A stretch of 64,000 nucleotides of DNA from an uncultured Polyangiaceae bacterium. GTDB lineage: Bacteria; Desulfobacterota; Binatia; UTPRO1. This document shows positions 1-64,000 of this stretch, piece by piece. Under the pieces are notes generated by a model. It worked only from the letters and a program-made list of their open reading frames with translations. It ran no database searches and was not told the DNA's origin. Within the stretch, counting starts at the first letter, position 1, and every line of letters begins with the position of its first letter. Both the position numbers and the translations under genes were made by a program. The stretch lies in the NCBI GenBank assembly GCA_964631985.1, contig CAZWAX010000001.1, forward strand, positions 943 to 64,942. Direction: 5' to 3'.

Positions 1-682
1 CGATCTCGTCGCCAAAGGCACGATGGCCGGTGCCCTGCATGGCAGCCTCTACGCCGGCCTCGGCCAGTACCTCCCCGACCGCAGCGGTGCGCTCGCGGTC
101 AGCAGCGCGACGCTCCGCGCCCGCGCGGCGACGGCCGGGCAAGAGGTCACGTTCACGTGCGTCCCGCCGGGATCCGGCGTTCGCATCGGGCTCGATCAGG
201 ACGGCGACGGCGCCGCCGACGGCGACGAGCGCGACGGGGGCACCGATCCGGCGAATCCCGCGAGCATCCCGCTCAATGCGCCCCCTCTCTGCAACACCAG
301 CACCGCGGTCGTCTTCAAGCGTGCCACGTTGACCGACAAGCGCGGCGTCCTCTCGCTGTCGAGCGAGATTCCGTTCGAGGTCTACAACCAGGAGAACGTG
401 ACCATTATCGTCGCCGACACCGACGGCGTGATCACCAGCGCGGGCGTGGCCGGCACGGAGGTCGAAACCAAAGGCTCGGCGTATCGCTACCGCGCGCCGC
501 GCGGCGCGATCGGCATCAAGAACATCATGCTGCGCGAGAAGCCGAGCGGCATCTTCAAGGTCACGCTGAAGACGATCGGGGCCTGGGCGATCGGGGCCGC
601 CAATCAGCCGCCGGCGTCGACGCAGATCACGCTCAACATCGGGGGCCAGTGCCTCCGGGGGAACGCGACCAAGGTCCACTGA
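1..682 (+). CDS. 3' portion of a hypothetical secreted protein; the 5' end lies outside the window
   Basis: Open frame runs from the window edge to TGA at 680-682. Gly/Thr/Ala-rich extracellular-like sequence with no recognisable catalytic motif. Confidence 0.4.
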   Translation, partial: DLVAKGTMAGALHGSLYAGLGQYLPDRSGALAVSSATLRARAATAGQEVTFTCVPPGSGVRIGLDQDGDGAADGDERDGGTDPANPASIPLNAPPLCNTSTAVVFKRATLTDKRGVLSLSSEIPFEVYNQENVTIIVADTDGVITSAGVAGTEVETKGSAYRYRAPRGAIGIKNIMLREKPSGIFKVTLKTIGAWAIGAANQPPASTQITLNIGGQCLRGNATKVH

Positions 683-735
683 GGGTCGAGGCACGGTGGG
701 GCGGCGCGACGACGCACCGCTCCGCCCTGCCCCTG

Positions 736-1752
736 CTACGGCAGCAGCACCACCTTGCCGACGTTTTCGCGCGCTTGCATGAAGGCGTGCGCCGCGGCCG
801 CCTCGGCGAGCGGAAAGGTCTTGGCGACGGTCGGCCGCACCTGGCCGTCGCGCGCGTAGTCGAGAACCTTGAGCAGGTAGCCGCGCAACCGCTCCATTTC
901 GTCCCACAGGTGTCCGAGGTTGAAGCCAAGGACGCCGTGGTTGTCGTTCATGAGACGGACGAAGCCGAAGCGCGGCATGCGGGCGAGCTGCCAGAGTGCC
1001 GGCAGAATGCGCCGGGAGGTCGAGGGCGCCATCGACGACACGCCGTAGGCGACCAGCCGGCCGAGCGGCGCCAGCGCCCGGTAGCTCTGGCGCAGGTTCT
1101 CGCCCCCGATCGGGTCGAGGATGACGTCGGCACCCTTCCCGCCGGTCACGCGCTTCGTCTCCGCCACGAAATCCTGCGTGCGATAGTCGATGGTGTGCGT
1201 CACCCCCGCCGCGCGGAGCGCCGCGTGTTTCGTGGCCGACGCGGTGCCGATGATCTCGGCACCATAGATGCGGCAGAGCTGGACCGCGGCGAGCCCGACG
1301 CCGCCGCCGGCGCCGTGGATGAGCACGCGATCGCCGCGCCGGACGTTCCCGAGCACCTCGAGCATGAGGATGGCGGTGAGATAGTTCACCGGGATCGCGG
1401 CGCCCTCCTCGACCCTCATCCCGGCCGGCAGGGGCACCACGTACGCTTGCGGCACGACGACGAGGTCGGCGTAGCCCTTGAAGCGCGTCGGCGCGATCAC
1501 CCGGTCGGCGGCGGCGACGCCGCTGACGCCGGCGCCCACCTCGTCGATCGTGCCCGCCACCTCGTAGCCGACGACGCACGGCAGCTTCGGCGCGTCCGGA
1601 TAGAGCCCCATGCGCGCCATGACGTCGGCGAAGTTCACCCCCGAGGCGGCGACACGAATCCGCACCTCGCCCGGTCCGGGGTGGGGGTCCGGCGTCTCGC
1701 GCAGCTCGAGCACCTCCGGCGGTCCGATACGGGGAATCCAGACTGATCGCAT
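736..1752 (-). CDS. NADPH:quinone oxidoreductase / zinc-type alcohol-dehydrogenase-like (MDR superfamily)
   Basis: ATG at 1752 preceded by GGAGGTGA. Protein MRSVWIPRIGPPEVLEL...GAGGGVG...KVVLLP has a Rossmann GxGGxVG and the MDR fold. The upstream part of the 624-aa track ORF is a spurious extension. Confidence 0.85.
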   Translation of the reverse strand: MRSVWIPRIGPPEVLELRETPDPHPGPGEVRIRVAASGVNFADVMARMGLYPDAPKLPCVVGYEVAGTIDEVGAGVSGVAAADRVIAPTRFKGYADLVVVPQAYVVPLPAGMRVEEGAAIPVNYLTAILMLEVLGNVRRGDRVLIHGAGGGVGLAAVQLCRIYGAEIIGTASATKHAALRAAGVTHTIDYRTQDFVAETKRVTGGKGADVILDPIGGENLRQSYRALAPLGRLVAYGVSSMAPSTSRRILPALWQLARMPRFGFVRLMNDNHGVLGFNLGHLWDEMERLRGYLLKVLDYARDGQVRPTVAKTFPLAEAAAAHAFMQARENVGKVVLLP

Positions 1753-1870
1753 GGTCACCTCCCGTGCGTGCGCGACGGCATGGCGCGTTCCTAGTCGAGC
1801 CCCTCGACATTGGAAAGCCGCGCAACTCTCCGTCTTGACTAGCGGACCGGGCGTGGGGGATCTTCTCCCG

Positions 1871-2806
1871 ATGGTGAAACGCATACCCCTTCGACGATCG
1901 TCGACGTCTCGCATGATCGGCTTCGCGGCCGTGGCCGCCCTGCTCGGAGCGCTCGCCGGCCCCGTGCAGGCCCAGGTGTTCAAGGTCTGCGGCGACGTCG
2001 ACGACAACGACGTCGTCTCGGTCACCGACGGCGTGCAGGTGCTGCGCGCGGCCGCCGGGCTCACCAGCGACTGCACCGACGCGATCTGCGACGTCGACGT
2101 CAGCGGTGCCATCACGGTCACCGACGGCGTCACCATCCTCCGCAAGGCGGCCGGGCTCTCGATCAAGGAGAACTGCATCCCCGACGACGGCCGGATCAAC
2201 CAGCAAGTCGCGTATCTCCTCCAGTTCAGCCAGCCACTCGTCTCCGCCGTGCTGCCGACGATCATCCTCCGACGGAACGAGACGATCGACAACTCCTTCG
2301 AGTGCGACAACGGCGAGGACGGCCTGTACGAGGTCACCTTTCTCGACGGGCAACAAGACAGCTCGTTCTCCGACTGCTTCGTCGACAACGCCGTGATCAA
2401 CGGCGACGTCGAGAACGCCAACGACGACCCGATCCTGGCGATCGAGCTCGGTGACGCGCGCAACGACGATACGATCGGCTTCGAAGGGACCAACGGTGGC
2501 GCCCTCCTCGGCGTGAACATCGAAGGCGGCATCAAATACAGCGGGCGGCTGGACGGGTTACCGTCCTTCGAGCGCTTCGACACCAGCGACTTCCTGTTGG
2601 TCGTGAGCAACCTGCAGGTCGCCGCGACCGGCTATCCCCTCGGCGGCTCGATCTCCTACGAGTTCACCGAGGACTCCGCCGTGCCCGACATCCGCCGCGT
2701 CCGCGTCTTCTTCGACGGCTCGAATCTGGCGCGCGTCGAGGTGACGTTCACCGACGGGGGTTTCAGCTACTACAAGTTCGAGCTGCAGTTCCTCAATTTC
2801 ACCTAG
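1871..2806 (+). CDS. Secreted protein with two dockerin-like Ca-binding repeats
   Basis: Signal peptide MVKRIPLRRSSTSRMIGFAAVAALLGALAGPVQA. Repeats CGDVDDNDVVSVTDGVQVLRAAAGL and CDVDVSGAITVTDGVTILRKAAGL match the dockerin D-x-D-x-D...LR pattern. Confidence 0.7.
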   Translation: MVKRIPLRRSSTSRMIGFAAVAALLGALAGPVQAQVFKVCGDVDDNDVVSVTDGVQVLRAAAGLTSDCTDAICDVDVSGAITVTDGVTILRKAAGLSIKENCIPDDGRINQQVAYLLQFSQPLVSAVLPTIILRRNETIDNSFECDNGEDGLYEVTFLDGQQDSSFSDCFVDNAVINGDVENANDDPILAIELGDARNDDTIGFEGTNGGALLGVNIEGGIKYSGRLDGLPSFERFDTSDFLLVVSNLQVAATGYPLGGSISYEFTEDSAVPDIRRVRVFFDGSNLARVEVTFTDGGFSYYKFELQFLNFT

Positions 2807-2836
2807 AAGCGAAACGTCGATCCGTCGCCGGCTACG

Positions 2837-3484
2837 TCACGACGCGTGGCTGCGATTGGCGCTCATGAGGCGGTCGAGCTCGCGGGCGAAGGCCGGGCGC
2901 GTGAGCACGCGCGCGTACCAGGCCTGGAGGCCCGGATGCGCCTCGGTGAGACCCTGGCCGAGGCTGGTCGCAAACGTGATGGTCATGAAGTAGCCGATGT
3001 CGGCGACGCTGACGTCGCCGCAGAGGAACGCCTGCTCGCCGAGCTGACGCCCCAACCGGTCGTAGTGTCCGGCGATCGCGTCCTTGGCGTTGGCAACCAC
3101 CGTCTCGTCGCGGCCGGCGCCGTCCGGCTTGTAGAAGACCTCGCGGATCAGGTCCCAGACCGGGGGAAACAGGATCTCGTCCGCCGCCGCTTCCAGCACA
3201 CGACAGCGGGCCCGCGCCGCTGGGTCGCGCGGATAGAGCGCGGGCGCGGGGTGCCGATCCTCGAGATACTCGAAGATGATGGTCGAGTCGTAGATCGCGA
3301 GCTCGCCGTCGACCAGCACCGGCACTTGGCGCTTCGGGTTCAGCTCGACCACTTTCGGATGCTTCGGCTCGTAGCCGGCGCGCGAGAACGGCACCGAGAC
3401 GAGCTCGTACTCGACGCCCTTCTCGTCGAGCGCAATGCGGACCTTGCCGGTGAAGAGACTCATCGGACCGGAGTAGAGGATCAT
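2837..3484 (-). CDS. Glutathione S-transferase family protein
   Basis: MILYSGPMSLFTGKVRIALDEKGVEYELVSV... has the thioredoxin-like GST N-domain and alpha-helical C-domain. Its ATG lies 1 nt after the stop of the upstream thioesterase gene, so the two form an operon. Confidence 0.85.
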   Translation of the reverse strand: MILYSGPMSLFTGKVRIALDEKGVEYELVSVPFSRAGYEPKHPKVVELNPKRQVPVLVDGELAIYDSTIIFEYLEDRHPAPALYPRDPAARARCRVLEAAADEILFPPVWDLIREVFYKPDGAGRDETVVANAKDAIAGHYDRLGRQLGEQAFLCGDVSVADIGYFMTITFATSLGQGLTEAHPGLQAWYARVLTRPAFARELDRLMSANRSHAS

Positions 3485-3485
3485 C

Positions 3486-3902
3486 TCATTTGCCCCCCGA
3501 GAGCTTGTAGGTGACGACCGCGCGGGCGACCGCCGTCGCATCGGCACCGCCGATCGCGACCTCGCAGATCGAGATCGACTTGCCGCGTTGGATCACCTCG
3601 GCCGTCGCGATCAGGTCCTGACCACGGCCGGCGTTCAGGTAGTTGATGGTGAGCCCGATGGTGGTGCCGCGCGCGCTCGGATCGACCGTCGGGCTCGCCC
3701 AGCAGGCCGCCGTCGCCGCGACGTCCACGAGCCCGGCGATGGCGCCGCCGTGCACCATGTCGGCGATCGTCACGAGGGTCTCGCGATACGGCAGCCGGAG
3801 CCGCACCCGATCGACTTCGATCTGCTCCGAGACGATGCCCAGGTGCCGCGCATACGGCGACCCGACGATGAACCCTTCGACCAGACTCCGAGCCTGCTCC
3901 AT
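3486..3902 (-). CDS. PaaI-family hotdog-fold acyl-CoA thioesterase
   Basis: AGGAGGAACG RBS before the ATG. ADMVHGGAIAGLVDVAATAAC motif is typical of PaaI/thioesterase superfamily. Confidence 0.8.
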   Translation of the reverse strand: MEQARSLVEGFIVGSPYARHLGIVSEQIEVDRVRLRLPYRETLVTIADMVHGGAIAGLVDVAATAACWASPTVDPSARGTTIGLTINYLNAGRGQDLIATAEVIQRGKSISICEVAIGGADATAVARAVVTYKLSGGK

Positions 3903-4011
3903 CGTTCCTCCTCTCGAACGCTACGATGCCTCTCTAGCCTGAGCAGCGCATTGGTGCTTGTAGTAGTCCACTTTTTGTCACCCCGGTAAGGCCACTCGGA
4001 GGGCACCATCC

Positions 4012-5490
4012 ATGTGGATCCGACTCGACGGCGACGGTCCGCTCTTCCGCCAGCTCTACCGTGCGCTCCGCGGCGGCATCCTCGACGGGATCGTGCCGCC
4101 GGGCTCGCGCCTGCCGGCGACGCGCGCGCTCGCGACCGAGCTCGGCCTCTCCCGCACGACGGTGCTGCTGGCGTACGAGCAGCTGGCCGCCGAAGGCTAC
4201 CTCGACGGTCGGCGGGGCTCGGGGAGCTTCGTGCAGGCGGTCGCGACGCCGGCGACGCCGAGCCGGACCCCGACCGACCTCGGGCCGGCGGCGCCGGCCG
4301 TCCCCCGCTTGTCCGCCTTCGGCACCTTCCTCACCGACCGCCGCTCGCGACCGATCTTCAGCTCGTACGTGAGCGGACGCCCCCGCCTGCCCTACGACTT
4401 CCGCTACGGCGCGCCCGGCATGCACGACTTCCCGGTGCAGATCTGGCAGCGCAGTCTCGGCAGACGGGCGCGCCGGGCGTCGGCCGCCTACTACGACTAC
4501 GGTCACCCACAGGGCTCGCCGGCGCTCCGCGCCGCGCTCGCCGGCTACCTGCTCCGTGGCCGCGGTGTCCGCTGCGAACCCGATCAGCTCCTGATCGTGA
4601 GCGGCTCGCAGCAGGGGCTCGACCTCGCCGCCCGTCTCTTGCTCCGTCCGGGCGACACCGCCGTCGTGGAGGAGCCGGGCTACGAAGGGGCGCGCCGGGC
4701 GCTCCTCGCCGCCGGCGCGCGCCTCGCGTTGATCCCGACCGATGCCGACGGGCTCGACGTCGACGCCCTCGCTCGCGACGGCCGCCATGCCCGTCTCGCC
4801 CACGTCACGCCGTCGCACCAGTATCCGCTCGGAGGGGTCATGCCCTATCCCCGGCGTGTCGCACTGCTCGCGTGGGCGGCGCGGACCGGTGCCTATCTGC
4901 TCGAGGACGACTACGACGGCGAGTATCGGTTCGGTGGCCGGCCCCTCGACGCGCTGAAGGCACTCGACGACGGGGAGCGCGTCGTCTACCTCGGCACCCT
5001 CTCGAAGGTGATGTTTCCCGCGCTCCGCATCGGCTACCTGGTGTTGCCGCGCGCGCTGGTCGAGCCGTTCGCGCGGGCCAAGCTGCTCGCCGACGGCGGC
5101 AGCGCCTTCCTCGAGCAGGAGGCGCTCGCCGACTTCATCGCGAGCGGCGCCTTCGAGCGCCACATCCGGCGCTCACGCACCTGGAACGGCGAGCGCCGCG
5201 CCGCGCTCTTGCGGGCCCTCGACGATCACTTCGGCGACCGCGTGGAGGTCGCGGGCGCGAACGCCGGCCTGCACGTCGTCGCGTGGCTGCGCGGCCTGGC
5301 GCCCCGTCATGCCCGCGACCTCGTCCCCCGTGCCGCGGCCCTCGGTGTCGGGGTCTATCCGGTGACCCCGTACTACGAGGCGCCACCGCCGCGGCTCGGC
5401 CTCCTGCTCGGCTACGGCGCGCTGCAGGCGCGCGCGATCGCGACCGGCATCGCGCGGCTCGCCGAGGCGGTGAAACAGACGCGACGCTGA
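4012..5490 (+). CDS. MocR/PdxR-type transcriptional regulator (GntR HTH fused to an aminotransferase-like domain)
   Basis: N-terminal GntR HTH (LPATRALATELGLSRTTVLLAYEQLAAEGYL) followed by a fold-type I PLP domain of about 400 aa. Divergent from the thioesterase-GST operon. Confidence 0.85.
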   Translation: MWIRLDGDGPLFRQLYRALRGGILDGIVPPGSRLPATRALATELGLSRTTVLLAYEQLAAEGYLDGRRGSGSFVQAVATPATPSRTPTDLGPAAPAVPRLSAFGTFLTDRRSRPIFSSYVSGRPRLPYDFRYGAPGMHDFPVQIWQRSLGRRARRASAAYYDYGHPQGSPALRAALAGYLLRGRGVRCEPDQLLIVSGSQQGLDLAARLLLRPGDTAVVEEPGYEGARRALLAAGARLALIPTDADGLDVDALARDGRHARLAHVTPSHQYPLGGVMPYPRRVALLAWAARTGAYLLEDDYDGEYRFGGRPLDALKALDDGERVVYLGTLSKVMFPALRIGYLVLPRALVEPFARAKLLADGGSAFLEQEALADFIASGAFERHIRRSRTWNGERRAALLRALDDHFGDRVEVAGANAGLHVVAWLRGLAPRHARDLVPRAAALGVGVYPVTPYYEAPPPRLGLLLGYGALQARAIATGIARLAEAVKQTRR

Positions 5491-5543
5491 CGGCTTTCAC
5501 ATCGTCGCGGTCTCTGACAGAGCTTCACATGAGGAGATCATGC

Positions 5544-6497
5544 ATGCCCGAGCCCATGAACATCGAAACCGTCCGCGCCCTCGCAAAGAAGTACCGCAAC
5601 TGGGGACGCTGGGGCGCCACCGACGAGCTCGGGACGGTGAACTTCATCACGCCCGCCAAGATCGCGGCCGCAGCGCGGCTGGTCCGTCAGGGCAAGGTGC
5701 TCTCCCTCGCCATTCCGTTCGACGCCAACGGTCCGCAGAGCGGGTTCGGGGGGCGCGTGAATCCCCTCCACCACATGCTGCAGGACGGCGGGGACATCAC
5801 CAATGGTGCGCAGGACTTCATCCCGGGCCTCCGCTACTGCGACGACGCGATCACCATGCCGCTCCAGTGCGCGACCCAGTGGGACGCGCTCTCCCACATC
5901 TATTTCGACGGCAAGATGTACAACGACCGCGGTCCCGAGCAGGTGACGTCGAACGGCGCCCGCAGCAACGCCATCACGGTGTTGAAGGACAAGATCGTGA
6001 GCCGCGGCGTCCTGCTCGACATCCCACGCCTCAAGAACAAGCCCTGGCTCGAGCCCGGCGAGGCCATCTACCCCGGCGACCTCGACGGGGCCGCGGCCAC
6101 CGCCAAGGTTCGCATCGAGAGCGGCGACATCGTCCTCATCCGAACGGGCCAGATGCGCCAGGTGCGCGAGCGTGGCGGCTGGGGCGACTACGCGGGGGGT
6201 CCGGCGCCGGGCCTCAGCCTGACGTGCGCCGAGTGGCTCGCGACCCACGAGATCGCCGGCTACGCGACCGACACGTGGGGCACCGAGGTCATCCCGAATG
6301 AGACCCCCGACGTGTTCCAACCGCTCCACTGCGTCGCCATCGTCAACATGGGCATGCTGGTCGGCGAGATCTTCACGCTCGAGGCGCTCGCGGACGATTG
6401 CGCCGCCGACGGCGTGTACGAGTTCCTGTTCGTGGCGCCGCCGCTGCCGATCACGGGGGCCGTGGGCTCGCCGATCAATCCGCAGGCGGTCAAGTGA
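5544..6497 (+). CDS. Putative cyclase family protein (kynurenine formamidase-like fold)
   Basis: GAGGAG RBS 7 nt before the ATG. N-terminus ...WGATDELGTVNFITPAKIAAAARLVRQGKVLSLAIPF and ...GDIVLIRTG... are typical of the cyclase family. The 827-aa track ORF is an out-of-frame read-through of the MocR gene. Confidence 0.75.
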   Translation: MPEPMNIETVRALAKKYRNWGRWGATDELGTVNFITPAKIAAAARLVRQGKVLSLAIPFDANGPQSGFGGRVNPLHHMLQDGGDITNGAQDFIPGLRYCDDAITMPLQCATQWDALSHIYFDGKMYNDRGPEQVTSNGARSNAITVLKDKIVSRGVLLDIPRLKNKPWLEPGEAIYPGDLDGAAATAKVRIESGDIVLIRTGQMRQVRERGGWGDYAGGPAPGLSLTCAEWLATHEIAGYATDTWGTEVIPNETPDVFQPLHCVAIVNMGMLVGEIFTLEALADDCAADGVYEFLFVAPPLPITGAVGSPINPQAVK

Positions 6498-6557
6498 CCG
6501 CCTACGGAGGGCGCGGATGCCGCAGCGAACTGACCACGACCTGAGCACCCGGATAGG

Positions 6558-6597
6558 GTCTCAGTTTGCCAAAGGCGCGCGGGAATCAAACTGAGAC
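6558..6597 (+). terminator. Hairpin: 11-bp perfect inverted repeat GTCTCAGTTTG / CAAACTGAGAC with an 18-nt loop, between the cyclase gene and apaG
   Basis: Seen directly in sequence. No U-tract follows, so the terminator versus regulatory role is open. Confidence 0.3.
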
Positions 6598-6657
6598 ACG
6601 ATCACCACCCGGCGTCACTGGCCAACCGGCGGCCGACGTGAGAAAGAGAGGGGCTGC

Positions 6658-7047
6658 ATGTTCTCCTCTCGCGCCGCCACTCGAGGCATCGAGGTTTCCG
6701 TCCAGTCGAGCTACGTAGCGGACCAATCCGAGCCCGAGCAGCACCAGTGGTTCTTCGCCTACCGGGTGCGCATCCACAATGGCGGCGAGGAGACCGTGCA
6801 GCTGATGACCCGCCACTGGATCATCACCGACGCCAACGGCAAGACCGAGGAGGTGCGGGGTCCGGGCGTCGTCGGCAAACAACCGACGCTCGAGCCCGGT
6901 CAGTCCTTCGAATACACCTCGGCCTGCCCGCTCGGGACCGCGTTCGGCACCATGCACGGCACCTACCAGATGCAGGTGCGGGGCGGCGCCGAGTTCGACG
7001 CCGAGATCGCCCCCTTCACGCTCGCCGCACCCAACGCCGTGCAATAG
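6658..7047 (+). CDS. apaG: ApaG (DUF525) protein
   Basis: GAGAGGGG RBS before the ATG. 129 aa with ...YRVRIHNGGEETVQLMTRHWIITDANGKTEEVRGPGVVGKQPTLEPGQSFEYTS... matching ApaG across its whole length. Confidence 0.85.
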   Translation: MFSSRAATRGIEVSVQSSYVADQSEPEQHQWFFAYRVRIHNGGEETVQLMTRHWIITDANGKTEEVRGPGVVGKQPTLEPGQSFEYTSACPLGTAFGTMHGTYQMQVRGGAEFDAEIAPFTLAAPNAVQ

Positions 7048-7088
7048 CGGCAGATTGCTGAAAAAGGCCGATCTGCTTCGTTGCTCTG

Positions 7089-10000
7089 CTACGGGCAGAC
7101 GGTGAGGCTGGTGATCCAGTCTTCGATGGCGGTGCTGCCGGTCGGGTCGGGGAGAAGGGTGGCGAGGGGCGGCATCTGATCCTGTCCGCGGAGCGTCGCG
7201 CGGAGCCAGAGGATCGACGCGTCGGCGTGACCGGGCTTCACGATGCGGGCATCGGCGACGCCGAGATCGCCGGCTTGTGGGAGGGCGTCGCAGAGACCGG
7301 TCGCACCCAATGGCGTCTCGGCCCGCAGGTCGATCGCCGTCGGCGCGGTACCGCCGGGATGATGACAATGCGCGCAATTCGCGTGCAGGGAGCTGCGGGC
7401 GCGGTCGGCGAGCGCGGCGCCGGTATCGGCCGGGTCGGCGAGACGCGGGAGGCTCGCGGGGCGCGCCGGCAGACAGTCCTCGAAGAGCCCGACGTGCTCG
7501 AAGGCCCGGAGCTGGTTGTCGCTCACGCCGTCGTAGTCGTGGCTGCGGTTCAACTGTGCCGTCTGTAGCCCCAGCGCACCGCCGGTCGCCGCGGTGTGAC
7601 AGCGGACGCAATCACCGCGGCTCGGGAAATAGTGGGTGTGGGCGATCGGCGTGCCCGGCTGCTGCGGATCGGTCACCGCGAAGGTCGCGGTCGTCGCGGC
7701 ATCGAGGAGATGGGCCTCGGTCTGGGCGTCGTTCCACACGTACGTGTACCCTTCCCACCCGTCGGTTCGGCGCACGAGGAAACGGGTCTCGAGCGCGCGG
7801 GTCGAAGCGGGATTACCGCGCTCGAGCTCGAGGCCGAACTCCTTCACGAGAATCGTGCCTTCCGGAAACTCCCAACTGCCCGCGGTCGCGTAGCCGATCG
7901 TCCCGGTCGCGGGGAGCGCGAGGAAGCGGCGCTTCCCGGCCCCGTCGGACCAGAGCGGCGACTGGACGTCGTACGGCACGAGACCCGGTGCCGGCGCCCG
8001 TGTCGAGAGATCGGCGAAGCAGCCGGTGGCCGAGAGGGTGCGCGGAAATTCGCCGGGGGACGCGCCGCTCGGACGCCGCAGACGGTGCAGCGTCCCGCCG
8101 ATCACGTTGGTGATGAAGATCTCGCCGTCGCGATCCTCGCCGAAGCTCGAGATGCCGGTGAACCCCGACGCCAGGGGCTGCACGACCGCGCTCGTCCCAT
8201 CCCATCGCAGCGCCGAGAGCCGCCCGTTGCAGTAGTCGCCGTAGACATAGGCACCGTACAGCTCCGGCAGCGCGCTGCCCCGGTAGACGACCCCGCCGGT
8301 GACGGAGCACGCGCCGTCGGTATGCGGATACGCCACGAGCGGCGCCGTCAACGTGCCGTCGTCACAGGCCATGGACGGGTTGTGGCAGGCGTCGCCTTCC
8401 TTCCTGCGCCACCCGTAGTTGGCACCGCGCTCGATGAGATCGATCTCTTCCCAACTTCCTTGTCCGACGTCGCCCGCCCACAGCGCGTGCGTCAGGCGAT
8501 CGAAGCTCATTCGCCACGGATTGCGGAGCCCGCGCGCCCAGATCTCGCCGCGTGCGCCCGGCGTGCCGATGAAGGGATTGTCCTCCGGGATGGCGTAGGC
8601 CAGGCCGGGGTCCGATCGGTCCACGTCGAGGCGCAGGATCTTCCCGAGCAGCACCGACAGATTCTGAGCGCGATTCCCGGGATCGCCGCCGCTTCCGCCG
8701 TCGCCGAGCGAGACGTAGAGCAGACCGTCCGGTCCGAAGGCGAGCTGGCCGCCGTTGTGGTTGTCGTAGGGCTTCTCGATCTCGAGCAGGACCGTCACGC
8801 TGGAAGGATCGGCGACGTCGGGATCGGCACTCACGCGATAACGGGCAATCACGGACCGCTGTGGCCCGGCCGCCGAGTAGAAGACGTAGAAGTAGCCGTT
8901 GGTCGCGAAGTCGGGATGGAAGGCCAGGCCGAGCAGCCCCTCCTCGCCGCCGTAGTTGCTCTCCGGGTCGAGGTCGAGAAACGTCGTCGCGTCGGTGGTG
9001 CCCTCGTCGTTCGCGAAGACGCGGATGCGGCCGGTCTGCTCGACGACGAAGAGACGGTTCCCGCCGTCGGGGGCGTACGTCACTTGCACCGGGGCGCTGA
9101 ACGTCAGGGCGGGAAAGGCGCGCGTCACCTGCAGGCTCGGAAACTGGTCGGGGGTTCCGTCGAAGCGGCAGGTCGTGTTGACGGGCCGGGTGGCGAGCCC
9201 GTACGGCGCCGCATCGCCGTCGCAGGCCCCGCTCGAGGTCGCGAACGGCGACGGCGTGAAGGTCGGCCCGGGCGGCGGAGTCGCCGTCCCCGTGCCGGTT
9301 CGCGTCGGCGTTGGGGTCCGGGTCGCGGTCCGCGTGGCGGTTGGGGTAGCGGTCGCGCCGGGCAACGGCGTCGCCGTGCTGGTGCGCGTCGACGACGGGC
9401 TCGCGGTCGGCGAGGCCGTCGTGCTCGGCGTGAGGCTCGCCGTCGGAACGGGCGTCGGCGTTCGCGTGGGCACCGGCACGTAGCCGGGACAGAACACCGG
9501 CAGGCGCGCGCGCCCGATCCGCGCGAGCAGCGCGTCGGCGCGCGGGTAGACGAAGGCCATCGTCTCGGCCACCTCGCACCCGGCCGTGCGGGTCACGCAG
9601 GCTCGCCAATCGCCGACGTCGTTGAGCGGACCGATCCCGAGCTCGGCACACGCCGAGGCGAGGGCGGCGGCGTTGGCGCCTTCCGCGACCGCGAGTGAGG
9701 CGAAGGGCACTTTCGGTTCCTGGCACGCGTCGTCGACGACCGCGGTCGCAGGATCGACCGCTGGGACTTTCGTGAACGCGGCGTCACAGGCGGCGGAGGC
9801 GCGCGTCCAGCACGCCTCCTCGCCGTTCTCGGGACGGCCGCACGCGAAGAGGGCGCCGAGGCACTTCCCGTAGGCCGAGCGCCAGACGGTCAGGTCACGC
9901 TCGCCGGCCCGCAACATCGCGGTCGCGCACGGGGCGGCCTGCCGGCCGTCGTTCCCGCTGACGATCACTGCCCGCGGCTCGTCGTACGCGGGCAGACAGG

Positions 10001-10622
10001 AAATACCCGTGAGCGACGAGAGCGCGCCGGCGGCATGGAGCAGGGCCGCCGTCCGCGGCACCGACGCGCCCATCGCCTGGGCTCCGGCACAGACCTCCGC
10101 GTCCGCCAGACACGTGATGGCCTGGTCGATGCCATCCACGACGTGCGGGACCCTAGGGCATCGCCCGAGCACATCGCCGAATCCGATGCCCCCCGCCGCG
10201 AGCAGGCTCGCCCCGTCGCAATGCTTGCGAATACTCTTCCGCAGACCCGCCAGAAGCGTGGCCTGCTTGTGATAGGTCTGCGCGCACGTGGTCGTCGAGC
10301 GGAGCGCGCACTTGGCGTCGTCCGGGCGACCCATGAGACATCGCACCAAGCTCCCGACGCATTTGGCCGCGTCGCGATGGCGCGCCGACGCATAGCGCCC
10401 GACCGCGGACGCCACGGTCTTCTGACAGCGCAACGTGGCGGCGACCTGCGGGTCCTGGACGGTCCGCGCTTCCACGGTGGCCGCGCACAGCGCCACCACG
10501 AGCGAACCCACCGCGGCGACGCGATGCCAGCGCGCGCACTCCCGGTCGCGAGGAACACGCGCAGGGAGCGGCGCCGAAGCACCTGAACGTACGTCAGGAG
10601 GAAAACCGGTGGCCACGTCCAT
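7089..10622 (-). CDS. Large secreted protein: N-terminal Cys-rich region, Pro/Thr linker, PQQ-dependent sugar (glucose/sorbosone) dehydrogenase beta-propeller, C-terminal dihaem c-type cytochrome domain
   Basis: [10 protein letters not shown]...[23 protein letters not shown]...RGLRNPWR matches soluble GDH/SGDH. Two CxxCH motifs (CVRCH, CAHCH) sit in the last roughly 250 aa. TPTPT linker. The 5' start is uncertain, as no clear RBS precedes the ATG at 10622. Confidence 0.7.
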   Translation of the reverse strand: [1177 protein letters not shown]

Positions 10623-10782
10623 TCGGTAGCGGTGCGAGCTTCGGTGGGGCGGGCCCGAGAGCCCGTCTGTGCTACCGAAAAACCGTCGCGGAAGTCAATT
10701 CACGGACGCTATGGCGCCTGCCGTGCGCACTGAAGTGCACGGCCCGAGCGCGACGTGGCGACGCGCTCGGGCCGCTCGGATC

Positions 10783-13700
10783 TCAGGGGTTGCAGGCCAC
10801 CTTCAACGAGTCGACGTCCGACCGACCCGTCGTGTCCTCGGTGCGGAGGCGAATCGTCTTCCGAGTGAGACGATCGTTGCGGATGGGAATCGAGAGGTAG
10901 GCCGTCATGCAACGATCCTGCGTGGCGATCGCCGTGGTATACTGGACGATATTGACGTGCGGCCCCAGCACTTGATGGGCGCCCTGCGCCTGCAGCACGG
11001 CCATCAGATCGCGCCCCATCTCGGCGTCGACGTCGTTCCGGCTGTCGGGACGCGGGCTCTTGATGGTCACGGTCTTCACGTCCGAGGGGAAGCAGGCGCT
11101 GCCCTGGAGGCGTGGGTCGTTGTTGTTGATACAGATCAGGACGTGCGCCACGCACGCGCCGTTGGTCTCCCCGTCGAAGTCGGAACCGCCACCGTCGTTG
11201 ATGACGAAACTGTTCTGCTTGAGCGACTTCGGCCCGATCGGGGCATCGACGAAGAACTCGGTAACGCAATCGGTGGTCACGCTCCCACCGCCCGGGGCAC
11301 AACGACCCGGCGCGTTCTCGGTGCACCTGGGGAGCGCCGGAAAGGTCTCGCGCGAGGCCGCGTTGGCGACCACGTCGGCCGTGTAGAGGTAGGTGTCGTG
11401 GTAGCCGTTGCCCAGCCACAGATCGACCTGGTCGCCGAAATGCGGCCGACCGACGACGCCGTCCTGCCCGCCCGGGATCACGTTCTTCGCGACGATCGCG
11501 CCGCTCGCCATCTCAACCACGCTTCGACGGTTGGCGCCGCTGCCGAACGACAGGCCCGTCGCCGAGGTCGGACGAAGACCGTAGTTGGCGACGTCGACCG
11601 TGAAGCGCGCGCCGTCGGACGGCATGCCCGGCGGGAAGCCGACCGCCGGTTGCGGGGGAATGCTGTAGGCGCCGCCGCCGTTGATCAGCGTACCGTTCAG
11701 GTCGCCGTCGATGAAGCTGTTGAAGATGACGTAGTGGACCTTGCCCCAGAGGTAGTCGTCGACGTCGGTGGAGTTGGTGAACGCCGGCGCGAATCCGGCG
11801 CCCGCGAGCAGGGTGAGCGCGTCCTGCAGGCTCTTCACGAGGATGATGTCACGCTCCTCCTCGGCCGAGAGCGCGACCCCAGTGTCGTCGAAGAAGTTGA
11901 TGCCCGAGGCGCCGACGCCCGTGAACGGCATGCGGGTGAGTAGCCGGATCAGGCCGCGGATGCCCTCGGTGGTGCCCTGGCGATAATCGATCCCGGCGGC
12001 CGCGAGCGTGGGATCGAAGGTGCGGTTCATGAGCCGCCCGACCGCGACGTTGTAGAGCGTGGTCGCGACGCTATCGACGAGCTCTTGTGCCGTCGGCACG
12101 CCGGGATCGCCGGGCGTGTCGAACCCGGCGGGCGTGTTGCCCGTCCAGGCAGCAAGGCGGTTCCGCGCGTCGACGACGGTGGCGTTCAGGAGGCTCGAGA
12201 GCTCGACCGGCGCTCCGCCCATGCCGGCGTTGTCGACGGCGTCGATGAAGTACCCGACGAGCCGGCGACCTTCGAGCTGATTCACGTCGGCCTGCATGCG
12301 CTCCATGTCGGCCATCGAGATCGTCCCGTCTCCAGCCGGCGTTCCCGGCGGCGTCGGGATCAGGTTCAGCTCGCTCTTGATCAGCTCGGTGATGCGGGCG
12401 GCCCGGAACTCGTCGTACCCGGGGCTGAGATACGGTCCGGTGCCGGCGAGCGCCTCGTTCAGGACGTCGTTGTCGGCGGTGTTGCCGATGGGATCGTTGT
12501 TGGCGTTCACCCACCAGCCGGCGGGCGGGTTCTCGACCTGCGGGATCTGCGCGTCCGGGACGATCTCGTAGGGGACCGCCTGGGTCGCGGGCTGCGGGCC
12601 GCCGAGCGCCTTCCACTCGTTGCCGCCGGTGCCGTCGCGGATCAGGAAGGGCGGATTGCCGCTGAGCGTCCCGGCATCGAGGTCCTCGCGAATGGGAAAC
12701 TCGCCGCTCGCGAAGTACGCAATGTTGCCCGCCACGTCGGCGTAGCCCCAGTTCTGCGAGCCGAAGTCGAACAGCTGGAGCCCGGCCTTGAACGTGGCGA
12801 GATCGGTCGCGGTGTTCCAGATGTAGAAGGTCTCGAGCTCGCGGGTGGCGTAGTTCCCCGTGAACTTGACGGTGAGCGCCGTCCCCACCTGGTTCGGCAG
12901 GAACGGGTTCCCGACCGCGCCCGAGAACGGGATCGTGATGGTCTGCGGGAACACCGGGCCGTGCCTCGGCACCACCATGGCGCGCGGAGGGACGAAGTTC
13001 GCGAGCAGCCTGTTCACGTTCAGGATGCCGTTCACCGCGGGAATCGCGACTCCCATCGCCGCGGCGATGACCACGCGGTCGAGCGAGCCGACCGGCTCGT
13101 TGCCGTTCTCGATGTTCACGCGCACCAGGATCGGCGACTGCACCACCGGCTCGGGATTGCCCTGGTAGTAGCTGAAGAGATTGCCCGAGGCGTCGGTGAA
13201 CATGTCCTCGAGGTACCAATCGGTGACGTCGGCCGGATTGGTGGTCGAACCCCAGGCGATGCTCTCGTTGTGACCCTGAACGACGCCCGGGGCGCCGGCG
13301 AAGCCGATGCCGGTCGCGTTCAGGTCGCCGCCGCGATCCTTGGTATTGATGTGCACCTCGTAGAACGTCGCCGGGCTGCCCAGCCCGAGGTGAGGATCGT
13401 TAGCGTAGATGGGATTCCCGGTGTCGGTCACCGAGCCGTCGACCGCCCATTGGTTCGAGCCGACCGTGCCGCGCGCCCGGATCTCGCGCATGACCGGCTG
13501 GTCCATCAGCTTGGCGATGAACTCACGCGCCTTCGTGACGGTTTCCTTGCGGGCCTTCGCCAGCTGTCGCTGCTGTTCCTTGGTGAGCGCGCGCTTGCCC
13601 TTCCCCGCCGGCGCCGTGGCCTTGGCGTTCTTCGTCGCGGTGCCGGCCGCGGTCTTTGCGTCGGCGAGCATCGTCGCCTTGTCGCGCCGGAGCCCGGTCA

Positions 13701-14481
13701 ACGGGATCGGCGCGTTGTTGGCGTCGGGGACCGTGAACGCGTTCTCCGCCGGCTGCACCCGCGCCAGATCCTGCGCGAAGGCGGTGGTGCCGGTCGGGAC
13801 GCCGAGCCCGTCGGTGACGTCGGCGAGGTCACCGGTCGGCCCGTCGTCGAAATCGAACGAAAGCTGGAAGGTCTGCAGCTTGCCGAACGCCACCGAGTCG
13901 ACCGACACCCACGGAGCGATCGAGAGAATGTTCAGATTCGTGTACTCGGGCGGCAGGCTCCCGGTCGCGTTCGCGAACCCGATGAACTCGTTCACGCCGT
14001 CGGCATAGGCCTGGAGGAGACTCTGCACGGCCGGCGACAATGCATTGAACGAAGCGACCGCCGCCTGGCGGAAGCCCAACGACTGGAAGAAGAGGTCCTG
14101 AGTGACGTTGCTGATGTTGCCGGGGAACGGCGGCTGCTGCGCTTGCAGCAGGGTCGGACCGGTCTGGAAGTTGGGGAAGCCGAGGAGCTCGGACACCGTG
14201 CCGCTCGGGATCCGGCGGAAGACGTCCATCTGGAACATGCGTTCGCGGGCGTGAATGTTGCCGAGCGCGAACGCGGCGTCGTTCTGCGTCGAGGCGTAGA
14301 TGTGGGGGACGCCCTTCGCATCGCGCACCACGTCGACCGGGGCGCTCAGCTGCGGAAACGTCAGGGTCTGCGCGATCGGCAGGTCGGTGACGGGGTCCGC
14401 CTGCGCCGGCGCGACGCTCAGACACGACCACGCGAGGGCGACGGCGAGGATGAACGACGGGCGGCGACGGCGATGCGGCAT
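10783..14481 (-). CDS. Penicillin amidase (S45 Ntn-hydrolase) family protein with a roughly 200-aa C-terminal Cys-rich extension
   Basis: AGGAGG RBS, signal peptide MPHRRRRPSFILAVALAWSCLSVAPAQA. ERMFQMD motif and GSNQWAV (Ser-Asn-x-Trp beta-subunit N-terminal nucleophile). The C-terminal tail carries about 12 Cys. Confidence 0.8.
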   Translation of the reverse strand: MPHRRRRPSFILAVALAWSCLSVAPAQADPVTDLPIAQTLTFPQLSAPVDVVRDAKGVPHIYASTQNDAAFALGNIHARERMFQMDVFRRIPSGTVSELLGFPNFQTGPTLLQAQQPPFPGNISNVTQDLFFQSLGFRQAAVASFNALSPAVQSLLQAYADGVNEFIGFANATGSLPPEYTNLNILSIAPWVSVDSVAFGKLQTFQLSFDFDDGPTGDLADVTDGLGVPTGTTAFAQDLARVQPAENAFTVPDANNAPIPLTGLRRDKATMLADAKTAAGTATKNAKATAPAGKGKRALTKEQQRQLAKARKETVTKAREFIAKLMDQPVMREIRARGTVGSNQWAVDGSVTDTGNPIYANDPHLGLGSPATFYEVHINTKDRGGDLNATGIGFAGAPGVVQGHNESIAWGSTTNPADVTDWYLEDMFTDASGNLFSYYQGNPEPVVQSPILVRVNIENGNEPVGSLDRVVIAAAMGVAIPAVNGILNVNRLLANFVPPRAMVVPRHGPVFPQTITIPFSGAVGNPFLPNQVGTALTVKFTGNYATRELETFYIWNTATDLATFKAGLQLFDFGSQNWGYADVAGNIAYFASGEFPIREDLDAGTLSGNPPFLIRDGTGGNEWKALGGPQPATQAVPYEIVPDAQIPQVENPPAGWWVNANNDPIGNTADNDVLNEALAGTGPYLSPGYDEFRAARITELIKSELNLIPTPPGTPAGDGTISMADMERMQADVNQLEGRRLVGYFIDAVDNAGMGGAPVELSSLLNATVVDARNRLAAWTGNTPAGFDTPGDPGVPTAQELVDSVATTLYNVAVGRLMNRTFDPTLAAAGIDYRQGTTEGIRGLIRLLTRMPFTGVGASGINFFDDTGVALSAEEERDIILVKSLQDALTLLAGAGFAPAFTNSTDVDDYLWGKVHYVIFNSFIDGDLNGTLINGGGAYSIPPQPAVGFPPGMPSDGARFTVDVANYGLRPTSATGLSFGSGANRRSVVEMASGAIVAKNVIPGGQDGVVGRPHFGDQVDLWLGNGYHDTYLYTADVVANAASRETFPALPRCTENAPGRCAPGGGSVTTDCVTEFFVDAPIGPKSLKQNSFVINDGGGSDFDGETNGACVAHVLICINNNDPRLQGSACFPSDVKTVTIKSPRPDSRNDVDAEMGRDLMAVLQAQGAHQVLGPHVNIVQYTTAIATQDRCMTAYLSIPIRNDRLTRKTIRLRTEDTTGRSDVDSLKVACNP

Positions 14482-14590
14482 GGGGGTCCTCCTGGCTGAA
14501 CGACTGAAGATGGTCTGGCTGACGGACGGCACGGCAAGGATTCCTGGCCGAAAGATCGCGGCATTAGACGGCGGTTGGCTGCCGCCTGTC

Positions 14591-14618
14591 AAGAAAAAAG
14601 ACGCGCGACGATCGCGCG
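14591..14618 (-). terminator. Rho-independent terminator downstream of the thiolase gene
   Basis: On the minus strand: GC stem CGCGCGA-cga-TCGCGCG followed by TCTTTTTTCTT. Confidence 0.5.
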
Positions 14619-14645
14619 GGGACTATGGCGCTTGCAGGAACGAAA

Positions 14646-15878
14646 TCAATGAATCCGCTCGATGATGATGGCCGGCGCCATGCCGCCGGCGGCGCACATG
14701 GTCACGAGCCCGGTCGAGAGACCCCGGCGCTCCAGCTCGTCGAGCACGGTGCCGATGAGCATCGAGCCCGTTGCCGCGATCGGATGTCCGAGCGCGATCG
14801 CCCCGCCGTTCACGTTGACCTTCTCGGGGTCGAGGTCGAGGTCGCGGATGAACTTCCACGCCACCACCGCAAACGCCTCGTTCACTTCGATCAGGTCGAT
14901 GTCGTCGAGGCTCATGCCGGCCTTGGCGAGGACCTTCCGCGCCGCCGGCACCGGCTCGTTCAACATGAGCTCGGGGCTGCCCGCTGCGTTGGCCATCGCG
15001 ACCACCCGCGCCCGCGGCTTCCACCCCTGCCGCTTCGCATACTCCGGTGACGCCAGGAGCAGCGCCGCCGATCCGTCGACGACCCCCGACGAGTTCCCGG
15101 CATGGTGCACGTGGTTGATGGCGATGTCCGGATGGACGCGCCGCACCAGGTCGTCGAAGGTCTCGCCCGTCGTGTCGAACGGCATCGCCATGAAGTTCGA
15201 GAAGACCGCGGGCAGTTTCGCGAGCCCGTCGAGGGTCGTCTGCGGACGCGGGTACTCGTCGTGATCGAGCGCGAGCGTGCCGTCGTCGTTCAGCACCGGC
15301 ACGAGGCTCTTGGCGAAGTACCCGCCCGCGATCGCCCGCGCCGCCCGCTTCTGGCTCTCGAGCGCCAGGCGGTCGACGTCGTCCCGTGTCGCGCCTTCGA
15401 GGGTCGCGATCACGTCGGCGCAGACACCCTGGTGCGGTTGCGGGTGCAGGTCCCGCAGATGCAGGTTCCCCGCGTCGAGCATCCCCGGCGTCAGCGTCGC
15501 CGTGAAGGACATCATTTCGACGCCACCGGCGACCACGAGATCCTCCATCCCGGAAAGGATGCTCGCCGCCGCGAGGTTCACCGCCGTGATGCCCGAGCCG
15601 CAGAAGCGGTCGAGCGTGACCCCGCTCGCCTTGATGCTCCAGCCGGCGTCGAGCGCCGACATCCGCCCGATGCACGTTCCCTGCTTCCCGATCTGCGCGC
15701 TACAGCCCCAGATCACGTCGTCGACCTCCTCGGTGCGGAGATCGTTCCGCTGCTGCAAAGCGCCGAGGACGGTCGCGCCGAGCCGCTGCGGATGGAGGTG
15801 CGACAAGCCCCCCTTCCCTTGCTTGCCGATGCCACGCGGCGTGCGAACGGCATCGATGATCCAGGCTTCTCGCGTCAT
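14646..15878 (-). CDS. Acetyl-CoA C-acetyltransferase (thiolase II)
   Basis: GAAGGAGA RBS. MTREAWIIDAVRTPRG..., catalytic Cys region DRFCGSG, C-terminal NVNGGAIALGHPIAATG and MCAAGGMA thiolase signatures. Confidence 0.9.
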   Translation of the reverse strand: MTREAWIIDAVRTPRGIGKQGKGGLSHLHPQRLGATVLGALQQRNDLRTEEVDDVIWGCSAQIGKQGTCIGRMSALDAGWSIKASGVTLDRFCGSGITAVNLAAASILSGMEDLVVAGGVEMMSFTATLTPGMLDAGNLHLRDLHPQPHQGVCADVIATLEGATRDDVDRLALESQKRAARAIAGGYFAKSLVPVLNDDGTLALDHDEYPRPQTTLDGLAKLPAVFSNFMAMPFDTTGETFDDLVRRVHPDIAINHVHHAGNSSGVVDGSAALLLASPEYAKRQGWKPRARVVAMANAAGSPELMLNEPVPAARKVLAKAGMSLDDIDLIEVNEAFAVVAWKFIRDLDLDPEKVNVNGGAIALGHPIAATGSMLIGTVLDELERRGLSTGLVTMCAAGGMAPAIIIERIH

Positions 15879-15966
15879 GGGATCTCCTTCGGCGATAACC
15901 ACGACGGGGGTCGCGGCCCGAGACGGCTAGCCGACGCCCGCCACCGGAGCAAGGGGGCGTCGCCGA

Positions 15967-17331
15967 TCAGTGCGTGTGCCCGAGCTCGTCGCCGATCGCG
16001 AGACGCGCGAAGCTTCGCACCGCCTCGTTGTCGTGGGACTCGGCGATCGATGCCAGCATCACGCCTCCCTGCGGACCCGTGCGCGCGAGACCGAGCACGG
16101 CGGCGAGCGCCGCGCGCTCGCTGCCGTCGTCGACGACCGCGGCGAGCGGGCCGACCGCGACCGCCCCGAGCGCCCCGAGGCTTTCGGCCATGCCGTTCCG
16201 CACGCTCGCGTCGGAATCGTCGAGCATGCCGATGACGTCGGCGATCGCACGAGTGTCCGCGGCGTCCCCGCTCCCGCGGCGCGCGAGGAGCGCGCGCCCC
16301 GCGGCCAGGCGCACGATCGGCGCCGGGTCGTCGCGCAGGAACGTCACCAACCGTTCACGGGGGGCCTGTTCCCTGTCGACCTCCACCCCCACTGCCCGCA
16401 CGGCCGGATCGGCGTCCGTCAGCAGGCCCTCGACGCGGTCGGGGGAAAGCCCATCGGGAAGCACCGCCAGGACGCGATAGGCTTCGGCACGGATCGGGGA
16501 GGCGGGCTCGGTGAGCGCGAGCGCGGTCTCGCGTGTGCCGGGCAACCTGCGGCCGGCGGCAAAGCGAAGCGCCGCGACCCGTAGCGTCGGCTCGCGTCCC
16601 GCATTGCGCGCGGCGCTCAACAGCGCCGCCGTACCCTCCGCCCCGGGGTCGACGTCTGCGGGGTAAGCCTCGAGGAGCGTCAGTGCTTCGCTCGCGACCG
16701 CGGGGTGTCCGCCGGCCACGATCTCGGCGAGTCGCTGCACGCCCGGTGTCCCGTCTCGCGCCGCGGGGCTCATGACGAGGTAGTGCTGGAGGGCGAAGAG
16801 CGTCAGGCCATCGGGCTGCCGGAGGAACGCCTCACCGCCCGAGGCGACGACCAGCACCGGACCGCTCTCCGCCCCGACCGGAAAGCGCTTGCGCCACAGG
16901 CTCTGCGTCGGCAACGCGTCGAGTACCACTAAGACGCGCTGCCCGTCCTCGAAACGCACCTGGCGCGCCTTGGAAAGCTCCTCCCACGCGATCGTCACCG
17001 TGTCGCCGAGGCGAACGTCCCCACCGAGCGCGGTATCGACCCGCAGCGCGCCGCGCCAGCCCTGAACGTCGAGGCTTTCGACTTTCGAGACGATCCCGGC
17101 GACGACGGCCTGCGCGCGCTTGGCTTCGGCAATGATCCCGACGCCACCCGCCGCGGCGGGCCGCAGCCGCCCGGCAGAGGGAGGGTTCGCCACGGGAACC
17201 GGCGACGGCATCGGCGATGCCGCCATGGTGGGCCTCGCGATGCCCCCGTCCTGCCCCTCGGGGGCACACGACGTCGCGACCGCGACGACGACGGCGATGC
17301 CGAGCACCGCCGCCGTCGCGGCCTTTGTCAC
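15967..17331 (-). CDS. HEAT-repeat lipoprotein
   Basis: GTG start overlapping the upstream TGA (GTGA coupling). N-terminus MTKAATAAVLGIAVVVAVATSCAPEG is a lipoprotein-type signal. Repeated Ala/Leu/Arg-rich HEAT-like units (DPAVRAVGVE..., DSDASVRNGMAESLGALG). Confidence 0.65.
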   Translation of the reverse strand: MTKAATAAVLGIAVVVAVATSCAPEGQDGGIARPTMAASPMPSPVPVANPPSAGRLRPAAAGGVGIIAEAKRAQAVVAGIVSKVESLDVQGWRGALRVDTALGGDVRLGDTVTIAWEELSKARQVRFEDGQRVLVVLDALPTQSLWRKRFPVGAESGPVLVVASGGEAFLRQPDGLTLFALQHYLVMSPAARDGTPGVQRLAEIVAGGHPAVASEALTLLEAYPADVDPGAEGTAALLSAARNAGREPTLRVAALRFAAGRRLPGTRETALALTEPASPIRAEAYRVLAVLPDGLSPDRVEGLLTDADPAVRAVGVEVDREQAPRERLVTFLRDDPAPIVRLAAGRALLARRGSGDAADTRAIADVIGMLDDSDASVRNGMAESLGALGAVAVGPLAAVVDDGSERAALAAVLGLARTGPQGGVMLASIAESHDNEAVRSFARLAIGDELGHTH

Positions 17332-20300
17332 GGTGCCAGAGGCGCGTCGAATCCCGGATTCCCGTCGACGTCGGCGTACAGTGCGTTGGTGTGGCCAAGC
17401 GCCGTCACGCCGCTCTGCCCGAGATTGCCGTCGATGAGATTCGCGAGCGTGGTGTTGCCGGCGGTCGCCAGGTTGGCGGGATGCACCGGGAACATCGGCC
17501 GCGAGATGCCGTCGGTGCCCTTCACGACGACCACGAACCAGGTGTCCTCGGTCATGTTGGTGAACGGGATGGAGACGCTCGCCTCTCGCCGCTCGCCGCC
17601 GGTCACGAGCGGATGCACGTTGTTGGTCGTGATCGTGAAGTCCGCGGGGGCGTTCCGCGTCAGCGTCGGGGTGGCGCTGAAGAGCTCCGGCGCGTCGCTC
17701 GTCGGCGAAGGGATCGTCGACGCGTTGGCATACACGAGGATCTGGTCGAAGTCCGCCCAGAGCGGCGCCTGGACTTCGATCTCGAGCACCAGGCCGGCAA
17801 CCGGGTTGATCACCGTGAGCAGCGTGTCGCCGGCGAGCGTGAGATCGGCGACGTTGGACGCGTTGGTCGCGTCGACCAGGCGGGTCTGCACGTAGATCCC
17901 CTGGCCACCGACGGCTTTACCGGCGCGTACCGACTGCGCCATCTCCGCCGGGGAGATGCTCGGCGGATCGTCGGTCGACGAGGCCGACCACGTCCGGCCA
18001 CCCGCCGTCTCGAGGTTGGCGAAGGCGTGGGTGTCGGTGTCGGTGATCGCGGTCGCGATGAGCCCCTGGTTCAACAGGTTGAACCAGATCCCGATCCGCT
18101 CGTCGAGGAACTGCGACTGGTGAGCGCGGTTGTGGCCGTTCCAGAGCTCGAGGGCCTCGAAGTGCTGGAAGAGGTTGCCGCTTGCCGGATCCATGCGGAA
18201 GTCGAGCTTGCGCGCCGGACTGACGAACGACTGCGGCGGCACCAGCGAGGTGTCGATCTCCATCGGCACGAAGTGCGAGTCGATGTGGTTGATCTGGACG
18301 ACGGTGTCGACGGTCGCCGTGGGGCTGTTGGTCGCGAGCGTCAGCACCTCCGCCGGCGTCATGATGTAGTTGCCGAGCGACTTGAAATCCTCGCCGGCCG
18401 GCGCCGGACGACCCCAGTCGGTCGAGCCGCCAGTCACGAGACTCGGATCGATGGTCATCGGGTAGGCGTTGTAGTGGCCCGCGTCCCAGGTGGTGATCTC
18501 CTCGCCGATGGTCGAGGTGACGAACGCCGAGAAGCCCATCGCCGCGATCCGCGGATTCAGATCGGTGTGGACGTGGTGGTCGGTCATGACGACGTTGTCG
18601 ACGCCCTCGCCCGCGAACTGCCGCACGCGGTCGGACTGGCTGACGCGCGAGTCGGCACTGGCGATGCCGTGGACGTGGTGATCCGAGGAGATGAAACCGG
18701 CGGTGTCGAGCACGCGGGCGATCTGCGCCGAGACGTTCGTGGTCACGCCCCCCGTCACCGTGAGCGCCTGCTCGAACAGCGAGTACTCGCCCCCGCGCGA
18801 CACGTAGATGCGATAGCTTCCCGGCTCGAGGTCGAAGTCCACCTCACCGGCCGCGTCGGTGTACAGGGCGCGCACGATGCCGAACGGGTGCTTGTCGGTC
18901 TGATCGCGGAACCAGCCGGTGTCGGCGCTGAAGGTCGGCTCGGGCGACGCATCGAAGCCGACGACACTCACGCGCGCCGGGACGGCGTCATTGTTCTCGT
19001 CGACGACCGTCACGTCGACGTGACCGGGCGCGGGCAGATCGAAATTCTTCACGAGCGGCGTCACCTGGCTGACGCTGCCGAGACTCACCGGCGGCGTCGC
19101 CGCGCCACCCACGTACATCGTGCCCTCACGCCAGGCGACGAAGCCGTTCGAGCCGATCGGCATCGTCCCTTCGTAGCAACCGTCGGGACCCGTCACCCAC
19201 GTCGAGCGGAGGAGCGTAAGGGCGCCCATCAACACCGGGCCCGCACTGACGCGCGCACCGGGAGCGGGCACGCCGGCCACCGTGACACACCCGGAGACCT
19301 TCCCGGAGAGAGTTCCCTTCACCGCGTTCTCCAACGTGATCAGGTTGCCGCCGCTGCCGTCGCCGACGCCGAAGTACCGGACGAAGGATTTGCTGCCGCC
19401 TGCCGGCACGAAGAACTTCGGATTCCCCGAGACCAATGCCGTCAGGACCGATTCGCTGTGCAGGACGTACGACACGCCGCTGACCGAGAAGTACCCCGTG
19501 CCTTCGTTCGACTCGGCGATCGGAATGGTCGTGAGACCGTAGTCGACGCCCTGGGCCTCGCCGTAACCGAAGTAGCTGAAGACCCCCATGTTTTGGCCGA
19601 GGAGACGGACACCGATACCCTGCTCGCCGCTGCCCCATTGCTCGAGCTCGCCGGCCGCGTTGATGAAGTCGCCCACGAAAAGCCCGAGGGTGGTCGCCTC
19701 GTTGTTGAAGACCGTCGTGACGAGCTTCAGGTAGGCGGCATCCGGCTCGAGGATGTAGTCCGTGCAGCCCTCGACCTCCTGGTCGTTGTCGTCGGCGGAC
19801 GGGGGGAAGTCCAGACCCACCTCCTCGATCACCGTCGACGGGTTCACGAAGTCGAGGATGTCGTCGGGGCCGCAGGTGCGCACGATGGCGGCGCCGCCAT
19901 CGCTTCCATCGTTCACCACTACGAGGGTCGTCGCGTTGATGACGGTTTCGATGTTGATGCTGGGCTGCATCTCCAGGAAGTTGTCGAGGCCGGGATGACC
20001 GACCAGCTCGGCGTCGATGAGATTCCCGCCGAAGCCGCCGACGCTGTACATCTCGCGCACGGCTGGCTTCTGGATGATGAACCGCGCGAGCTCGTTCGCG
20101 ATCATGGTGTCGCCGAGCTGGCCATGCGCAAGGGGTCCGGTGATGAGCTCGCCGCTGTTCGTGATCTCGTGCGCCGTCGCGAACCCGATGCAGGAGTCGT
20201 TGGCCACGGCATCATCGAAGAGGTCGCAGTCGGAGGTGAGCCCCGTCGCGCCGCGAAGCGCGCGACAGAAATGGCACCGGGTCGAGCTGACGGCGCACGT

Positions 20301-21098
20301 AGCCACCTGGGCGGCCGTGGCCCCCGTCGGCAGGCACTTGCCCCCGAACATCTCGACCAACGGCTCTGCCGTGGCGCCACAGGTGTCACTCATGGCGTCG
20401 AGGAGCGCGTTCGTCTCCTTGGCGATCTTTCCCTTCGCATCGGCGGCGAGCGCCGTCTCGATCGCCGTCTGCAGCTCGGCGGCCGACGTGACCGCGGGGT
20501 CGATCTTCCCGGCAAGCGCGCTCTTCGCCGCTCCCTGGAGCTCTTTCCACAGCGTGTCATAGAGCTTGCCCGTGCCCTTGAGCGTTGCGGGCTGACAGGA
20601 GACACCCGCCTTGTCGAGGTAACCGAGCTTCGACGACACGAGGGGCTGAATGGCCGGTCCGAACAAGTCCCGCAGGATCGCCCGACTCTGCGACGCGGCC
20701 GCGCCGGCGATGTTGTCGGCGCCGGCCGTGCCGAACGTCGGAGGCTCGGCGGTGCACTTGCCGGTCTCGGTCTTCGTGACATCGGCGACCTTCTTGGCGA
20801 GCCCGCCCTTCGGGTCGTTGGTCAAGCACGCATCGACCGTGCGCTCCTGATCAGGATTGCCGAGGCTCTCCGTCTTGAGATTCTGCCGGGCCGTCACGCA
20901 CTTGGTATTGGCCTTGCCCTGCGTCTGCGCCACCTTCCCCGCGCTCTTGTAGAGCGCGTTCAGACACTTCTGTTGCGCACTGGTCTGCTGCGCGTGCGTG
21001 ACGCTCGCACTCGCGAGCATCAAGAAGAGGGCTGCTGCCGCAACCATCGAAAACGGCAGGCGTAGGCATCGGGAGTCGCGAGGGGAAGCAATAGACAT
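17328..21098 (-). CDS. Very large secreted multidomain protein: Cys-rich N-terminus, carboxypeptidase-regulatory-like beta-sandwich segments, PHP/CehA-like DHHVH metal-hydrolase-like motifs
   Basis: AGGAG RBS before the ATG at 21098. Long signal peptide ending ...LFLMLASASVTHA. Motifs SSDHHVHGIASADS and MTDHHVHTD. LEPGSYRIYVSRGGEY resembles the CarboxypepD_reg fold. Functional call is tentative. Confidence 0.6.
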   Translation of the reverse strand: MSIASPRDSRCLRLPFSMVAAAALFLMLASASVTHAQQTSAQQKCLNALYKSAGKVAQTQGKANTKCVTARQNLKTESLGNPDQERTVDACLTNDPKGGLAKKVADVTKTETGKCTAEPPTFGTAGADNIAGAAASQSRAILRDLFGPAIQPLVSSKLGYLDKAGVSCQPATLKGTGKLYDTLWKELQGAAKSALAGKIDPAVTSAAELQTAIETALAADAKGKIAKETNALLDAMSDTCGATAEPLVEMFGGKCLPTGATAAQVATCAVSSTRCHFCRALRGATGLTSDCDLFDDAVANDSCIGFATAHEITNSGELITGPLAHGQLGDTMIANELARFIIQKPAVREMYSVGGFGGNLIDAELVGHPGLDNFLEMQPSINIETVINATTLVVVNDGSDGGAAIVRTCGPDDILDFVNPSTVIEEVGLDFPPSADDNDQEVEGCTDYILEPDAAYLKLVTTVFNNEATTLGLFVGDFINAAGELEQWGSGEQGIGVRLLGQNMGVFSYFGYGEAQGVDYGLTTIPIAESNEGTGYFSVSGVSYVLHSESVLTALVSGNPKFFVPAGGSKSFVRYFGVGDGSGGNLITLENAVKGTLSGKVSGCVTVAGVPAPGARVSAGPVLMGALTLLRSTWVTGPDGCYEGTMPIGSNGFVAWREGTMYVGGAATPPVSLGSVSQVTPLVKNFDLPAPGHVDVTVVDENNDAVPARVSVVGFDASPEPTFSADTGWFRDQTDKHPFGIVRALYTDAAGEVDFDLEPGSYRIYVSRGGEYSLFEQALTVTGGVTTNVSAQIARVLDTAGFISSDHHVHGIASADSRVSQSDRVRQFAGEGVDNVVMTDHHVHTDLNPRIAAMGFSAFVTSTIGEEITTWDAGHYNAYPMTIDPSLVTGGSTDWGRPAPAGEDFKSLGNYIMTPAEVLTLATNSPTATVDTVVQINHIDSHFVPMEIDTSLVPPQSFVSPARKLDFRMDPASGNLFQHFEALELWNGHNRAHQSQFLDERIGIWFNLLNQGLIATAITDTDTHAFANLETAGGRTWSASSTDDPPSISPAEMAQSVRAGKAVGGQGIYVQTRLVDATNASNVADLTLAGDTLLTVINPVAGLVLEIEVQAPLWADFDQILVYANASTIPSPTSDAPELFSATPTLTRNAPADFTITTNNVHPLVTGGERREASVSIPFTNMTEDTWFVVVVKGTDGISRPMFPVHPANLATAGNTTLANLIDGNLGQSGVTALGHTNALYADVDGNPGFDAPLAP

Positions 21099-21347
21099 CG
21101 GGTAGCTCCTTGCTCTTGGGGTTGGGCAGCGTCCCTGGCTCAGGGAAGCGCTCGGCTTGCGCATTAGAGCCGACTCCCCCCGCCAGGTCAACGAAAAACT
21201 CCTGTTTCTGGACGGCGAGGCACGAAAGCGGCGCAAAAATGCGCCGACCCCGGCAGGTGTTACCCTCTCGCGGTCGCGCGGGCCTCAGCGGGCTTGGCGC
21301 TGCTCAGCCGGCGATCCCCGCCACTGGAGTCGACCTGACCTCCCGGG

Positions 21348-22109
21348 TCACGGACTCTCGAACAGGACATCGGCAAGTCCGCTATCATAGGCAATGTCGC
21401 TCAAGGTGATGCGGGTCAACGTCTTGGTCGGGACCGTCTGCATCGTGATCTGGGTCGCCGTCGGATGCGATTTGATCGTCTTGACGCCTTCGAGGGTGCG
21501 GATCTTCCACAAGACGCCGGCGCGATCGTAGTACTCGGTGCGCAGCGGGAGGTAGCTCTTGCGGTCCACACAGCTGACGATGCGGCCGTACCACCAGCCG
21601 CTCTGCGGCACGGACTCGAGCCGATGGCAATCGCGCCCCTCAGGGTCCTTGCCGTCCCCGAGCGACTGCTGCTGGAAGTCGAGCGCTTGCAGGCCGAGAT
21701 CCTCGTAGTTGAAATCAGTCCCGAGAAAGCTCTCGCCCCGCATGTCGGCGGTGATGTCACGCACGCGACGAACCCCCGGCAGGTACACCCGGGTATGAGT
21801 TTCCCCATTCGTCCCGCTGATGACCGTCACCTCGGTGCCGCGCAGGTCGAGGGGATGGTCGAACACCAAACGGGTACGCGGAGCGGGTCCGTTCCGACGG
21901 TAGTATTGCCCGGTCCAATGGACGCTCTCCCCCTTGGCGTTGACGATCTCGAAGTCGAAGTTGGCCCGCATGTCCTGGCCCGCAAAGGTGGCGTCGCGAA
22001 TGCGGTGCAACAGCTGCGTGACGTCGATCGCCGCCACCTCGGCAGGCAAGCCGGTGACGGCCAGTAGCGCAACGAACAGCGATCCGCACCACGTCGTGAG
22101 CCTTTTCAT
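21348..22109 (-). CDS. LolA-like outer-membrane lipoprotein carrier/sorting family protein (putative)
   Basis: GGAGG RBS. Signal peptide MKRLTTWCGSLFVALLAVTGLPAEVAA. Size and beta-rich sequence are consistent with the LolA-like fold. Its ATG overlaps the CBS gene stop (ATGA). Confidence 0.5.
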   Translation of the reverse strand: MKRLTTWCGSLFVALLAVTGLPAEVAAIDVTQLLHRIRDATFAGQDMRANFDFEIVNAKGESVHWTGQYYRRNGPAPRTRLVFDHPLDLRGTEVTVISGTNGETHTRVYLPGVRRVRDITADMRGESFLGTDFNYEDLGLQALDFQQQSLGDGKDPEGRDCHRLESVPQSGWWYGRIVSCVDRKSYLPLRTEYYDRAGVLWKIRTLEGVKTIKSHPTATQITMQTVPTKTLTRITLSDIAYDSGLADVLFESP

Positions 22110-22666
22110 CGTCGACCTCCATCGTTTAGCGCCACGCGTTGCCCGCATGGCAGTGAGCGTTCTCTCTCGGAGGGGAGACTCGACACCACATCCCGCTCGG
22201 CCCCGAGTCCGTCAGAACGGCCCAGCGCTGGATCCTCGGCGCCGTGGCGACAGGGCATCTGTCGTCCGAGCACCTTCCGGACTTGGTCGAGCTCTTCGCC
22301 GAGCAAGGCCACCACGTCGTCGAGCGCAATGATGCCGACGAGCTTGCCGGCGCGATCCACGACCGGCAGCCGACGCACGGCGCCGAAGGTCATGAGCGAA
22401 AGCGCGGACTCGATCGGGGCCTCTTCGGCGATGGTCCTCGGAGTCGGCGACATGACGACGCGCACCGGTGCTGCGGCATCGCAGCTTTCGGCAATCGCGC
22501 GTATGGCCAGATCGCGGTCGCTCACGACTCCGACCGGCCGGCCAGCCCGATCGACGGCGACGAGCATGCCGACCTCCCGATCCCGCATCCGGCAGGCAGC
22601 CTCGCGAATGGTCTCGTTCTCGTCGACCAGGTCGACGCTCCGACTACAGATGCGACCGACGGACAT
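22106..22666 (-). CDS. CBS-pair domain protein
   Basis: GGGAGGTG RBS. Two CBS motifs (...REVGMLVAVDRAGRPVGVVSDRDL... and ...RRLPVVDRAGKLVGIIALDDVV...). Confidence 0.75.
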   Translation of the reverse strand: MSVGRICSRSVDLVDENETIREAACRMRDREVGMLVAVDRAGRPVGVVSDRDLAIRAIAESCDAAAPVRVVMSPTPRTIAEEAPIESALSLMTFGAVRRLPVVDRAGKLVGIIALDDVVALLGEELDQVRKVLGRQMPCRHGAEDPALGRSDGLGAERDVVSSLPSERERSLPCGQRVALNDGGRR

Positions 22667-22781
22667 GGAACACCTCCCGACGCCGAAGGGGATCCGCCGC
22701 GGAATGCGGCCGGTGGGCGTGTCGCCCCTTGCCCATGCAAACCCTCTGCCAAATGCATGCGGGGGGGCACGGAGAGCGACC

Positions 22782-23411
22782 TTAGCTGCCGTCCAACAAC
22801 CGAATGAGCGTGGCGCGGAGCCGGCCCCATCTCCCAGCCGGACGAGCTGGCGCACGGGCTGCGATTGCATCGCTGGCATCCCGAGTGGCCTCGTGACCCG
22901 TTACATCGTCGAGCCAGATCCTGAAGTAGATGAAGACCATTGGCTCGGCCGGATCGCGATGGACACGAGCTGCCCAGGCGGTGCAACCCGGCTCCCACCA
23001 CATGGCATGAACGGTCTTGAGGAGGCTCCAGGCGCGTTCCCGTTCATCCTGGTATCCCTCGTCATCCAACTCGCGATAGCGGTCGTCATGCGGCGAACGC
23101 TCTGGGGGCAGGCCGCGACTCGTTGGGGTCTCCGGCAGCTCCTCGTAGCGGCCCATACCGATGACGCTCACCCACCGGTCGTCGGCCACGATCTCGTCCA
23201 CCTCGACGCAGACTCGCGGGTTGGCGCGCATCCACTTGAGCTTTTGTCCGGGGGTCGTGAAGCCGTAGAGACAGCCGAGCACTTCATCGTAGGCGAGGTA
23301 GATGGGAACCACGTAGGGCTGGTTGTCGTGCGCACACGCCAACCTGGCCGACCGCGCTGCAGCCAGCACCCGGTAGCACTCTTCCCTACTCATCTCTCGG
23401 ATCAGCATCAC
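22782..23411 (-). CDS. Pyridoxamine 5'-phosphate oxidase family (FMN-binding split barrel) protein
   Basis: MSREECYRVLAAARSARLACAHDNQPYVVPIYLAY...ANPRVCVEVDE matches the PNPOx-like family. Confidence 0.75.
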   Translation of the reverse strand: MMLIREMSREECYRVLAAARSARLACAHDNQPYVVPIYLAYDEVLGCLYGFTTPGQKLKWMRANPRVCVEVDEIVADDRWVSVIGMGRYEELPETPTSRGLPPERSPHDDRYRELDDEGYQDERERAWSLLKTVHAMWWEPGCTAWAARVHRDPAEPMVFIYFRIWLDDVTGHEATRDASDAIAARAPARPAGRWGRLRATLIRLLDGS

Positions 23412-23495
23412 TCACCGTCGGCACGCAACCCAAAAGCATTCCGCGGTTCCCGGACTTGGGAAGCAAGCATTCAGCGCCACCCTCCCAGCTCCGCG

Positions 23496-23957
23496 CTAGC
23501 GTCGGCGTCGCTGCGTGCCGGCCAGTGGCACGATCAGCACGGGCCGTTTCGCGAAACGCGCGACCCGTTCAGCCACGCTGCCGAGCAGAGCGCGGCGGAA
23601 GCCGCGGCGCCCGTGGCTGCCGATGATGACGAGATGCGCGCGGACGCGATCGGCGAGGTTGCAGATCTGGACCTCGGCCGGACCGCTGGTCAGCTCGATT
23701 CGCACGTCCACACGGTCGCCAAGCCGTCGCTTCATCGTGTCGGCGAGGGTTTGCAGCCGACGGTGCGCTTCGTCGCGGTAGCTGCCCTCGTAGCCGAGGA
23801 TCACCGCCCGAGGCAGCACGTAGGCCGGCGGCTCCATCACGTGCGTCAGGTAGACCGTCACTCGGCCCTCGCCGACCAATGCCTCCACGGCACCGATGGC
23901 CGCCTGACTGCCCGGCGAGAAATCGACGGCAACGACCATGCGACGATATGACTTCAC
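23496..23957 (-). CDS. Universal stress protein (UspA family)
   Basis: MKSYRRMVVAVDFSPGS...HLVIIGSHGRRGFRRALLGSVAERVARFAKRPVLIVP, including the canonical C-terminal ATP-binding G-x2-G-x9-G(S/T) region. Confidence 0.85.
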   Translation of the reverse strand: MKSYRRMVVAVDFSPGSQAAIGAVEALVGEGRVTVYLTHVMEPPAYVLPRAVILGYEGSYRDEAHRRLQTLADTMKRRLGDRVDVRIELTSGPAEVQICNLADRVRAHLVIIGSHGRRGFRRALLGSVAERVARFAKRPVLIVPLAGTQRRRR

Positions 23958-23993
23958 GAGCGCGCTCGCCGCATCAGGTTCTTGGCCACGCTC

Positions 23994-24410
23994 TCAGGTC
24001 CCTTGCGGCTCGACGTCGAGCCACAGCAGCTTCATGTCCTTGGGAAGGACGCTGAAAACGTCCCAGGCTTCGCCCGTCAGACCGCCTGGGCTACCGAGCA
24101 GCACTCGCAGCGTCCGGAACACCGCTCGCACGGCACGATCGGCTTCCGCATCGTCGGGCAAAACTCCTCGCTTCCGCACCCTTTCGATGAACTCATGGGC
24201 GTGTATCTTCTGCGGGGTCCGCTCCGGTATCTCGCCCTCCCGCCATACGCGTTGCAGCGGTAGCGGCAACTGAGCGGCGAGATCGCGGGATTCCTCGGCG
24301 GTCAACCGATCACGCAGCTCCTGGAACACGACCAAGGTCAACGCTTCGGCCCGCTCGCGATCGCATGCGAGATCCGCCGCAACGCTCTCATAGAAGCGAC
24401 CGGTTTCCAT
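23994..24410 (-). CDS. DUF2267 domain protein
   Basis: METGRFYESVAADLACDRERAEALTLVVFQELRDRLTAEESRDLAAQLP matches the DUF2267 pattern. Confidence 0.7.
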   Translation of the reverse strand: METGRFYESVAADLACDRERAEALTLVVFQELRDRLTAEESRDLAAQLPLPLQRVWREGEIPERTPQKIHAHEFIERVRKRGVLPDDAEADRAVRAVFRTLRVLLGSPGGLTGEAWDVFSVLPKDMKLLWLDVEPQGT

Positions 24411-24616
24411 ACCAGCGGAAAGCAGCGATCGTGCCAGGCGGCGAACCGCGTAGCGAGCATTTCCCGTCGCGGCGATTCGCGGCCCTGAGAATCTCGAGGG
24501 GTTGTCTTCTCATTCGCAACAACACGGCTCGTGGCTGAGCTTGTCCCGAACCAGCCCGCGTTCTGCAGGATTTCCTCGACCTCCGGATCGTCGATCTCTG
24601 CGCGACCCGGAGGGAG

Positions 24617-24662
24617 GATCGAATCGGTTGCGAAAGTGGACGCGCTCGCAACCAATTCGAAC
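24617..24662. repeat. 17-bp imperfect inverted repeat (GATCGAATCGGTTGCGA / TCGCAACCAATTCGAAC, 15 of 17) with a 12-nt loop, at the proximal edge of the A/T-richer island
   Basis: Seen directly. Lies in the non-coding stretch upstream of the DUF2267 gene. Confidence 0.5.
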
Positions 24663-24714
24663 CGCCGCGCAGATTCCGCTTCACTTTTCGCTGCTTGAGA
24701 CGGGGCAGCCGTTT

Positions 24715-24882
24715 CCGTACCAAACCATCGCCGAGCGAGCCCTCCAGCTTCATCGGTTGGGGATGTCCGATAGCTCCATTGCTCGCTCGCTTGGTGTCAA
24801 CGACAAGACGGTCGCCAAGTCGATTCGTTGGATCATAGCGGTGCATACCGGTGCGCATTCAGAGACGCCAGAAGGGGCCTGA
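24715..24882 (+). pseudogene. Isolated HTH fragment resembling a transposase/resolvase N-terminal HTH (remnant)
   Basis: ...YQTIAERALQLHRLGMSDSSIARSLGVNDKTVAKSIRW then stop. It has the HTH_23/IS630-like shape but no catalytic domain follows. Confidence 0.35.
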
Positions 24883-24903
24883 CTTGCGTTAGGCTCCTCC
24901 GCG

Positions 24904-25657
24904 CTAACCGTGTCGGTATGTTTCGATACGAAGCCGCACAGAAACGAAATAAACTCCGGAAGGCGGGTCCAAATCCCGTCGGGGACGCTCGTCGCGTACA
25001 CGGAGACCCTTTCGTGCCATCCCGCCGCGCTGTCGCCGTCTGCGGTCCTCAGCGGCACGCCGACGCGCGGCACTTTCTTTGGTTGCTTGTGCCTCCCGCG
25101 GAAGCTCCCGAAGCATGATCTCGACAAATTTCTGATGCTCGAGGAATGCTCCTGCCGCGAACAATTCCAAGGGATCCGAGGTTTCAAGTGCCGCAGTCGC
25201 AACTGCGGCGACCTGGGCCGGTCGCCATACCGGCCCAAAGTCACCAAATTCAAAGCTCGCTTCCTGTTCCTTCCAGTAGTTCTCCAAGAAGGTCAGGTCT
25301 ACAGGAGGCGGCTGCCCCGACTCGGGCGTTCTCCCTGAATGGCTCAGGGGTTCGCGCTACGGTCGCCGCGCAGCGCTTGCACGCGAGGGTATGCCGGCGG
25401 ATCCGCGTGAACGCTTTGAGCTCTCCTGTCGGAACCCCGCGTTGTGCCTTCTTTGGTTGCATCGGTCCAAGCACGCGCTCCTGGAGAACAAAGTCACCCC
25501 CGAAAAGCGGGAGAGTGTTGCTGAGGTACACGTTAAGGATTCGCCAGGCGTCTCGTCGCCGACCTTGCTTGACTAGCGCTGCTTCCGCGTCGGCGATCGT
25601 CTGTCTCAGGTAGTCGTCCAGGCGTTGACGAGAAGGCCGCGAAGTAAGTTCACGCAT
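24904..25657 (-). pseudogene. Two overlapping same-strand ORFs in different frames (135 aa and 127 aa), possibly one frameshifted gene of unknown function
   Basis: ORFs 25250..25657 and 24904..25287 overlap by 38 nt in different frames. No recognisable domains. Confidence 0.25.
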
Positions 25658-26149
25658 CGAGTCGCTCCGACCGCGGGGTGTGGGGCATCTGCGACGGGCG
25701 ACTTCCCACCTTCGGGGAAGTCCCGAACTGCCGGAGTTTCCTAGAGAGCGGCCACGATAGAGCTGGAGAGCCTAGGACAAACGTGATGGCACCGGCTACG
25801 AGTGCGACGGTAGAAGTCAGACGTTCCCGATCGGGTCTCGGTCCATGGGGGCTTGCCAAGATACAAGGGTTTTTCGGGCACGATCTGGGCGGCGTACGCC
25901 TGTTAGGCGCCCCGCCAAGACCTAAGTATTCATGAGCATCGCCAGGTGTCCGACCCGCGGCCATTGCGATTCCGAAAGTCAGCATTTGACAGCTTTCGGT
26001 AGTGCTCGGTCGCCGGGTCGGTCATCCTGCGGGAAGGAGGCTAGGCCTTGTTGACCGGGGGCGTCAGGCCAGGCGCCACTCGTCACGAGTCCCGGGAGGA
26101 TGGGTCCGGCCCTAAGCAGAGGTCATCGGGTTCCACCCGTATTGCCGGC

Positions 26150-26203
26150 GGCTTCATGGGGGCTTCTCAAGTTTCCGGCTTCATGGGGGCTTTCCGGGAA
26201 ATG
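26150..26203 (+). repeat. Imperfect tandem duplication of a roughly 27-nt unit (GGCTTCATGGGGGCTT... twice)
   Basis: GGCTTCATGGGGGCTT occurs at 26150-26165 and 26177-26192. Non-coding context. Confidence 0.55.
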
Positions 26204-26320
26204 AGGGATTTCGGGCGTAACGGCGGTAACCGTAGTCGCCAAGGCCGGCGGGTCAATCGCAGCCGCGATCCTCGGGGTAAACGCCCTGGACAAACCGCCC
26301 GATAGACCCGTCGGAACAGG

Positions 26321-27019
26321 CTAACGGCGGAAGGTCGGGGATTTCTGCATCGCTATCAGCTTCTTACGGCGCGGGTTGGCAGCTCCTTGTGGCCGAGCTC
26401 GAAATCGATAGGCAGTCGCTGCCAACCCCAGAACAGACGGGTACCGATCCCCTGCGCAGCCGCCCACCGCGCCCGGACCACCCCCCCGGGCCGATGTCGT
26501 TAGGTAGCCGGCAGCCCAACGTATGGTGTCCCGCGCGGCTCGGCTCGCGACGATCCGCACTCGACGCTCACGGTACGGCGAATCGAACGAGATTCGCGCG
26601 CCGGGTGCCTGCGCCGCCTCGCCGATGCGGGCGATGTGACCGACGAAGTCTGCGACCTTTGCCTCGCAGACGTCGTAGGGCTCATGGCCAATGCCCCATA
26701 AGACCTCCCGAGAAAATTCGGCGATCTCGTCAACCTCGCCACGCGCGCGGGTGCCTTCGTCAGTGAAGAAGTGGCTGATGCCGAGGCCTGTTCGGTCGAT
26801 GTGGACGCCCCACGCCCACCGTTCGCCAGCGATAACGCCCGCGCCGTTGTAGTGCTCGAGCGTCACCCAGTAGGAGGCCTCATCGACGTCGATCGGCACC
26901 GCCGGCACCGCGCGCAGCAAAGCTTGCGTGCGTACAACGTTCTCGCGCTGCTTCGCCGTCGCGTCGGGATGCCCGCGAATCCAGTCGCCGAGCGCGATCC
27001 CCGCGTGCAGTAGCGGCAT
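26321..27019 (-). CDS. Hypothetical protein
   Basis: ORF with internal ATG at 27019 (MPLLHAGIALGDWIRGHPDATAKQ...). No recognisable domain, weak RBS. The C-terminal third is low complexity. Confidence 0.4.
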   Translation of the reverse strand: MPLLHAGIALGDWIRGHPDATAKQRENVVRTQALLRAVPAVPIDVDEASYWVTLEHYNGAGVIAGERWAWGVHIDRTGLGISHFFTDEGTRARGEVDEIAEFSREVLWGIGHEPYDVCEAKVADFVGHIARIGEAAQAPGARISFDSPYRERRVRIVASRAARDTIRWAAGYLTTSARGGGPGAVGGCAGDRYPSVLGLAATAYRFRARPQGAANPRRKKLIAMQKSPTFRR

Positions 27020-27084
27020 GCACTCGGGTGGCACCTCGAGCGACCGCAGTGGGGAAAGGCGCGGTCGCTCCCGTGCGGCGCGCG

Positions 27085-27474
27085 CTACCACCCGAACCTC
27101 CGAAAGCGCTCGGCCCGCCACTGCTGCACCTTCAGATCGAGCCAGTCGCCAAGGTCGACCATCGCGCGTAGACCCCCGTAGACGCATACGAGCGGCACGA
27201 CGACGAGCGCCAGGAACAGGCCACCCAGCTCACCGGCATGCGCGTGGGTGTAGCGCCCCGCGCGTACGAGGAGGGCCGCTACGCCTTGACCGGGCACCGT
27301 CTCCGTCAGGAAGTGCCACGCGTGAAACGGAAAGGTCACGATGATGAGCACCCAGAGGGCTGCGCCGACACGCTGCAACCAAATGGGAGGTGGCGGCTCG
27401 ATCGCCGCGCCGCACCGCTGGCACCGAACGTCGGCGAGGTACGCCCGCGACTGGCAATGACGGCACCGTTTCAT
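27085..27474 (-). CDS. Small zinc-ribbon membrane protein
   Basis: MKRCRHCQSRAYLADVRCQRCGAAIEPP (CxxC...CxxC zinc ribbon) followed by two predicted TM helices. Confidence 0.5.
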   Translation of the reverse strand: MKRCRHCQSRAYLADVRCQRCGAAIEPPPPIWLQRVGAALWVLIIVTFPFHAWHFLTETVPGQGVAALLVRAGRYTHAHAGELGGLFLALVVVPLVCVYGGLRAMVDLGDWLDLKVQQWRAERFRRFGW

Positions 27475-27872
27475 GGCAGACCCGACGTTAGCGCGCGCAT
27501 GCCCCAGGGGCGAGCCCGATGTCACGCGTTGTCGCGCCACGCTGCTGCGCCGTCCCCCTTATCGCTAAGTTTGGAGGACCTCTCGCATGCCTGTTCCTGC
27601 TTGCCGAAGCAATTGGCGCCGCCGAGCGGCCCCATCATCAGGTGCTCGGCAGCCTCAAAAATTCACCGAGGGCTATGCCGGTCCCTGCCAAGAGGTCATG
27701 AGCACGGATGCCCCACTCTCTCGTCACGCAAGGCGACGCGCTGCGATCGTCACCGGCATGCTCCTAGTAGACCTCACTTTCGACCGAGCACCGTCGTTGC
27801 CGTGCAGGCGACGCTTCAATCGAAGGCCTAGTCGCGGTCTGGTAGGCGGCGTCGCTGGAATCCATTGCTGCC

Positions 27873-29657
27873 TCAGATATCGGCGTAGCCACCCGAGTCT
27901 ATCCACGCTCGGTTCCATGCAATGCGCCATTTGCCTGAAATCTCGACCGTCGATGCCATGATGTCGGGCGACTTGATTCGACGATTGCGCTGCAGTTGAA
28001 CTGTACACACCAGTTGCGGACCCAGTCCGAAACTGCCGAGACGGCGTCTGCGAAAGTCGCGATTGAAGATGGCCACTCGCGCGTAACCGAGCGGTAGGTA
28101 GCGTGCGAGGCTAAAAAGCGGTTGTTCGGCACGAGCCGCACGCATGGCCGCCCTCACGATCCGCTGCCGGTTGGATTGGATCACCGTTGCTGCATTGGCC
28201 GAGTCGAGACCCTCAACGACGACTGCACCCGTCACGACACAGCCCCATGAATTGCGATGCATCTTGGCGTCGCGAGCCGCGATCGTGGCCCGGCCTAGCG
28301 TCTGACTCAGCTGCCTGCGCCCAATCTGCCAGTGCAAGCGAAAACTCTGTACAACCGTGTCGAGCATTCCGAACACCCGGGGCATTGAGGGCATTGGACG
28401 GTAGAAGAACCCGTTTTGTTCGAGAGCCATCGCGAAATCGGGAGCTCTCGTCCCACCGGACTCCCGCGCCTGCCTCAGGCGGCCACCATCGAACGCCGCC
28501 CAGCCTGGCCAGCCCTTTGAGGTCCGTAGGGAAAGGAAGTAGCGGTCAAAACCAGGGGCCAGGCTCTCAGCGAGAGCGGCAGACTGCACGGAAGCCCAAT
28601 GCACCTTGAGCACGTCCCGAGATTCCGGACGGGCGTACACGAGGAGTTGCCTCCCGCTTGATAGTTCGGACTCCAAGCAACCATCGATGGTCCACCACGG
28701 AGACCGGGACTCCTCCATCAATTCTTCGACGAGCAATTCGTGCGGCGTTCGATACCCGAACGAGCTAACAGTCAGCAGGAAGAGCTTCACGGCCGATGCG
28801 ATCGCGTTGCACGAATCAACCATGTCGTCGCAGAGTCGCACAACAGACCGCACATCTAGAGTCTCGGAGTTGCCCTTCTTGTCGCGATATCTGATTTCAG
28901 ACTGCAGGTACGTGATGCCCCCGTGGCCGATCCCGTTCCGAACCGTGTGGCGGTACGCGGAGACGCACGGAGCCAGCGGAGTATTTTTCAGCTCTTCGAC
29001 GACGTTGAATACGTCGAGGCCGTCAGCTTGCTTTCCGCGATCGAGCCTTGAGAAGTGCGCCATGGGCCGCAGAAGAGTCCCGAAGACCCCCTCCACGAGA
29101 CGCAGGTACGTCGGGTGCAGCACCCTATCGATAAGGCCCACTGTCTGGAAGTCGTCACTCTTCTCTAATGGCCGATCGTGCCACGCTTCTGAGTTGATCT
29201 GACGCAGGAAGAGCATTGCCGCGCTTACTTCCGTACCGGAATCAACGAAGTACTGCTGCAGGCCCTTCCGATCAGTAGCATCACGATGCTGTAGCCAGTC
29301 GAAGACGAGGGCATGTACCCGTCGGTCGAAGAATCGTTCGGGGCAATTGAGCAGATAGGGCCTCAGCGCGAGGCACGGTGCCGAGGGATATGACGCAAGA
29401 TGGGGGAACAGGCCCAGGAGACGGAACCGATCATCGGCGTCTTTGGCCGCGGTGAGCGGATTCTTTAGCGCTTCAGTCGTCAAGCGGGCGTTCGATGGAA
29501 AGCACTGCGAGTGCACTGGGCGACGAGACGTGGATCTCCAGCCCGAACCCCAGGGTAGGCAGCAACTGTGGCGAGGCGACGACATGACGTGCTTTCGAGC
29601 GGCCTGTCGGGAAGCTCGCTGCGTGATTTGCCGACAACTGTACGCGGCGCATGTCAA
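27873..29657 (-). CDS. Hypothetical 594-aa protein with a HEPN-like Rx4H motif (VRNGIGHGG); second gene of a coupled pair
   Basis: ATG overlaps the stop of the upstream gene (ATGA at 29654-29657). A/T-richer codon usage than the flanks. No other recognisable domain, no P-loop. Confidence 0.6.
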   Translation of the reverse strand: MTCAAYSCRQITQRASRQAARKHVMSSPRHSCCLPWGSGWRSTSRRPVHSQCFPSNARLTTEALKNPLTAAKDADDRFRLLGLFPHLASYPSAPCLALRPYLLNCPERFFDRRVHALVFDWLQHRDATDRKGLQQYFVDSGTEVSAAMLFLRQINSEAWHDRPLEKSDDFQTVGLIDRVLHPTYLRLVEGVFGTLLRPMAHFSRLDRGKQADGLDVFNVVEELKNTPLAPCVSAYRHTVRNGIGHGGITYLQSEIRYRDKKGNSETLDVRSVVRLCDDMVDSCNAIASAVKLFLLTVSSFGYRTPHELLVEELMEESRSPWWTIDGCLESELSSGRQLLVYARPESRDVLKVHWASVQSAALAESLAPGFDRYFLSLRTSKGWPGWAAFDGGRLRQARESGGTRAPDFAMALEQNGFFYRPMPSMPRVFGMLDTVVQSFRLHWQIGRRQLSQTLGRATIAARDAKMHRNSWGCVVTGAVVVEGLDSANAATVIQSNRQRIVRAAMRAARAEQPLFSLARYLPLGYARVAIFNRDFRRRRLGSFGLGPQLVCTVQLQRNRRIKSPDIMASTVEISGKWRIAWNRAWIDSGGYADI

Positions 29658-30649
29658 TCGCGCACAATCAAGCGAACGGATGGATCGAGCTTCTGAAGAG
29701 ATGCTTCGAGGTCTGCGTACATTGCCCTGACCTCGTCCTGGATGAGAATGGTGTTGCCGGGAGCGTCGGCGTACACGACGATGACTTTCGGCGCATATGG
29801 CCTTCCCTCGTCGCGCTCGAACGCTAGCATCTGCTCGAGAGCCCCAGGCAATCGCGTTGCGAGCGTCCGACGGTACCGCGGAAGGTCGCCCTCAAGAAAT
29901 TTGCCGATGAGAGCTGGCCGACTGGAAGCATCAACAAAGCCGAAAGCGTCGGAAGGCTCGATCTCGATGCGGAGTCTGTAGGATCCCTTGATGTCGCTAA
30001 AGTCGACGGTGGCCGATGTGCCTCCCGAGTTGAGGGCTTCTTCCACGTCAAGGAGAAGCAGCCTGACCGCGTTCGCACCTACCCAGTCGTTCTCGTCGAA
30101 GCGTCGTAGTTCGGGGGCTTCAGTGAGCACGCAGCAAGAACTGCAGAAAAGGGCCGGCTTCGTCACAGCGAGGATCTCAATGTTTTCTCGGATTACCTCA
30201 CTGGCGTCTTGATGGGCGCTCAGGGACTTTACCTCGGCGAGTCCGATTCCTTGCGGCGCCTCAATCTGAAAGTCTGGTCTCTTCCTCTTTTTCTGAGGGG
30301 GAAGGGCAATAGCACTCGAGATTCCGATCTCGTCGCGTAGATGTCTGACGGCGCGGACCTCTGCCAACCACGTACGAATTCGAGCGTCGAACTCGCGCCC
30401 TTGATCGGCGGTCAGGTCAGCAACCAACTCATCCCAGTTCCGGACAAGCTGCGAGGCGGCATCGAGGTTCGCTTCCAGCACGTCCACGCCTACGAACCCG
30501 AGCAGAAGCCTGCGAACAAGTAGATTTCGCAGTGGCGGTACGTTGGAGTCGGTGATTCGTTGCTTCAATGCGTGGCCGATGGTGGACTGAGCGATGGAGC
30601 CGAGCATCGCATGGACGCGAACGGAAAGTTCTTCGGGCGTCATCTCCAA
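29654..30649 (-). CDS. Hypothetical 331-aa protein with a possible PD-(D/E)xK-like motif (RPDFQIE...GLAEVK); first gene of a coupled pair
   Basis: ORF directly abuts the PrimPol remnant. Basic KKRKR patch then PD...EVK spacing typical of restriction-endonuclease-like folds. This rests on motifs only. Confidence 0.55.
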   Translation of the reverse strand: MEMTPEELSVRVHAMLGSIAQSTIGHALKQRITDSNVPPLRNLLVRRLLLGFVGVDVLEANLDAASQLVRNWDELVADLTADQGREFDARIRTWLAEVRAVRHLRDEIGISSAIALPPQKKRKRPDFQIEAPQGIGLAEVKSLSAHQDASEVIRENIEILAVTKPALFCSSCCVLTEAPELRRFDENDWVGANAVRLLLLDVEEALNSGGTSATVDFSDIKGSYRLRIEIEPSDAFGFVDASSRPALIGKFLEGDLPRYRRTLATRLPGALEQMLAFERDEGRPYAPKVIVVYADAPGNTILIQDEVRAMYADLEASLQKLDPSVRLIVRD

Positions 30650-31283
30650 CCAGTAGTAGTCGGAGCTGCGGCGCCTTGTCGATCGAGTTGATTCGCGAGC
30701 GCCGCCATCGGCTCGTCGAGGGCCGAGGCTGCTGCGCCTTCACGCTCGACGGCGACGAAGCACGGTCGAGGACATCGGGGGCCCACATCGACAACGTCGA
30801 TCCGGGTGTAAGGTAGGCGGTATGCGGGGGCTCGCGGTGATCGCTGGCCTCGGGCTTGGTCGGCTGTCGTATACGGCACGCTATTGGCCCTGATCGCGGA
30901 ACCAAGGGCGAGGCGCACGGGTGCCGACCGCCGCCGCCGGTCGCGACGGTGAATGTCGCGGGCAACGTCCCGTGCTCGGGCTCGAAGGCAGCGAGGCTCG
31001 CGTCACCGCCGTGAGGCGGGTCCACGTCGAGGACGAGGAACCCCTAGGTCGTGCCGGTCGAGGTGCCGATGCTCGCGTGCGGCCACTCCGCCCACCAGCC
31101 GCGAATCGTGGCGGCATTGGTGGCGGCCTTCGCCGGCCAGCCCTTGAGCCTGGGGTGCTTGCCGGCGTCCGCGCAAACCTGGCCCTTCCGGCAGCTGCAG
31201 GTGCCTGCCTCGGTGATCTCGCAGACCGGCAAGACGCGCCAACCGCGGGCGGCGTAGCCGAGTGCAACCTCCAACAGCTCCAT
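30650..31283 (-). pseudogene. Bifunctional DNA primase/polymerase (PrimPol, N-terminal domain) gene disrupted by an in-frame TAG and downstream frame loss
   Basis: MELLEVALGYAARGWRVLPVCE...KHPRLKGWPAKAATNAATIRGWWAEWPHASIGTSTGTT-TAG(31044-31046)-GFLVLDVDPPHGGDASLAAFEPEHGTLPATFTVATGGGGRH matches the PrimPol N-domain consensus. Only about 125 codons are recognisable. Confidence 0.55.
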
Positions 31284-31672
31284 GCGCCGAGTCCTTGCTG
31301 CGAAACTCGATGCCGGGCGCCGAGGGCTGCCATCCGCCTACCGTCCGAGGAGATGATCAGGCGCTTCGGTCAGCTCGGAAGCTCGGATGCAATGTTCGGC
31401 TGCGTCAGGCGCCCCAACCAACCGAACTTTGATCGACCCTACATCTGACGCCTTCGTAGCCGAAGGTCTGACCCGCACAACAACTTCATGATGGCAGCCG
31501 CAGTGACGGTCCCCGCCCTCAACGTTCCGGTTAAGTACGCGGACCCGCGCGTTGGTGGAGCTGTTGCGCGCGCGTGGTGCGCCGCGCCTCGGCCGCCGAT
31601 CATCGAGGGCTCGCTGCGATGCCGTCCACCGCGGCTTTTTGCGTAGAGGCCGGAGCACGGTAGGTAGCGGCC

Positions 31673-33034
31673 ATGAGCAGACGCACGCCGGGTGAACAGA
31701 TCGGGCCGTGGACCGTCGTCCGGGATATCGGACAAGGTGGCAACGGTGAAGTCTTCGAAGCGACCGCCGGGGACGGTGGCCGAGTCGCGCTGAAAGTCTT
31801 GAAGGCGATCAATCCAGCTGGGGAACCCTACGGCAGATTCTGCGATGAAGTAGCGATCATGACAAAGGTCGGACCGCACCCCGGGGTGCTCCCGCTCTTG
31901 GCTTCCTCGGTCCCACTTGAGCCCTCGCGAAAGAATCCGCCATGGCTTGCGACCCCAATCGCGGTTGCCATCCGTGACGCCATGACCGACCAGCCGGTCG
32001 AGGTGGTCGTGGAGGCAATCGCTAACGTCGCCGAGACGCTTGCCGATCTTCAAGCGAAGTTCGAGGCGTTCCATCGCGATATCAAGCCGCCGAATCTGTT
32101 CTCGTACGATGGCCGTTGGGTTGTTGGCGATTTTGGTCTGGCAGATTTTCCCCTGAACGCAGGGTTGACCCCGCAGAATCAGAAACTCGGGCCGGTGTTC
32201 TTCATCGCGCCCGAAATGTTGAGGGATGGCTCAGCTCCCAGCCCCACCGCGGATGTGTACTCGCTGGCCAAAACTCTTTGGGTACTAGCTACGGGGCAAA
32301 CCTACCCTCCTCAGGGCGAGCAGCGGATAGATGTCCCCGCGATGACCCTAGCCCACTTTATCGCTCACCCACGGGTGCGTACCCTGGACCGATTGGTCGA
32401 GCGCGCGACCCGGCACGATCCGACTGCGCGACCCTCAATGTCGGAGTTCGCGAGGGAGCTACGCGAATGGCTGAATCCAGTCGGGGCTGTTCCGTCACCG
32501 GGTGACGTGAGCCACCTTCGCGCGCGCTTCGAGGCTGCCGTTGAACCTGCGCGGCGCACCGCGGCCAGCGTTGAGGATTTGCAGGTGCAGGCAATGGAGA
32601 CCTTCAAAGAGATGCGCGTGGCAATGGCGCCTCTCTTGCGAACGGTCCAACAGGTTGTGCCAGCCGCATCGATGGATCCGCGGGACACGATAATTCTCGA
32701 GATTTGCGGGTACATCACTCCACTCAGCGAGCCGAAATTCATTTCGGCGAAGCATCTGACAATCATCGCCAGGCCGATTCCAGGCGATTCTTTCGCGCCC
32801 GTGTTGCGATGTGGCTTTGCACTGCAGCTGCGTCCCGACGGCAAGATGCACATTGGTGGTTCGGTTCTCGTTGGCGGACAAACCAAAGCCGATCAGCAAT
32901 GGAAGGGAATGTTTCGGGAGATGGTGTCAGTAGGGTCGCCGCGAGAACCCAACGCAGCAATGGAATGTGTGGCCGCGGTGCAAGCGGAGCTTCCGAGAGC
33001 CCTGGAAGCCCTTGTCCAAGCGTTGGAAAGGTAG
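31673..33034 (+). CDS. Hanks-type Ser/Thr protein kinase with an uncharacterised roughly 170-aa C-terminal domain
   Basis: GQGGNGEVFEA (Gly loop), VALKVLK (VAIK), HRDIKPPNL (catalytic loop), VGDFGLADF (DFG), APE. The C-terminal part has no recognisable motif. Confidence 0.8.
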   Translation: MSRRTPGEQIGPWTVVRDIGQGGNGEVFEATAGDGGRVALKVLKAINPAGEPYGRFCDEVAIMTKVGPHPGVLPLLASSVPLEPSRKNPPWLATPIAVAIRDAMTDQPVEVVVEAIANVAETLADLQAKFEAFHRDIKPPNLFSYDGRWVVGDFGLADFPLNAGLTPQNQKLGPVFFIAPEMLRDGSAPSPTADVYSLAKTLWVLATGQTYPPQGEQRIDVPAMTLAHFIAHPRVRTLDRLVERATRHDPTARPSMSEFARELREWLNPVGAVPSPGDVSHLRARFEAAVEPARRTAASVEDLQVQAMETFKEMRVAMAPLLRTVQQVVPAASMDPRDTIILEICGYITPLSEPKFISAKHLTIIARPIPGDSFAPVLRCGFALQLRPDGKMHIGGSVLVGGQTKADQQWKGMFREMVSVGSPREPNAAMECVAAVQAELPRALEALVQALER

Positions 33035-33197
33035 CTGCGCAGAGCATCGCTCCAACAGCGTGACGAGCAGCACTCGTCCGAGCAGGGGCCTCGCGCGCCA
33101 GCGCACGTGGCCAGCGTGACGGGTAAAACGCGGCACTGCGCCGCAACCATCTCTATCCCTGACGCCACGACGTGAGCAACACGCTGGGCGTCCGCAA

Positions 33198-34913
33198 CTA
33201 GGCGGAACGTTGCATCGCGGCACTGAAAATAACGGCGAAGATCTCCACGTCACCGTCGCAGCGGAACACCTGATCCTTGCCCGTGTCCTTCTCTACGACG
33301 ATGCCGTCGTCGTACCGCGTCGCGTTGATGACCTTCGAGTACGGAATGTTCGTCGTCTTCCGTGACCCGTCGAGGATCAGCCTCTTGCTGGTCACGTAGA
33401 GGGTGCCTTGGTCGATCTCGTGGAGGACGTCCTCTGTGACGCGGTTCACCGTCGCAGAGCCCACGCGGTAGGCGACGCCCTTCATGATCGGCACGCGCAC
33501 AGTCGGCCCCGCGTAGCGGACCGCGCGCGTGCGCGTTCGGAGTTCGTGGTGGACTGCGGGGATCGTCGCGTGGCATTGCTCGCCGCGCTGAAGCCGGATC
33601 GAAGGCGTGATCAGGGGCAGCTCGCCGTTCTCGATCCGCCACAGGAGGCGGAAGCGGTCCAGCGTGGCCGCCGTGGCGTTGTCGTGGGTCAGCGTCACGT
33701 TCAACTGCCGGGCGAGCGCTGAGAGTTGCGCGTCTTCGTCGGGTGACAGTCGGCGGTCGCTGGTCGCGTTGTCTAGGACTCTCTGAAACAGCGGACCGAT
33801 CGACTCCGCTCGAATCGCGTTCGCGAGCTGGTCGGACATTCGGAGCTTCGTGGCGAGGTCGATCAGGCGCGTCTGTTCGGCCTCGGTCAGTTCGCGGTCG
33901 TCCGCGGCCGCGGCGAAATGATGCTCGTAGATCGGCCGCGTGACGGCTTCGTGCGCGCCGCGCACGTCGTTGTCGTCGAGCCCGAGGAGGCCCTGCAGGT
34001 GGCGAAGGTCGGCGACCTCGTCGTCCGACAGCGCATCATCGCGGACGGCGTGTCGCAGCACGGTCGCGTAGACCTCGCAGCCCTCCGCGCGGAAGTCCTG
34101 CGGCCGGATGCGGTACTGACGCAGGACGTCGCTGACCACTTCCTCGGTGATGTCCGGGATCGCCGTCGTCGCGAGCAGGTTGCCGATCTCTACTACGGCG
34201 TTCGCGCGCGGGCGTCGTCGGAACAGTCGTGCGAAGAACCCGACCTTGCGGAGGGGTGTGAGCGAGAAGCCGTTCAGCCCCGTCGCGGCAGGGGGTGTCG
34301 GCGGCGGTGTGGCGATCGCCTTTGGGCGAGAAGGCGGCGCGTCCTGCGGCTGCGGGTCGTGCGACGGAGAGTCCGCAGCGGGCGGCTGCTGGGGCGGCTG
34401 ATCCAACAAGGCCGCGGCCGTGCGGTAGGCCAGCGTTTTGGTGCTGCCGAGCTGAACGCTGCCGCCGTCGCGCTGTCCGAAGCTGTGGAGGCCGCCGGCG
34501 TAGTTCGCCTCGTGGTAGCGCATGGACGCGACGACCTTTGGGTTGCTGCACATGGCCTCGGCGATGGCGCCGACCTGTGCCTCCGGCAAGCCGCTGTCAT
34601 TAGGATCGTTCCACACGCGCCCGTTTCGATGCCGGTGGACCTGATGGACGAAGTACGTCGCCATGAGGACCTCGTTCCCCGGCATCGCGAGCGTGCCTTC
34701 GACCCGCGCGAACACCTCGCGAGAAGGTCTGTCCGCAGAGTCGACGCCAAGCCGGGTAGCCCACCGCTCCAGCCAGGCGGGTGGCGGGTACTTCGCGCGC
34801 AGTGCTTTGCTGATGAGCGTCGACATCTCGGACATCGAGATGTCGTCCGAGAAACTGATGCCGAGGTCACGGGCGTAGCTTCTTTGTCGTTCTGAGGCCG
34901 ATTCTAGCGACAT
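33198..34913 (-). CDS. Hypothetical protein with a Pro-rich linker, TerB-like repeats and a C-terminal bacterial PH-like domain
   Basis: ATG at 34913; the longer track ORF uses TTG. Repeats ...LSDDEVADLRHLQGLLGLDDNDVR... and ...ELTEAEQTRLIDLATKLRMSDQLANAIRAES are TerB/DjlA-N-like. C-terminal YVTSKRLILDGSRKTTNIPYSKVINATRYDDGIVVEKDTGKDQVFRCDGDVEIFAVIFSAAM looks bPH/GRAM-like. Confidence 0.5.
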   Translation of the reverse strand: MSLESASERQRSYARDLGISFSDDISMSEMSTLISKALRAKYPPPAWLERWATRLGVDSADRPSREVFARVEGTLAMPGNEVLMATYFVHQVHRHRNGRVWNDPNDSGLPEAQVGAIAEAMCSNPKVVASMRYHEANYAGGLHSFGQRDGGSVQLGSTKTLAYRTAAALLDQPPQQPPAADSPSHDPQPQDAPPSRPKAIATPPPTPPAATGLNGFSLTPLRKVGFFARLFRRRPRANAVVEIGNLLATTAIPDITEEVVSDVLRQYRIRPQDFRAEGCEVYATVLRHAVRDDALSDDEVADLRHLQGLLGLDDNDVRGAHEAVTRPIYEHHFAAAADDRELTEAEQTRLIDLATKLRMSDQLANAIRAESIGPLFQRVLDNATSDRRLSPDEDAQLSALARQLNVTLTHDNATAATLDRFRLLWRIENGELPLITPSIRLQRGEQCHATIPAVHHELRTRTRAVRYAGPTVRVPIMKGVAYRVGSATVNRVTEDVLHEIDQGTLYVTSKRLILDGSRKTTNIPYSKVINATRYDDGIVVEKDTGKDQVFRCDGDVEIFAVIFSAAMQRSA

Positions 34914-35036
34914 GTTGCGTGCTCCCACCACACCGTGCGGCGCACGGTCAAGGCCCACCAGCGGCGACGACGCTGCCGGTTGCAAGGCGCCCCGGTCGGG
35001 CCTACACGCGCGGCACCACGAACGAAGGAGGACTTC

Positions 35037-35267
35037 ATGCAGCCCGCAACCGTCCGCGAGCAGCCAGGCCCCTACCAGTTCTTCATGATCGGCCTCTGCG
35101 TTTACGTCCTCGTGATCTTAGGCGCGACCACGTTGTTCGAGTTCAGTAGCCCGACGCGGAGCATCCTCGACTACATCGACAGCGGCATCTGCGTACTGTT
35201 CTTCGCCGACTTCTGCGTGAGCCTGGTACGCGCCCCGAGTCGCTGGCGGTACCTCATCCGACACTGA
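35037..35267 (+). pseudogene. N-terminal fragment (about 76 aa) of an ion-transport (voltage-gated-channel-like) membrane protein
   Basis: Strong RBS GAAGGAGGA before the ATG. MQPATVREQPGPYQFFMIGLCVYVLVILGATTLFEFSSPTRSILDYIDSGICVLFFADFC resembles the S1-S2 region of ion transport proteins, then stops. Confidence 0.4.
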
Positions 35268-35700
35268 CTTCTAGCGAAACGATGCGACCGCTACTGCGCT
35301 CAGTGCCGTTAGCGTCGCAAGCACGATCAAGCAGCCGGTCCCGGCGCGCGCTCTCTTGCCGATCCCATCAGTAACGGTTTCAGGGTCCGATTGGCGTTCG
35401 CGGTCATGTTCTCCTCTTTCCAGAGCTGCCATGCCGCGTGTCGATCAGAATCCTCTGCGTACCATTCATCGAGCCAATCGCTTACCGCCCTTCGGCCGTT
35501 CTGCGCGACGTGTTCATGTCCCCAGAACCGCAGGACCATGAGCTGCCGGCGGCTTACCGATGCCGCTGAGCTGAGGCCGTCAGACGAAGGCCAGATTGTA
35601 CCGCCCATTGGCTTTTGACCGTGTGGAGGAGGGCATCAGCAGTCTACACAAGTGCCGGTTTGCGTTGGTTCTTGAGGCGCGGAGTTCGATCGGCAGAGTC

Positions 35701-36699
35701 CTACCCCTTCTTCGTGATCCGAAGATAGCGGTCGAACACGGGGTCTCCTTCCTGAAGCACGGTGGGGGTCTTCGGCACTGCCTCAACCGGCAGATCCCAA
35801 ACGGCCTCACGGGCCTGGTCTTCGACGTGTATCGAGGCCGAGAAGAACAGGTGGCCGCTACTACCACTCGAGTACGCGCGCTCCATCGCCCGGCGCAGCA
35901 TCGAGAAGTCGATCTCGACACTGAACGGAAAGGCGTTCCTCAGAAGCGATACTGGCACCCGTACGCGAAGCCATTGCAGCCGCGCCGGACGCAACACAAA
36001 CCGCCGCAGGCGATGATGGCCGGCGAGGCGCGCAAAGTCGTTCTCCACGACCGTGCGAAGATAGCCGGCGAGAGGTTGCCCGGCGATTAGGTGCGCCGCG
36101 ATGCTGCACATCGCACTCGTGTACGCAGCCTGGTCCTCAGATGTCAGACTGAGCCTCTGGCGGTTCGTAGTAACCGTCATCGTACCGTTGTTGCTCATCA
36201 CCAAGCCGCCATTGTGGACTACCGCGCCCCGGTAGGGTGCGAAAACACGATAGAGTTCCCAGAAAGCGTGGCTTAAGTCGGGCCACGCCGAGAAGAGCGG
36301 AGGCTCCATCAGCGATCCGCGGTTGCGCAGATCGTTGTAGGCGTCCCGCTTGTCGCTAAAGCGCCACGGCGCTTCGCCGTTGGCGCGAAGAATCCACTCG
36401 ACGGTCAGGTCCTGAAGCTTGAAGGCGGTGCTGAACGCGAGCGGCCGGAAGCGTTCGAGCGCGTTGCGAACGGCGCCTGCTGAAAAGCTTTCCTCGAGTT
36501 GAAGAACAAGGTCTCCCCGAAACTCGCCCGACGTGTTCACGTCCCCAAGCGTGATAGTCATGCCTCCATCCGCCGCCTCGCTTTGCCGCCACAATGTCGC
36601 TCGCAGAAATTCAAGCGCATCGCGCTCGTAGGCAACCGAGTCTTCGAGATCGCTTGGGTTTCCAGTGAACCTGCTGGGGTGTGGCGGTATGCCACCCAT
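35701..36699 (-). CDS. Hypothetical 332-aa protein; last gene of the STAND-linked operon
   Basis: ATG overlaps the upstream stop (TGATG at 36697-36701). No recognisable domains. Confidence 0.55.
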   Translation of the reverse strand: MGGIPPHPSRFTGNPSDLEDSVAYERDALEFLRATLWRQSEAADGGMTITLGDVNTSGEFRGDLVLQLEESFSAGAVRNALERFRPLAFSTAFKLQDLTVEWILRANGEAPWRFSDKRDAYNDLRNRGSLMEPPLFSAWPDLSHAFWELYRVFAPYRGAVVHNGGLVMSNNGTMTVTTNRQRLSLTSEDQAAYTSAMCSIAAHLIAGQPLAGYLRTVVENDFARLAGHHRLRRFVLRPARLQWLRVRVPVSLLRNAFPFSVEIDFSMLRRAMERAYSSGSSGHLFFSASIHVEDQAREAVWDLPVEAVPKTPTVLQEGDPVFDRYLRITKKG

Positions 36700-37946
36700 C
36701 ACTCGTTGCCAGACGCCAACCAGCCGGATCTGAACCGTCTGGTGAAGCGAATATCGAACATGCGCTCCATCTGCCGCAGCCAAGGACCCTGGAGCGGGTG
36801 AAGATAGTCCCTCGGTTCCATCAGCGCCCCGACAGGTGCGAAGGCATATGTGAAGTCGCGCCAGGCGTCGGTCAGCTGCGGGCCCGCAGGCGCCCCCCCG
36901 CGCGGAAGCGTCTCGTCGCCAGGGGAGAAGGCGTACTCGAAGGGTTCGCACCAGGACGCTTCAAGGTAGCGCTCTCCCGTCACATAGTCGTCGGGCGAGG
37001 CGATAACCTTCTGGCGCATCTCCCGCGCCGCCGCTGAAAACTCACCCACGACATTGCTGTAGATGTTGGCGAGATCCTGGTGGTCCTTGCCATAGAGGGC
37101 GATGACCCTCTCCAGGGCGTGGACGGCATCCTTCGCGAAGTAGTCTCCGAAGAGGTTGAGATTCTCCTCGACACTCGTCCACGAGCCTTCGACGGCGCGT
37201 TCCATCGCGGCGAGCAACTCCCCAGGCTTCTTTTCCAGCATGCTGCCCATCATTGTGGCGAACGTGTCGTCGTGCGTCCGATCCGGCGCGGGCAAGTTCG
37301 GATTGCTAAGGCAGAGCTGGATGAAGATGTTGAAGAGTGTCGCCAGCCGGAAGCGCTCGGCCGCTCTGACGCGCGCAAGAAGTATCCGGAGACAGTTGAG
37401 CGGCGTCCCGTACCGAGGGTCTCGCGCGAAGTCTGCGACCAACAGATCGAAGGCCCGACCCTTCAGATCTCGCAACGCGATTGTGAGCTGCATGAGGGTA
37501 GCCGATGCTTCGAAGACGAAACGGGCGGCCCTGGAATACCACAGGTACTGGCGTTCGAACCCGTTGTGCAGATCGAGCATCTCCTGGGTTACGCCAATCG
37601 TCTCTGTCCCAAGGGGAAGCGGCAGATGTCGCCCCCGATTGCGGCCGAGCCTTTTGGCGAGCAGCAGCGTGATCGCGCTTCGTCCGAGGGCCGAGCCGAA
37701 GAGGTGATTTCCGACGGGGGTCAGAAGAACGTCGTGAAAGTGGCGTCGTTCATGGACCCTGGTCGTCATCCGGTGCGCCAGATCGGCCTGTTCCGCGTCG
37801 GAAAGATGCGCCGCCGCGGCGAACGTTTCCGCGGGTGGTTGTCCGGTGGCAAGGAGTAGATCGACGTCCTCCGACGCCTTCCGGTTCAACAACACTGCGA
37901 GCGAGGGGACGTGAAGAAGGCCGTAGCGCTTGTTGCAGAAGTCCAA
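36699..37946 (-). CDS. Hypothetical 415-aa alpha-helical protein; third gene of the STAND-linked operon
   Basis: Long ORF whose only in-frame start near the 5' end is TTG at 37946, 15 nt after the upstream stop. The start is uncertain and no domain is recognised. Confidence 0.5.
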   Translation of the reverse strand: MDFCNKRYGLLHVPSLAVLLNRKASEDVDLLLATGQPPAETFAAAAHLSDAEQADLAHRMTTRVHERRHFHDVLLTPVGNHLFGSALGRSAITLLLAKRLGRNRGRHLPLPLGTETIGVTQEMLDLHNGFERQYLWYSRAARFVFEASATLMQLTIALRDLKGRAFDLLVADFARDPRYGTPLNCLRILLARVRAAERFRLATLFNIFIQLCLSNPNLPAPDRTHDDTFATMMGSMLEKKPGELLAAMERAVEGSWTSVEENLNLFGDYFAKDAVHALERVIALYGKDHQDLANIYSNVVGEFSAAAREMRQKVIASPDDYVTGERYLEASWCEPFEYAFSPGDETLPRGGAPAGPQLTDAWRDFTYAFAPVGALMEPRDYLHPLQGPWLRQMERMFDIRFTRRFRSGWLASGNE

Positions 37947-37961
37947 AGCTTCGGGTCCGCG

Positions 37962-38303
37962 CTACTTGGTGACGGCGATCCGTATGCGCTGCTCGATGCT
38001 CGCTGCGTCCGAGGACTGATCGATCGCGATGATCACATCGTCGGCGCCGCGCACGACGACCGACACGGACTGCTGCGGCGACGCGTCGCGCGCGGCGAGC
38101 AGACGCCGGGCGATCCCGGCGAGGCAGGCCGCGAAATGCTGAGCGCCCACGGCGATGGTGACGACGTCGGCGAGCTGCTCCAGATAGGAGTCGAGGATTG
38201 TGTCAGTTGCGTTGTCCAACGTCCGGCGCGATCCGTCCTCCGTATCGTAGGCCAAATCCTTCGCGAGTTTGGGCGGCGCGACGATCTCGAAGACGATGTC
38301 CAT
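37962..38303 (-). CDS. Small 113-aa hypothetical protein (possible Roadblock/LC7-like or STAS-like fold); second gene of the STAND-linked operon
   Basis: ATG at 38303 lies 85 nt downstream of the STAND gene. ...SVSVVVRGADDVIIAIDQSSD... is the only weak fold hint. Confidence 0.45.
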   Translation of the reverse strand: MDIVFEIVAPPKLAKDLAYDTEDGSRRTLDNATDTILDSYLEQLADVVTIAVGAQHFAACLAGIARRLLAARDASPQQSVSVVVRGADDVIIAIDQSSDAASIEQRIRIAVTK

Positions 38304-38388
38304 CGTGTCCCCATCTCATAGGAGTTCGATCCGAGGTTCAACTGGCGGCGGCATGGAGCCGACGGATATTGCTTCGGGAAGGAGTGCC

Positions 38389-41300
38389 TCAAAGACTCCC
38401 AGCGTCAGGATCGGGCGTCATGATAGGCCACGGTCGACCGGAGGCAAGATCGGGATGGCGCGGCCCGGCTTCCGGTGAGCCGTACTCATCCCAGATCCGG
38501 TCTACTTGGTTCAGGCAACGCGCGGCTGCGTCCAACGCCCCACCGTCTGTCGTCAGTGCAAGAAGTTTCTCGCGAAGTTCAACGGCAGGGACGGGAACAA
38601 TCGTGAACGCCCCCTTCAAATTCTCGGAAGGTACATGCTGGGTGACCACGCGCCCGATCGCCCGCCGCGAGATGAGAGAGCGCCAACCTCCCTCAAAGCT
38701 GAGTAGAAGTAGTACGCCTTCGGCATCGGGATTCTCCACGACGGCCTCGGCGAGCATTGCTAGGCCCGGCGTTGATGCGCCGTTGCTGAGGAACCCATAG
38801 ACGTGGGCACGCAGCGCAGGATGTGCGTCGAATAACTCGCCGATGTGGCCGGCCATGTGCCAGCGATCGAGGTTCCCGTCCGCAAAGGAACCGCCTGCAG
38901 CCAAGTCCACAAAGCGGCGCGCGGCGGAGAGGGTTCTCCGGCGCGTGACGGCGTCGCGCCACACGTGACTGTCATAGAAGGCGGGACAGGCTTCAGCAAA
39001 AGCAAAGAGCGCGTTTTCAGCGTCAACACCAGGTGCTTCGCCGAAGGCACGGATCATTTCCTCCAAACGATCGGGCCTTCGTTGCTCCTCCGGCAGGGTC
39101 TGAACAACAGTGAGCGCCTCAGCTGGAAAATTCGTGAACGGCAGTAGTCGCAGCCATTCACTGACTTCGTAGCCATCACTCAGGATCCAGCTTTGGGTTC
39201 TGCCAGCCTCCATGACCTCAGCGAGGCCTGTCTTCACGACGCCGATGTCGACGATGTGACCGGACAGCACTTGGTTCAGAAGTAGTGCGGCCCGTAAGCG
39301 GCGTGGTGCGATGGCGATCAGACTTTGAACCGTCGCATCACGCTGGCCATGCGGCAGCCGCGATGCCACGACGCCAAGCGCGAGGCCGAGCTTTTTCCGC
39401 TCTTCCGGCACGCCGTCGGCGATCAGTGGCTCAAGCGCTGCGAAGATTGTCTCCGCTTCCACCGAAGTCGCTGAAGGATTGGCGGCGCGAGCGGCTCTTT
39501 TCTCTTCCACGCGTGAGAAATCCGGACCGCCGAAAACCCGCCTGCTGTTCGGCGGATCGTTCGCCTTCTGCCATCTGGCCGCGAGGACGTGCGCGGCAGC
39601 TTCGCCGAAATGGTCGTCGATAAGATACTCTCGCATCAAAGCGGCTGTCTCCGGAGCGTCGATGGACAGGAACGCGTGCTGGTACTCATTCGTATGCGGT
39701 GTGATGGCTTCGGTCGCGGCTTCGCTGTGGGCTCGCCCACCGGCTGCTTGCGCTTCGGCACGGAAGGCGCGATAGTGGCGGAGGTTGTCGTCCAGCAAGC
39801 GCCTCAACAATGGCAGCAGCGCGATAGAGGGGGCCTGGCTTGCTAGCGTTGCGATGCTAGCCGTCTGCCAGCGCTTCGCGGTACCGGAAGCCAGCATGCG
39901 GTCGCCCCACTCCTGGGCGATTGCCTGAATAGTCGCACGTGAATCAGCGTCGAACGGTCTGCCGTGATCGCCCTCCCCACTTGGATGACGCGAGAGAAGC
40001 CCTGCCAAGCGCGCCATTTGGTCGTTATCGGCTTGCAGAGAGCGGGCATGGATGGCGGCAACGAGACTGGCGCCGCGGGCATGCGCGAGCCGACGCAAAA
40101 GGGTGTGGTAGCGGTCACTTGCGGCTTGGTCGTATGTACCGTCCACATTCAGCCGCGCCCGTGCTTCGTTCAGTGCCTCGATCATGCGGCCGACGGCCAA
40201 CGGTCCGAGCGCGGAAGCCGCGGCTTCTCCGCGGTCATGCGGCCGGGTGGCGTCCATCAGCGCAAGTTCCAGTAGTGCGTCGTCTTCGAGACTGAAACAG
40301 GCTGCAGCGAGAATATCATCGGCTCCGTAGAATAAGGTTCGCCCGGTGCGCACGCGGGTGAGGAGGCCGCTCGCGACAGCACGGGGATAACGCTGGCGCG
40401 CTTCGTAGACGAGATGAACCGCCGCGTCCCGCCCCTCGGTTTCCATCGACCCGATGAAGTCGGCCAGCTCTAAAGCCCGGTCTTCGGCAAAATCCGAGTA
40501 CACGATCGAGTGAAGCCGGTCGTAATCCGAAACTCCTGTCGCGATCTCCCGCTCGCGCGCAGCGGCGAGGCGCTCCTTGACGCGCTCGTCGGGAACGTTG
40601 TGGACGAACCTGTTGCGCGCAACCAGGTCGATGGTCTCGTCGCCAGCGTACCGCAGCACGTCGGCGACGTGTCGATCCGCGCCCCGAAAAGCCAGCGCCT
40701 CAACCGTCGAGACTTGAACTTCAGTCGCGGGATCATCGCTTGCGATAGCGGTCGCGAGATCGAGACCGTCGATGCCGCTGTTGGATGCCATCTCGTGCAG
40801 CAGGACGGTCCGCACCTTGGCCGACAGCCCACAGATCCTCGTCACGGCATCACTCCCGAGGATTGACGGTCGGAACCGGCTGCAGTTGCGCAGCGCCTTG
40901 AGACTCGTCTGATCGTCCTCGTGCGTGATGAGCGGCCAGACCGCGTCAAGGAACTCAGGGCGTCCCGACGCGAGCATAAAACGCAATGCGCGATCCACCT
41001 TGCCCGGCGTATGCCAGCGAGCGACGAGCCCCCGGATTGTTGGGGCGATGGGCGCCCACACTTCCTCCGTCGCCCTGAAGATCATCTCGGCCGCGAGAAT
41101 GGGATCGACTTCGAACGCCGAGAGAATGGCCTTGCCGCACACGGCCTGCTGGTGCGCATCGCTGCGCGCCATACGTTCCACCGCGAAGAGAATGGCTTCT
41201 TCCCATATGGGAAGGTTGAATACTTCAGCCTTCAGCGCCTCGCGGCTCCTCGGATCATCGGCCGCCGCGGTAGTCCGGCGCTCTACGGAGTGAGAGGCAT

Positions 41301-42729
41301 ACCACTCCTGAAACTGCTGGTGCTGGAAAGAGTAGCCCAGCGTGCCGCCCGTGCGGATCAGAACATGATTGCTGGCGAGCACGTCCAGCACGTCGTCCGG
41401 CTGGGACGGGATAGTGATCTGCCCGTCCCCGATCAGCGTTGCCTGGGTTTGAGAGACGGTCCGCCGGGCGTTCGTGTCGGCGATAGACGTGTTCTGTGTC
41501 CGCGTGGCGAACACGGCGAGACACTCCAGATGATCCTGCTGGAAACCATGCACAACGTCGCGCAGCGTCTCGGCGCGACGGGCATCAGTTTCGTGCACAG
41601 TCACGAAGTGCCGCAGGAGTTCCTCCTTGGTCGTTGGGAAGGGCGCGCCTTCAGGAAGGGAGAGCAGTGCGGTGAGATAGAGTGGGATCGTTACGAGCTC
41701 GCGGACACCAGGCGTGCGCCAAGCCTGATCGACGATCCTCAGGCCTGCTTCGCCGCGCATCGCGGCGGCGATCTGCGTTTGCTGCTTTTGGTTGAGCGGC
41801 AGGAGATCGACGCGCATCCCGACGAAAGGAACGTCGAGGGCGTGCTTGCGGGTCGAGACGATGAAGCCGAGCTCAGGTAGCTCCGCCATCAGGCGATCGA
41901 CCTGTACGCGCGCTCGCGTCCGCCCGTCCGGACTCAATTCGTTCCAGCCGTCGAGCAGCAGGACAACACCGGGTTTGGCGGCGACTGCACGGAAGTCGTC
42001 TTCCGATATGGCCTGGAACCCCTGACGAGTGAGGATGGACCCTAGCAGTGACAACGTTTGCGTGGCCCAATCGGCGAGCGGGATGATGATGGGCGTGCCT
42101 CCGGCGTCGGCGATGAGGGCTTGGGCGATCTGGAATAGTGTCGTCGTCTTTCCTGTGCCGGGTCCGGCGACGAGGATTAGATCGTCGAGCGACGTGACGA
42201 CGCGCGCGAGCGCGGTTGTCGTCGCAGGCTGACCAAAGCCTTCTACCTCCAGCGTGAGCGCTACGGCACTGGATGGCCATTTGGTTGTGCGGCGGAAAAC
42301 AGAGAGATCCGCCTCAGCAGCGGCGCGAAGACGATCCGCCGGTTGCCCGACGGCAATAGGCAGAGGCCCACGGGACGCTTCGTTCTGCAACACGCGGCGT
42401 CGAGCGTCGTCTTCCGCTAGCTTCTTCCATTCGCGTAGACGCTCGATGGTGAATTCTGGATCCTTATCGTCGATAGCCTTGCCGTGATTGCGACACATCC
42501 AGATGCCGTTGCTTGCGGAACGGCGTTCCGCGGATGACATGTTTGCGTCACCGCGGGGGCTGCGGTCGGATTCCACGGCGCCGATGATGTGCGCCGCCGT
42601 GCCGAGATTGATTTCACCGCCGACGGTCAGCGCACGACAAGATGGATAGGAGCAAAGCCAGCCCGCGCGCTTAGCGATCTGGGTCTTTATCCGGTCTGTG
42701 AACTCGTCTCTGTTTCTGTTTCCTGGCAT
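38389..42729 (-). CDS. STAND-class NTPase: N-terminal HNH-like nuclease motif, NACHT NTPase module and long C-terminal HEAT/ARM-like repeats (antiviral-STAND/Avs-like architecture)
   Basis: HNH-like segment: C-x2-C (CSYPSC)...AAHII...N-x4-C-x2-H (NGIWMCRNH). Walker A: LILVAGPGTGKTTTL. NACHT-type Walker B: VVLLLDGWNEL. Roughly 900 aa of helical repeats follow. Confidence 0.8.
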   Translation of the reverse strand: MPGNRNRDEFTDRIKTQIAKRAGWLCSYPSCRALTVGGEINLGTAAHIIGAVESDRSPRGDANMSSAERRSASNGIWMCRNHGKAIDDKDPEFTIERLREWKKLAEDDARRRVLQNEASRGPLPIAVGQPADRLRAAAEADLSVFRRTTKWPSSAVALTLEVEGFGQPATTTALARVVTSLDDLILVAGPGTGKTTTLFQIAQALIADAGGTPIIIPLADWATQTLSLLGSILTRQGFQAISEDDFRAVAAKPGVVLLLDGWNELSPDGRTRARVQVDRLMAELPELGFIVSTRKHALDVPFVGMRVDLLPLNQKQQTQIAAAMRGEAGLRIVDQAWRTPGVRELVTIPLYLTALLSLPEGAPFPTTKEELLRHFVTVHETDARRAETLRDVVHGFQQDHLECLAVFATRTQNTSIADTNARRTVSQTQATLIGDGQITIPSQPDDVLDVLASNHVLIRTGGTLGYSFQHQQFQEWYASHSVERRTTAAADDPRSREALKAEVFNLPIWEEAILFAVERMARSDAHQQAVCGKAILSAFEVDPILAAEMIFRATEEVWAPIAPTIRGLVARWHTPGKVDRALRFMLASGRPEFLDAVWPLITHEDDQTSLKALRNCSRFRPSILGSDAVTRICGLSAKVRTVLLHEMASNSGIDGLDLATAIASDDPATEVQVSTVEALAFRGADRHVADVLRYAGDETIDLVARNRFVHNVPDERVKERLAAAREREIATGVSDYDRLHSIVYSDFAEDRALELADFIGSMETEGRDAAVHLVYEARQRYPRAVASGLLTRVRTGRTLFYGADDILAAACFSLEDDALLELALMDATRPHDRGEAAASALGPLAVGRMIEALNEARARLNVDGTYDQAASDRYHTLLRRLAHARGASLVAAIHARSLQADNDQMARLAGLLSRHPSGEGDHGRPFDADSRATIQAIAQEWGDRMLASGTAKRWQTASIATLASQAPSIALLPLLRRLLDDNLRHYRAFRAEAQAAGGRAHSEAATEAITPHTNEYQHAFLSIDAPETAALMREYLIDDHFGEAAAHVLAARWQKANDPPNSRRVFGGPDFSRVEEKRAARAANPSATSVEAETIFAALEPLIADGVPEERKKLGLALGVVASRLPHGQRDATVQSLIAIAPRRLRAALLLNQVLSGHIVDIGVVKTGLAEVMEAGRTQSWILSDGYEVSEWLRLLPFTNFPAEALTVVQTLPEEQRRPDRLEEMIRAFGEAPGVDAENALFAFAEACPAFYDSHVWRDAVTRRRTLSAARRFVDLAAGGSFADGNLDRWHMAGHIGELFDAHPALRAHVYGFLSNGASTPGLAMLAEAVVENPDAEGVLLLLSFEGGWRSLISRRAIGRVVTQHVPSENLKGAFTIVPVPAVELREKLLALTTDGGALDAAARCLNQVDRIWDEYGSPEAGPRHPDLASGRPWPIMTPDPDAGSL

Positions 42730-42870
42730 CGGGCAGCGCGCTACTCAAAGGTTCGCCCGGCGACCCGGGCGGGGGCGACTATACCAGTTCGGGATGTAGG
42801 CTCGAATGGAGAGCTTCACACGCTTCGAACTTCTCGATTGATCTACAGGGTGATCAGGCAAACGCGATGA

Positions 42871-43059
42871 CGGTACCGCCTGGCCTATCACCGCATGAAG
42901 GCCACCGAGGAGGCGCCGCATCAGCTACTGGTCGTGGGCGTTCGCTACGGGGACAAACTGTCGCGCGACGAGGGTCGGTGGCGCATCACCGACCGGATCG
43001 TTCACATGGACTGGCAGAGCCGGCACCCGGTGGCGGTTCCGGCGCTGTGCAGAGACTGA
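42871..43059 (+). pseudogene. C-terminal fragment of an NTF2-like/SnoaL-like protein
   Basis: ...HQLLVVGVRYGDKLSRDEGRWRITDRIVHMDWQ has the characteristic SnoaL/DUF4440 C-terminus. An in-frame stop lies immediately upstream, so no N-terminal half exists. Confidence 0.4.
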
Positions 43060-43147
43060 GCGACGTCGCGACGCAACCAAGCGTGGGGACGTTGCTCCCG
43101 TGGGATCGATGCTGCCGCGCGCCTTCATGGGGCTCTCCCTGTCCGCT

Positions 43148-43208
43148 GCCATCAACGGTCGACGAGTTCGCCTGCCGATACGGGGCCGGCGAGGGACGTT
43201 GTGGAATC
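43148..43208 (+). repeat. Direct repeat copy A (about 60 nt), downstream of the 701-aa gene
   Basis: GCCATCAACGGTCGACGAGTTCGCCTGCC...CGAGGGACGTTGTGGAATC. The first 29 nt match copy B at 26 of 29. Confidence 0.5.
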
Positions 43209-43323
43209 ACGACCGGTGGATCTGCGCATGCGAGCGCTCGCCTCTGTTGCGTGGTTCTGACCGGCGACAGCCTCCGGGCTCCGCTCACTCTAGAGTTGTC
43301 TAGAAGTCACGCCCTCGCCGCGA

Positions 43324-45429
43324 CTAACCTTCTTCTGCGCACGACGGACGTGGCGTAAGATAGACCGCAACAGGTGACCACTTGGTGATGATCTGCGTGC
43401 AGTCATCGTCCAAGACTTTCGAGCACGGGCACCCCCGATACGGCGTCGTGCACAGCGAACACTCACTGTCGTCGACGATCATAGCTACCGCAGGAACCAC
43501 GCATCCGGCTCGCGCGGCTTCGGCAGGGTAGGTCTTGTCGTCGGGGTCGGGTAGGTACTCGACGAGGACGTTCTTCCCGACGACCTTGAGATCGTACAAC
43601 CCACGTTCGAGCTCGAGGCGGTCTATCTCAAGGACTCTGTTAAGGGTCAGGCACTCGAGTGCATCCGGTCTCGGCTCATCCGAGTCGCCATCGCCAACGA
43701 GCTTCTTGAGGGCGTCGCCCAATCGCACGGGATCGCCGAGCAGCGGGGCTACGACTGTAGACCACTGAGGCAAGAACTCGGCCACGTCGTCGAGGTGTCC
43801 GCACACGGAAACAATCAAAGCCGAGCAGCCAATGGGATAGGCGATCGAAAATCCGATCAAGCGATCTGACCGGCGCACATACCGCCGGACGAGTTCCTGC
43901 AGAGCCTCTATGGTCGTCGCTACCGCGGAGACCTCTGGATGCCATACCGTTCCGAAGTTCACGTCCAGATCCTCGATCTTTACCAGCAGGACGTCAGCGT
44001 TCAACTCGATCCGCATCTCGTGACGCGCGACCGCCTTTACGAGTTCCAACGACTCCGCCTCCACGAATGGACCTCCGCCATCGCCGATCTCCAATTTGCG
44101 GGCTGGCAAGATGTGCAAGCGGTCGCGCGCGAGAATCCGCTCGAGTGGAAGGAAACTCATGCCTGCTCGTATTCCTCCCCCCCGCGCAATGCGGAACGAG
44201 GCCGGAGAATCCTTACTCGGGGCATCACCAGCTTCTGGCGCTGGGATGGGGCCGAACTGCGCGGCCGGTGGTGCGCCCAGATATTCGCCGACGAGATGGT
44301 TGTCGCGGAAGTAATCGGAGAGCAGACGTTTCCAGAGCGCGACAGGGATGTCTCCGTCGACGCGCCACAGCTTCAGATAGTCTGGCGCGCGGTTCGCCTT
44401 CGAGAGGTCTTTGCCTCGTCGATCTGTGAGGCCGTCCTCATCGTAGATCCGCACTGCCCCATCGAAGTGATCGAGGTTGCCGTTCGGTGCGACAATCGAA
44501 TGTGCGTACCGACACGCGTATCGGACTCCATCCACTCCGAACGTCGAGGCCGCGCGGACTTCCTCCACGGCGAAGATCCGCTCTCCATCGCGGTCGCCCC
44601 ATCGGAAGTCTGTGAATTCAATTCCGCTGTAGAAGCGTTCGGCGTCGGTCGCCCGGTGTTGCGACACCCCGGCGGGAATGGTCGACAGGTCGTCGTTGAA
44701 CTCAGGACCCCACCAATACTGTTGTTCCATGATCGGCCTGTAGCTCTCGGCGAGGCCAACCATGTCGGGATCAAGAGCGACACGTGGACGAAGAGCAGCG
44801 GGCACGCCCGCGAGTGCGGAGAGAAAAGGGGCATTCAGGGAGTTAACTGGCACACCGCTCCGGCGAAGATCGCGGTGGGCGAAAAGGGCTAGGGGTCCGT
44901 GTCTGTATACCCCCGGACCAATGACGTCCACCTTGCTCAGATCGATGAGTCCGTCGCCGTCCAACTCCTTGAAGACCGCGGCGGCCACCCTCGTCGCAAT
45001 CCCGATATTGAACACGGCCACGCATTCCGCGACCAACAGCTGTAGGTCCCCACTAAGGCCGGCAGCGAGGAGCTTCAGCAGGGTCGCAAATTCGTCCTGC
45101 CGGGCGACGATCTTCTTCCCGCGAAACTCGGTCAATGCACCGCCGAGGTTTGCCCGCTCCTCAGGCGAATCAGCGACAAGCATCTGAGCGGTGAGACGAC
45201 AGACGCTCGGCGCAAAAAACACCGCCGTGGGATATGTCCAGCCGAATGGCCGACTCATATCGTGAGAGACGAGGCCCGGAATCCCCGCCTCCCAGTTCTC
45301 CTGCAGCGCCTGCACCAGCGCACCGGGAGAGAATCGCGTGTTCGCCCGCGTAAGTTGGTCGGTGGCGAGGGTCGCGATCAACTTCATGGCAGCCGAGGTC
45401 ATACCAGACGGGCGCGAACGATTCCGCAT
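43324..45429 (-). CDS. Hypothetical 701-aa protein with a C-terminal Cys cluster (SECSLCTTPYRGCPCS), flanked by direct repeats
   Basis: Uninterrupted ORF in the A/T-richer island. No recognised domain. The start is uncertain because no SD precedes any of three N-terminal ATGs. Confidence 0.5.
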   Translation of the reverse strand: MRNRSRPSGMTSAAMKLIATLATDQLTRANTRFSPGALVQALQENWEAGIPGLVSHDMSRPFGWTYPTAVFFAPSVCRLTAQMLVADSPEERANLGGALTEFRGKKIVARQDEFATLLKLLAAGLSGDLQLLVAECVAVFNIGIATRVAAAVFKELDGDGLIDLSKVDVIGPGVYRHGPLALFAHRDLRRSGVPVNSLNAPFLSALAGVPAALRPRVALDPDMVGLAESYRPIMEQQYWWGPEFNDDLSTIPAGVSQHRATDAERFYSGIEFTDFRWGDRDGERIFAVEEVRAASTFGVDGVRYACRYAHSIVAPNGNLDHFDGAVRIYDEDGLTDRRGKDLSKANRAPDYLKLWRVDGDIPVALWKRLLSDYFRDNHLVGEYLGAPPAAQFGPIPAPEAGDAPSKDSPASFRIARGGGIRAGMSFLPLERILARDRLHILPARKLEIGDGGGPFVEAESLELVKAVARHEMRIELNADVLLVKIEDLDVNFGTVWHPEVSAVATTIEALQELVRRYVRRSDRLIGFSIAYPIGCSALIVSVCGHLDDVAEFLPQWSTVVAPLLGDPVRLGDALKKLVGDGDSDEPRPDALECLTLNRVLEIDRLELERGLYDLKVVGKNVLVEYLPDPDDKTYPAEAARAGCVVPAVAMIVDDSECSLCTTPYRGCPCSKVLDDDCTQIITKWSPVAVYLTPRPSCAEEG

Positions 45430-45713
45430 GCGCGCGGCAACGGTAGAGAAGCCTCCAGCGCCGGACGTGATCTTGGCTGGCTGCGAGGCAGCTCACCTGT
45501 CCTGTCGTTCCGATCCTCCAACTTCCGGATGCCAGATGGGACCGCCACAACGGATGAGACACCAGCTAGGGAGTTCGAACGCGGTACTGAGGTCGCAGCC
45601 GACCCCAGCACCTCGAAAACGGTTGCCTTGACGCAGAGGTGGGCCAACGACGTTTCGAGATCGCCGGGTTGGCCTTCCGCGAAGAGGTCCTAGAGGCTCG
45701 TTTCGTGTGCAAG

Positions 45714-45773
45714 GCCATCAACGGTTGACGGTTTCGCCTGCCTCCAAGGGTTCTCGAGGGACATTGCGGGATC
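45714..45773 (+). repeat. Direct repeat copy B (about 60 nt), upstream of the 701-aa gene
   Basis: GCCATCAACGGTTGACGGTTTCGCCTGCC...CGAGGGACATTGCGGGATC. Same orientation as copy A. Confidence 0.5.
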
Positions 45774-45854
45774 TTGGTGAGACGCGGCCACCGCGATCAT
45801 GTGCGCGATTTCCCTGGTCGTGCACGCTTCTTCGACAGGGCGGTGCTAGCTGCG

Positions 45855-45886
45855 TGAGTGGGTTCAAATCCCGGCGGGTTTGCACC
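45855..45886 (+). tRNA. tRNA-derived 3' fragment (T-arm GGGTTCAAATCCC plus acceptor-like tail); not a complete tRNA gene. Possible attachment-site remnant at the island boundary
   Basis: GTGGGTTCAAATCCCGGCGGGTTTGCACC. No D-arm or anticodon-arm partner sequence can be found upstream. Confidence 0.4.
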
Positions 45887-46145
45887 CTATTATTCCCGCA
45901 ATTCCCAATCCTTGTGAACGTAAAGTGGGCTGCGTAGCCCGCGGGATTGCCGGGGGTTTCCTCATCCGCGAACGATCTTCAGCATCGGCTGGTAGCGCCT
46001 TGCGGCTTCTTCTGGAAGCTCATCGAAGGTGGGGGCCCGACTAGCGTGACGCTCGCATCATTGCTGCTCTCCGGGTTGTCAGGTCAGAAGTGTTTCTTCG
46101 CTCGCCTGCCCACCGATCCTCGTAAGGAGAGACTCGCCGTAGCGG

Positions 46146-48020
46146 TCAGGGCTCGATGTTCCAGATGCCCATCATCCCGATGTCCTCGTGCTCGACGATG
46201 TGGCAGTGAAACACGGTCTTCCCCGCGTGATCCATGACCGGAACGAGCAGCGTGATGCTGCCGCCCTTGGGGACGATGACCGTGTCCTTGAGCCCGGGCA
46301 CGCGGGTGTAGAGGTCGGCGTAAGTCGCGAACGCGGGATCGGGACCGTTGGCCGACAGAACCTGCGCGGAGTTGACGTGCTGGTGCCAGGGGTGGTCCAT
46401 CCCGGTCTGGTTCACTATCTCCCAGACCTCGTAGGTGCCCACCTTCGAGTCGTGTTGGTACGCGCTCACGGTGCCATCGGCCATCTCGTCGAAGCTCACG
46501 CCGTTGATGGTTCCCCGGCCCATGAACATGCCGAGGACGAACCGCGTCCGCGGCAACGAGCCCGCGTCGATGGTGAGCCGCCTCGCCGCGGGGTCTACCT
46601 GGGCCGGGAGGACGTCGCCCATTTCCGCTCCTGCGTCTTCGAGCGTGAGGAGCGTCACCTGTGCCGAGGGAGCGCCTCCGAATCCGGGCATGCCGCCCAT
46701 CATCCCCATGCCTCCGCGGTCGTACGGCAGCGCGAGCAGCCGGAAGTTGCCGGCAGCGGGGGACGCCTGGACGAGCAAGTCGAGCCGCTCGGCGGGCGCC
46801 ACCAGGATCTCGCTTACGGAGTACGGCCGGTCGAGCAGACCTCCGTCGGTACCGATGACGTTGAGGGAATGCCCCTCGAGGCTCAGCCGGTAGAAGCGCG
46901 CCGTGCTGGCGTTGAAGATGCGCCACCGCTGCACTTGCCCGGGCCGGATCGCGAGAACGGGGTTCACCTGGCCGTTCACCATCACCAAGTTGCCCTCCTT
47001 CCCCATCACGTAATCCAGGATCGAGTCGTAGGGGGCCGGGCCTCCGCCCGAGAGCGAAATATCCTTGAGCACGAGGAGGTGGGTCTCGTACGCAGCCAGC
47101 GGGCTACCCGGCTCGTCGGCGACGTCGATGGGGCCGATCATGCCGCCCCAGATCTGCTCGGCGACCGCGCCGTGCTGATGCGGGTGGTAGAGCCCCATCG
47201 AGCCAGCGGGTTGCAGCGAAAGGTCGTACTCGTAGTCGAGGCTTCCTCCGCCGGCAGCGACCGACCTGAAGACGTCGTCCCCGGGCGTACCGTTCGGGTT
47301 GGTTGCCGGCGTGACATGCAGGCCGTGCGCGTGAAGATTCGTCACGAACCGCGGATGGCCGAGGAGGTTCGTGGCCCCACTGGCGGGGAGAGCGTTCGTG
47401 AAGTGCAGCCGCAGCAGGTCACCGCGCCTCGCCTGGATGACGGGGGCCACGAAGCCGCCGCCGTAGGTCAGGAACGTGGCCGTGGAGCCGCCGAGGTCGT
47501 CGGCGGCAGTTCGGGCCTCGATCGTGACGCCAACGACGTTGCCGTTCCGTGTGCTCGGCGCCACCGGGGGATCAGCGAATGCCGATCCTGGGGGCGGATC
47601 GGACGGCGGATGGCCCCTCCCCGCGTAGGCATGTGGCGCGTCACAATCTCCGCCCGGGCCAAAGAACGAGCCATCTCTGACGTAGCAACATGACTGAGGG
47701 CACTGGCCCTTTACCAGAAGACCGGCCGCGGCGCGCAAGCTGTTGACCCCGTCGGTGACGGTCATATGCCCGTCACCGTTCATGTCGCACGACGCCATGT
47801 AGTAGACGTCCGCGCCATCGCGCAGCTCGCAGGTGCTTGAGAGACCCGCGGCTGCTCGCAGCATCTGCACCCCGTCCGTGACGGTGACGGCTTGCCGCGA
47901 GTCGCCGCTGGTATGCCCGCACGCGGGCATCATGAAGGATCCTGGGTGGTGCGCTGCCGCTGATGTGGCCAACGTGGCACCGATCAGCACCGTGAACCAC
48001 GAAAGGACTCTCTTTTTCAT
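46146..48020 (-). CDS. Multicopper oxidase (three-domain laccase/CueO-like) with two N-terminal dockerin-like repeats
   Basis: GAGGAG RBS, signal peptide MKKRVLSWFTVLIGATLATSAAA. Cu-ligand motifs HAHGLH, HPHQHG, HPWHQH and HCHIVEHEDIGMMG. N-terminal TVTDGVQMLRAAAGL and CDMNGDGHMTVTDGVNSLRAAAGL repeats. Confidence 0.85.
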   Translation of the reverse strand: MKKRVLSWFTVLIGATLATSAAAHHPGSFMMPACGHTSGDSRQAVTVTDGVQMLRAAAGLSSTCELRDGADVYYMASCDMNGDGHMTVTDGVNSLRAAAGLLVKGQCPQSCCYVRDGSFFGPGGDCDAPHAYAGRGHPPSDPPPGSAFADPPVAPSTRNGNVVGVTIEARTAADDLGGSTATFLTYGGGFVAPVIQARRGDLLRLHFTNALPASGATNLLGHPRFVTNLHAHGLHVTPATNPNGTPGDDVFRSVAAGGGSLDYEYDLSLQPAGSMGLYHPHQHGAVAEQIWGGMIGPIDVADEPGSPLAAYETHLLVLKDISLSGGGPAPYDSILDYVMGKEGNLVMVNGQVNPVLAIRPGQVQRWRIFNASTARFYRLSLEGHSLNVIGTDGGLLDRPYSVSEILVAPAERLDLLVQASPAAGNFRLLALPYDRGGMGMMGGMPGFGGAPSAQVTLLTLEDAGAEMGDVLPAQVDPAARRLTIDAGSLPRTRFVLGMFMGRGTINGVSFDEMADGTVSAYQHDSKVGTYEVWEIVNQTGMDHPWHQHVNSAQVLSANGPDPAFATYADLYTRVPGLKDTVIVPKGGSITLLVPVMDHAGKTVFHCHIVEHEDIGMMGIWNIEP

Positions 48021-48682
48021 TGCTCCTCTATCCTCGACAATCAATCACGTGGTGAACGGCAACGCCCCTGAGCCCAGAGTCCCTTCCTGCCGGTTCGACA
48101 ATCTCGTCAGATTCGCGCTGCGTGGCTCGACATTCCTTGCGCCAACTGCTTCGGGGTGTATTCCCAGTGATGCGATTCCCAGTCGTGGCAACGAGAACGG
48201 GGCGCCGAGCCCCCCCCATGCGAATGCTCTGAAAGCTGGGCGCCACCTATGCCGCGATAGCACCCCGGCGGCGTCCCTGAGAGGCCCGGTGAGGCTTCCG
48301 CACTATGGCGATATTTCAGCGACTCGTCGCGTGGATCATCGACCAGATGCCCAGAGCATTGGTCGAACTCCAACGTGACTAGCTCTTCCCCATCCGCCAG
48401 CTTCACAATTCGCGTAACCGGCATGCCCAATCAAAGAAGCAAGCGTCATGCCCATCGAAACAATACGTACAATTGAATCGCGGCCCAAAGCTTCTCATGC
48501 AAATTTCGCGACGTCGGCTTCGCGCGCGCGGTCGGCATCGAGGGCGATTTCCGAAAGTCACGAATCCGATGACGCATCCGTGAGAATCCAGTCGTTCACG
48601 GCCCTGACATTGCACGCTTGAAGGGCGGCACGCCGTTCGCTTCTCGACTGTAGGTGGCTTCTCGAAAGGAGGTGAGAACTGG

Positions 48683-48814
48683 ATGTCACCAATCGCATTC
48701 GCTCCCCTCATTTGGGGTCTCGCGGCGTTGACGTTCATCGTGATGTTGCGATGGTGGGCGATGAGATCTCACGAGCGCGACCATGGCACGCATCATCATC
48801 ATCATCCGAGCTAG
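48683..48814 (+). CDS. 43-aa membrane peptide with a His5 C-terminus (MSPIAFAPLIWGLAALTFIVMLRWWAMRSHERDHGTHHHHHPS)
   Basis: AGGAGGTGA RBS 7 nt before the ATG. One TM helix then HHHHH. Absent from the ORF track (under 60 aa). Divergent from the MCO gene and upstream of the AraC regulator. Confidence 0.45.
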   Translation: MSPIAFAPLIWGLAALTFIVMLRWWAMRSHERDHGTHHHHHPS

Positions 48815-49106
48815 TGCCCCGACAACGACGGCGCGTCGTAGTAGCGCTCGATCGCGAAGGTGATCCGAACGCGCTCGGCGAGTCCGGCAGGTCGTAAGCG
48901 GACGGCGGGCATCGTCCCCTGGATGACCGCCATCCGTGTCCGGGGTGACGCCAACACTTCACGGTTTCCGTGTGTTTCATCTCAATGGACGTTCGCTCGT
49001 GGGGTTTTCGGTATGCGAGTGCAACGGCGTTACTGTCACTACGGTCAGAGAATCGCTGCACGCCTGGGACCGATCTTTCCTGACGGAGTCATCATCGCCG
49101 GGCGTG

Positions 49107-50042
49107 ATGAGAATCGCGGTCTGCAGACCAACGGCGAGCTTGGTTACAGCGTACGGGTGGCGTCGGGTGGACATCCATGATCGAGGCCCCTTCTGGATGT
49201 CGGAACCGTTGTCAGCTGTCGCGCAGCACGAGAAGTTGCATCTCCTGAACGCGTGCATTGCGCGCGGTGTTGCGGGATTCAAGGCAGGGGGCCCTGTATT
49301 CGCCCCCAAGATGCGTTTCCGCTACTGGTGTGTCGAGATGTGGAACGGGCGCCTGACGCTCGGCGAGTTTTGGGCGACCTACGTCGGACCGAGTGATCAA
49401 AACTCGCCGCATGCGCATGTTGCCGTACAATTGGCTCTCGGCATCGGCGAAGATGTCACGGTGCGCGTTGGGCGCCGCCGGCTCAAGGCGCGCGGCGTCC
49501 TCATCCGACCGCTCACGACCCACACGGTCGCGACCGGGCTTCAGGTCGCTCTTGTCTACGTCGAGCCGCAAGCATCGCTGGGGCGCGCGCTTGTTCAGGC
49601 TTTGGGTGGACGCCTCGCGATGCCACTACCACCTGAGGTCGTCCAAGCTACTTCGCATCTCGACGACCCGGTCGCTCTTCTAAGCCGTCTCGCAGCGGCG
49701 CTCGGCCTAGAGCCACGAGCGGCTCTTGATGCCAGGCTCGCGCACGCGCTCGAACTCCTCGAGCGCTCCGTTGGTGCAGCCGGAGCGATCGCGGATGCCG
49801 CGCACGATGCCGGACTGTCGACTCCTCGGCTGCGCGCCCTAGCGAGCGAACAGCTTGGTGCGCCCCTTGCACGCTGGGTCTTATGGCGGAAGCTTGAGCG
49901 GGCGGGACGCTCGCTTGCTCGCGGGGCGTCTTTAGCTGAGGCAGCGGCTGACGGTGCGTTCGCTGACCAGGCACACCTTGCCCGTACGATGCGGCGGATG
50001 TTCGGTGTCACGCCGAGGGTTGCGGCTCGCGTGCTTCGATAG
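49107..50042 (+). CDS. AraC-family transcriptional regulator
   Basis: C-terminal dual HTH ...GLSTPRLRALASEQLG...LAEAAADGAFADQAHLARTMRRMFGVTP. N-terminal start approximate. Confidence 0.7.
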   Translation: MRIAVCRPTASLVTAYGWRRVDIHDRGPFWMSEPLSAVAQHEKLHLLNACIARGVAGFKAGGPVFAPKMRFRYWCVEMWNGRLTLGEFWATYVGPSDQNSPHAHVAVQLALGIGEDVTVRVGRRRLKARGVLIRPLTTHTVATGLQVALVYVEPQASLGRALVQALGGRLAMPLPPEVVQATSHLDDPVALLSRLAAALGLEPRAALDARLAHALELLERSVGAAGAIADAAHDAGLSTPRLRALASEQLGAPLARWVLWRKLERAGRSLARGASLAEAAADGAFADQAHLARTMRRMFGVTPRVAARVLR

Positions 50043-50109
50043 CAAGCGATTCGTTCAAGACAGGTCGTAGAGAGATGGTGAGGATGTAGCGTCAGGGAGG
50101 TGTCTGAAG

Positions 50110-50979
50110 GTGCTTAACTCTTTGCTTCGCTACGCCTACGCGCCGGTCTTCTTCGTCGGCTTTCTCGGTGCTGGGGTTCTTCTCTCAGGAGGCGGGACGC
50201 GGCCGTCTGCACTCGGGGCGCTCTTGCTGCTTGCGATCGCCGTATCCTTTGCAGCGGAGCGAGCGCTGCCCTACGAACATGGGTTCAATTCGCCGCATGG
50301 AGACGGGTGGCGCGATGTTGCCCATGCGCTCGTGAACGAGGCTTCGAACGCGCTCTCAATCATGTCGCTCCCACTGCTCGCGGCGCTCGTCCCCGATACG
50401 GGACTGTGGCCGTCTGGCTGGCCCCTGCCCCTCCAGGTTCTGCTCGCGGTCGCTGTTGCCGATGTAGGCATCACGCTCGCACACTACGTAAGCCACCGTT
50501 CGCAACTGCTGTGGCGCTTCCATGCTGTCCATCACTCCGTTCAGCGGATGTATGGGTTCAACGGCCTCATGAAACACCCGCTCCACCAGGCCTTCGAGCT
50601 CACGTGTGCAAGTCTCCCTCTCCTTGCTCTCGGCATGCCCGTAAACGTGGCGTGGCTCCTGGGATTTGCTGTTGCGGTGCAGCTTCTCCTGCAACATTCA
50701 AACGTCGATCTCCGAGTTGGACCGCTCATGCACGTCTGGGCTGTTGCACCGGCCCACCGGTTCCACCACCTGAATCGCGCCGGGGACGGCGATGTCAATT
50801 TCGCGCTCTTCTCATCGGTTTGGGATCATCTGCTCGGAACGTTCCACTACGATGTCGGGAAGCAACCGCGCCTCGGTGAGCTCGGCATCGAAGGTCGCGC
50901 CGACTACCCGGTGGGCTACGTTGCGCAGCTTCTCGAACCATTTCGCCCGGAGGACCTCAAGGTCGCTACCTACCGCTAG
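50110..50979 (+). CDS. Sterol desaturase / fatty-acid hydroxylase superfamily membrane protein
   Basis: Histidine boxes HRSQLLWRFHAVHHS and HRFHHL, with several TM helices. Confidence 0.8.
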   Translation: MLNSLLRYAYAPVFFVGFLGAGVLLSGGGTRPSALGALLLLAIAVSFAAERALPYEHGFNSPHGDGWRDVAHALVNEASNALSIMSLPLLAALVPDTGLWPSGWPLPLQVLLAVAVADVGITLAHYVSHRSQLLWRFHAVHHSVQRMYGFNGLMKHPLHQAFELTCASLPLLALGMPVNVAWLLGFAVAVQLLLQHSNVDLRVGPLMHVWAVAPAHRFHHLNRAGDGDVNFALFSSVWDHLLGTFHYDVGKQPRLGELGIEGRADYPVGYVAQLLEPFRPEDLKVATYR

Positions 50980-51060
50980 TGGGCCTTCTGGTCCGCCCTT
51001 TCGACGAGCGCTTCGATCTCCACGTCGATCGCGCCGTCCGTGCAGCGACCGGGCCGGCCT

Positions 51061-51220
51061 CGAGCGCTTGTGCCGCTACCTCTCGACGGTGCGGATGGCC
51101 GATCACATCGTCGTGCTCTCCGAGGGGCGGGTCGCGGAAGGTGGGACGCACGCCGAGGTGATGGCGCGGGAGGGGGTCTATGCCCGCGTCTTCAGCCTCC
51201 AGGCGACCGGCCACCGCTGA
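51061..51220 (+). pseudogene. C-terminal remnant of an ABC-exporter ATPase domain
   Basis: ...LSTVRMADHIVVLSEGRVAEGGTHAEVMAREGVYARVFSLQ corresponds to the conserved ABC C-terminus (H-loop region). No Walker A or signature motif lies upstream. Confidence 0.4.
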
Positions 51221-51410
51221 CCGGCCGGGAGACCCGCAAAAAATATTTGCGTCCTTCATGCAATCTGGCATGTTCGTCGCGCGGTGGGTTCCCACCGTGT
51301 TGCTGCACCGCTCCACTCCCGACGCCATACTGCAATCCCGCTCGACACGGCGGTTTCGGAGTGGTCAAGCAGCGATTCCAGAGCGCACGGAGCGCAGAGG
51401 AGATCCCTCC

Positions 51411-52040
51411 ATGAAACTTCTCGGATGGTTGGTTGCGGTGGTGGCGTGCCCGCTGGTCCTCGGATCGTCGGCCGAGGCGCAAACGGTCTCGGTCGACCGC
51501 TGCGCCGGCGCCAAGATGCGGTGCGTGATGGGTTACACGCACATCTGCGGCGTTGTGGGTGTGGAAGGGCAGCTCAAGTGCTACCAGACCGCGACGCTCC
51601 GCGGCCGGTTCGTCGATCAGGTCTGCATCACTCGCACGGTCGACAAGATTCACGAGTGCTTCCGGGCTGCCGAAAGCCGGAACGTCTGCCGGACGGCCGG
51701 CGACGCGAACCAGATCCAGGCCAAGATCGAACCCTTCGTGCTCGACGTGATCCGCGACGTGACGCCCGGGTTCCCGTATCCGTCGATCAACACGTGCGCT
51801 GCCGGCAAGCAGAAGGCGCTCGCTGACGCGACCTCGGCGAAGCTCGGTTGCTTCGAAGAGGCGTTCCGGCGCGACCCGGGCCTCGTCGCCCCGGGTTGCC
51901 TCGCGCAGGCCCAGGCGCAGTACGAGTACGCCTGGCTCCGCCTGGCGCTGAATGGTGGGTGCGCCACGGGCGACGAGATCGCGCTCACGGCCAAGATGGA
52001 CGCGTTCGTCGCGGACATGGTTGTGACGCTCGATCCCTGA
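51411..52040 (+). CDS. Secreted Cys-rich protein (209 aa, about 12 Cys)
   Basis: GAGGAG RBS, signal peptide MKLLGWLVAVVACPLVLGSSAEA. Cys spacing resembles the Cys-rich modules of the three giant secreted proteins upstream. Confidence 0.6.
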   Translation: MKLLGWLVAVVACPLVLGSSAEAQTVSVDRCAGAKMRCVMGYTHICGVVGVEGQLKCYQTATLRGRFVDQVCITRTVDKIHECFRAAESRNVCRTAGDANQIQAKIEPFVLDVIRDVTPGFPYPSINTCAAGKQKALADATSAKLGCFEEAFRRDPGLVAPGCLAQAQAQYEYAWLRLALNGGCATGDEIALTAKMDAFVADMVVTLDP

Positions 52041-52115
52041 GCGTCTCGCCAATCGGGCCGCGGAACACGAGCCGGTTACCGGGCGGTCTTCGTCCAGGTG
52101 CCCGAGGCGGGCAGC

Positions 52116-52407
52116 ATGGGCGTTGTCGGCGTGCTCGCCCTCCTGGTCAACATTGTTTGTGCCGCCGTGCTCCTCCCACATCGCGAGGGCGATGCAAACG
52201 TGCGCGCCGTGTGGCTGTTCAGTCGAACGATGCCATCGGCAATGCCGGCGTAGTCGCCGCCGCCGCGGCCGTACCGCTCACTGGAACCCTGTGGCCGGAC
52301 CTTGTGGTGGCCGTCGCCATTGCTGGCCTGTTTCTACATTTGGCCGCCGACACATCCGCGATGGCCTGGCCGAACTGCGCGGGCAGCCGGCCGTGGAACC
52401 GCGGTAA
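52116..52407 (+). pseudogene. Decayed cation-diffusion-facilitator (CzcD-like) gene remnant with frameshifts
   Basis: Frame 1 reads ...VLALLVNIVCAAVLLPHREGDANVRAVWLF. The +1 frame continues NDAIGNAGVVAAAAAVPLTGTLWPDLVVAVAIAGLF, matching the CDF TM4-TM5 signature (LNVRGA...LGDALGSVGV...W.DP) only across frames. Confidence 0.4.
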
Positions 52408-52651
52408 CAAAACTACTGGGGCTTCGAGACGTCGCTGATTTCCGAGATACATCGAGTGCGTAAGTGCGTACCACGACGGAACGCGCTCCACTGCTCCGGT
52501 GTACAAGCTGCGCTGTTGGCGGTTCTATCGCTGCTGGTCGCGGGGCCCGAGGATCTGCTCACGTAGTTTCACGCGTAGCCCTCAAGCGACCGGCTTGAAA
52601 CTGTGAGTCTGTACTCCCGGTCTCGGGAGCCCAAACCGAAGGAGGATACGA

Positions 52652-52990
52652 ATGAAGAAGACCCCGATGGTAGCTCTGGCCGCAGTGTTGATGCTCAGCG
52701 CCGCCACGGCATTGCCCGTATTCGCGGCCGACATGTCCGCAAAGGTTGGGGCGGCCAAGACGGCAGCCGACCATGAGGCCATCGCCACCGAGTACGCGAA
52801 CGAGGCCAAAGAGGCGGAAGCACGCGCTGCCGAGCACGACAAGATGGCCGCCAGTTACAAAGGCCTCGGCAAAATTGGCCAGGTGCATGACACCCACTGT
52901 GCGGCCATCGCGAAGCGGGAGCGCGAGAATGCGAAGGATTTGACCGGGCTCGCTGACGCGCACCGCGCGCAAGCTAAATCAGCCAAGTAA
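52652..52990 (+). CDS. Small secreted protein (112 aa), unknown function
   Basis: GGAGGA RBS, signal peptide MKKTPMVALAAVLMLSAATALPVFAA. Helical Ala/Glu/Lys-rich mature part. Confidence 0.6.
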   Translation: MKKTPMVALAAVLMLSAATALPVFAADMSAKVGAAKTAADHEAIATEYANEAKEAEARAAEHDKMAASYKGLGKIGQVHDTHCAAIAKRERENAKDLTGLADAHRAQAKSAK

Positions 52991-53107
52991 CCCCAAAAGA
53001 GAGTATCAGGCGGACGGGCACCGCCCGCCGGGTGTCCGTCCGCGTGTTCTCGCAGCGGCTCCCGCTGCGGCGATTCATTCCTTGAGACAAGAAAGGAGCA
53101 ACACGTC

Positions 53108-53302
53108 ATGCAACGACTCACGCAACTCGTGGTGTTGGGCCTGGGAGTCATAGTCACCACCACACTGCTTCAAGGCTGCGCCTACGAAAACCGCGCGACA
53201 GGGAAGCCCAGCCACTACCACTCGATGCTGTATGGGACTCAAGCGGGCAAGAATCTTGCGGTGAAGACTGGATTCCCCAAGCCGCAGCGTCACGGCGGGT
53301 GA
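53108..53302 (+). CDS. Small lipoprotein (64 aa)
   Basis: AGGAGC RBS. MQRLTQLVVLGLGVIVTTTLLQGC has an LQGC lipobox. Confidence 0.5.
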   Translation: MQRLTQLVVLGLGVIVTTTLLQGCAYENRATGKPSHYHSMLYGTQAGKNLAVKTGFPKPQRHGG

Positions 53303-53307
53303 TGCCA

Positions 53308-54250
53308 CTACCCCGTCGGAACCAAGGGGCCGAGGGAGCAGGCCTTCATGCGAAAAGCAGCTTCAGATCGGCGACCCCACCAACATCTCGAGGTTGACGT
53401 CGCTTGCGACATCAGGCGGTCATCGGCAACGAGAGTAACGTACACGCGCGGGGTGCTGGAGCAATCGTTCGCCGCGCCCGCGATCGCGTCAAGCTCGAAC
53501 CTGGAACAGCGGCCATTGGGGGCGGCGCCCATGAGCCAGCTGAAGTCCACGACGCTTGGACGAAAGATGACGTCCCGTCCGTTGCAGAATCCGCACTCGT
53601 GCAGCGTGTAGCCGGCACGCTGTGCGAACGAGATCGCGGTCGCGATGGGCCCGATCTCCATGCGTGACCAGCCCGAGAGTCGCGGCCCACGGGCTTATTG
53701 TGGACGGCAGTGTGAGGGCTTCGCTCGTCTCGCGTCTCGCGAGGAAACGCTCGACGCGCTGACGGGGATCAAGCGGCATCCCTTCCATTCTGGGCAACTC
53801 GAAAAAGCTCGCAGTGCCACTTACGAACAGATGGTTCACGTGGCCCAGCTCGACGTCGATGCTCCACGCCGGAGGCGCCATCGTAGGGTCGACATGCTCG
53901 TTCGGCCGAGTGACGGACGCCCGCCACGGCAACTCGATCGAACCGTCCACGGCATCCACTTTGAACGCGTGATCCCAGAACCAGACCGTCGTCCCGGCCG
54001 TGACGTAGGCGCTTTCACGGGGCAGATGCAGGACGAGCACCAATGCGGGCGATGTCCTGCATGAGATTCGCGCTTCGAGCGCCGGACGAACGTCACCGAA
54101 TGGCGAGTCGATAGTTCCGAGCGGCAGGTTGAACACTCCGACCGCGCCAGCCTGCGTGAGAGAAGGAACGCTCGAAGGAATCCACTTGGTCCCCCGTGCG
54201 GTGAAGTCCTTTTCGGCGAGTTCGGAAAGCCATTCCAGGTGGTCGCGCAT
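53308..54250 (-). pseudogene. Two overlapping same-strand ORFs (253 aa and 117 aa) in different frames, possibly one frameshifted gene of unknown function
   Basis: ORFs 53489..54250 and 53308..53661 overlap by 173 nt. No recognisable domain. Confidence 0.3.
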
Positions 54251-54352
54251 CGCGCTCCTCCAGCGGTTCGAAAGCGAACCACGTCATTGCCAGTCGCAAT
54301 TCGCCCGGCAGTTGTGGCGGGGGCCACATACAACGCGCGTCAGATTCCTGAT

Positions 54353-56338
54353 CTAGTCTGCTGTTACACGAACGATCCGCCCGACCGACGGAACGTCATC
54401 AGCCATCGCGAAGAGAATGTAGTGGCCGAGCGGCAGAATGTTAGGATCGGACGGCAACGTGAGCTCGGCGTTCGGACCCGCTTGCGTCACAGGAAGGACG
54501 AGACGGCGCGGCACCCCGCCGTCGACCCAATGCGTGTGCGCGCCCGTGCCGACTAGCACCGCTGATGTAATTTCCGTCGCCGGGAACACGGGGAATGTGA
54601 GCACGGTGCCCCGCGCGGCCTCGGAGCTTACTGCGCCAATCACGGGACGAACGCCGCGGAAAAGATACGGCGGCGAGTACGCTTCGATGTCCGACGATGT
54701 GGGTCCGATCTGAAACTTGATTAGCGTTCCGCCGGTGGTGAGCACTCTCCCATCGGGAACGAGAAGGGTAATGGCGTGGTACTCACGAAACTGGGCCATG
54801 TCCGCAACACGCCGCCAGCGGTTCGCGCGGGCGTTGTATAGATCGGTCCAGCGCACCACTCCGAGCACGTCTGGAACAGGTGCGGGAGTGGGTGCATCCC
54901 CCGCTGCGACGAGCACCGAGCCATCCGGAAGCTGGACGACCTCCGGCCGGCTGCGCGGGAGAGCCGAATTCGCCGTGAGGCTCCACATGCCGGTTTGGGG
55001 ATCGTAGATTTCACCCATGACACCGCCGGCACCGGGGCGAATCCCAATCGCGAGCGCACGACCGTCGTCGAGCATGACGAGCGAGTGGTCGGAGTGGTCC
55101 GGCCAGCCACGGTTTGGCTGCACGAATCCGCCCGTCATCCGCCACACGCCCGTGACTGGGTCGTAGAGCTGGGGGAATGCCCACGTCGCAAGCACATCGC
55201 CGGTGTAGAGCAGCGCCGCCGGCGGATACTCGGCCGGCGCAAGCATCGAACCCGTGTAGGTCCAGGTTTCTGTGCTGAGGTCGAATCGTTCCGCGGTATC
55301 TGTCCGCTCGGCATTCGGTGCCGTACCGCCGCCCATCACCAAGAGCGAGCCGTCGGCAAGGCGCGCGAGTCCCGGATACCAGCGCCCGACGCCGAGCTGC
55401 AGGTTGGGCATGAGCTCCCAAGAGCCGTCAGACCGGTACGATTTCACCCACGGGACGGCGTTTCGAAACGAGCCCGGATCAGTGGGAGTCTGACCGCCGA
55501 TAAAGACAATCCGGTCGTCTGCGAGGAGCGTCGCGGCGGTACAGCCCTGCTCGGAAGGCGACGAGGCGGGAAAGCTTTTTGCGCCGGTCAGCGGGTCGAA
55601 CACGACCGGGTCGACGGTGTCGTGGCAGTAGAATAGGCGACCGTCGGCCATGAGAATCGCGATGTCCGTAGCGTCGAAGAGCTCGGGCGACGTGTCTCCC
55701 ACGATCGCCCATGAGCCTGGGTGCGACTCCGGAGTAACGGTGATCGCGCCGGGGCTCCGCCCAGGGACGAGCAGTTCACGTTCGATGTAGTCGTAGCCTT
55801 CGGCCGCGACACCGAGGCGGTAGGCACCGGGCGGAACGTTGGCGAGTGTCCAGCGGCCGGACATCGCGGAACGCAATTCGCGAAAAAAGGATAGGTCGCC
55901 CTTGAAGATGGTCACACGGGCGTTCGCGACGCCGCTCGCTCCGGCGCGCACGCGACCGGAGAGGCGCTTGGGCGTAGGGCCAACCGTAACCGTCTGGCGC
56001 GCAGTGCGCGTACGACCGTCTGCTAGGGTCACTGTGACGTCCCGCGCGCCGACGGCGGCATTCGCGGCGACATTGAGCTTCAGCTGCAAGCGGTCCGCGG
56101 ATTTCCACCGTACTTCAGTGACGGTGATGCCACCGCCGGCGACACCGACTGCGGACACCGCCGCGGCGCTCGTCCCGAAGCCGGCACCGAACACCGTCAC
56201 TGTCGAACGCTTACCAGGACGGACAGCGGACGGCTTCGTATAGGCTACGACAAGCGGCGTCGACGCCGCTTGAGTGACGGCCGGGGCGATGATCGCCAGT
56301 GCGACGACGAGAGCGAGTATCAACCTGAAGACACGCAT
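54353..56338 (-). CDS. Galactose-oxidase/glyoxal-oxidase-like protein (Kelch beta-propeller plus C-terminal DUF1929-like domain) with an N-terminal Ig-like region
   Basis: GAGGAGG RBS, signal peptide. Repeated W/GG-containing Kelch-like blades (...LLVMGGG..., ...VLVAAGD...). C-terminal ...LPLGHYILFAMADDVPSVGRIVRV is typical of DUF1929. Confidence 0.6.
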   Translation of the reverse strand: MRVFRLILALVVALAIIAPAVTQAASTPLVVAYTKPSAVRPGKRSTVTVFGAGFGTSAAAVSAVGVAGGGITVTEVRWKSADRLQLKLNVAANAAVGARDVTVTLADGRTRTARQTVTVGPTPKRLSGRVRAGASGVANARVTIFKGDLSFFRELRSAMSGRWTLANVPPGAYRLGVAAEGYDYIERELLVPGRSPGAITVTPESHPGSWAIVGDTSPELFDATDIAILMADGRLFYCHDTVDPVVFDPLTGAKSFPASSPSEQGCTAATLLADDRIVFIGGQTPTDPGSFRNAVPWVKSYRSDGSWELMPNLQLGVGRWYPGLARLADGSLLVMGGGTAPNAERTDTAERFDLSTETWTYTGSMLAPAEYPPAALLYTGDVLATWAFPQLYDPVTGVWRMTGGFVQPNRGWPDHSDHSLVMLDDGRALAIGIRPGAGGVMGEIYDPQTGMWSLTANSALPRSRPEVVQLPDGSVLVAAGDAPTPAPVPDVLGVVRWTDLYNARANRWRRVADMAQFREYHAITLLVPDGRVLTTGGTLIKFQIGPTSSDIEAYSPPYLFRGVRPVIGAVSSEAARGTVLTFPVFPATEITSAVLVGTGAHTHWVDGGVPRRLVLPVTQAGPNAELTLPSDPNILPLGHYILFAMADDVPSVGRIVRVTAD

Positions 56339-56526
56339 GACGCCTCCTCGTAAGAGCCCGAAAAGGCGTCATAGCACGAGTGAGATCGGAGGGTACCGCG
56401 AAAGATGGTCGGGCCAGCCGCGCGTATTGCCCGCCGGCGTGCCGCGCGCTCTCAGCGTGCGAGTCGGCGAAGGAGATCGAGTAGTCCATTCACCTTCTGC
56501 CGCTGCGCGGAGGCCTTCCCGCTCTG

Positions 56527-56886
56527 CTAGCGCCGATACGGGTCGTGGAACTCTTCGTGTTGCTGGTTGAGATCCTGGTGAACCGCGCCGTGCTCGGCGT
56601 TTCGCTCCCGGTGGCCTTCTTCGTGAGCGCGGTCCAATCGCCGATGAACACGGCGATGCTGCTTACGCGTCATCGGCTGCGAATGCACAGCGCGATGGGC
56701 ATCGTTCAAGTCGCGGTGTTCGGCGTTGTGCTGCTGCCCCAGATCCTGATGGGTGTCCTGGTGGTCGGCGTTGAGATCCTCGTGAACGGATTCATGCTCG
56801 GGGTCGTGCGCGGGAACGGCGCCCGGAAGAGCAACGAATGCGCTCAGGACGAGGGCGAGAAAATACGCATGGTGTCGGCGAAGCAT
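56527..56886 (-). CDS. Secreted His-rich repeat protein (about 119 aa)
   Basis: Signal peptide MLRRHHAYFLALVLSAFVALPGAVPA, then repeated H-x-DLN-x2-H / HQDxxxxH units (HEDLNADHQDTHQDLGQQHNAEHRDLNDAHRAVH...HGAVHQDLNQQHEEFH). Confidence 0.6.
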   Translation of the reverse strand: MLRRHHAYFLALVLSAFVALPGAVPAHDPEHESVHEDLNADHQDTHQDLGQQHNAEHRDLNDAHRAVHSQPMTRKQHRRVHRRLDRAHEEGHRERNAEHGAVHQDLNQQHEEFHDPYRR

Positions 56887-57243
56887 TTGTATACCCTGTC
56901 CTTCGTTCAGTCTGACGTGCTTACGTTTTTTGCCAAGCTCGAGAGCGAGCTCACGAGTAGTTCTTCTCGCGGCCGCGCGTTTCCAGGACCCATGCGCCGT
57001 ACAACGGAGTCGAGGCGCGGCGGTTGCGGCCGAGCCGTAACGCACGCAGTGGCTCAACTGCGCTTTAGGTCTCGGGAGAACTACGCCGTCGAAACAATCA
57101 GAGGGCGCTGGCCTCAGTCCGAGCAACGGTCGTCGCTCGTACAAGGGTCAGTCCCTACTGCCCTTCCCCTGCGTTTCGCAGTACGCGGCACCGGCGAAGT
57201 GGCGCGTTCGGCGCGGCTACTCGCCGCGTCGAAGTCGCACGCC

Positions 57244-58425
57244 CTAAAGCGGGTTCGTTTCAGGACCGGAGCCGCACTCGTAGACTCGGATCGTCCACTG
57301 ACTTCCAGAGGTGAGGGTTGTGGTCGTAATCGCTTGGATGGGTGTCGAGATTCGGGCGAGCAGTCGCCAGATGTGAGAGGCCTTCGGATTCGTCCCCATC
57401 GAGACGACGACAACTCCACCGCTATTTCGCAGAAGTGCGTGCGCTCGCCGAAACACACCCTCTACTGACGCGAGCGGGAAGTAATAGAGAACTTCGTTGA
57501 GGACGACCACGTCGAAGCGCTTGGCGGGTTGAAAGTCGGCGAATGACCCGGTGTAGAAAGAGCGGTCGACGCCTTCACCGAAATCCCGCAGACAGTCCGC
57601 GACAACTGCGGGCGCGATATCCAGCCCGGTGTAGGACGACACAGCTCCCTTCAGAAGCGGATACAGTATCGCGTGTCCGCAACCGACGTCGAGCACGTCG
57701 GCGCCGAGCGGGAAACGATCGCGAACAATGCCGCTGATGACGTAGTGACGAGGCCGTTGAGGGAGGGAACGCAGGAACTCCCACTCGCCGTTCGCATACA
57801 TCCGGTTCCACCGCGTGGGACTGCTCGCGACGAAAAGATTCCATGCGTTCGAGACTTCATGTCTGAGTGAGGTCGCCGGCGCCGGTGAATCGAGAAAGCT
57901 CAAGGTAGACGTCCGGGCCACTCTGAAGGCAACGGCGCCGAAGAGGACTCCGGTGATCAACTCGGCCGCCGTGTGGTGCCGGATGACGTATGCGGACCCG
58001 ACGATGAGGGCTAGCGCAGCCGCAAGTAGTAGCCGCTGTGCCCCACGAACTTCGATGAATACTACTGAGCTCGCCAGGACCACGCTCGCCGTTTGGAAAC
58101 ATGTTGCATAGGGCGTTTGTCGCGGCGCCCCGATCAGCACGTAGACGGCGCTTCCGATTGTGAGAAGCAGCAGACCTACGGAGAACCGCCACAGAGCGCC
58201 CGAGTGCGAGCGGAGCGGGAAAACGAGAAAGGGCAGGAGATTCAATGCATATCCGGACAGGTTCACTAGCCTCCACACCGACCTACCGGGTGGCCCGAGG
58301 CCTGCGAACACATCTAACGGCCGGTGAATCGCGTGCTCAGCATGGCTCGCGGTTTCGAAGCCGAATAGCGTCGCTGTCAGACCGACGGCAAAAATCGCCA
58401 GCGGCGGCGTTGCTCGAGGCCTCAC
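57244..58425 (-). CDS. Membrane protein with a PAP2-like N-terminal region fused to a class I SAM-dependent methyltransferase domain
   Basis: GTG start immediately after the upstream stop. Multiple TM helices. VLDVGCGHAILYPLL (motif I) and ...VVLNEVLYY... . The PAP2 assignment is tentative. Confidence 0.55.
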   Translation of the reverse strand: MRPRATPPLAIFAVGLTATLFGFETASHAEHAIHRPLDVFAGLGPPGRSVWRLVNLSGYALNLLPFLVFPLRSHSGALWRFSVGLLLLTIGSAVYVLIGAPRQTPYATCFQTASVVLASSVVFIEVRGAQRLLLAAALALIVGSAYVIRHHTAAELITGVLFGAVAFRVARTSTLSFLDSPAPATSLRHEVSNAWNLFVASSPTRWNRMYANGEWEFLRSLPQRPRHYVISGIVRDRFPLGADVLDVGCGHAILYPLLKGAVSSYTGLDIAPAVVADCLRDFGEGVDRSFYTGSFADFQPAKRFDVVVLNEVLYYFPLASVEGVFRRAHALLRNSGGVVVVSMGTNPKASHIWRLLARISTPIQAITTTTLTSGSQWTIRVYECGSGPETNPL

Positions 58426-58794
58426 CTATTTCGTCGTTGAGTCGCTGTGGCTAGGGGACGGCAAAGGCGGTGCAGGTGTCTCCAATGGCACGACAACCCC
58501 GAGCATTACGTCGGTGGCAAGCAAGTTGCCGCTTCGCAGTCGAGACCCGTGCACCGTGACCTGCATGCCTGGCGTTAGGTCAGCCTGTGCGGCTGGTCCG
58601 TCCCAACGGCGGAACTTGGTACTATCGTTGATCTTGACGGTTGCGTTGCCACCATCGGGAGTTTTCATCACGAATTCGTTTTTCCCGACGGTGGTCACTT
58701 CTCCGTCAAAGGTCGTTTCGTTCTGCTGAGTAGGTCCGTGAGCCAAAGCCACGGCCGCCGGAAGGATGAAAGCAAGTAGTATCGTCGCACGCAT
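58426..58794 (-). CDS. Small periplasmic protein (DUF5666-like beta-fold)
   Basis: Signal peptide MRATILLAFILPAAVALAHG. ...TVKINDSTKFRRWDGPAAQADLTPGMQVTVHG... pattern also occurs in the protein at 63537. Confidence 0.55.
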   Translation of the reverse strand: MRATILLAFILPAAVALAHGPTQQNETTFDGEVTTVGKNEFVMKTPDGGNATVKINDSTKFRRWDGPAAQADLTPGMQVTVHGSRLRSGNLLATDVMLGVVVPLETPAPPLPSPSHSDSTTK

Positions 58795-58997
58795 GTTGAG
58801 TTCCTTTTCGCCATTAGCCCACAAAGAGCGGGCAAGTGGATGTCCTGGACGTGAGACGGCGCGGCGATCTATGGCGCGCCAGCGTCAAGCATCGGAGGTA
58901 ACGCGTGGAACGCGGAAGGTCTCACACCGTTCGGTTCAGCAGCCCACTAGGACTCGGAACCGGCGTGGAGTCCGAAGACGTCTCGGGGAGAGACCTC

Positions 58998-59423
58998 TCA
59001 GATCAGAAAGATATGGTGGAGAAGGTGTTTCCGCTGCGGGGAGCCTCTGGGGGCGTACGTTCGCTTAACTAGGGACGCCGACGCGAGCCATGGCGACCGC
59101 TGAGATGCTGAAGCGATCGGCAAACGAACCGAGTCGAGAACGGGACCAGTCGAACTTCCCGGGTCGCTAGAGGCCACAAGTTGCCAAGCATCACAGTGCC
59201 GACAAGTGTTAGTGCTCCGCTCAGCGGGTGAAGATTGGCGATTCTCGTCAGCCGTCGTCGTCGCGGGACGGCCGTGACAGCTCGCGACTGCGGACGGTGA
59301 GGCGAGGTTCTTTTCCGGTCGGGAAAGTTCGAAGCCGCACCGGCACAGCGCTGACATGAGTACGAGCGAGGCCGTCAGCATGGTCACTAGGGTGCGGCGC
59401 AGTGTCATGCTGCGGGTGATCAT
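58998..59423 (-). CDS. Small Cys/His-motif secreted protein (CzcI/CusF-neighbourhood type); paralogue of 59601..59987
   Basis: MITRSMTLRRTLVTMLTASLVLMSALCRC...CHG...CRHC...HLLHHIFLI. Start uncertain (no SD). Confidence 0.45.
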   Translation of the reverse strand: MITRSMTLRRTLVTMLTASLVLMSALCRCGFELSRPEKNLASPSAVASCHGRPATTTADENRQSSPAERSTNTCRHCDAWQLVASSDPGSSTGPVLDSVRLPIASASQRSPWLASASLVKRTYAPRGSPQRKHLLHHIFLI

Positions 59424-59600
59424 GGGTCTCTGTCGGATGCCTAGCAAGACGACGCCTGCGTTTCCAACGAAGTGCCTGTTGTCACGTAAGAGCTTATGGG
59501 CGGCGGCTCCTGGTCTCCTCGTGGGCGTGAAAGGCGCGAGATTGCTCACCGAATGACGGGTCTTGCCAGCTGCCTCTGAAGAGGCGCATGATCGCGAAGC

Positions 59601-59987
59601 ATGCGGTATCGGCAAGTCATTGGGACCATCGCGATCGTCACCTTAGCGGTGACCTCGGTCCTCTGTGGCTGCAAGTCGAGTTTTGCCGCGTCGACCTCCG
59701 CCGCCGCGGCGGAAGGCTGTCACGGCGGGCATCAGTCGAAGTCGAGCGATTCGAGCTCGCACGAACATCAGAAGAATTGTCAGCACTGCAAGCACGCACA
59801 GTTCCTTGAGAGTAAGGACGCCGGCAAGTTGGCCGCTGCACCTGTTCTTCAGCCGCTCGCCTGGGCGTCTAGTAACTTCCTTGTTGCCGTTCCGCCGATG
59901 GTGTTCGTGACGTCTCGTCAACGGATGCCCTGTTCGCGGGCGGCGCCCCCACCACTTCACCTCCTGAATCAAGTCTTCCTGATCTGA
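59601..59987 (+). CDS. Small lipoprotein-like Cys/His-rich protein, immediately upstream of the TolC-like gene; paralogue of 58998..59423
   Basis: MRYRQVIGTIAIVTLAVTSVLCGC...CHGGHQSKSSDSSSHEHQKNCQHCKH...HLLNQVFLI. Confidence 0.5.
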   Translation: MRYRQVIGTIAIVTLAVTSVLCGCKSSFAASTSAAAAEGCHGGHQSKSSDSSSHEHQKNCQHCKHAQFLESKDAGKLAAAPVLQPLAWASSNFLVAVPPMVFVTSRQRMPCSRAAPPPLHLLNQVFLI

Positions 59988-60348
59988 ACCCCTCTCCCAA
60001 CGGTGCGCAGAAGGCGCGCCAGGGCTGAGCTGCGTCCGCCATTCTATTTCCTCGCGGACGCCATGTTTTCCTCCGGCCATCGAGGATGAGGGGTGATGAG
60101 AAGACTATCGTTTGTACTTTTGATGCTGCCGCTTGCGAGCTGTGTCGCAGCGGTCCAGATGCCGCCGCTCTCGGCGAACCATCCGGCGAGCCCGGCCGCT
60201 GAAGAAGCGCCGGTTCCCGCATTGTCGCCGACGCTCGCCCTGCCAGAGCGGGCTGGCGACTCGCGCGGTGCGATCAAGTCGCGCGAATCAGTCCGAGGAG
60301 ATGAGCCCACAACGCCCCAAGGCGATCACAAGGGCCATGGAGGCGGGC

Positions 60349-61782
60349 ATGCTCACTAAACCGCTTCTTGGTCTCGTGCTTGTCGCTTTGACGACCGGAG
60401 GTTGTGCGGCCGTGAATGCACGGTTGGGACTCCCGGACGTAGAGCGGCTGGTTGCCGAGCGTGCGAACGCTTCCGTCTCGTGGCCCGAGACCGCGGAGGA
60501 GCGCGCGCAGGTCGAGCACACCGTTCAAGGGATTCTTGGGGAAGATCTCACGGTTGAGAGCGCGGTTCGGCTCGCGCTTCTCCACAACCGGAACCTGCAG
60601 GCCGTCTACCAAGAGCTTGGCATTGCTCAAGCCGAGCTCGTTCAGGCGGGTCTGCTTCCGAACCCGGTGCTAAGCGCGAATGTGCGCTTCGGGCTTGGCC
60701 CATCCGGGACGGGGGCTGAGCTTGGGCTCGTTCAAGAGCTCATCAATCTCTTGCAGATTCCTCTCAAGAAGCGCGTCGCAGCGGCCAATCTGGAACGGGC
60801 GAAGGCCGAGGTTGCGGGGGCCGTGCTCGACCTCGTCTTCGATGTGAAAGCTGCCTTCTACGGGCTCCAAGCGGGACTGCAGATGCTCGAGCTTCGGCGG
60901 AGTGTTGCGGACGCGACGGGATTCTCGCGCCTCGTCGCGGAACGGCAGCACGAGGCTGGAAATATCTCGGATCTCGAGGTGCGGACCGAACAGGCGCTCC
61001 ACGAAGAATCGAAAGTTGAGCTGGCGATCGCAGAAGCCGCCGTGCTCGAGGATCGCGAGACGCTCAACACCCAGCTTGGGCTCTGGGGTGGACAGACCAC
61101 ATGGTCCATCGGCGGGCGCCTACCGAGTCTTCCGCGCGAGGAGTCGAGCGGGAAGGGCCTCGAGAGCCGTGCCGTGGCTCAGCGATTGGACCTTGTTGTC
61201 GCTCGCACGCAAGGCCTCTCCCAGGTCGCGGAGCTTCGATTGACCCGCTTCTACGGCCTCCTCCCTTCAGGCTCGACGGGAGTGGCCTCCGAACGTGAGA
61301 CTGAAGGCGGCTGGTCGCTTGGACCCTCCGTCAATGTTCCGCTTCCGATCTTCGATCAGAATCAAGCGCTGATCGCGAGTAGCGCCGCCCGACTGCGGGC
61401 GAGTGAGGAACGAGTTGCTGCACTCGCCGTAGAGATTCGCGCCGATGTGCGTCGGGCCCGGATTCGTCTCGAAGCAGCACGGCAGCGAGCCGCCTACTAC
61501 GAGGCGGTTTTGCTGCCGCTCAAGAGCGATGTCGTTGAGGAGACGCTGCTTCAGTACAACGCGATGCAGGTCGGGCCCCTTCAACTGGTCCAGGCGAAGC
61601 GCGACCAGATTGATGTGGGGCGCCGCTACATCGAGACACTGGGTGAGTATTGGGCGGCCCGCACGGAGCTCGAGCGTGCCGTAGGTGGCGAGCTCACGCT
61701 TACGGACGGGCTTCCCGCGGCAGTCGAGACACCCGCGATTCCCGCGCCGCAAACGGGGTCGCAGCATCATCACGGAGGTTGA
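60349..61782 (+). CDS. TolC-family outer-membrane efflux protein (CusC/CzcC-like)
   Basis: GGAGG RBS 5 nt before the ATG. Lipoprotein-like N-terminus MLTKPLLGLVLVALTTGGC. Two repeats of the outer-membrane-factor helical/beta pattern. The Arg-rich N-terminal extension of the track ORF is spurious. Confidence 0.8.
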   Translation: MLTKPLLGLVLVALTTGGCAAVNARLGLPDVERLVAERANASVSWPETAEERAQVEHTVQGILGEDLTVESAVRLALLHNRNLQAVYQELGIAQAELVQAGLLPNPVLSANVRFGLGPSGTGAELGLVQELINLLQIPLKKRVAAANLERAKAEVAGAVLDLVFDVKAAFYGLQAGLQMLELRRSVADATGFSRLVAERQHEAGNISDLEVRTEQALHEESKVELAIAEAAVLEDRETLNTQLGLWGGQTTWSIGGRLPSLPREESSGKGLESRAVAQRLDLVVARTQGLSQVAELRLTRFYGLLPSGSTGVASERETEGGWSLGPSVNVPLPIFDQNQALIASSAARLRASEERVAALAVEIRADVRRARIRLEAARQRAAYYEAVLLPLKSDVVEETLLQYNAMQVGPLQLVQAKRDQIDVGRRYIETLGEYWAARTELERAVGGELTLTDGLPAAVETPAIPAPQTGSQHHHGG

Positions 61783-61789
61783 GGGAATC

Positions 61790-63484
61790 ATGGCAAGCGA
61801 GAAGGATCAGAAGATTGCGACCTGGGCTCGACCTATGTCGCGCCGTCAAGCGATCGCGACTGGTGCGGGTGCGTTGGTAGCAGGCACGAGCCTACTTGGT
61901 GGCGTTCGCGAGGCGCGTGCGGAAACGACGGCGCCTTCAGAGACGCCGAGCTTCGAGCAGTATCCGTTCGGACGGTCCGTGGATGCCAGTGGCACGCGGT
62001 ATTCGGACGCACACTGGGATCTGCCCGGCGAACCCGGACGCGACTACACGCCGGTCGTCACACCAAACGGTTGGACCCTCCCCTATCGGGTCGTCGACGG
62101 GGTCAAGGTCTTCGAGCTCGTCGCCGAAGAGGTGGAGCACGAGTTCGCTCCGGGACTGAAAGCGAAGTGCTGGGGTTTTAACGGCGGCGTACACGGCCCG
62201 ACCATCGAAGCGGTCGAGGGCGATCGCGTGCGCATCTACGTTACGAACCGGCTTCCTGCGCCGCACGCTGTGCACTGGCACGGGATTCTTCTTCCAAACG
62301 GCATGGACGGTGTGGCGGGCCTCAATCAACCGACGATCCGGCCGGGCGAGACCTTCCGATACGAGTTTACTCTCCGGCAGCACGGCACGCACATGTACCA
62401 CAGCCATCACGACGAGATGACGCAGATGGCGCTTGGTTCCATGGGGTTGTTCATCATCCATCCGCGGTCTCCTGGTGTCCGCCCTGATCGGGACTTCGCG
62501 CTGCTCATCAGCGAGTGGCAGATCCGAGTCGGCACCGCTCGGCCTAATCCGAACGAGATGACGGACTTCAACATCTTCACGTTTAACGCGAAGGCCTTCC
62601 CGGGTACGGCACCGCTCGTCGCAAAACTCGGGGACAAGGTTCGGATGCGGTTTGCGAGCGTTGCCGTGATGGACCATCACCCGATCCATCTCCACGGGTA
62701 CCAGTTCCCGATTGTTGCAACCGATGGCGGAACAATTTCGCCCTCCGCACGGCATATGGAGACCACAGTTCTGGTGGCGGTCGGGCAGTCGCGAATGATC
62801 GAGTTCACCGCTGACGAGCCTGGCGACTGGGCGATGCACTGTCACATGACTCACCACGTGATGAACCAGATGGGCGACGATTTCCCGAACATGATTGGCG
62901 TGAATCCAGAGGGGCTCGACGAGAAGGCTCGCGCGCTTCTGCCTGGCTACATGAGCATGGGCCACGACGGCATGGGCGACATGGCCGAGCACATCGAATC
63001 GGGCCACATGCCGGTGCCGAAGAACAGCATTCCGATGATCGGCGGCGCTGGCCCGTTCGACTACATCACCATGGGCGGCCTCTTCACGGTCTTCAAAGTC
63101 CACCCGGATCTCACGAGCTACGAGGATCCAGGCTGGTACAAGAATCCGCCGGGAACGGTCGCCGACCGCGCGAGCGGCGAGGCGCTGCGTCGCGATGGCG
63201 TGAAGTTCGATGGGAGCTCTGCGCCGCGAGCGCCGGCTGCGGCGCTTCGGTCTCACAAGCTCGCGGCTCCTCCGCCAGGTCAATACCGCGGGCGCCTTCC
63301 GACGAAGCGCGGAAACGGTGGCGGTCATGCCGGGCACAGCATGCCGAAGTCGACCACGAAAGCGCCGAAAGCCGCACCGGCTTCGGACGGGACTTACACG
63401 TGCCCGATGCACCCGGAAGTCGTGTCGAAGAAGCCCGGCGTCTGTCCCAAGTGCGGCATGCGGCTCACTCGGCGAGGAAACTGA
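61790..63484 (+). CDS. Multicopper oxidase (CopA/CueO-like) with a Tat signal and a C-terminal CxxC heavy-metal-binding tail
   Basis: SRRQAIATGAGALVAGTSLL (twin-Arg). HWHGI, HSHHDE, HPIHLHG and HCHMTHH Cu sites. C-terminal YTCPMHPEV...CPKCGM. Confidence 0.85.
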   Translation: MASEKDQKIATWARPMSRRQAIATGAGALVAGTSLLGGVREARAETTAPSETPSFEQYPFGRSVDASGTRYSDAHWDLPGEPGRDYTPVVTPNGWTLPYRVVDGVKVFELVAEEVEHEFAPGLKAKCWGFNGGVHGPTIEAVEGDRVRIYVTNRLPAPHAVHWHGILLPNGMDGVAGLNQPTIRPGETFRYEFTLRQHGTHMYHSHHDEMTQMALGSMGLFIIHPRSPGVRPDRDFALLISEWQIRVGTARPNPNEMTDFNIFTFNAKAFPGTAPLVAKLGDKVRMRFASVAVMDHHPIHLHGYQFPIVATDGGTISPSARHMETTVLVAVGQSRMIEFTADEPGDWAMHCHMTHHVMNQMGDDFPNMIGVNPEGLDEKARALLPGYMSMGHDGMGDMAEHIESGHMPVPKNSIPMIGGAGPFDYITMGGLFTVFKVHPDLTSYEDPGWYKNPPGTVADRASGEALRRDGVKFDGSSAPRAPAAALRSHKLAAPPPGQYRGRLPTKRGNGGGHAGHSMPKSTTKAPKAAPASDGTYTCPMHPEVVSKKPGVCPKCGMRLTRRGN

Positions 63485-63536
63485 GAGGCGAGAGAATCGA
63501 GATGAAGAACGCGAACCAACGAGCGGAGATAGAACC

Positions 63537-63893
63537 ATGCGAACGAAAGTAGTGACAGCGGTCCTCGGTCTGACCGTGTTCCTGAGCGCCACCCACTCGT
63601 GGGCGCACGACGAGTCGATGCACAAGGCGAAGCCGACCCGAGGGCGCGTCGCCGCGCTCCAGGGCGAATCGCTGACGCTGACGACCGACGATGGCCAGAT
63701 CGGCGTCATCCTCACGCCTGAGACCAAGGTGGAGCAAGGGGACAAGATCGTCGGGCGCGAAGCGCTGACGGCTGGAACAGCGGTAGATGTGTTCGGAACT
63801 ACTGTGCCGGGGCAAGGTCTTGTGGCGAAGGAGATCCTCGTGGGTGACGCTCACGATGGGCATTCCGAGGCGGGCGCAGGTCACAAGCACTAG
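63537..63893 (+). CDS. Small periplasmic protein (DUF5666-like) with a His-rich C-terminus
   Basis: Signal peptide MRTKVVTAVLGLTVFLSATHSWA. ...DAHDGHSEAGAGHKH at the end. Confidence 0.6.
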   Translation: MRTKVVTAVLGLTVFLSATHSWAHDESMHKAKPTRGRVAALQGESLTLTTDDGQIGVILTPETKVEQGDKIVGREALTAGTAVDVFGTTVPGQGLVAKEILVGDAHDGHSEAGAGHKH

Positions 63894-63902
63894 GAGCGGG
63901 CG

Positions 63903-64000
63903 ATGAAACTCAACCGCTTACTGCTTGTCCTCGCGGTGGCCGCAGTCCTCGTAGGAGTCGCCGGCTACGCCTACCTCGTCTCGCACACCTTCAGTGCACG
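63903..64000 (+). CDS. 5' end of a membrane/periplasmic protein gene (truncated by the window edge)
   Basis: AGGAGC RBS 5 nt before the ATG. MKLNRLLLVLAVAAVLVGVAGYAYLVSHTFS is a TM anchor. It could be an efflux adaptor but is too short to call. Confidence 0.35.
   Translation, partial: MKLNRLLLVLAVAAVLVGVAGYAYLVSHTFSA

Follow-up and report, generated by a model that had tools for sequence, protein, structure and literature searches.

Two divergent small Cys/His genes as candidate copper-responsive leaders of separate operons in a Binatia-like bacterium

The window, a 64,000-nucleotide stretch of DNA, contains two anciently duplicated, divergently transcribed genes for small Cys/His proteins. 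On balance, we favour the interpretation that both are copper-responsive, cis-acting exported leaders of the CutF/CruR/CopL-like class, related to DUF2946, and that each serves the copper-resistance operon that it precedes. The argument draws on paralogy, conservation, operon position, motifs, fixed spacing and a predicted helix. To our knowledge, copper sensing by a nascent exported leader is a recent discovery with just two studied prototypes, CutF and CruR. The locus would add to this class an uncultured soil lineage with relatives in Candidatus Binatia. It also offers natural variants for work on the mechanism, namely a longer and very precise motif-to-stop spacing, a conserved tail behind the prolines and a paralog without the PP motif.

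The features under discussion, in window coordinates, are:

57244-58425, minus strand: membrane-anchored SAM-dependent methyltransferase (Pfam Methyltransf_23/25/11), next in the minus operon
58426-58794, minus strand: DUF5666 protein gene (Pfam DUF5666, E 8e-9), first gene past the minus leader
58795-58997, minus strand: minus-gene spacer, 203 nt, conserved and structured, with a hairpin across the stop codon
58998-59423, minus strand: minus paralog, 141 aa from ATG 59423 or 136 aa from ATG 59408; LCRC, CHG, CRHC, PRGSPQRK, tail HLLHHIFLI-stop
59409-59450, minus strand: promoter-like block, GTCTTGCTAG, 17-nt spacer, CATGATC
59560-59600, plus strand: promoter-like block found by promoter scan
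59601-59987, plus strand: plus leader gene from the list of open reading frames, 128 aa; N-terminal hydrophobic helix, LCGC, CHG, CQHC, SRAAPPP, tail LHLLNQVFLI-stop
59979-59997, plus strand: 5' arm of the predicted helix masking the ribosome-binding site (RBS); codons CUG AUC, stop UGA, then ACCCCUCUCC
59998-60081, plus strand: structured spacer with two conserved hairpins, GGUGCGC...GCGCGCC and GCGUCCGC...GCGGACGC
60082-60101, plus strand: 3' arm of the predicted helix; SD GAGGA, then UGAGGGGU, start codon GUG 60093 or AUG 60096
60093/60096-60359, plus strand: small lipoprotein gene, 87-88 aa; lipobox LASC, His-rich C-terminus GDHKGHGGGHAH
60337-61782, plus strand: TolC-like outer-membrane efflux protein (OEP), about 481 aa (Pfam OEP, E 8e-28)
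61790-63484, plus strand: multicopper oxidase with a C-terminal heavy-metal-binding domain (HMBD); start coordinate inferred from homologs of 562-565 aa

A head-to-head pair of paralogs

An earlier note on this DNA had described an inverted pair of paralogous genes for small Cys/His proteins, and the description has held up. The genes are head-to-head true paralogs whose proteins align over their whole length with 27% identity (E 4e-8); the N-terminal hydrophobic helix, LCxC, CHG, CxHC and the ...LLxx[VI]FLI-stop end fall on matching positions. The Cys/His positions thus correspond, identity lies above 25%, both ORFs are conserved, and both small Cys/His genes head a metal-efflux/oxidase operon. 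Because the paralogs are just 27% identical, the duplication must be old. It also covered the promoter-like block and the first bases past the stop codon, and further islands of DNA identity between the two units lie at the CHG codons, the CxHC codons and the common promoter-like block. The minus gene starts at 59423 or, more probably, at 59408, the first Met of the plus protein aligning with the second Met of the minus protein; a 205-aa ORF with a TTG start, also considered as the minus gene, is disfavoured against either ATG.

Homologs of the plus protein (n = 6) are 56-98% identical to it, those of the minus protein 74-88%. Both genes are intact and under purifying selection, with dN/dS values of 0.12-0.29 for the plus gene and 0.23-0.61 for the minus gene (intact in five loci), and no frameshifts or stop codons were seen in the orthologous loci. 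We count this intactness and selection (dN/dS 0.12-0.61 overall) in favour of a leader function; a dN/dS of about 0.2 along the full length is equally compatible with a stable, functional protein, which counts against it. LCxC, CHG, CxHC and HLLxx[IV]FLI-stop are invariant in 10 close homologs, and a profile search retrieved 25 relatives with the same motifs; C22, C24, C60, H62 and C63 are invariant in 26 family members, which again supports the leader interpretation. When the family alignment was used for a third word-indexed protein search, few sequences were gained, none of them Pfam-annotated; peptide patterns confirmed no relatives in one-genome-per-species contigs, and a sequence search of the PDB found no relative.

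The N-terminus of both proteins carries positive charges and then runs into some 16-20 hydrophobic residues, a layout that would be compatible with export. LCGC was considered as a lipobox and excluded, since V, L, M, R or P precede the second Cys in relatives. In the AF2 model of the plus protein, residues 2-22 form a helix at pLDDT 91 and the remainder lies at about 50-55 without a folded domain, as would be expected of a leader. The same interpretation is favoured by the distance from CxHC to the C-terminus, which is 63-68 residues (sd 1.5) in the 26 members across barely alignable intervening sequence; the distance from CxHC to PP is 47-58 residues in the family, and the best-conserved part of the protein is the last residues before the stop codon. 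In the plus protein PPP occupies positions -12 to -10. PP is absent from the minus protein, which reads SPQRK here and SPRPK in its relatives; this speaks against a leader function.

Each gene is preceded by a promoter-like block. In the plus block, -35 TTGCCA (59563-59568) and -10 CATGAT (59587-59592, ending 8 nt 5' of the ATG) are separated by an 18-nt spacer with the dyad GCCTCT-GA-AGAGGC, and the block is invariant in six loci, three of which have unrelated DNA further upstream. Since the ATG within CATGAT keeps the reading frame at some loci but not at others, it is not conserved as coding sequence. The minus block, with -35 TTGCTA (reverse complement of 59442-59447) and -10 at the reverse complement of 59419-59424, is conserved in five loci, matches the plus block base for base and was also detected as inverted repeat I24.

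Operons and the predicted RBS-masking helix

The plus gene heads an operon of an 88-aa lipoprotein, a TolC-like OEP and a multicopper oxidase. It had been placed directly upstream of the TolC-family gene, a position that is in fact occupied by the lipoprotein gene (60093/60096-60359), which overlaps the start of the OEP gene. The oxidase matches Pfam Cu-oxidase_3, Cu-oxidase_2, Cu-oxidase and HMBD as well as NCBIfam copper_res_A; its homologs are 562-565 aa long, and the OEP genes of homologous loci encode 476-481 aa. A second multicopper oxidase gene (46146-48044) has no CutF-like ORF visible upstream.

In related metagenomic contigs (loci labelled L), the leader pair is adjacent, split or reduced to a single copy, with no rigid 1-kb module: three genes are inserted between the two leaders in L001, the plus type stands alone in L012, L013 and L002-4, and the minus type alone in L006. 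Each gene keeps its own downstream operon even when the pair is split or single, which argues for a leader function. A DUF5666 gene lies 3' of the minus paralog in L001, L005, L006, L007 and L010, and L001, L010 and the P0008 contig keep the DUF5666-methyltransferase order. Behind the leader lies a gene of 82-87 aa in L001, L002-4, L005/L008, L007, L011 and L013; no small gene is called after the leader of L012, and the start region is conserved there nonetheless. Small genes analogous to the lipoprotein gene also precede TolC on Allorhizobium and Burkholderia plasmids, and the order leader, small protein, TolC, multicopper oxidase recurs in a Burkholderia plasmid operon; the module with a small lipoprotein thus appears common to this locus and proteobacterial plasmids.

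In the plus operon, the last leader codons are predicted to pair, together with the stop codon and the 10 nt behind it, with the Shine-Dalgarno (SD)/start region of the lipoprotein gene, so that, by computation, the SD is masked as in CutF. The 5' arm is present in the MFE and alignment consensus folds, with a probability of being unpaired of 0.08 for 59988-59997, and every plus-type homolog has the closing helix in its MFE. Two distant relatives of unrelated sequence, L032 and L033, have an equivalent closing helix, as do the Allorhizobium and Burkholderia analogues, which likewise favours a leader. The spacer folds with a z-score of -2.8, diverges at 55-70% of the synonymous rate and carries a local UCCUC anti-SD as well. 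Duplex energies in the plus subfamily range from -20 to -27 kcal/mol, with random-segment tail fractions of 0.8-7%. Several observations count on the other side. Compared with random segments, the energy of the window helix reaches no further than the 1.6-7% tail; L002 and L030 have a weak helix; and no double compensatory changes were found in the plus helix and spacer, where one-sided G-U changes are the only kind.

For the minus gene, no convincing pairing between the post-stop segment and the next RBS was found in the window, L001 or L006, which also argues against a leader function; an RBS-masking helix was found in L007 and L010 only. The minus spacer contains 34% C versus 28% G. A scan for intrinsic terminators found none, and an Rfam search of 58300-60500 gave no match at E values up to 1.

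Relation to known copper-responsive leaders

Judged by its sequence, the plus protein fits the published operational definition of CutF-like proteins, which asks for fewer than 150 aa, PP within the last 15 residues, an export signal (putative here) and, at a distance below 1000 nt, a further gene downstream on the same strand (PMC9973294). The length limit holds for both proteins (128 aa for plus, 136-141 aa for minus), and the next gene begins 105-108 nt behind the plus leader and 203 nt behind the minus leader. OEP genes are the most frequent neighbours of the CutF-like class (PMC9973294). With CutF of Rhodobacter capsulatus (cutFOG; PMC9973294; bioRxiv 10.1101/2025.02.05.636593), the plus protein and its gene share small size (<150 aa), export (putative here), several Cys including C-x(2-3)-C, PPP near the C-terminus, the first place in a copper-detoxification operon with a multicopper oxidase, and an intergenic stem-loop that masks the SD of the next gene (predicted here). 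The two differ in that the present family has CxHC, with two intervening residues, where CutF has CxxxC, an extra invariant CxC where the hydrophobic segment ends, and a conserved 10-residue hydrophobic tail, LHLLxxVFLI, after PPP. The next gene is a small lipoprotein and then OEP here, whereas in CutF it is the oxidase; the host here is Binatia-like, outside Pseudomonadota, and the family is known from sequence alone.

The pointer of the earlier note to DUF2946 proved a good lead. The plus protein scores 20.4 bits (E 9e-4) on Pfam DUF2946 (PF11162) and covers positions 8-117 of the 117 in the model, a full-length match below the gathering threshold of 23.7 bits, and the end of the model falls on RAAPP, as the leader interpretation would have it; the minus protein has no match. 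Among 26 relatives, nine match DUF2946 and two match CopL_fam (E 2.8e-3), all below threshold. Neither leader protein passes the curated cut-offs of any Pfam or NCBIfam model, which counts against a leader function; the subfamily escapes these models and is often skipped by gene callers.

The prototype of DUF2946, CruR (Bp2923 of Bordetella pertussis; PMC9426467), has the same layout of an N-terminal export signal (putative here), a CXXC copper motif and a C-proximal R-A-x-P-P-type motif with fixed spacing between them, and it too stands first in copper-related operons with a long intergenic spacer behind. The plus protein has CQHC as its CXXC and the minus protein CRHC, and the motif does not vary among 26 sequences. 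In CruR the spacing from CXXC to RAPP is conserved (PMC9426467), to which the fixed CxHC-to-stop spacing is a parallel here. In place of the CruR-type RAPP, about three residues from the C-terminus and about 45 past CXXC, the plus protein has RAAPPP and the minus protein RGSP. In the plus protein 49 residues intervene before RAAPPP, compared with 45 before RAPP in CruR; CxHC is 65 residues from the C-terminus here and 52 in CruR, and 10-12 residues follow the proline motif here and three in CruR. The downstream genes serve efflux and oxidation here, in contrast to TonB-dependent uptake in CruR.

The CopL family (NCBIfam NF033807; Xanthomonas/Stenotrophomonas copL upstream of copAB) is likewise a Cys/His-rich small cis-acting regulatory ORF before a multicopper oxidase. 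Neither window protein matches CopL_fam (cut-off 40 bits), and the leader of the syntenic operon on the Burkholderia plasmid reaches 34.4 bits with CopL_fam and 22 bits with DUF2946, in favour of a leader function. This CopL-like leader ends in ...RPPRCLLV, which resembles the PP...C.LLI tail of the wider family; hhalign against it gave 50% probability over 15 columns only, which weighs against.

The proposed CzcI-like identity fared less well. CzcI (Cupriavidus metallidurans pMOL30, czcNICBA) is small, with a signal peptide, a His-rich stretch, CxxCH and RAPDRP near the C-terminus, and its gene lies immediately upstream of the OEP gene czcC. It differs in spacing and in the C-terminal tail, hhalign of CzcI against family alignment A2 gave a probability of 0.5% and thus no detectable homology, and the general layout alone is shared. 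CzcI itself matches no Pfam family.

A leader mechanism and its alternatives

In the mechanism that we propose, the plus nascent chain would be directed to the Sec translocon by its N-terminal hydrophobic segment. CxC, CHG and CxHC would enter the periplasm with the ribosome still on the last codons, given the roughly 65 residues from CxHC to the stop codon, and bound copper would alter the rate at which the ribosome clears the RAAPPP...LLxxVFLI-stop end. A ribosome parked at the end of the leader would melt the helix over the SD/start region of the lipoprotein gene and so permit translation of the lipoprotein-OEP-multicopper-oxidase operon. A pause at or near the stop codon must be assumed because a ribosome on PPP, 10 codons before the stop, misses the helix, and this assumption counts against the model. 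The minus copy would presumably govern the DUF5666-methyltransferase operon through the 203-nt spacer, and its read-out may resemble the RBS masking predicted for L007 and L010, or else the transcription termination of CruR, which acts through Rho-dependent termination that copper releases (PMC9426467).

A more speculative extension, which we regard as rather unlikely, is that the invariant hydrophobic tail after the prolines (...PPxxxLLxx[VI/C]x[FL]LI-stop) and the stop-anchored ruler of 65 +/- 1.5 residues define a new kind of arrest peptide, in which a periplasmic metal signal at CxC/CxHC would act on a ribosome paused at termination. The footprint of the paused ribosome would then exactly cover the anti-SD segment that begins one base past the stop codon. 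The diverged pair, one copy with PPP and one without, could then use a single control region to give two operons separate copper thresholds or read-outs, such as translational unmasking in one operon and transcription termination in the other.

The alternative that survives best, and to which we still give a minor share of belief, is that both proteins are stable and work in trans, in the periplasm or anchored to the membrane, as copper-binding accessories that chaperone or buffer copper for the OEP/multicopper-oxidase system, and that the pairing of the 3' end with the RBS is ordinary translational coupling. CzcI has been loosely regarded as an accessory protein of this chaperone or buffer type. 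The invariant ligand-like Cys/His motifs, purifying selection on the whole ORF and clusters rich in copper-binding proteins (Csp, DUF305, HMBD, MCO) would all suit a stable protein, and ribosome arrest at the leader genes is something that we infer. Against this alternative, AF2 gives no folded domain, pLDDT staying at about 50-55 beyond the N-terminal helix, and the sequence between the motifs is poorly conserved, yet the length to the stop codon is fixed within about 1.5 residues. Conservation peaks in the final residues before the stop, and the gene is always on the same strand, immediately upstream and followed by a structured 100-200-nt spacer. Moreover, characterised relatives act in cis only and are undetectable as proteins (PMC9973294).

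A reading of the 1-kb unit as a small module, mobile or palindromic, with terminal inverted repeats at its borders, which the earlier note had also considered, is highly improbable and already effectively refuted. The idea arose from an inverted 30-nt match at both outer ends, a pattern with these two sites only in the window against 0 expected by chance. The ends had been called near-identical; aligned, they agree at 23 of 30 positions (77%), near-identity is limited to the last 12 nt (TTYCTGATCTGA), and identity ends at the stop codons. Mismatches are synonymous third codon positions or replaced residues, and because they follow the codon pattern, the match reflects the coding of a conserved peptide and not a transposon end. 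A TIR/MITE-like element was rejected likewise, with arms inside coding sequence, a single-copy unit and a pair split in related contigs. No transposase accompanies the unit, the suggested search for further copies found none within the 64-kb window, tblastn of the plus protein against plasmids gave no match, the halves occur separately or with three genes between them in related contigs, and the 27% paralog identity points to an old duplication. As a warning for annotation, codons of a conserved C-terminal peptide in divergent paralogs can be misread as transposon ends.

Finally, although high-GC DNA gives rise to many long spurious ORFs and the minus ORF is often missed or miscalled in public gene calls, we attach practically no credence to the idea that either ORF, or the pair, is a mere chance frame of GC-rich DNA with no coding role, against which stand the intact reading frames, constant length and dN/dS below 1 of both ORFs in every locus and the 25 relatives with the same motifs.

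Divergent paralogs and their shared promoter-like block

Two old paralogs lie head to head at this locus, each preceded by a promoter-like block:

59601-59987, plus strand: plus ORF, 128 aa
within 58998-59987, minus strand: minus ORF, divergent from the plus ORF, 205 aa from a TTG start in the ORF listing
59560-59603, plus strand: promoter-like block of the plus gene (TTGCCA, CATGAT, start codon 8-10 nt on)
59406-59450, minus strand: promoter-like block of the minus gene (TTGCTA, CATGAT, start codon 8-10 nt on)

For the minus start, homologs and alignment point to ATG 59423 (141 aa) instead of the TTG, or more probably to ATG 59408 (136 aa, MTLRR...), which is aligned with the first Met (M1) of the plus protein. 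In BLASTP the two proteins match over their entire length with 27% identity (E 4e-8), and LCxC, CHG, CxHC and the C-terminal HLLxx[IV]FLI-stop all fall at corresponding positions, bearing out the inverted pair of related Cys/His genes described in the earlier note. A phmmer search for further copies over all ORFs of the window returned these two only.

The same note had read the outer ends of the pair as near-identical terminal inverted repeats, a label that proved wrong. The inverted match comprises 30 nt at 77% identity (23/30) and stops at the stop codons, and its mismatches, viewed as codons, are synonymous third positions (CTT/CTC, CTC/CTG, TTT/TTC) or replaced residues (H/N, H/Q, I/V). 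DNA alignment of the whole units gives islands of identity at the functionally conserved codons of CHG (GCTGTCACGGC), of CxHC (TTGTC.GCACTG) and of the C-terminal tail, and in the shared 5' block. Such a pattern is the mark that selection leaves on an old duplicate and not that of a transposon end.

A search of 5.8 billion proteins found six close homologs of the plus protein (56-98% identity) and two of the minus protein (74-88%); an exhaustive profile search extended the set to 25 relatives. Searches of species-representative genomes and of plasmids for small-protein relatives confirmed none. HMM and tblastn scans of the fetched contigs showed the pair adjacent in L005/L008, L007, L009, L010 and L011, split by Csp, DUF4142/DUF305 and DUF305 genes in L001 (a type to which L006 also belongs), and represented by the plus type alone in L012 (where it follows a CDF transporter gene), in L013 and in L002-4. 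The plus gene is followed by genes for an 82-87-aa small protein, a TolC-like outer-membrane efflux protein (OEP), a multicopper oxidase (MCO) with HMBD, a DUF5666-like protein and a cytochrome c; the minus gene is followed by genes for a DUF5666 protein, a membrane methyltransferase and further proteins (MCO and CopB in L001). These downstream genes stay with their respective copy across loci, and both ORFs are intact in all of them (dN/dS 0.12-0.29 for plus, 0.23-0.61 for minus). Low identity, non-corresponding Cys/His positions or a single conserved ORF, which the earlier note had named as arguments against a pair, are thus not what is found, and its suggestion that the 1-kb unit is a mobile module is refuted.

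Both genes are preceded by GTCTTGC[C/T]AG, 17-18 nt, CATGATC, 5-7 nt and GCATG. This block is invariant, including in loci with unrelated DNA further upstream. Since the ATG within CATGAT keeps the reading frame in some loci and not in others, the block is not conserved as coding sequence. Taken as -35/-10 hexamers, its motifs would yield nearly leaderless mRNAs starting from the aligned Met residues of both proteins. Comparison of the units shows that the duplication took in the putative promoter, the ORF and post-stop bases. Between the plus hexamers lies a dyad, GCCTCT-GA-AGAGGC, which could be an operator.

The window's 1269-aa penicillin amidase shares 77-82% identity with proteins from MAGs that carry the labels Candidatus Binatia, 'Polyangiaceae UTPRO1' and Deltaproteobacteria, which assigns the window to an uncultured Binatia-like bacterium. 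Public annotation leaves the minus-type paralog uncalled or miscalled as a 79-aa or 182-aa product (L001 5131-5553, L007 3261-3683 and L010 5407-5832, all minus strand), so that the subfamily is under-represented in protein databases.

Probable relation to exported copper-sensing leaders

We consider it probable that the paralogs act as exported leaders of the CutF/CruR/CopL class, which sense copper and work in cis, each guarding its own copper operon. CutF of Rhodobacter, a DUF2946 protein, is a co-translationally exported copper sensor in which stalling at a C-terminal PPP melts a stem-loop masking the cutO Shine-Dalgarno sequence (PMC9973294; bioRxiv 10.1101/2025.02.05.636593). The published working definition of CutF-like proteins asks for fewer than 150 aa, a PP among the final 15 residues, a signal peptide and, within 1000 nt downstream, a gene on the same strand; the commonest neighbours of the class are OEP genes (PMC9973294). 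The plus protein shows three of these features and, as the fourth, a putative export signal; the minus protein lacks the PP. Also in DUF2946 is CruR of Bordetella, an upstream ORF that responds to copper and whose CXXC lies at a fixed spacing from its C-terminal RAPP arrest motif (PMC9426467).

Of the comparisons proposed in the earlier note, that with DUF2946 held in extent and fell short in score: the plus protein matches model positions 8-117 of 117, the model end coinciding with its RAAPP, at 20.4 bits, below the gathering threshold of 23.7 bits. Similar sub-threshold matches occur in 9 of 26 relatives, and weak CopL_fam matches in two of the 26. The 'CzcI-like' identity did not survive: CzcI of pMOL30, a member of no Pfam family, has the same layout, with a signal peptide, CxxCH and RAPDRP close to its C-terminus, but homology to the family alignment is undetectable (hhalign probability 0.5%). 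Homology to the CutF/CruR/CopL superfamily is likely but short of proof by sequence; architecture and synteny bear most of the argument.

In the 26-sequence family alignment (A2), C22, C24, C60, H62 and C63 are invariant and P116 nearly so, and the proteins end in PP(x)3LL(x)3[C/V]x[L/F]L[I/V]-stop. The first two Cys flank a variable residue (G, V, A, L, M, R, P, T), for which reason LCGC was rejected as a lipobox. The C-terminus lies 63-68 residues beyond the last Cys of CxHC (median 65, sd 1.5), a tighter distance than that to the PP motif (47-58 residues, sd 2.2), although the intervening sequence is barely alignable; the distance from CxC to CxHC is more variable. AF2 is confident for the N-terminal helix only (remainder pLDDT ~50-55), and a PDB search for relatives found none. 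A precise ruler through unstructured sequence to the ORF end is what a co-translational sensing device would require. The main rival, that both products are stable, trans-acting copper-binding accessory proteins, strikes us as less likely, and is compatible with a leader function.

The conserved motif spacing parallels that of CruR, but the ruler exceeds that of CruR by ~13 residues, and the stretch behind the prolines measures 10-12 residues as against three in CruR. These leaders would represent a lineage and subfamily outside current models, with the post-proline tail, the longer ruler and the PP-less paralog as variant features meriting experimental attention.

RNA structure behind the two genes

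Immediately behind the stop codon, ACCYCUCUCC pairs in the MFE folds of all plus-type loci with the region of the small lipoprotein gene that holds its Shine-Dalgarno sequence and start. The last two codons join the helix in the consensus fold (CUN AUC, bulged UGA, ACCYCUCUCC : GGA-U-GAGGGGU-GAUGAG), which closes a 105-nt spacer holding two conserved hairpins. The spacer has a fold z-score of -2.8, the post-stop segment an unpaired probability of 0.08, and the plus-type duplexes energies of -20 to -27 kcal/mol (0.8-7% tail of random segments); spacer divergence is 55-70% of the synonymous rate. The plus-type alignment contains only G-U transitions in the helix and no double-sided compensatory changes. 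In L032, whose leader is 27% identical to the plus protein and precedes an HMBD lipoprotein gene, the last codons, the stop and the next 12 nt pair with GAGUGGAGC just 5' of the start codon (-22.6 kcal/mol, 0.3% tail). The same topology recurs in L033 (4.9% tail) and in Allorhizobium and Burkholderia operons, and is weak in L002 and L030. As their nucleotide sequences are unrelated, the predicted helices of L032, L033, Allorhizobium and Burkholderia provide independent support.

The 5' arm of the plus helix lies within reach of a ribosome that stands on the last codons or the stop codon and out of reach of one paused at PPP, 10 codons upstream, so that the model needs pausing close to termination. 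Pausing there would be consistent with a ruler tightest to the C-terminus.

The 203-nt minus spacer has 86% column identity, hardly higher conservation than synonymous sites against L007 and moderately higher against L001. The post-stop GAGUUCUCUC of L007 and L010 forms a perfect duplex with GAGGGAACUC in the Shine-Dalgarno region of the DUF5666 gene (-22.6 kcal/mol, 0.3% tail); such pairing is absent in the window, L001 and L006, and only a hairpin spanning the stop codon remains in the consensus fold. An intrinsic terminator scan and an Rfam search of the spacer gave no match. The spacer is mildly C-rich, and a CruR-like, Rho-dependent read-out of the minus copy is possible.

Operon context and surrounding region

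Using the window's MCO as query, we retrieved plasmid operons of the same gene order. Allorhizobium ampelinum pAtS4a encodes a 128-aa hypothetical protein (ending ...LHRPPNI), a 75-aa lipoprotein, TolC and a copper oxidase, with Csp and DUF305 genes divergent from the 128-aa ORF, as in L001. The Burkholderia contaminans plasmid NZ_CP090645.1 (L035) encodes a 139-aa protein (1687-2106; ending ...ERPPRCLLV), a 99-aa protein, TolC and a copper oxidase. With CopL_fam the 139-aa protein scores 34.4 bits, and with DUF2946 22 bits, close to the DUF2946 score of the window's plus protein; its hhalign probability against the family is only 50%, over the H..H..C..C motif. Its ORF is unannotated and absent from the PLSDB gene table.

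The first gene behind the leaders, their presumed first target, encodes a conserved small protein (window 60093-60359, plus strand; L034 2324-2551; L035 2195-2494; L032 1676-2014; L033 1882-2271) that falls outside all Pfam families. In this protein a lipobox is usual and a His-rich C-terminus or HMBD domain frequent, and its N-proximal part carries a PPL..NHPA / GPDHPA-like motif; where the operon includes OEP (window, L034, L035), the stop codon of the small gene overlaps the start of OEP.

A few kb away from a plus-type homolog, L004 (1-4423) encodes a phage-type integrase as well as proteins with a Piwi domain and a CHAT domain, which suggests that the copper genes of L004 sit beside a defence or mobile island. 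GC content in the window is ~0.70 at 1-22000 and ~0.62-0.64 at 24000-64000, and a horizontally acquired island may hold the copper-resistance cluster along with genes for a NACHT-type STAND protein (38389-42729), a Ser/Thr kinase (31673-33034) and a second MCO (46146-48044). Behind the methyltransferase, the minus strand encodes a 205-aa protein of unknown family (56527-57144) and a Kelch/galactose-oxidase-like protein with CarboxypepD_reg (54353-56338). Because galactose oxidases are copper radical enzymes, both genes may be members of the same copper regulon.
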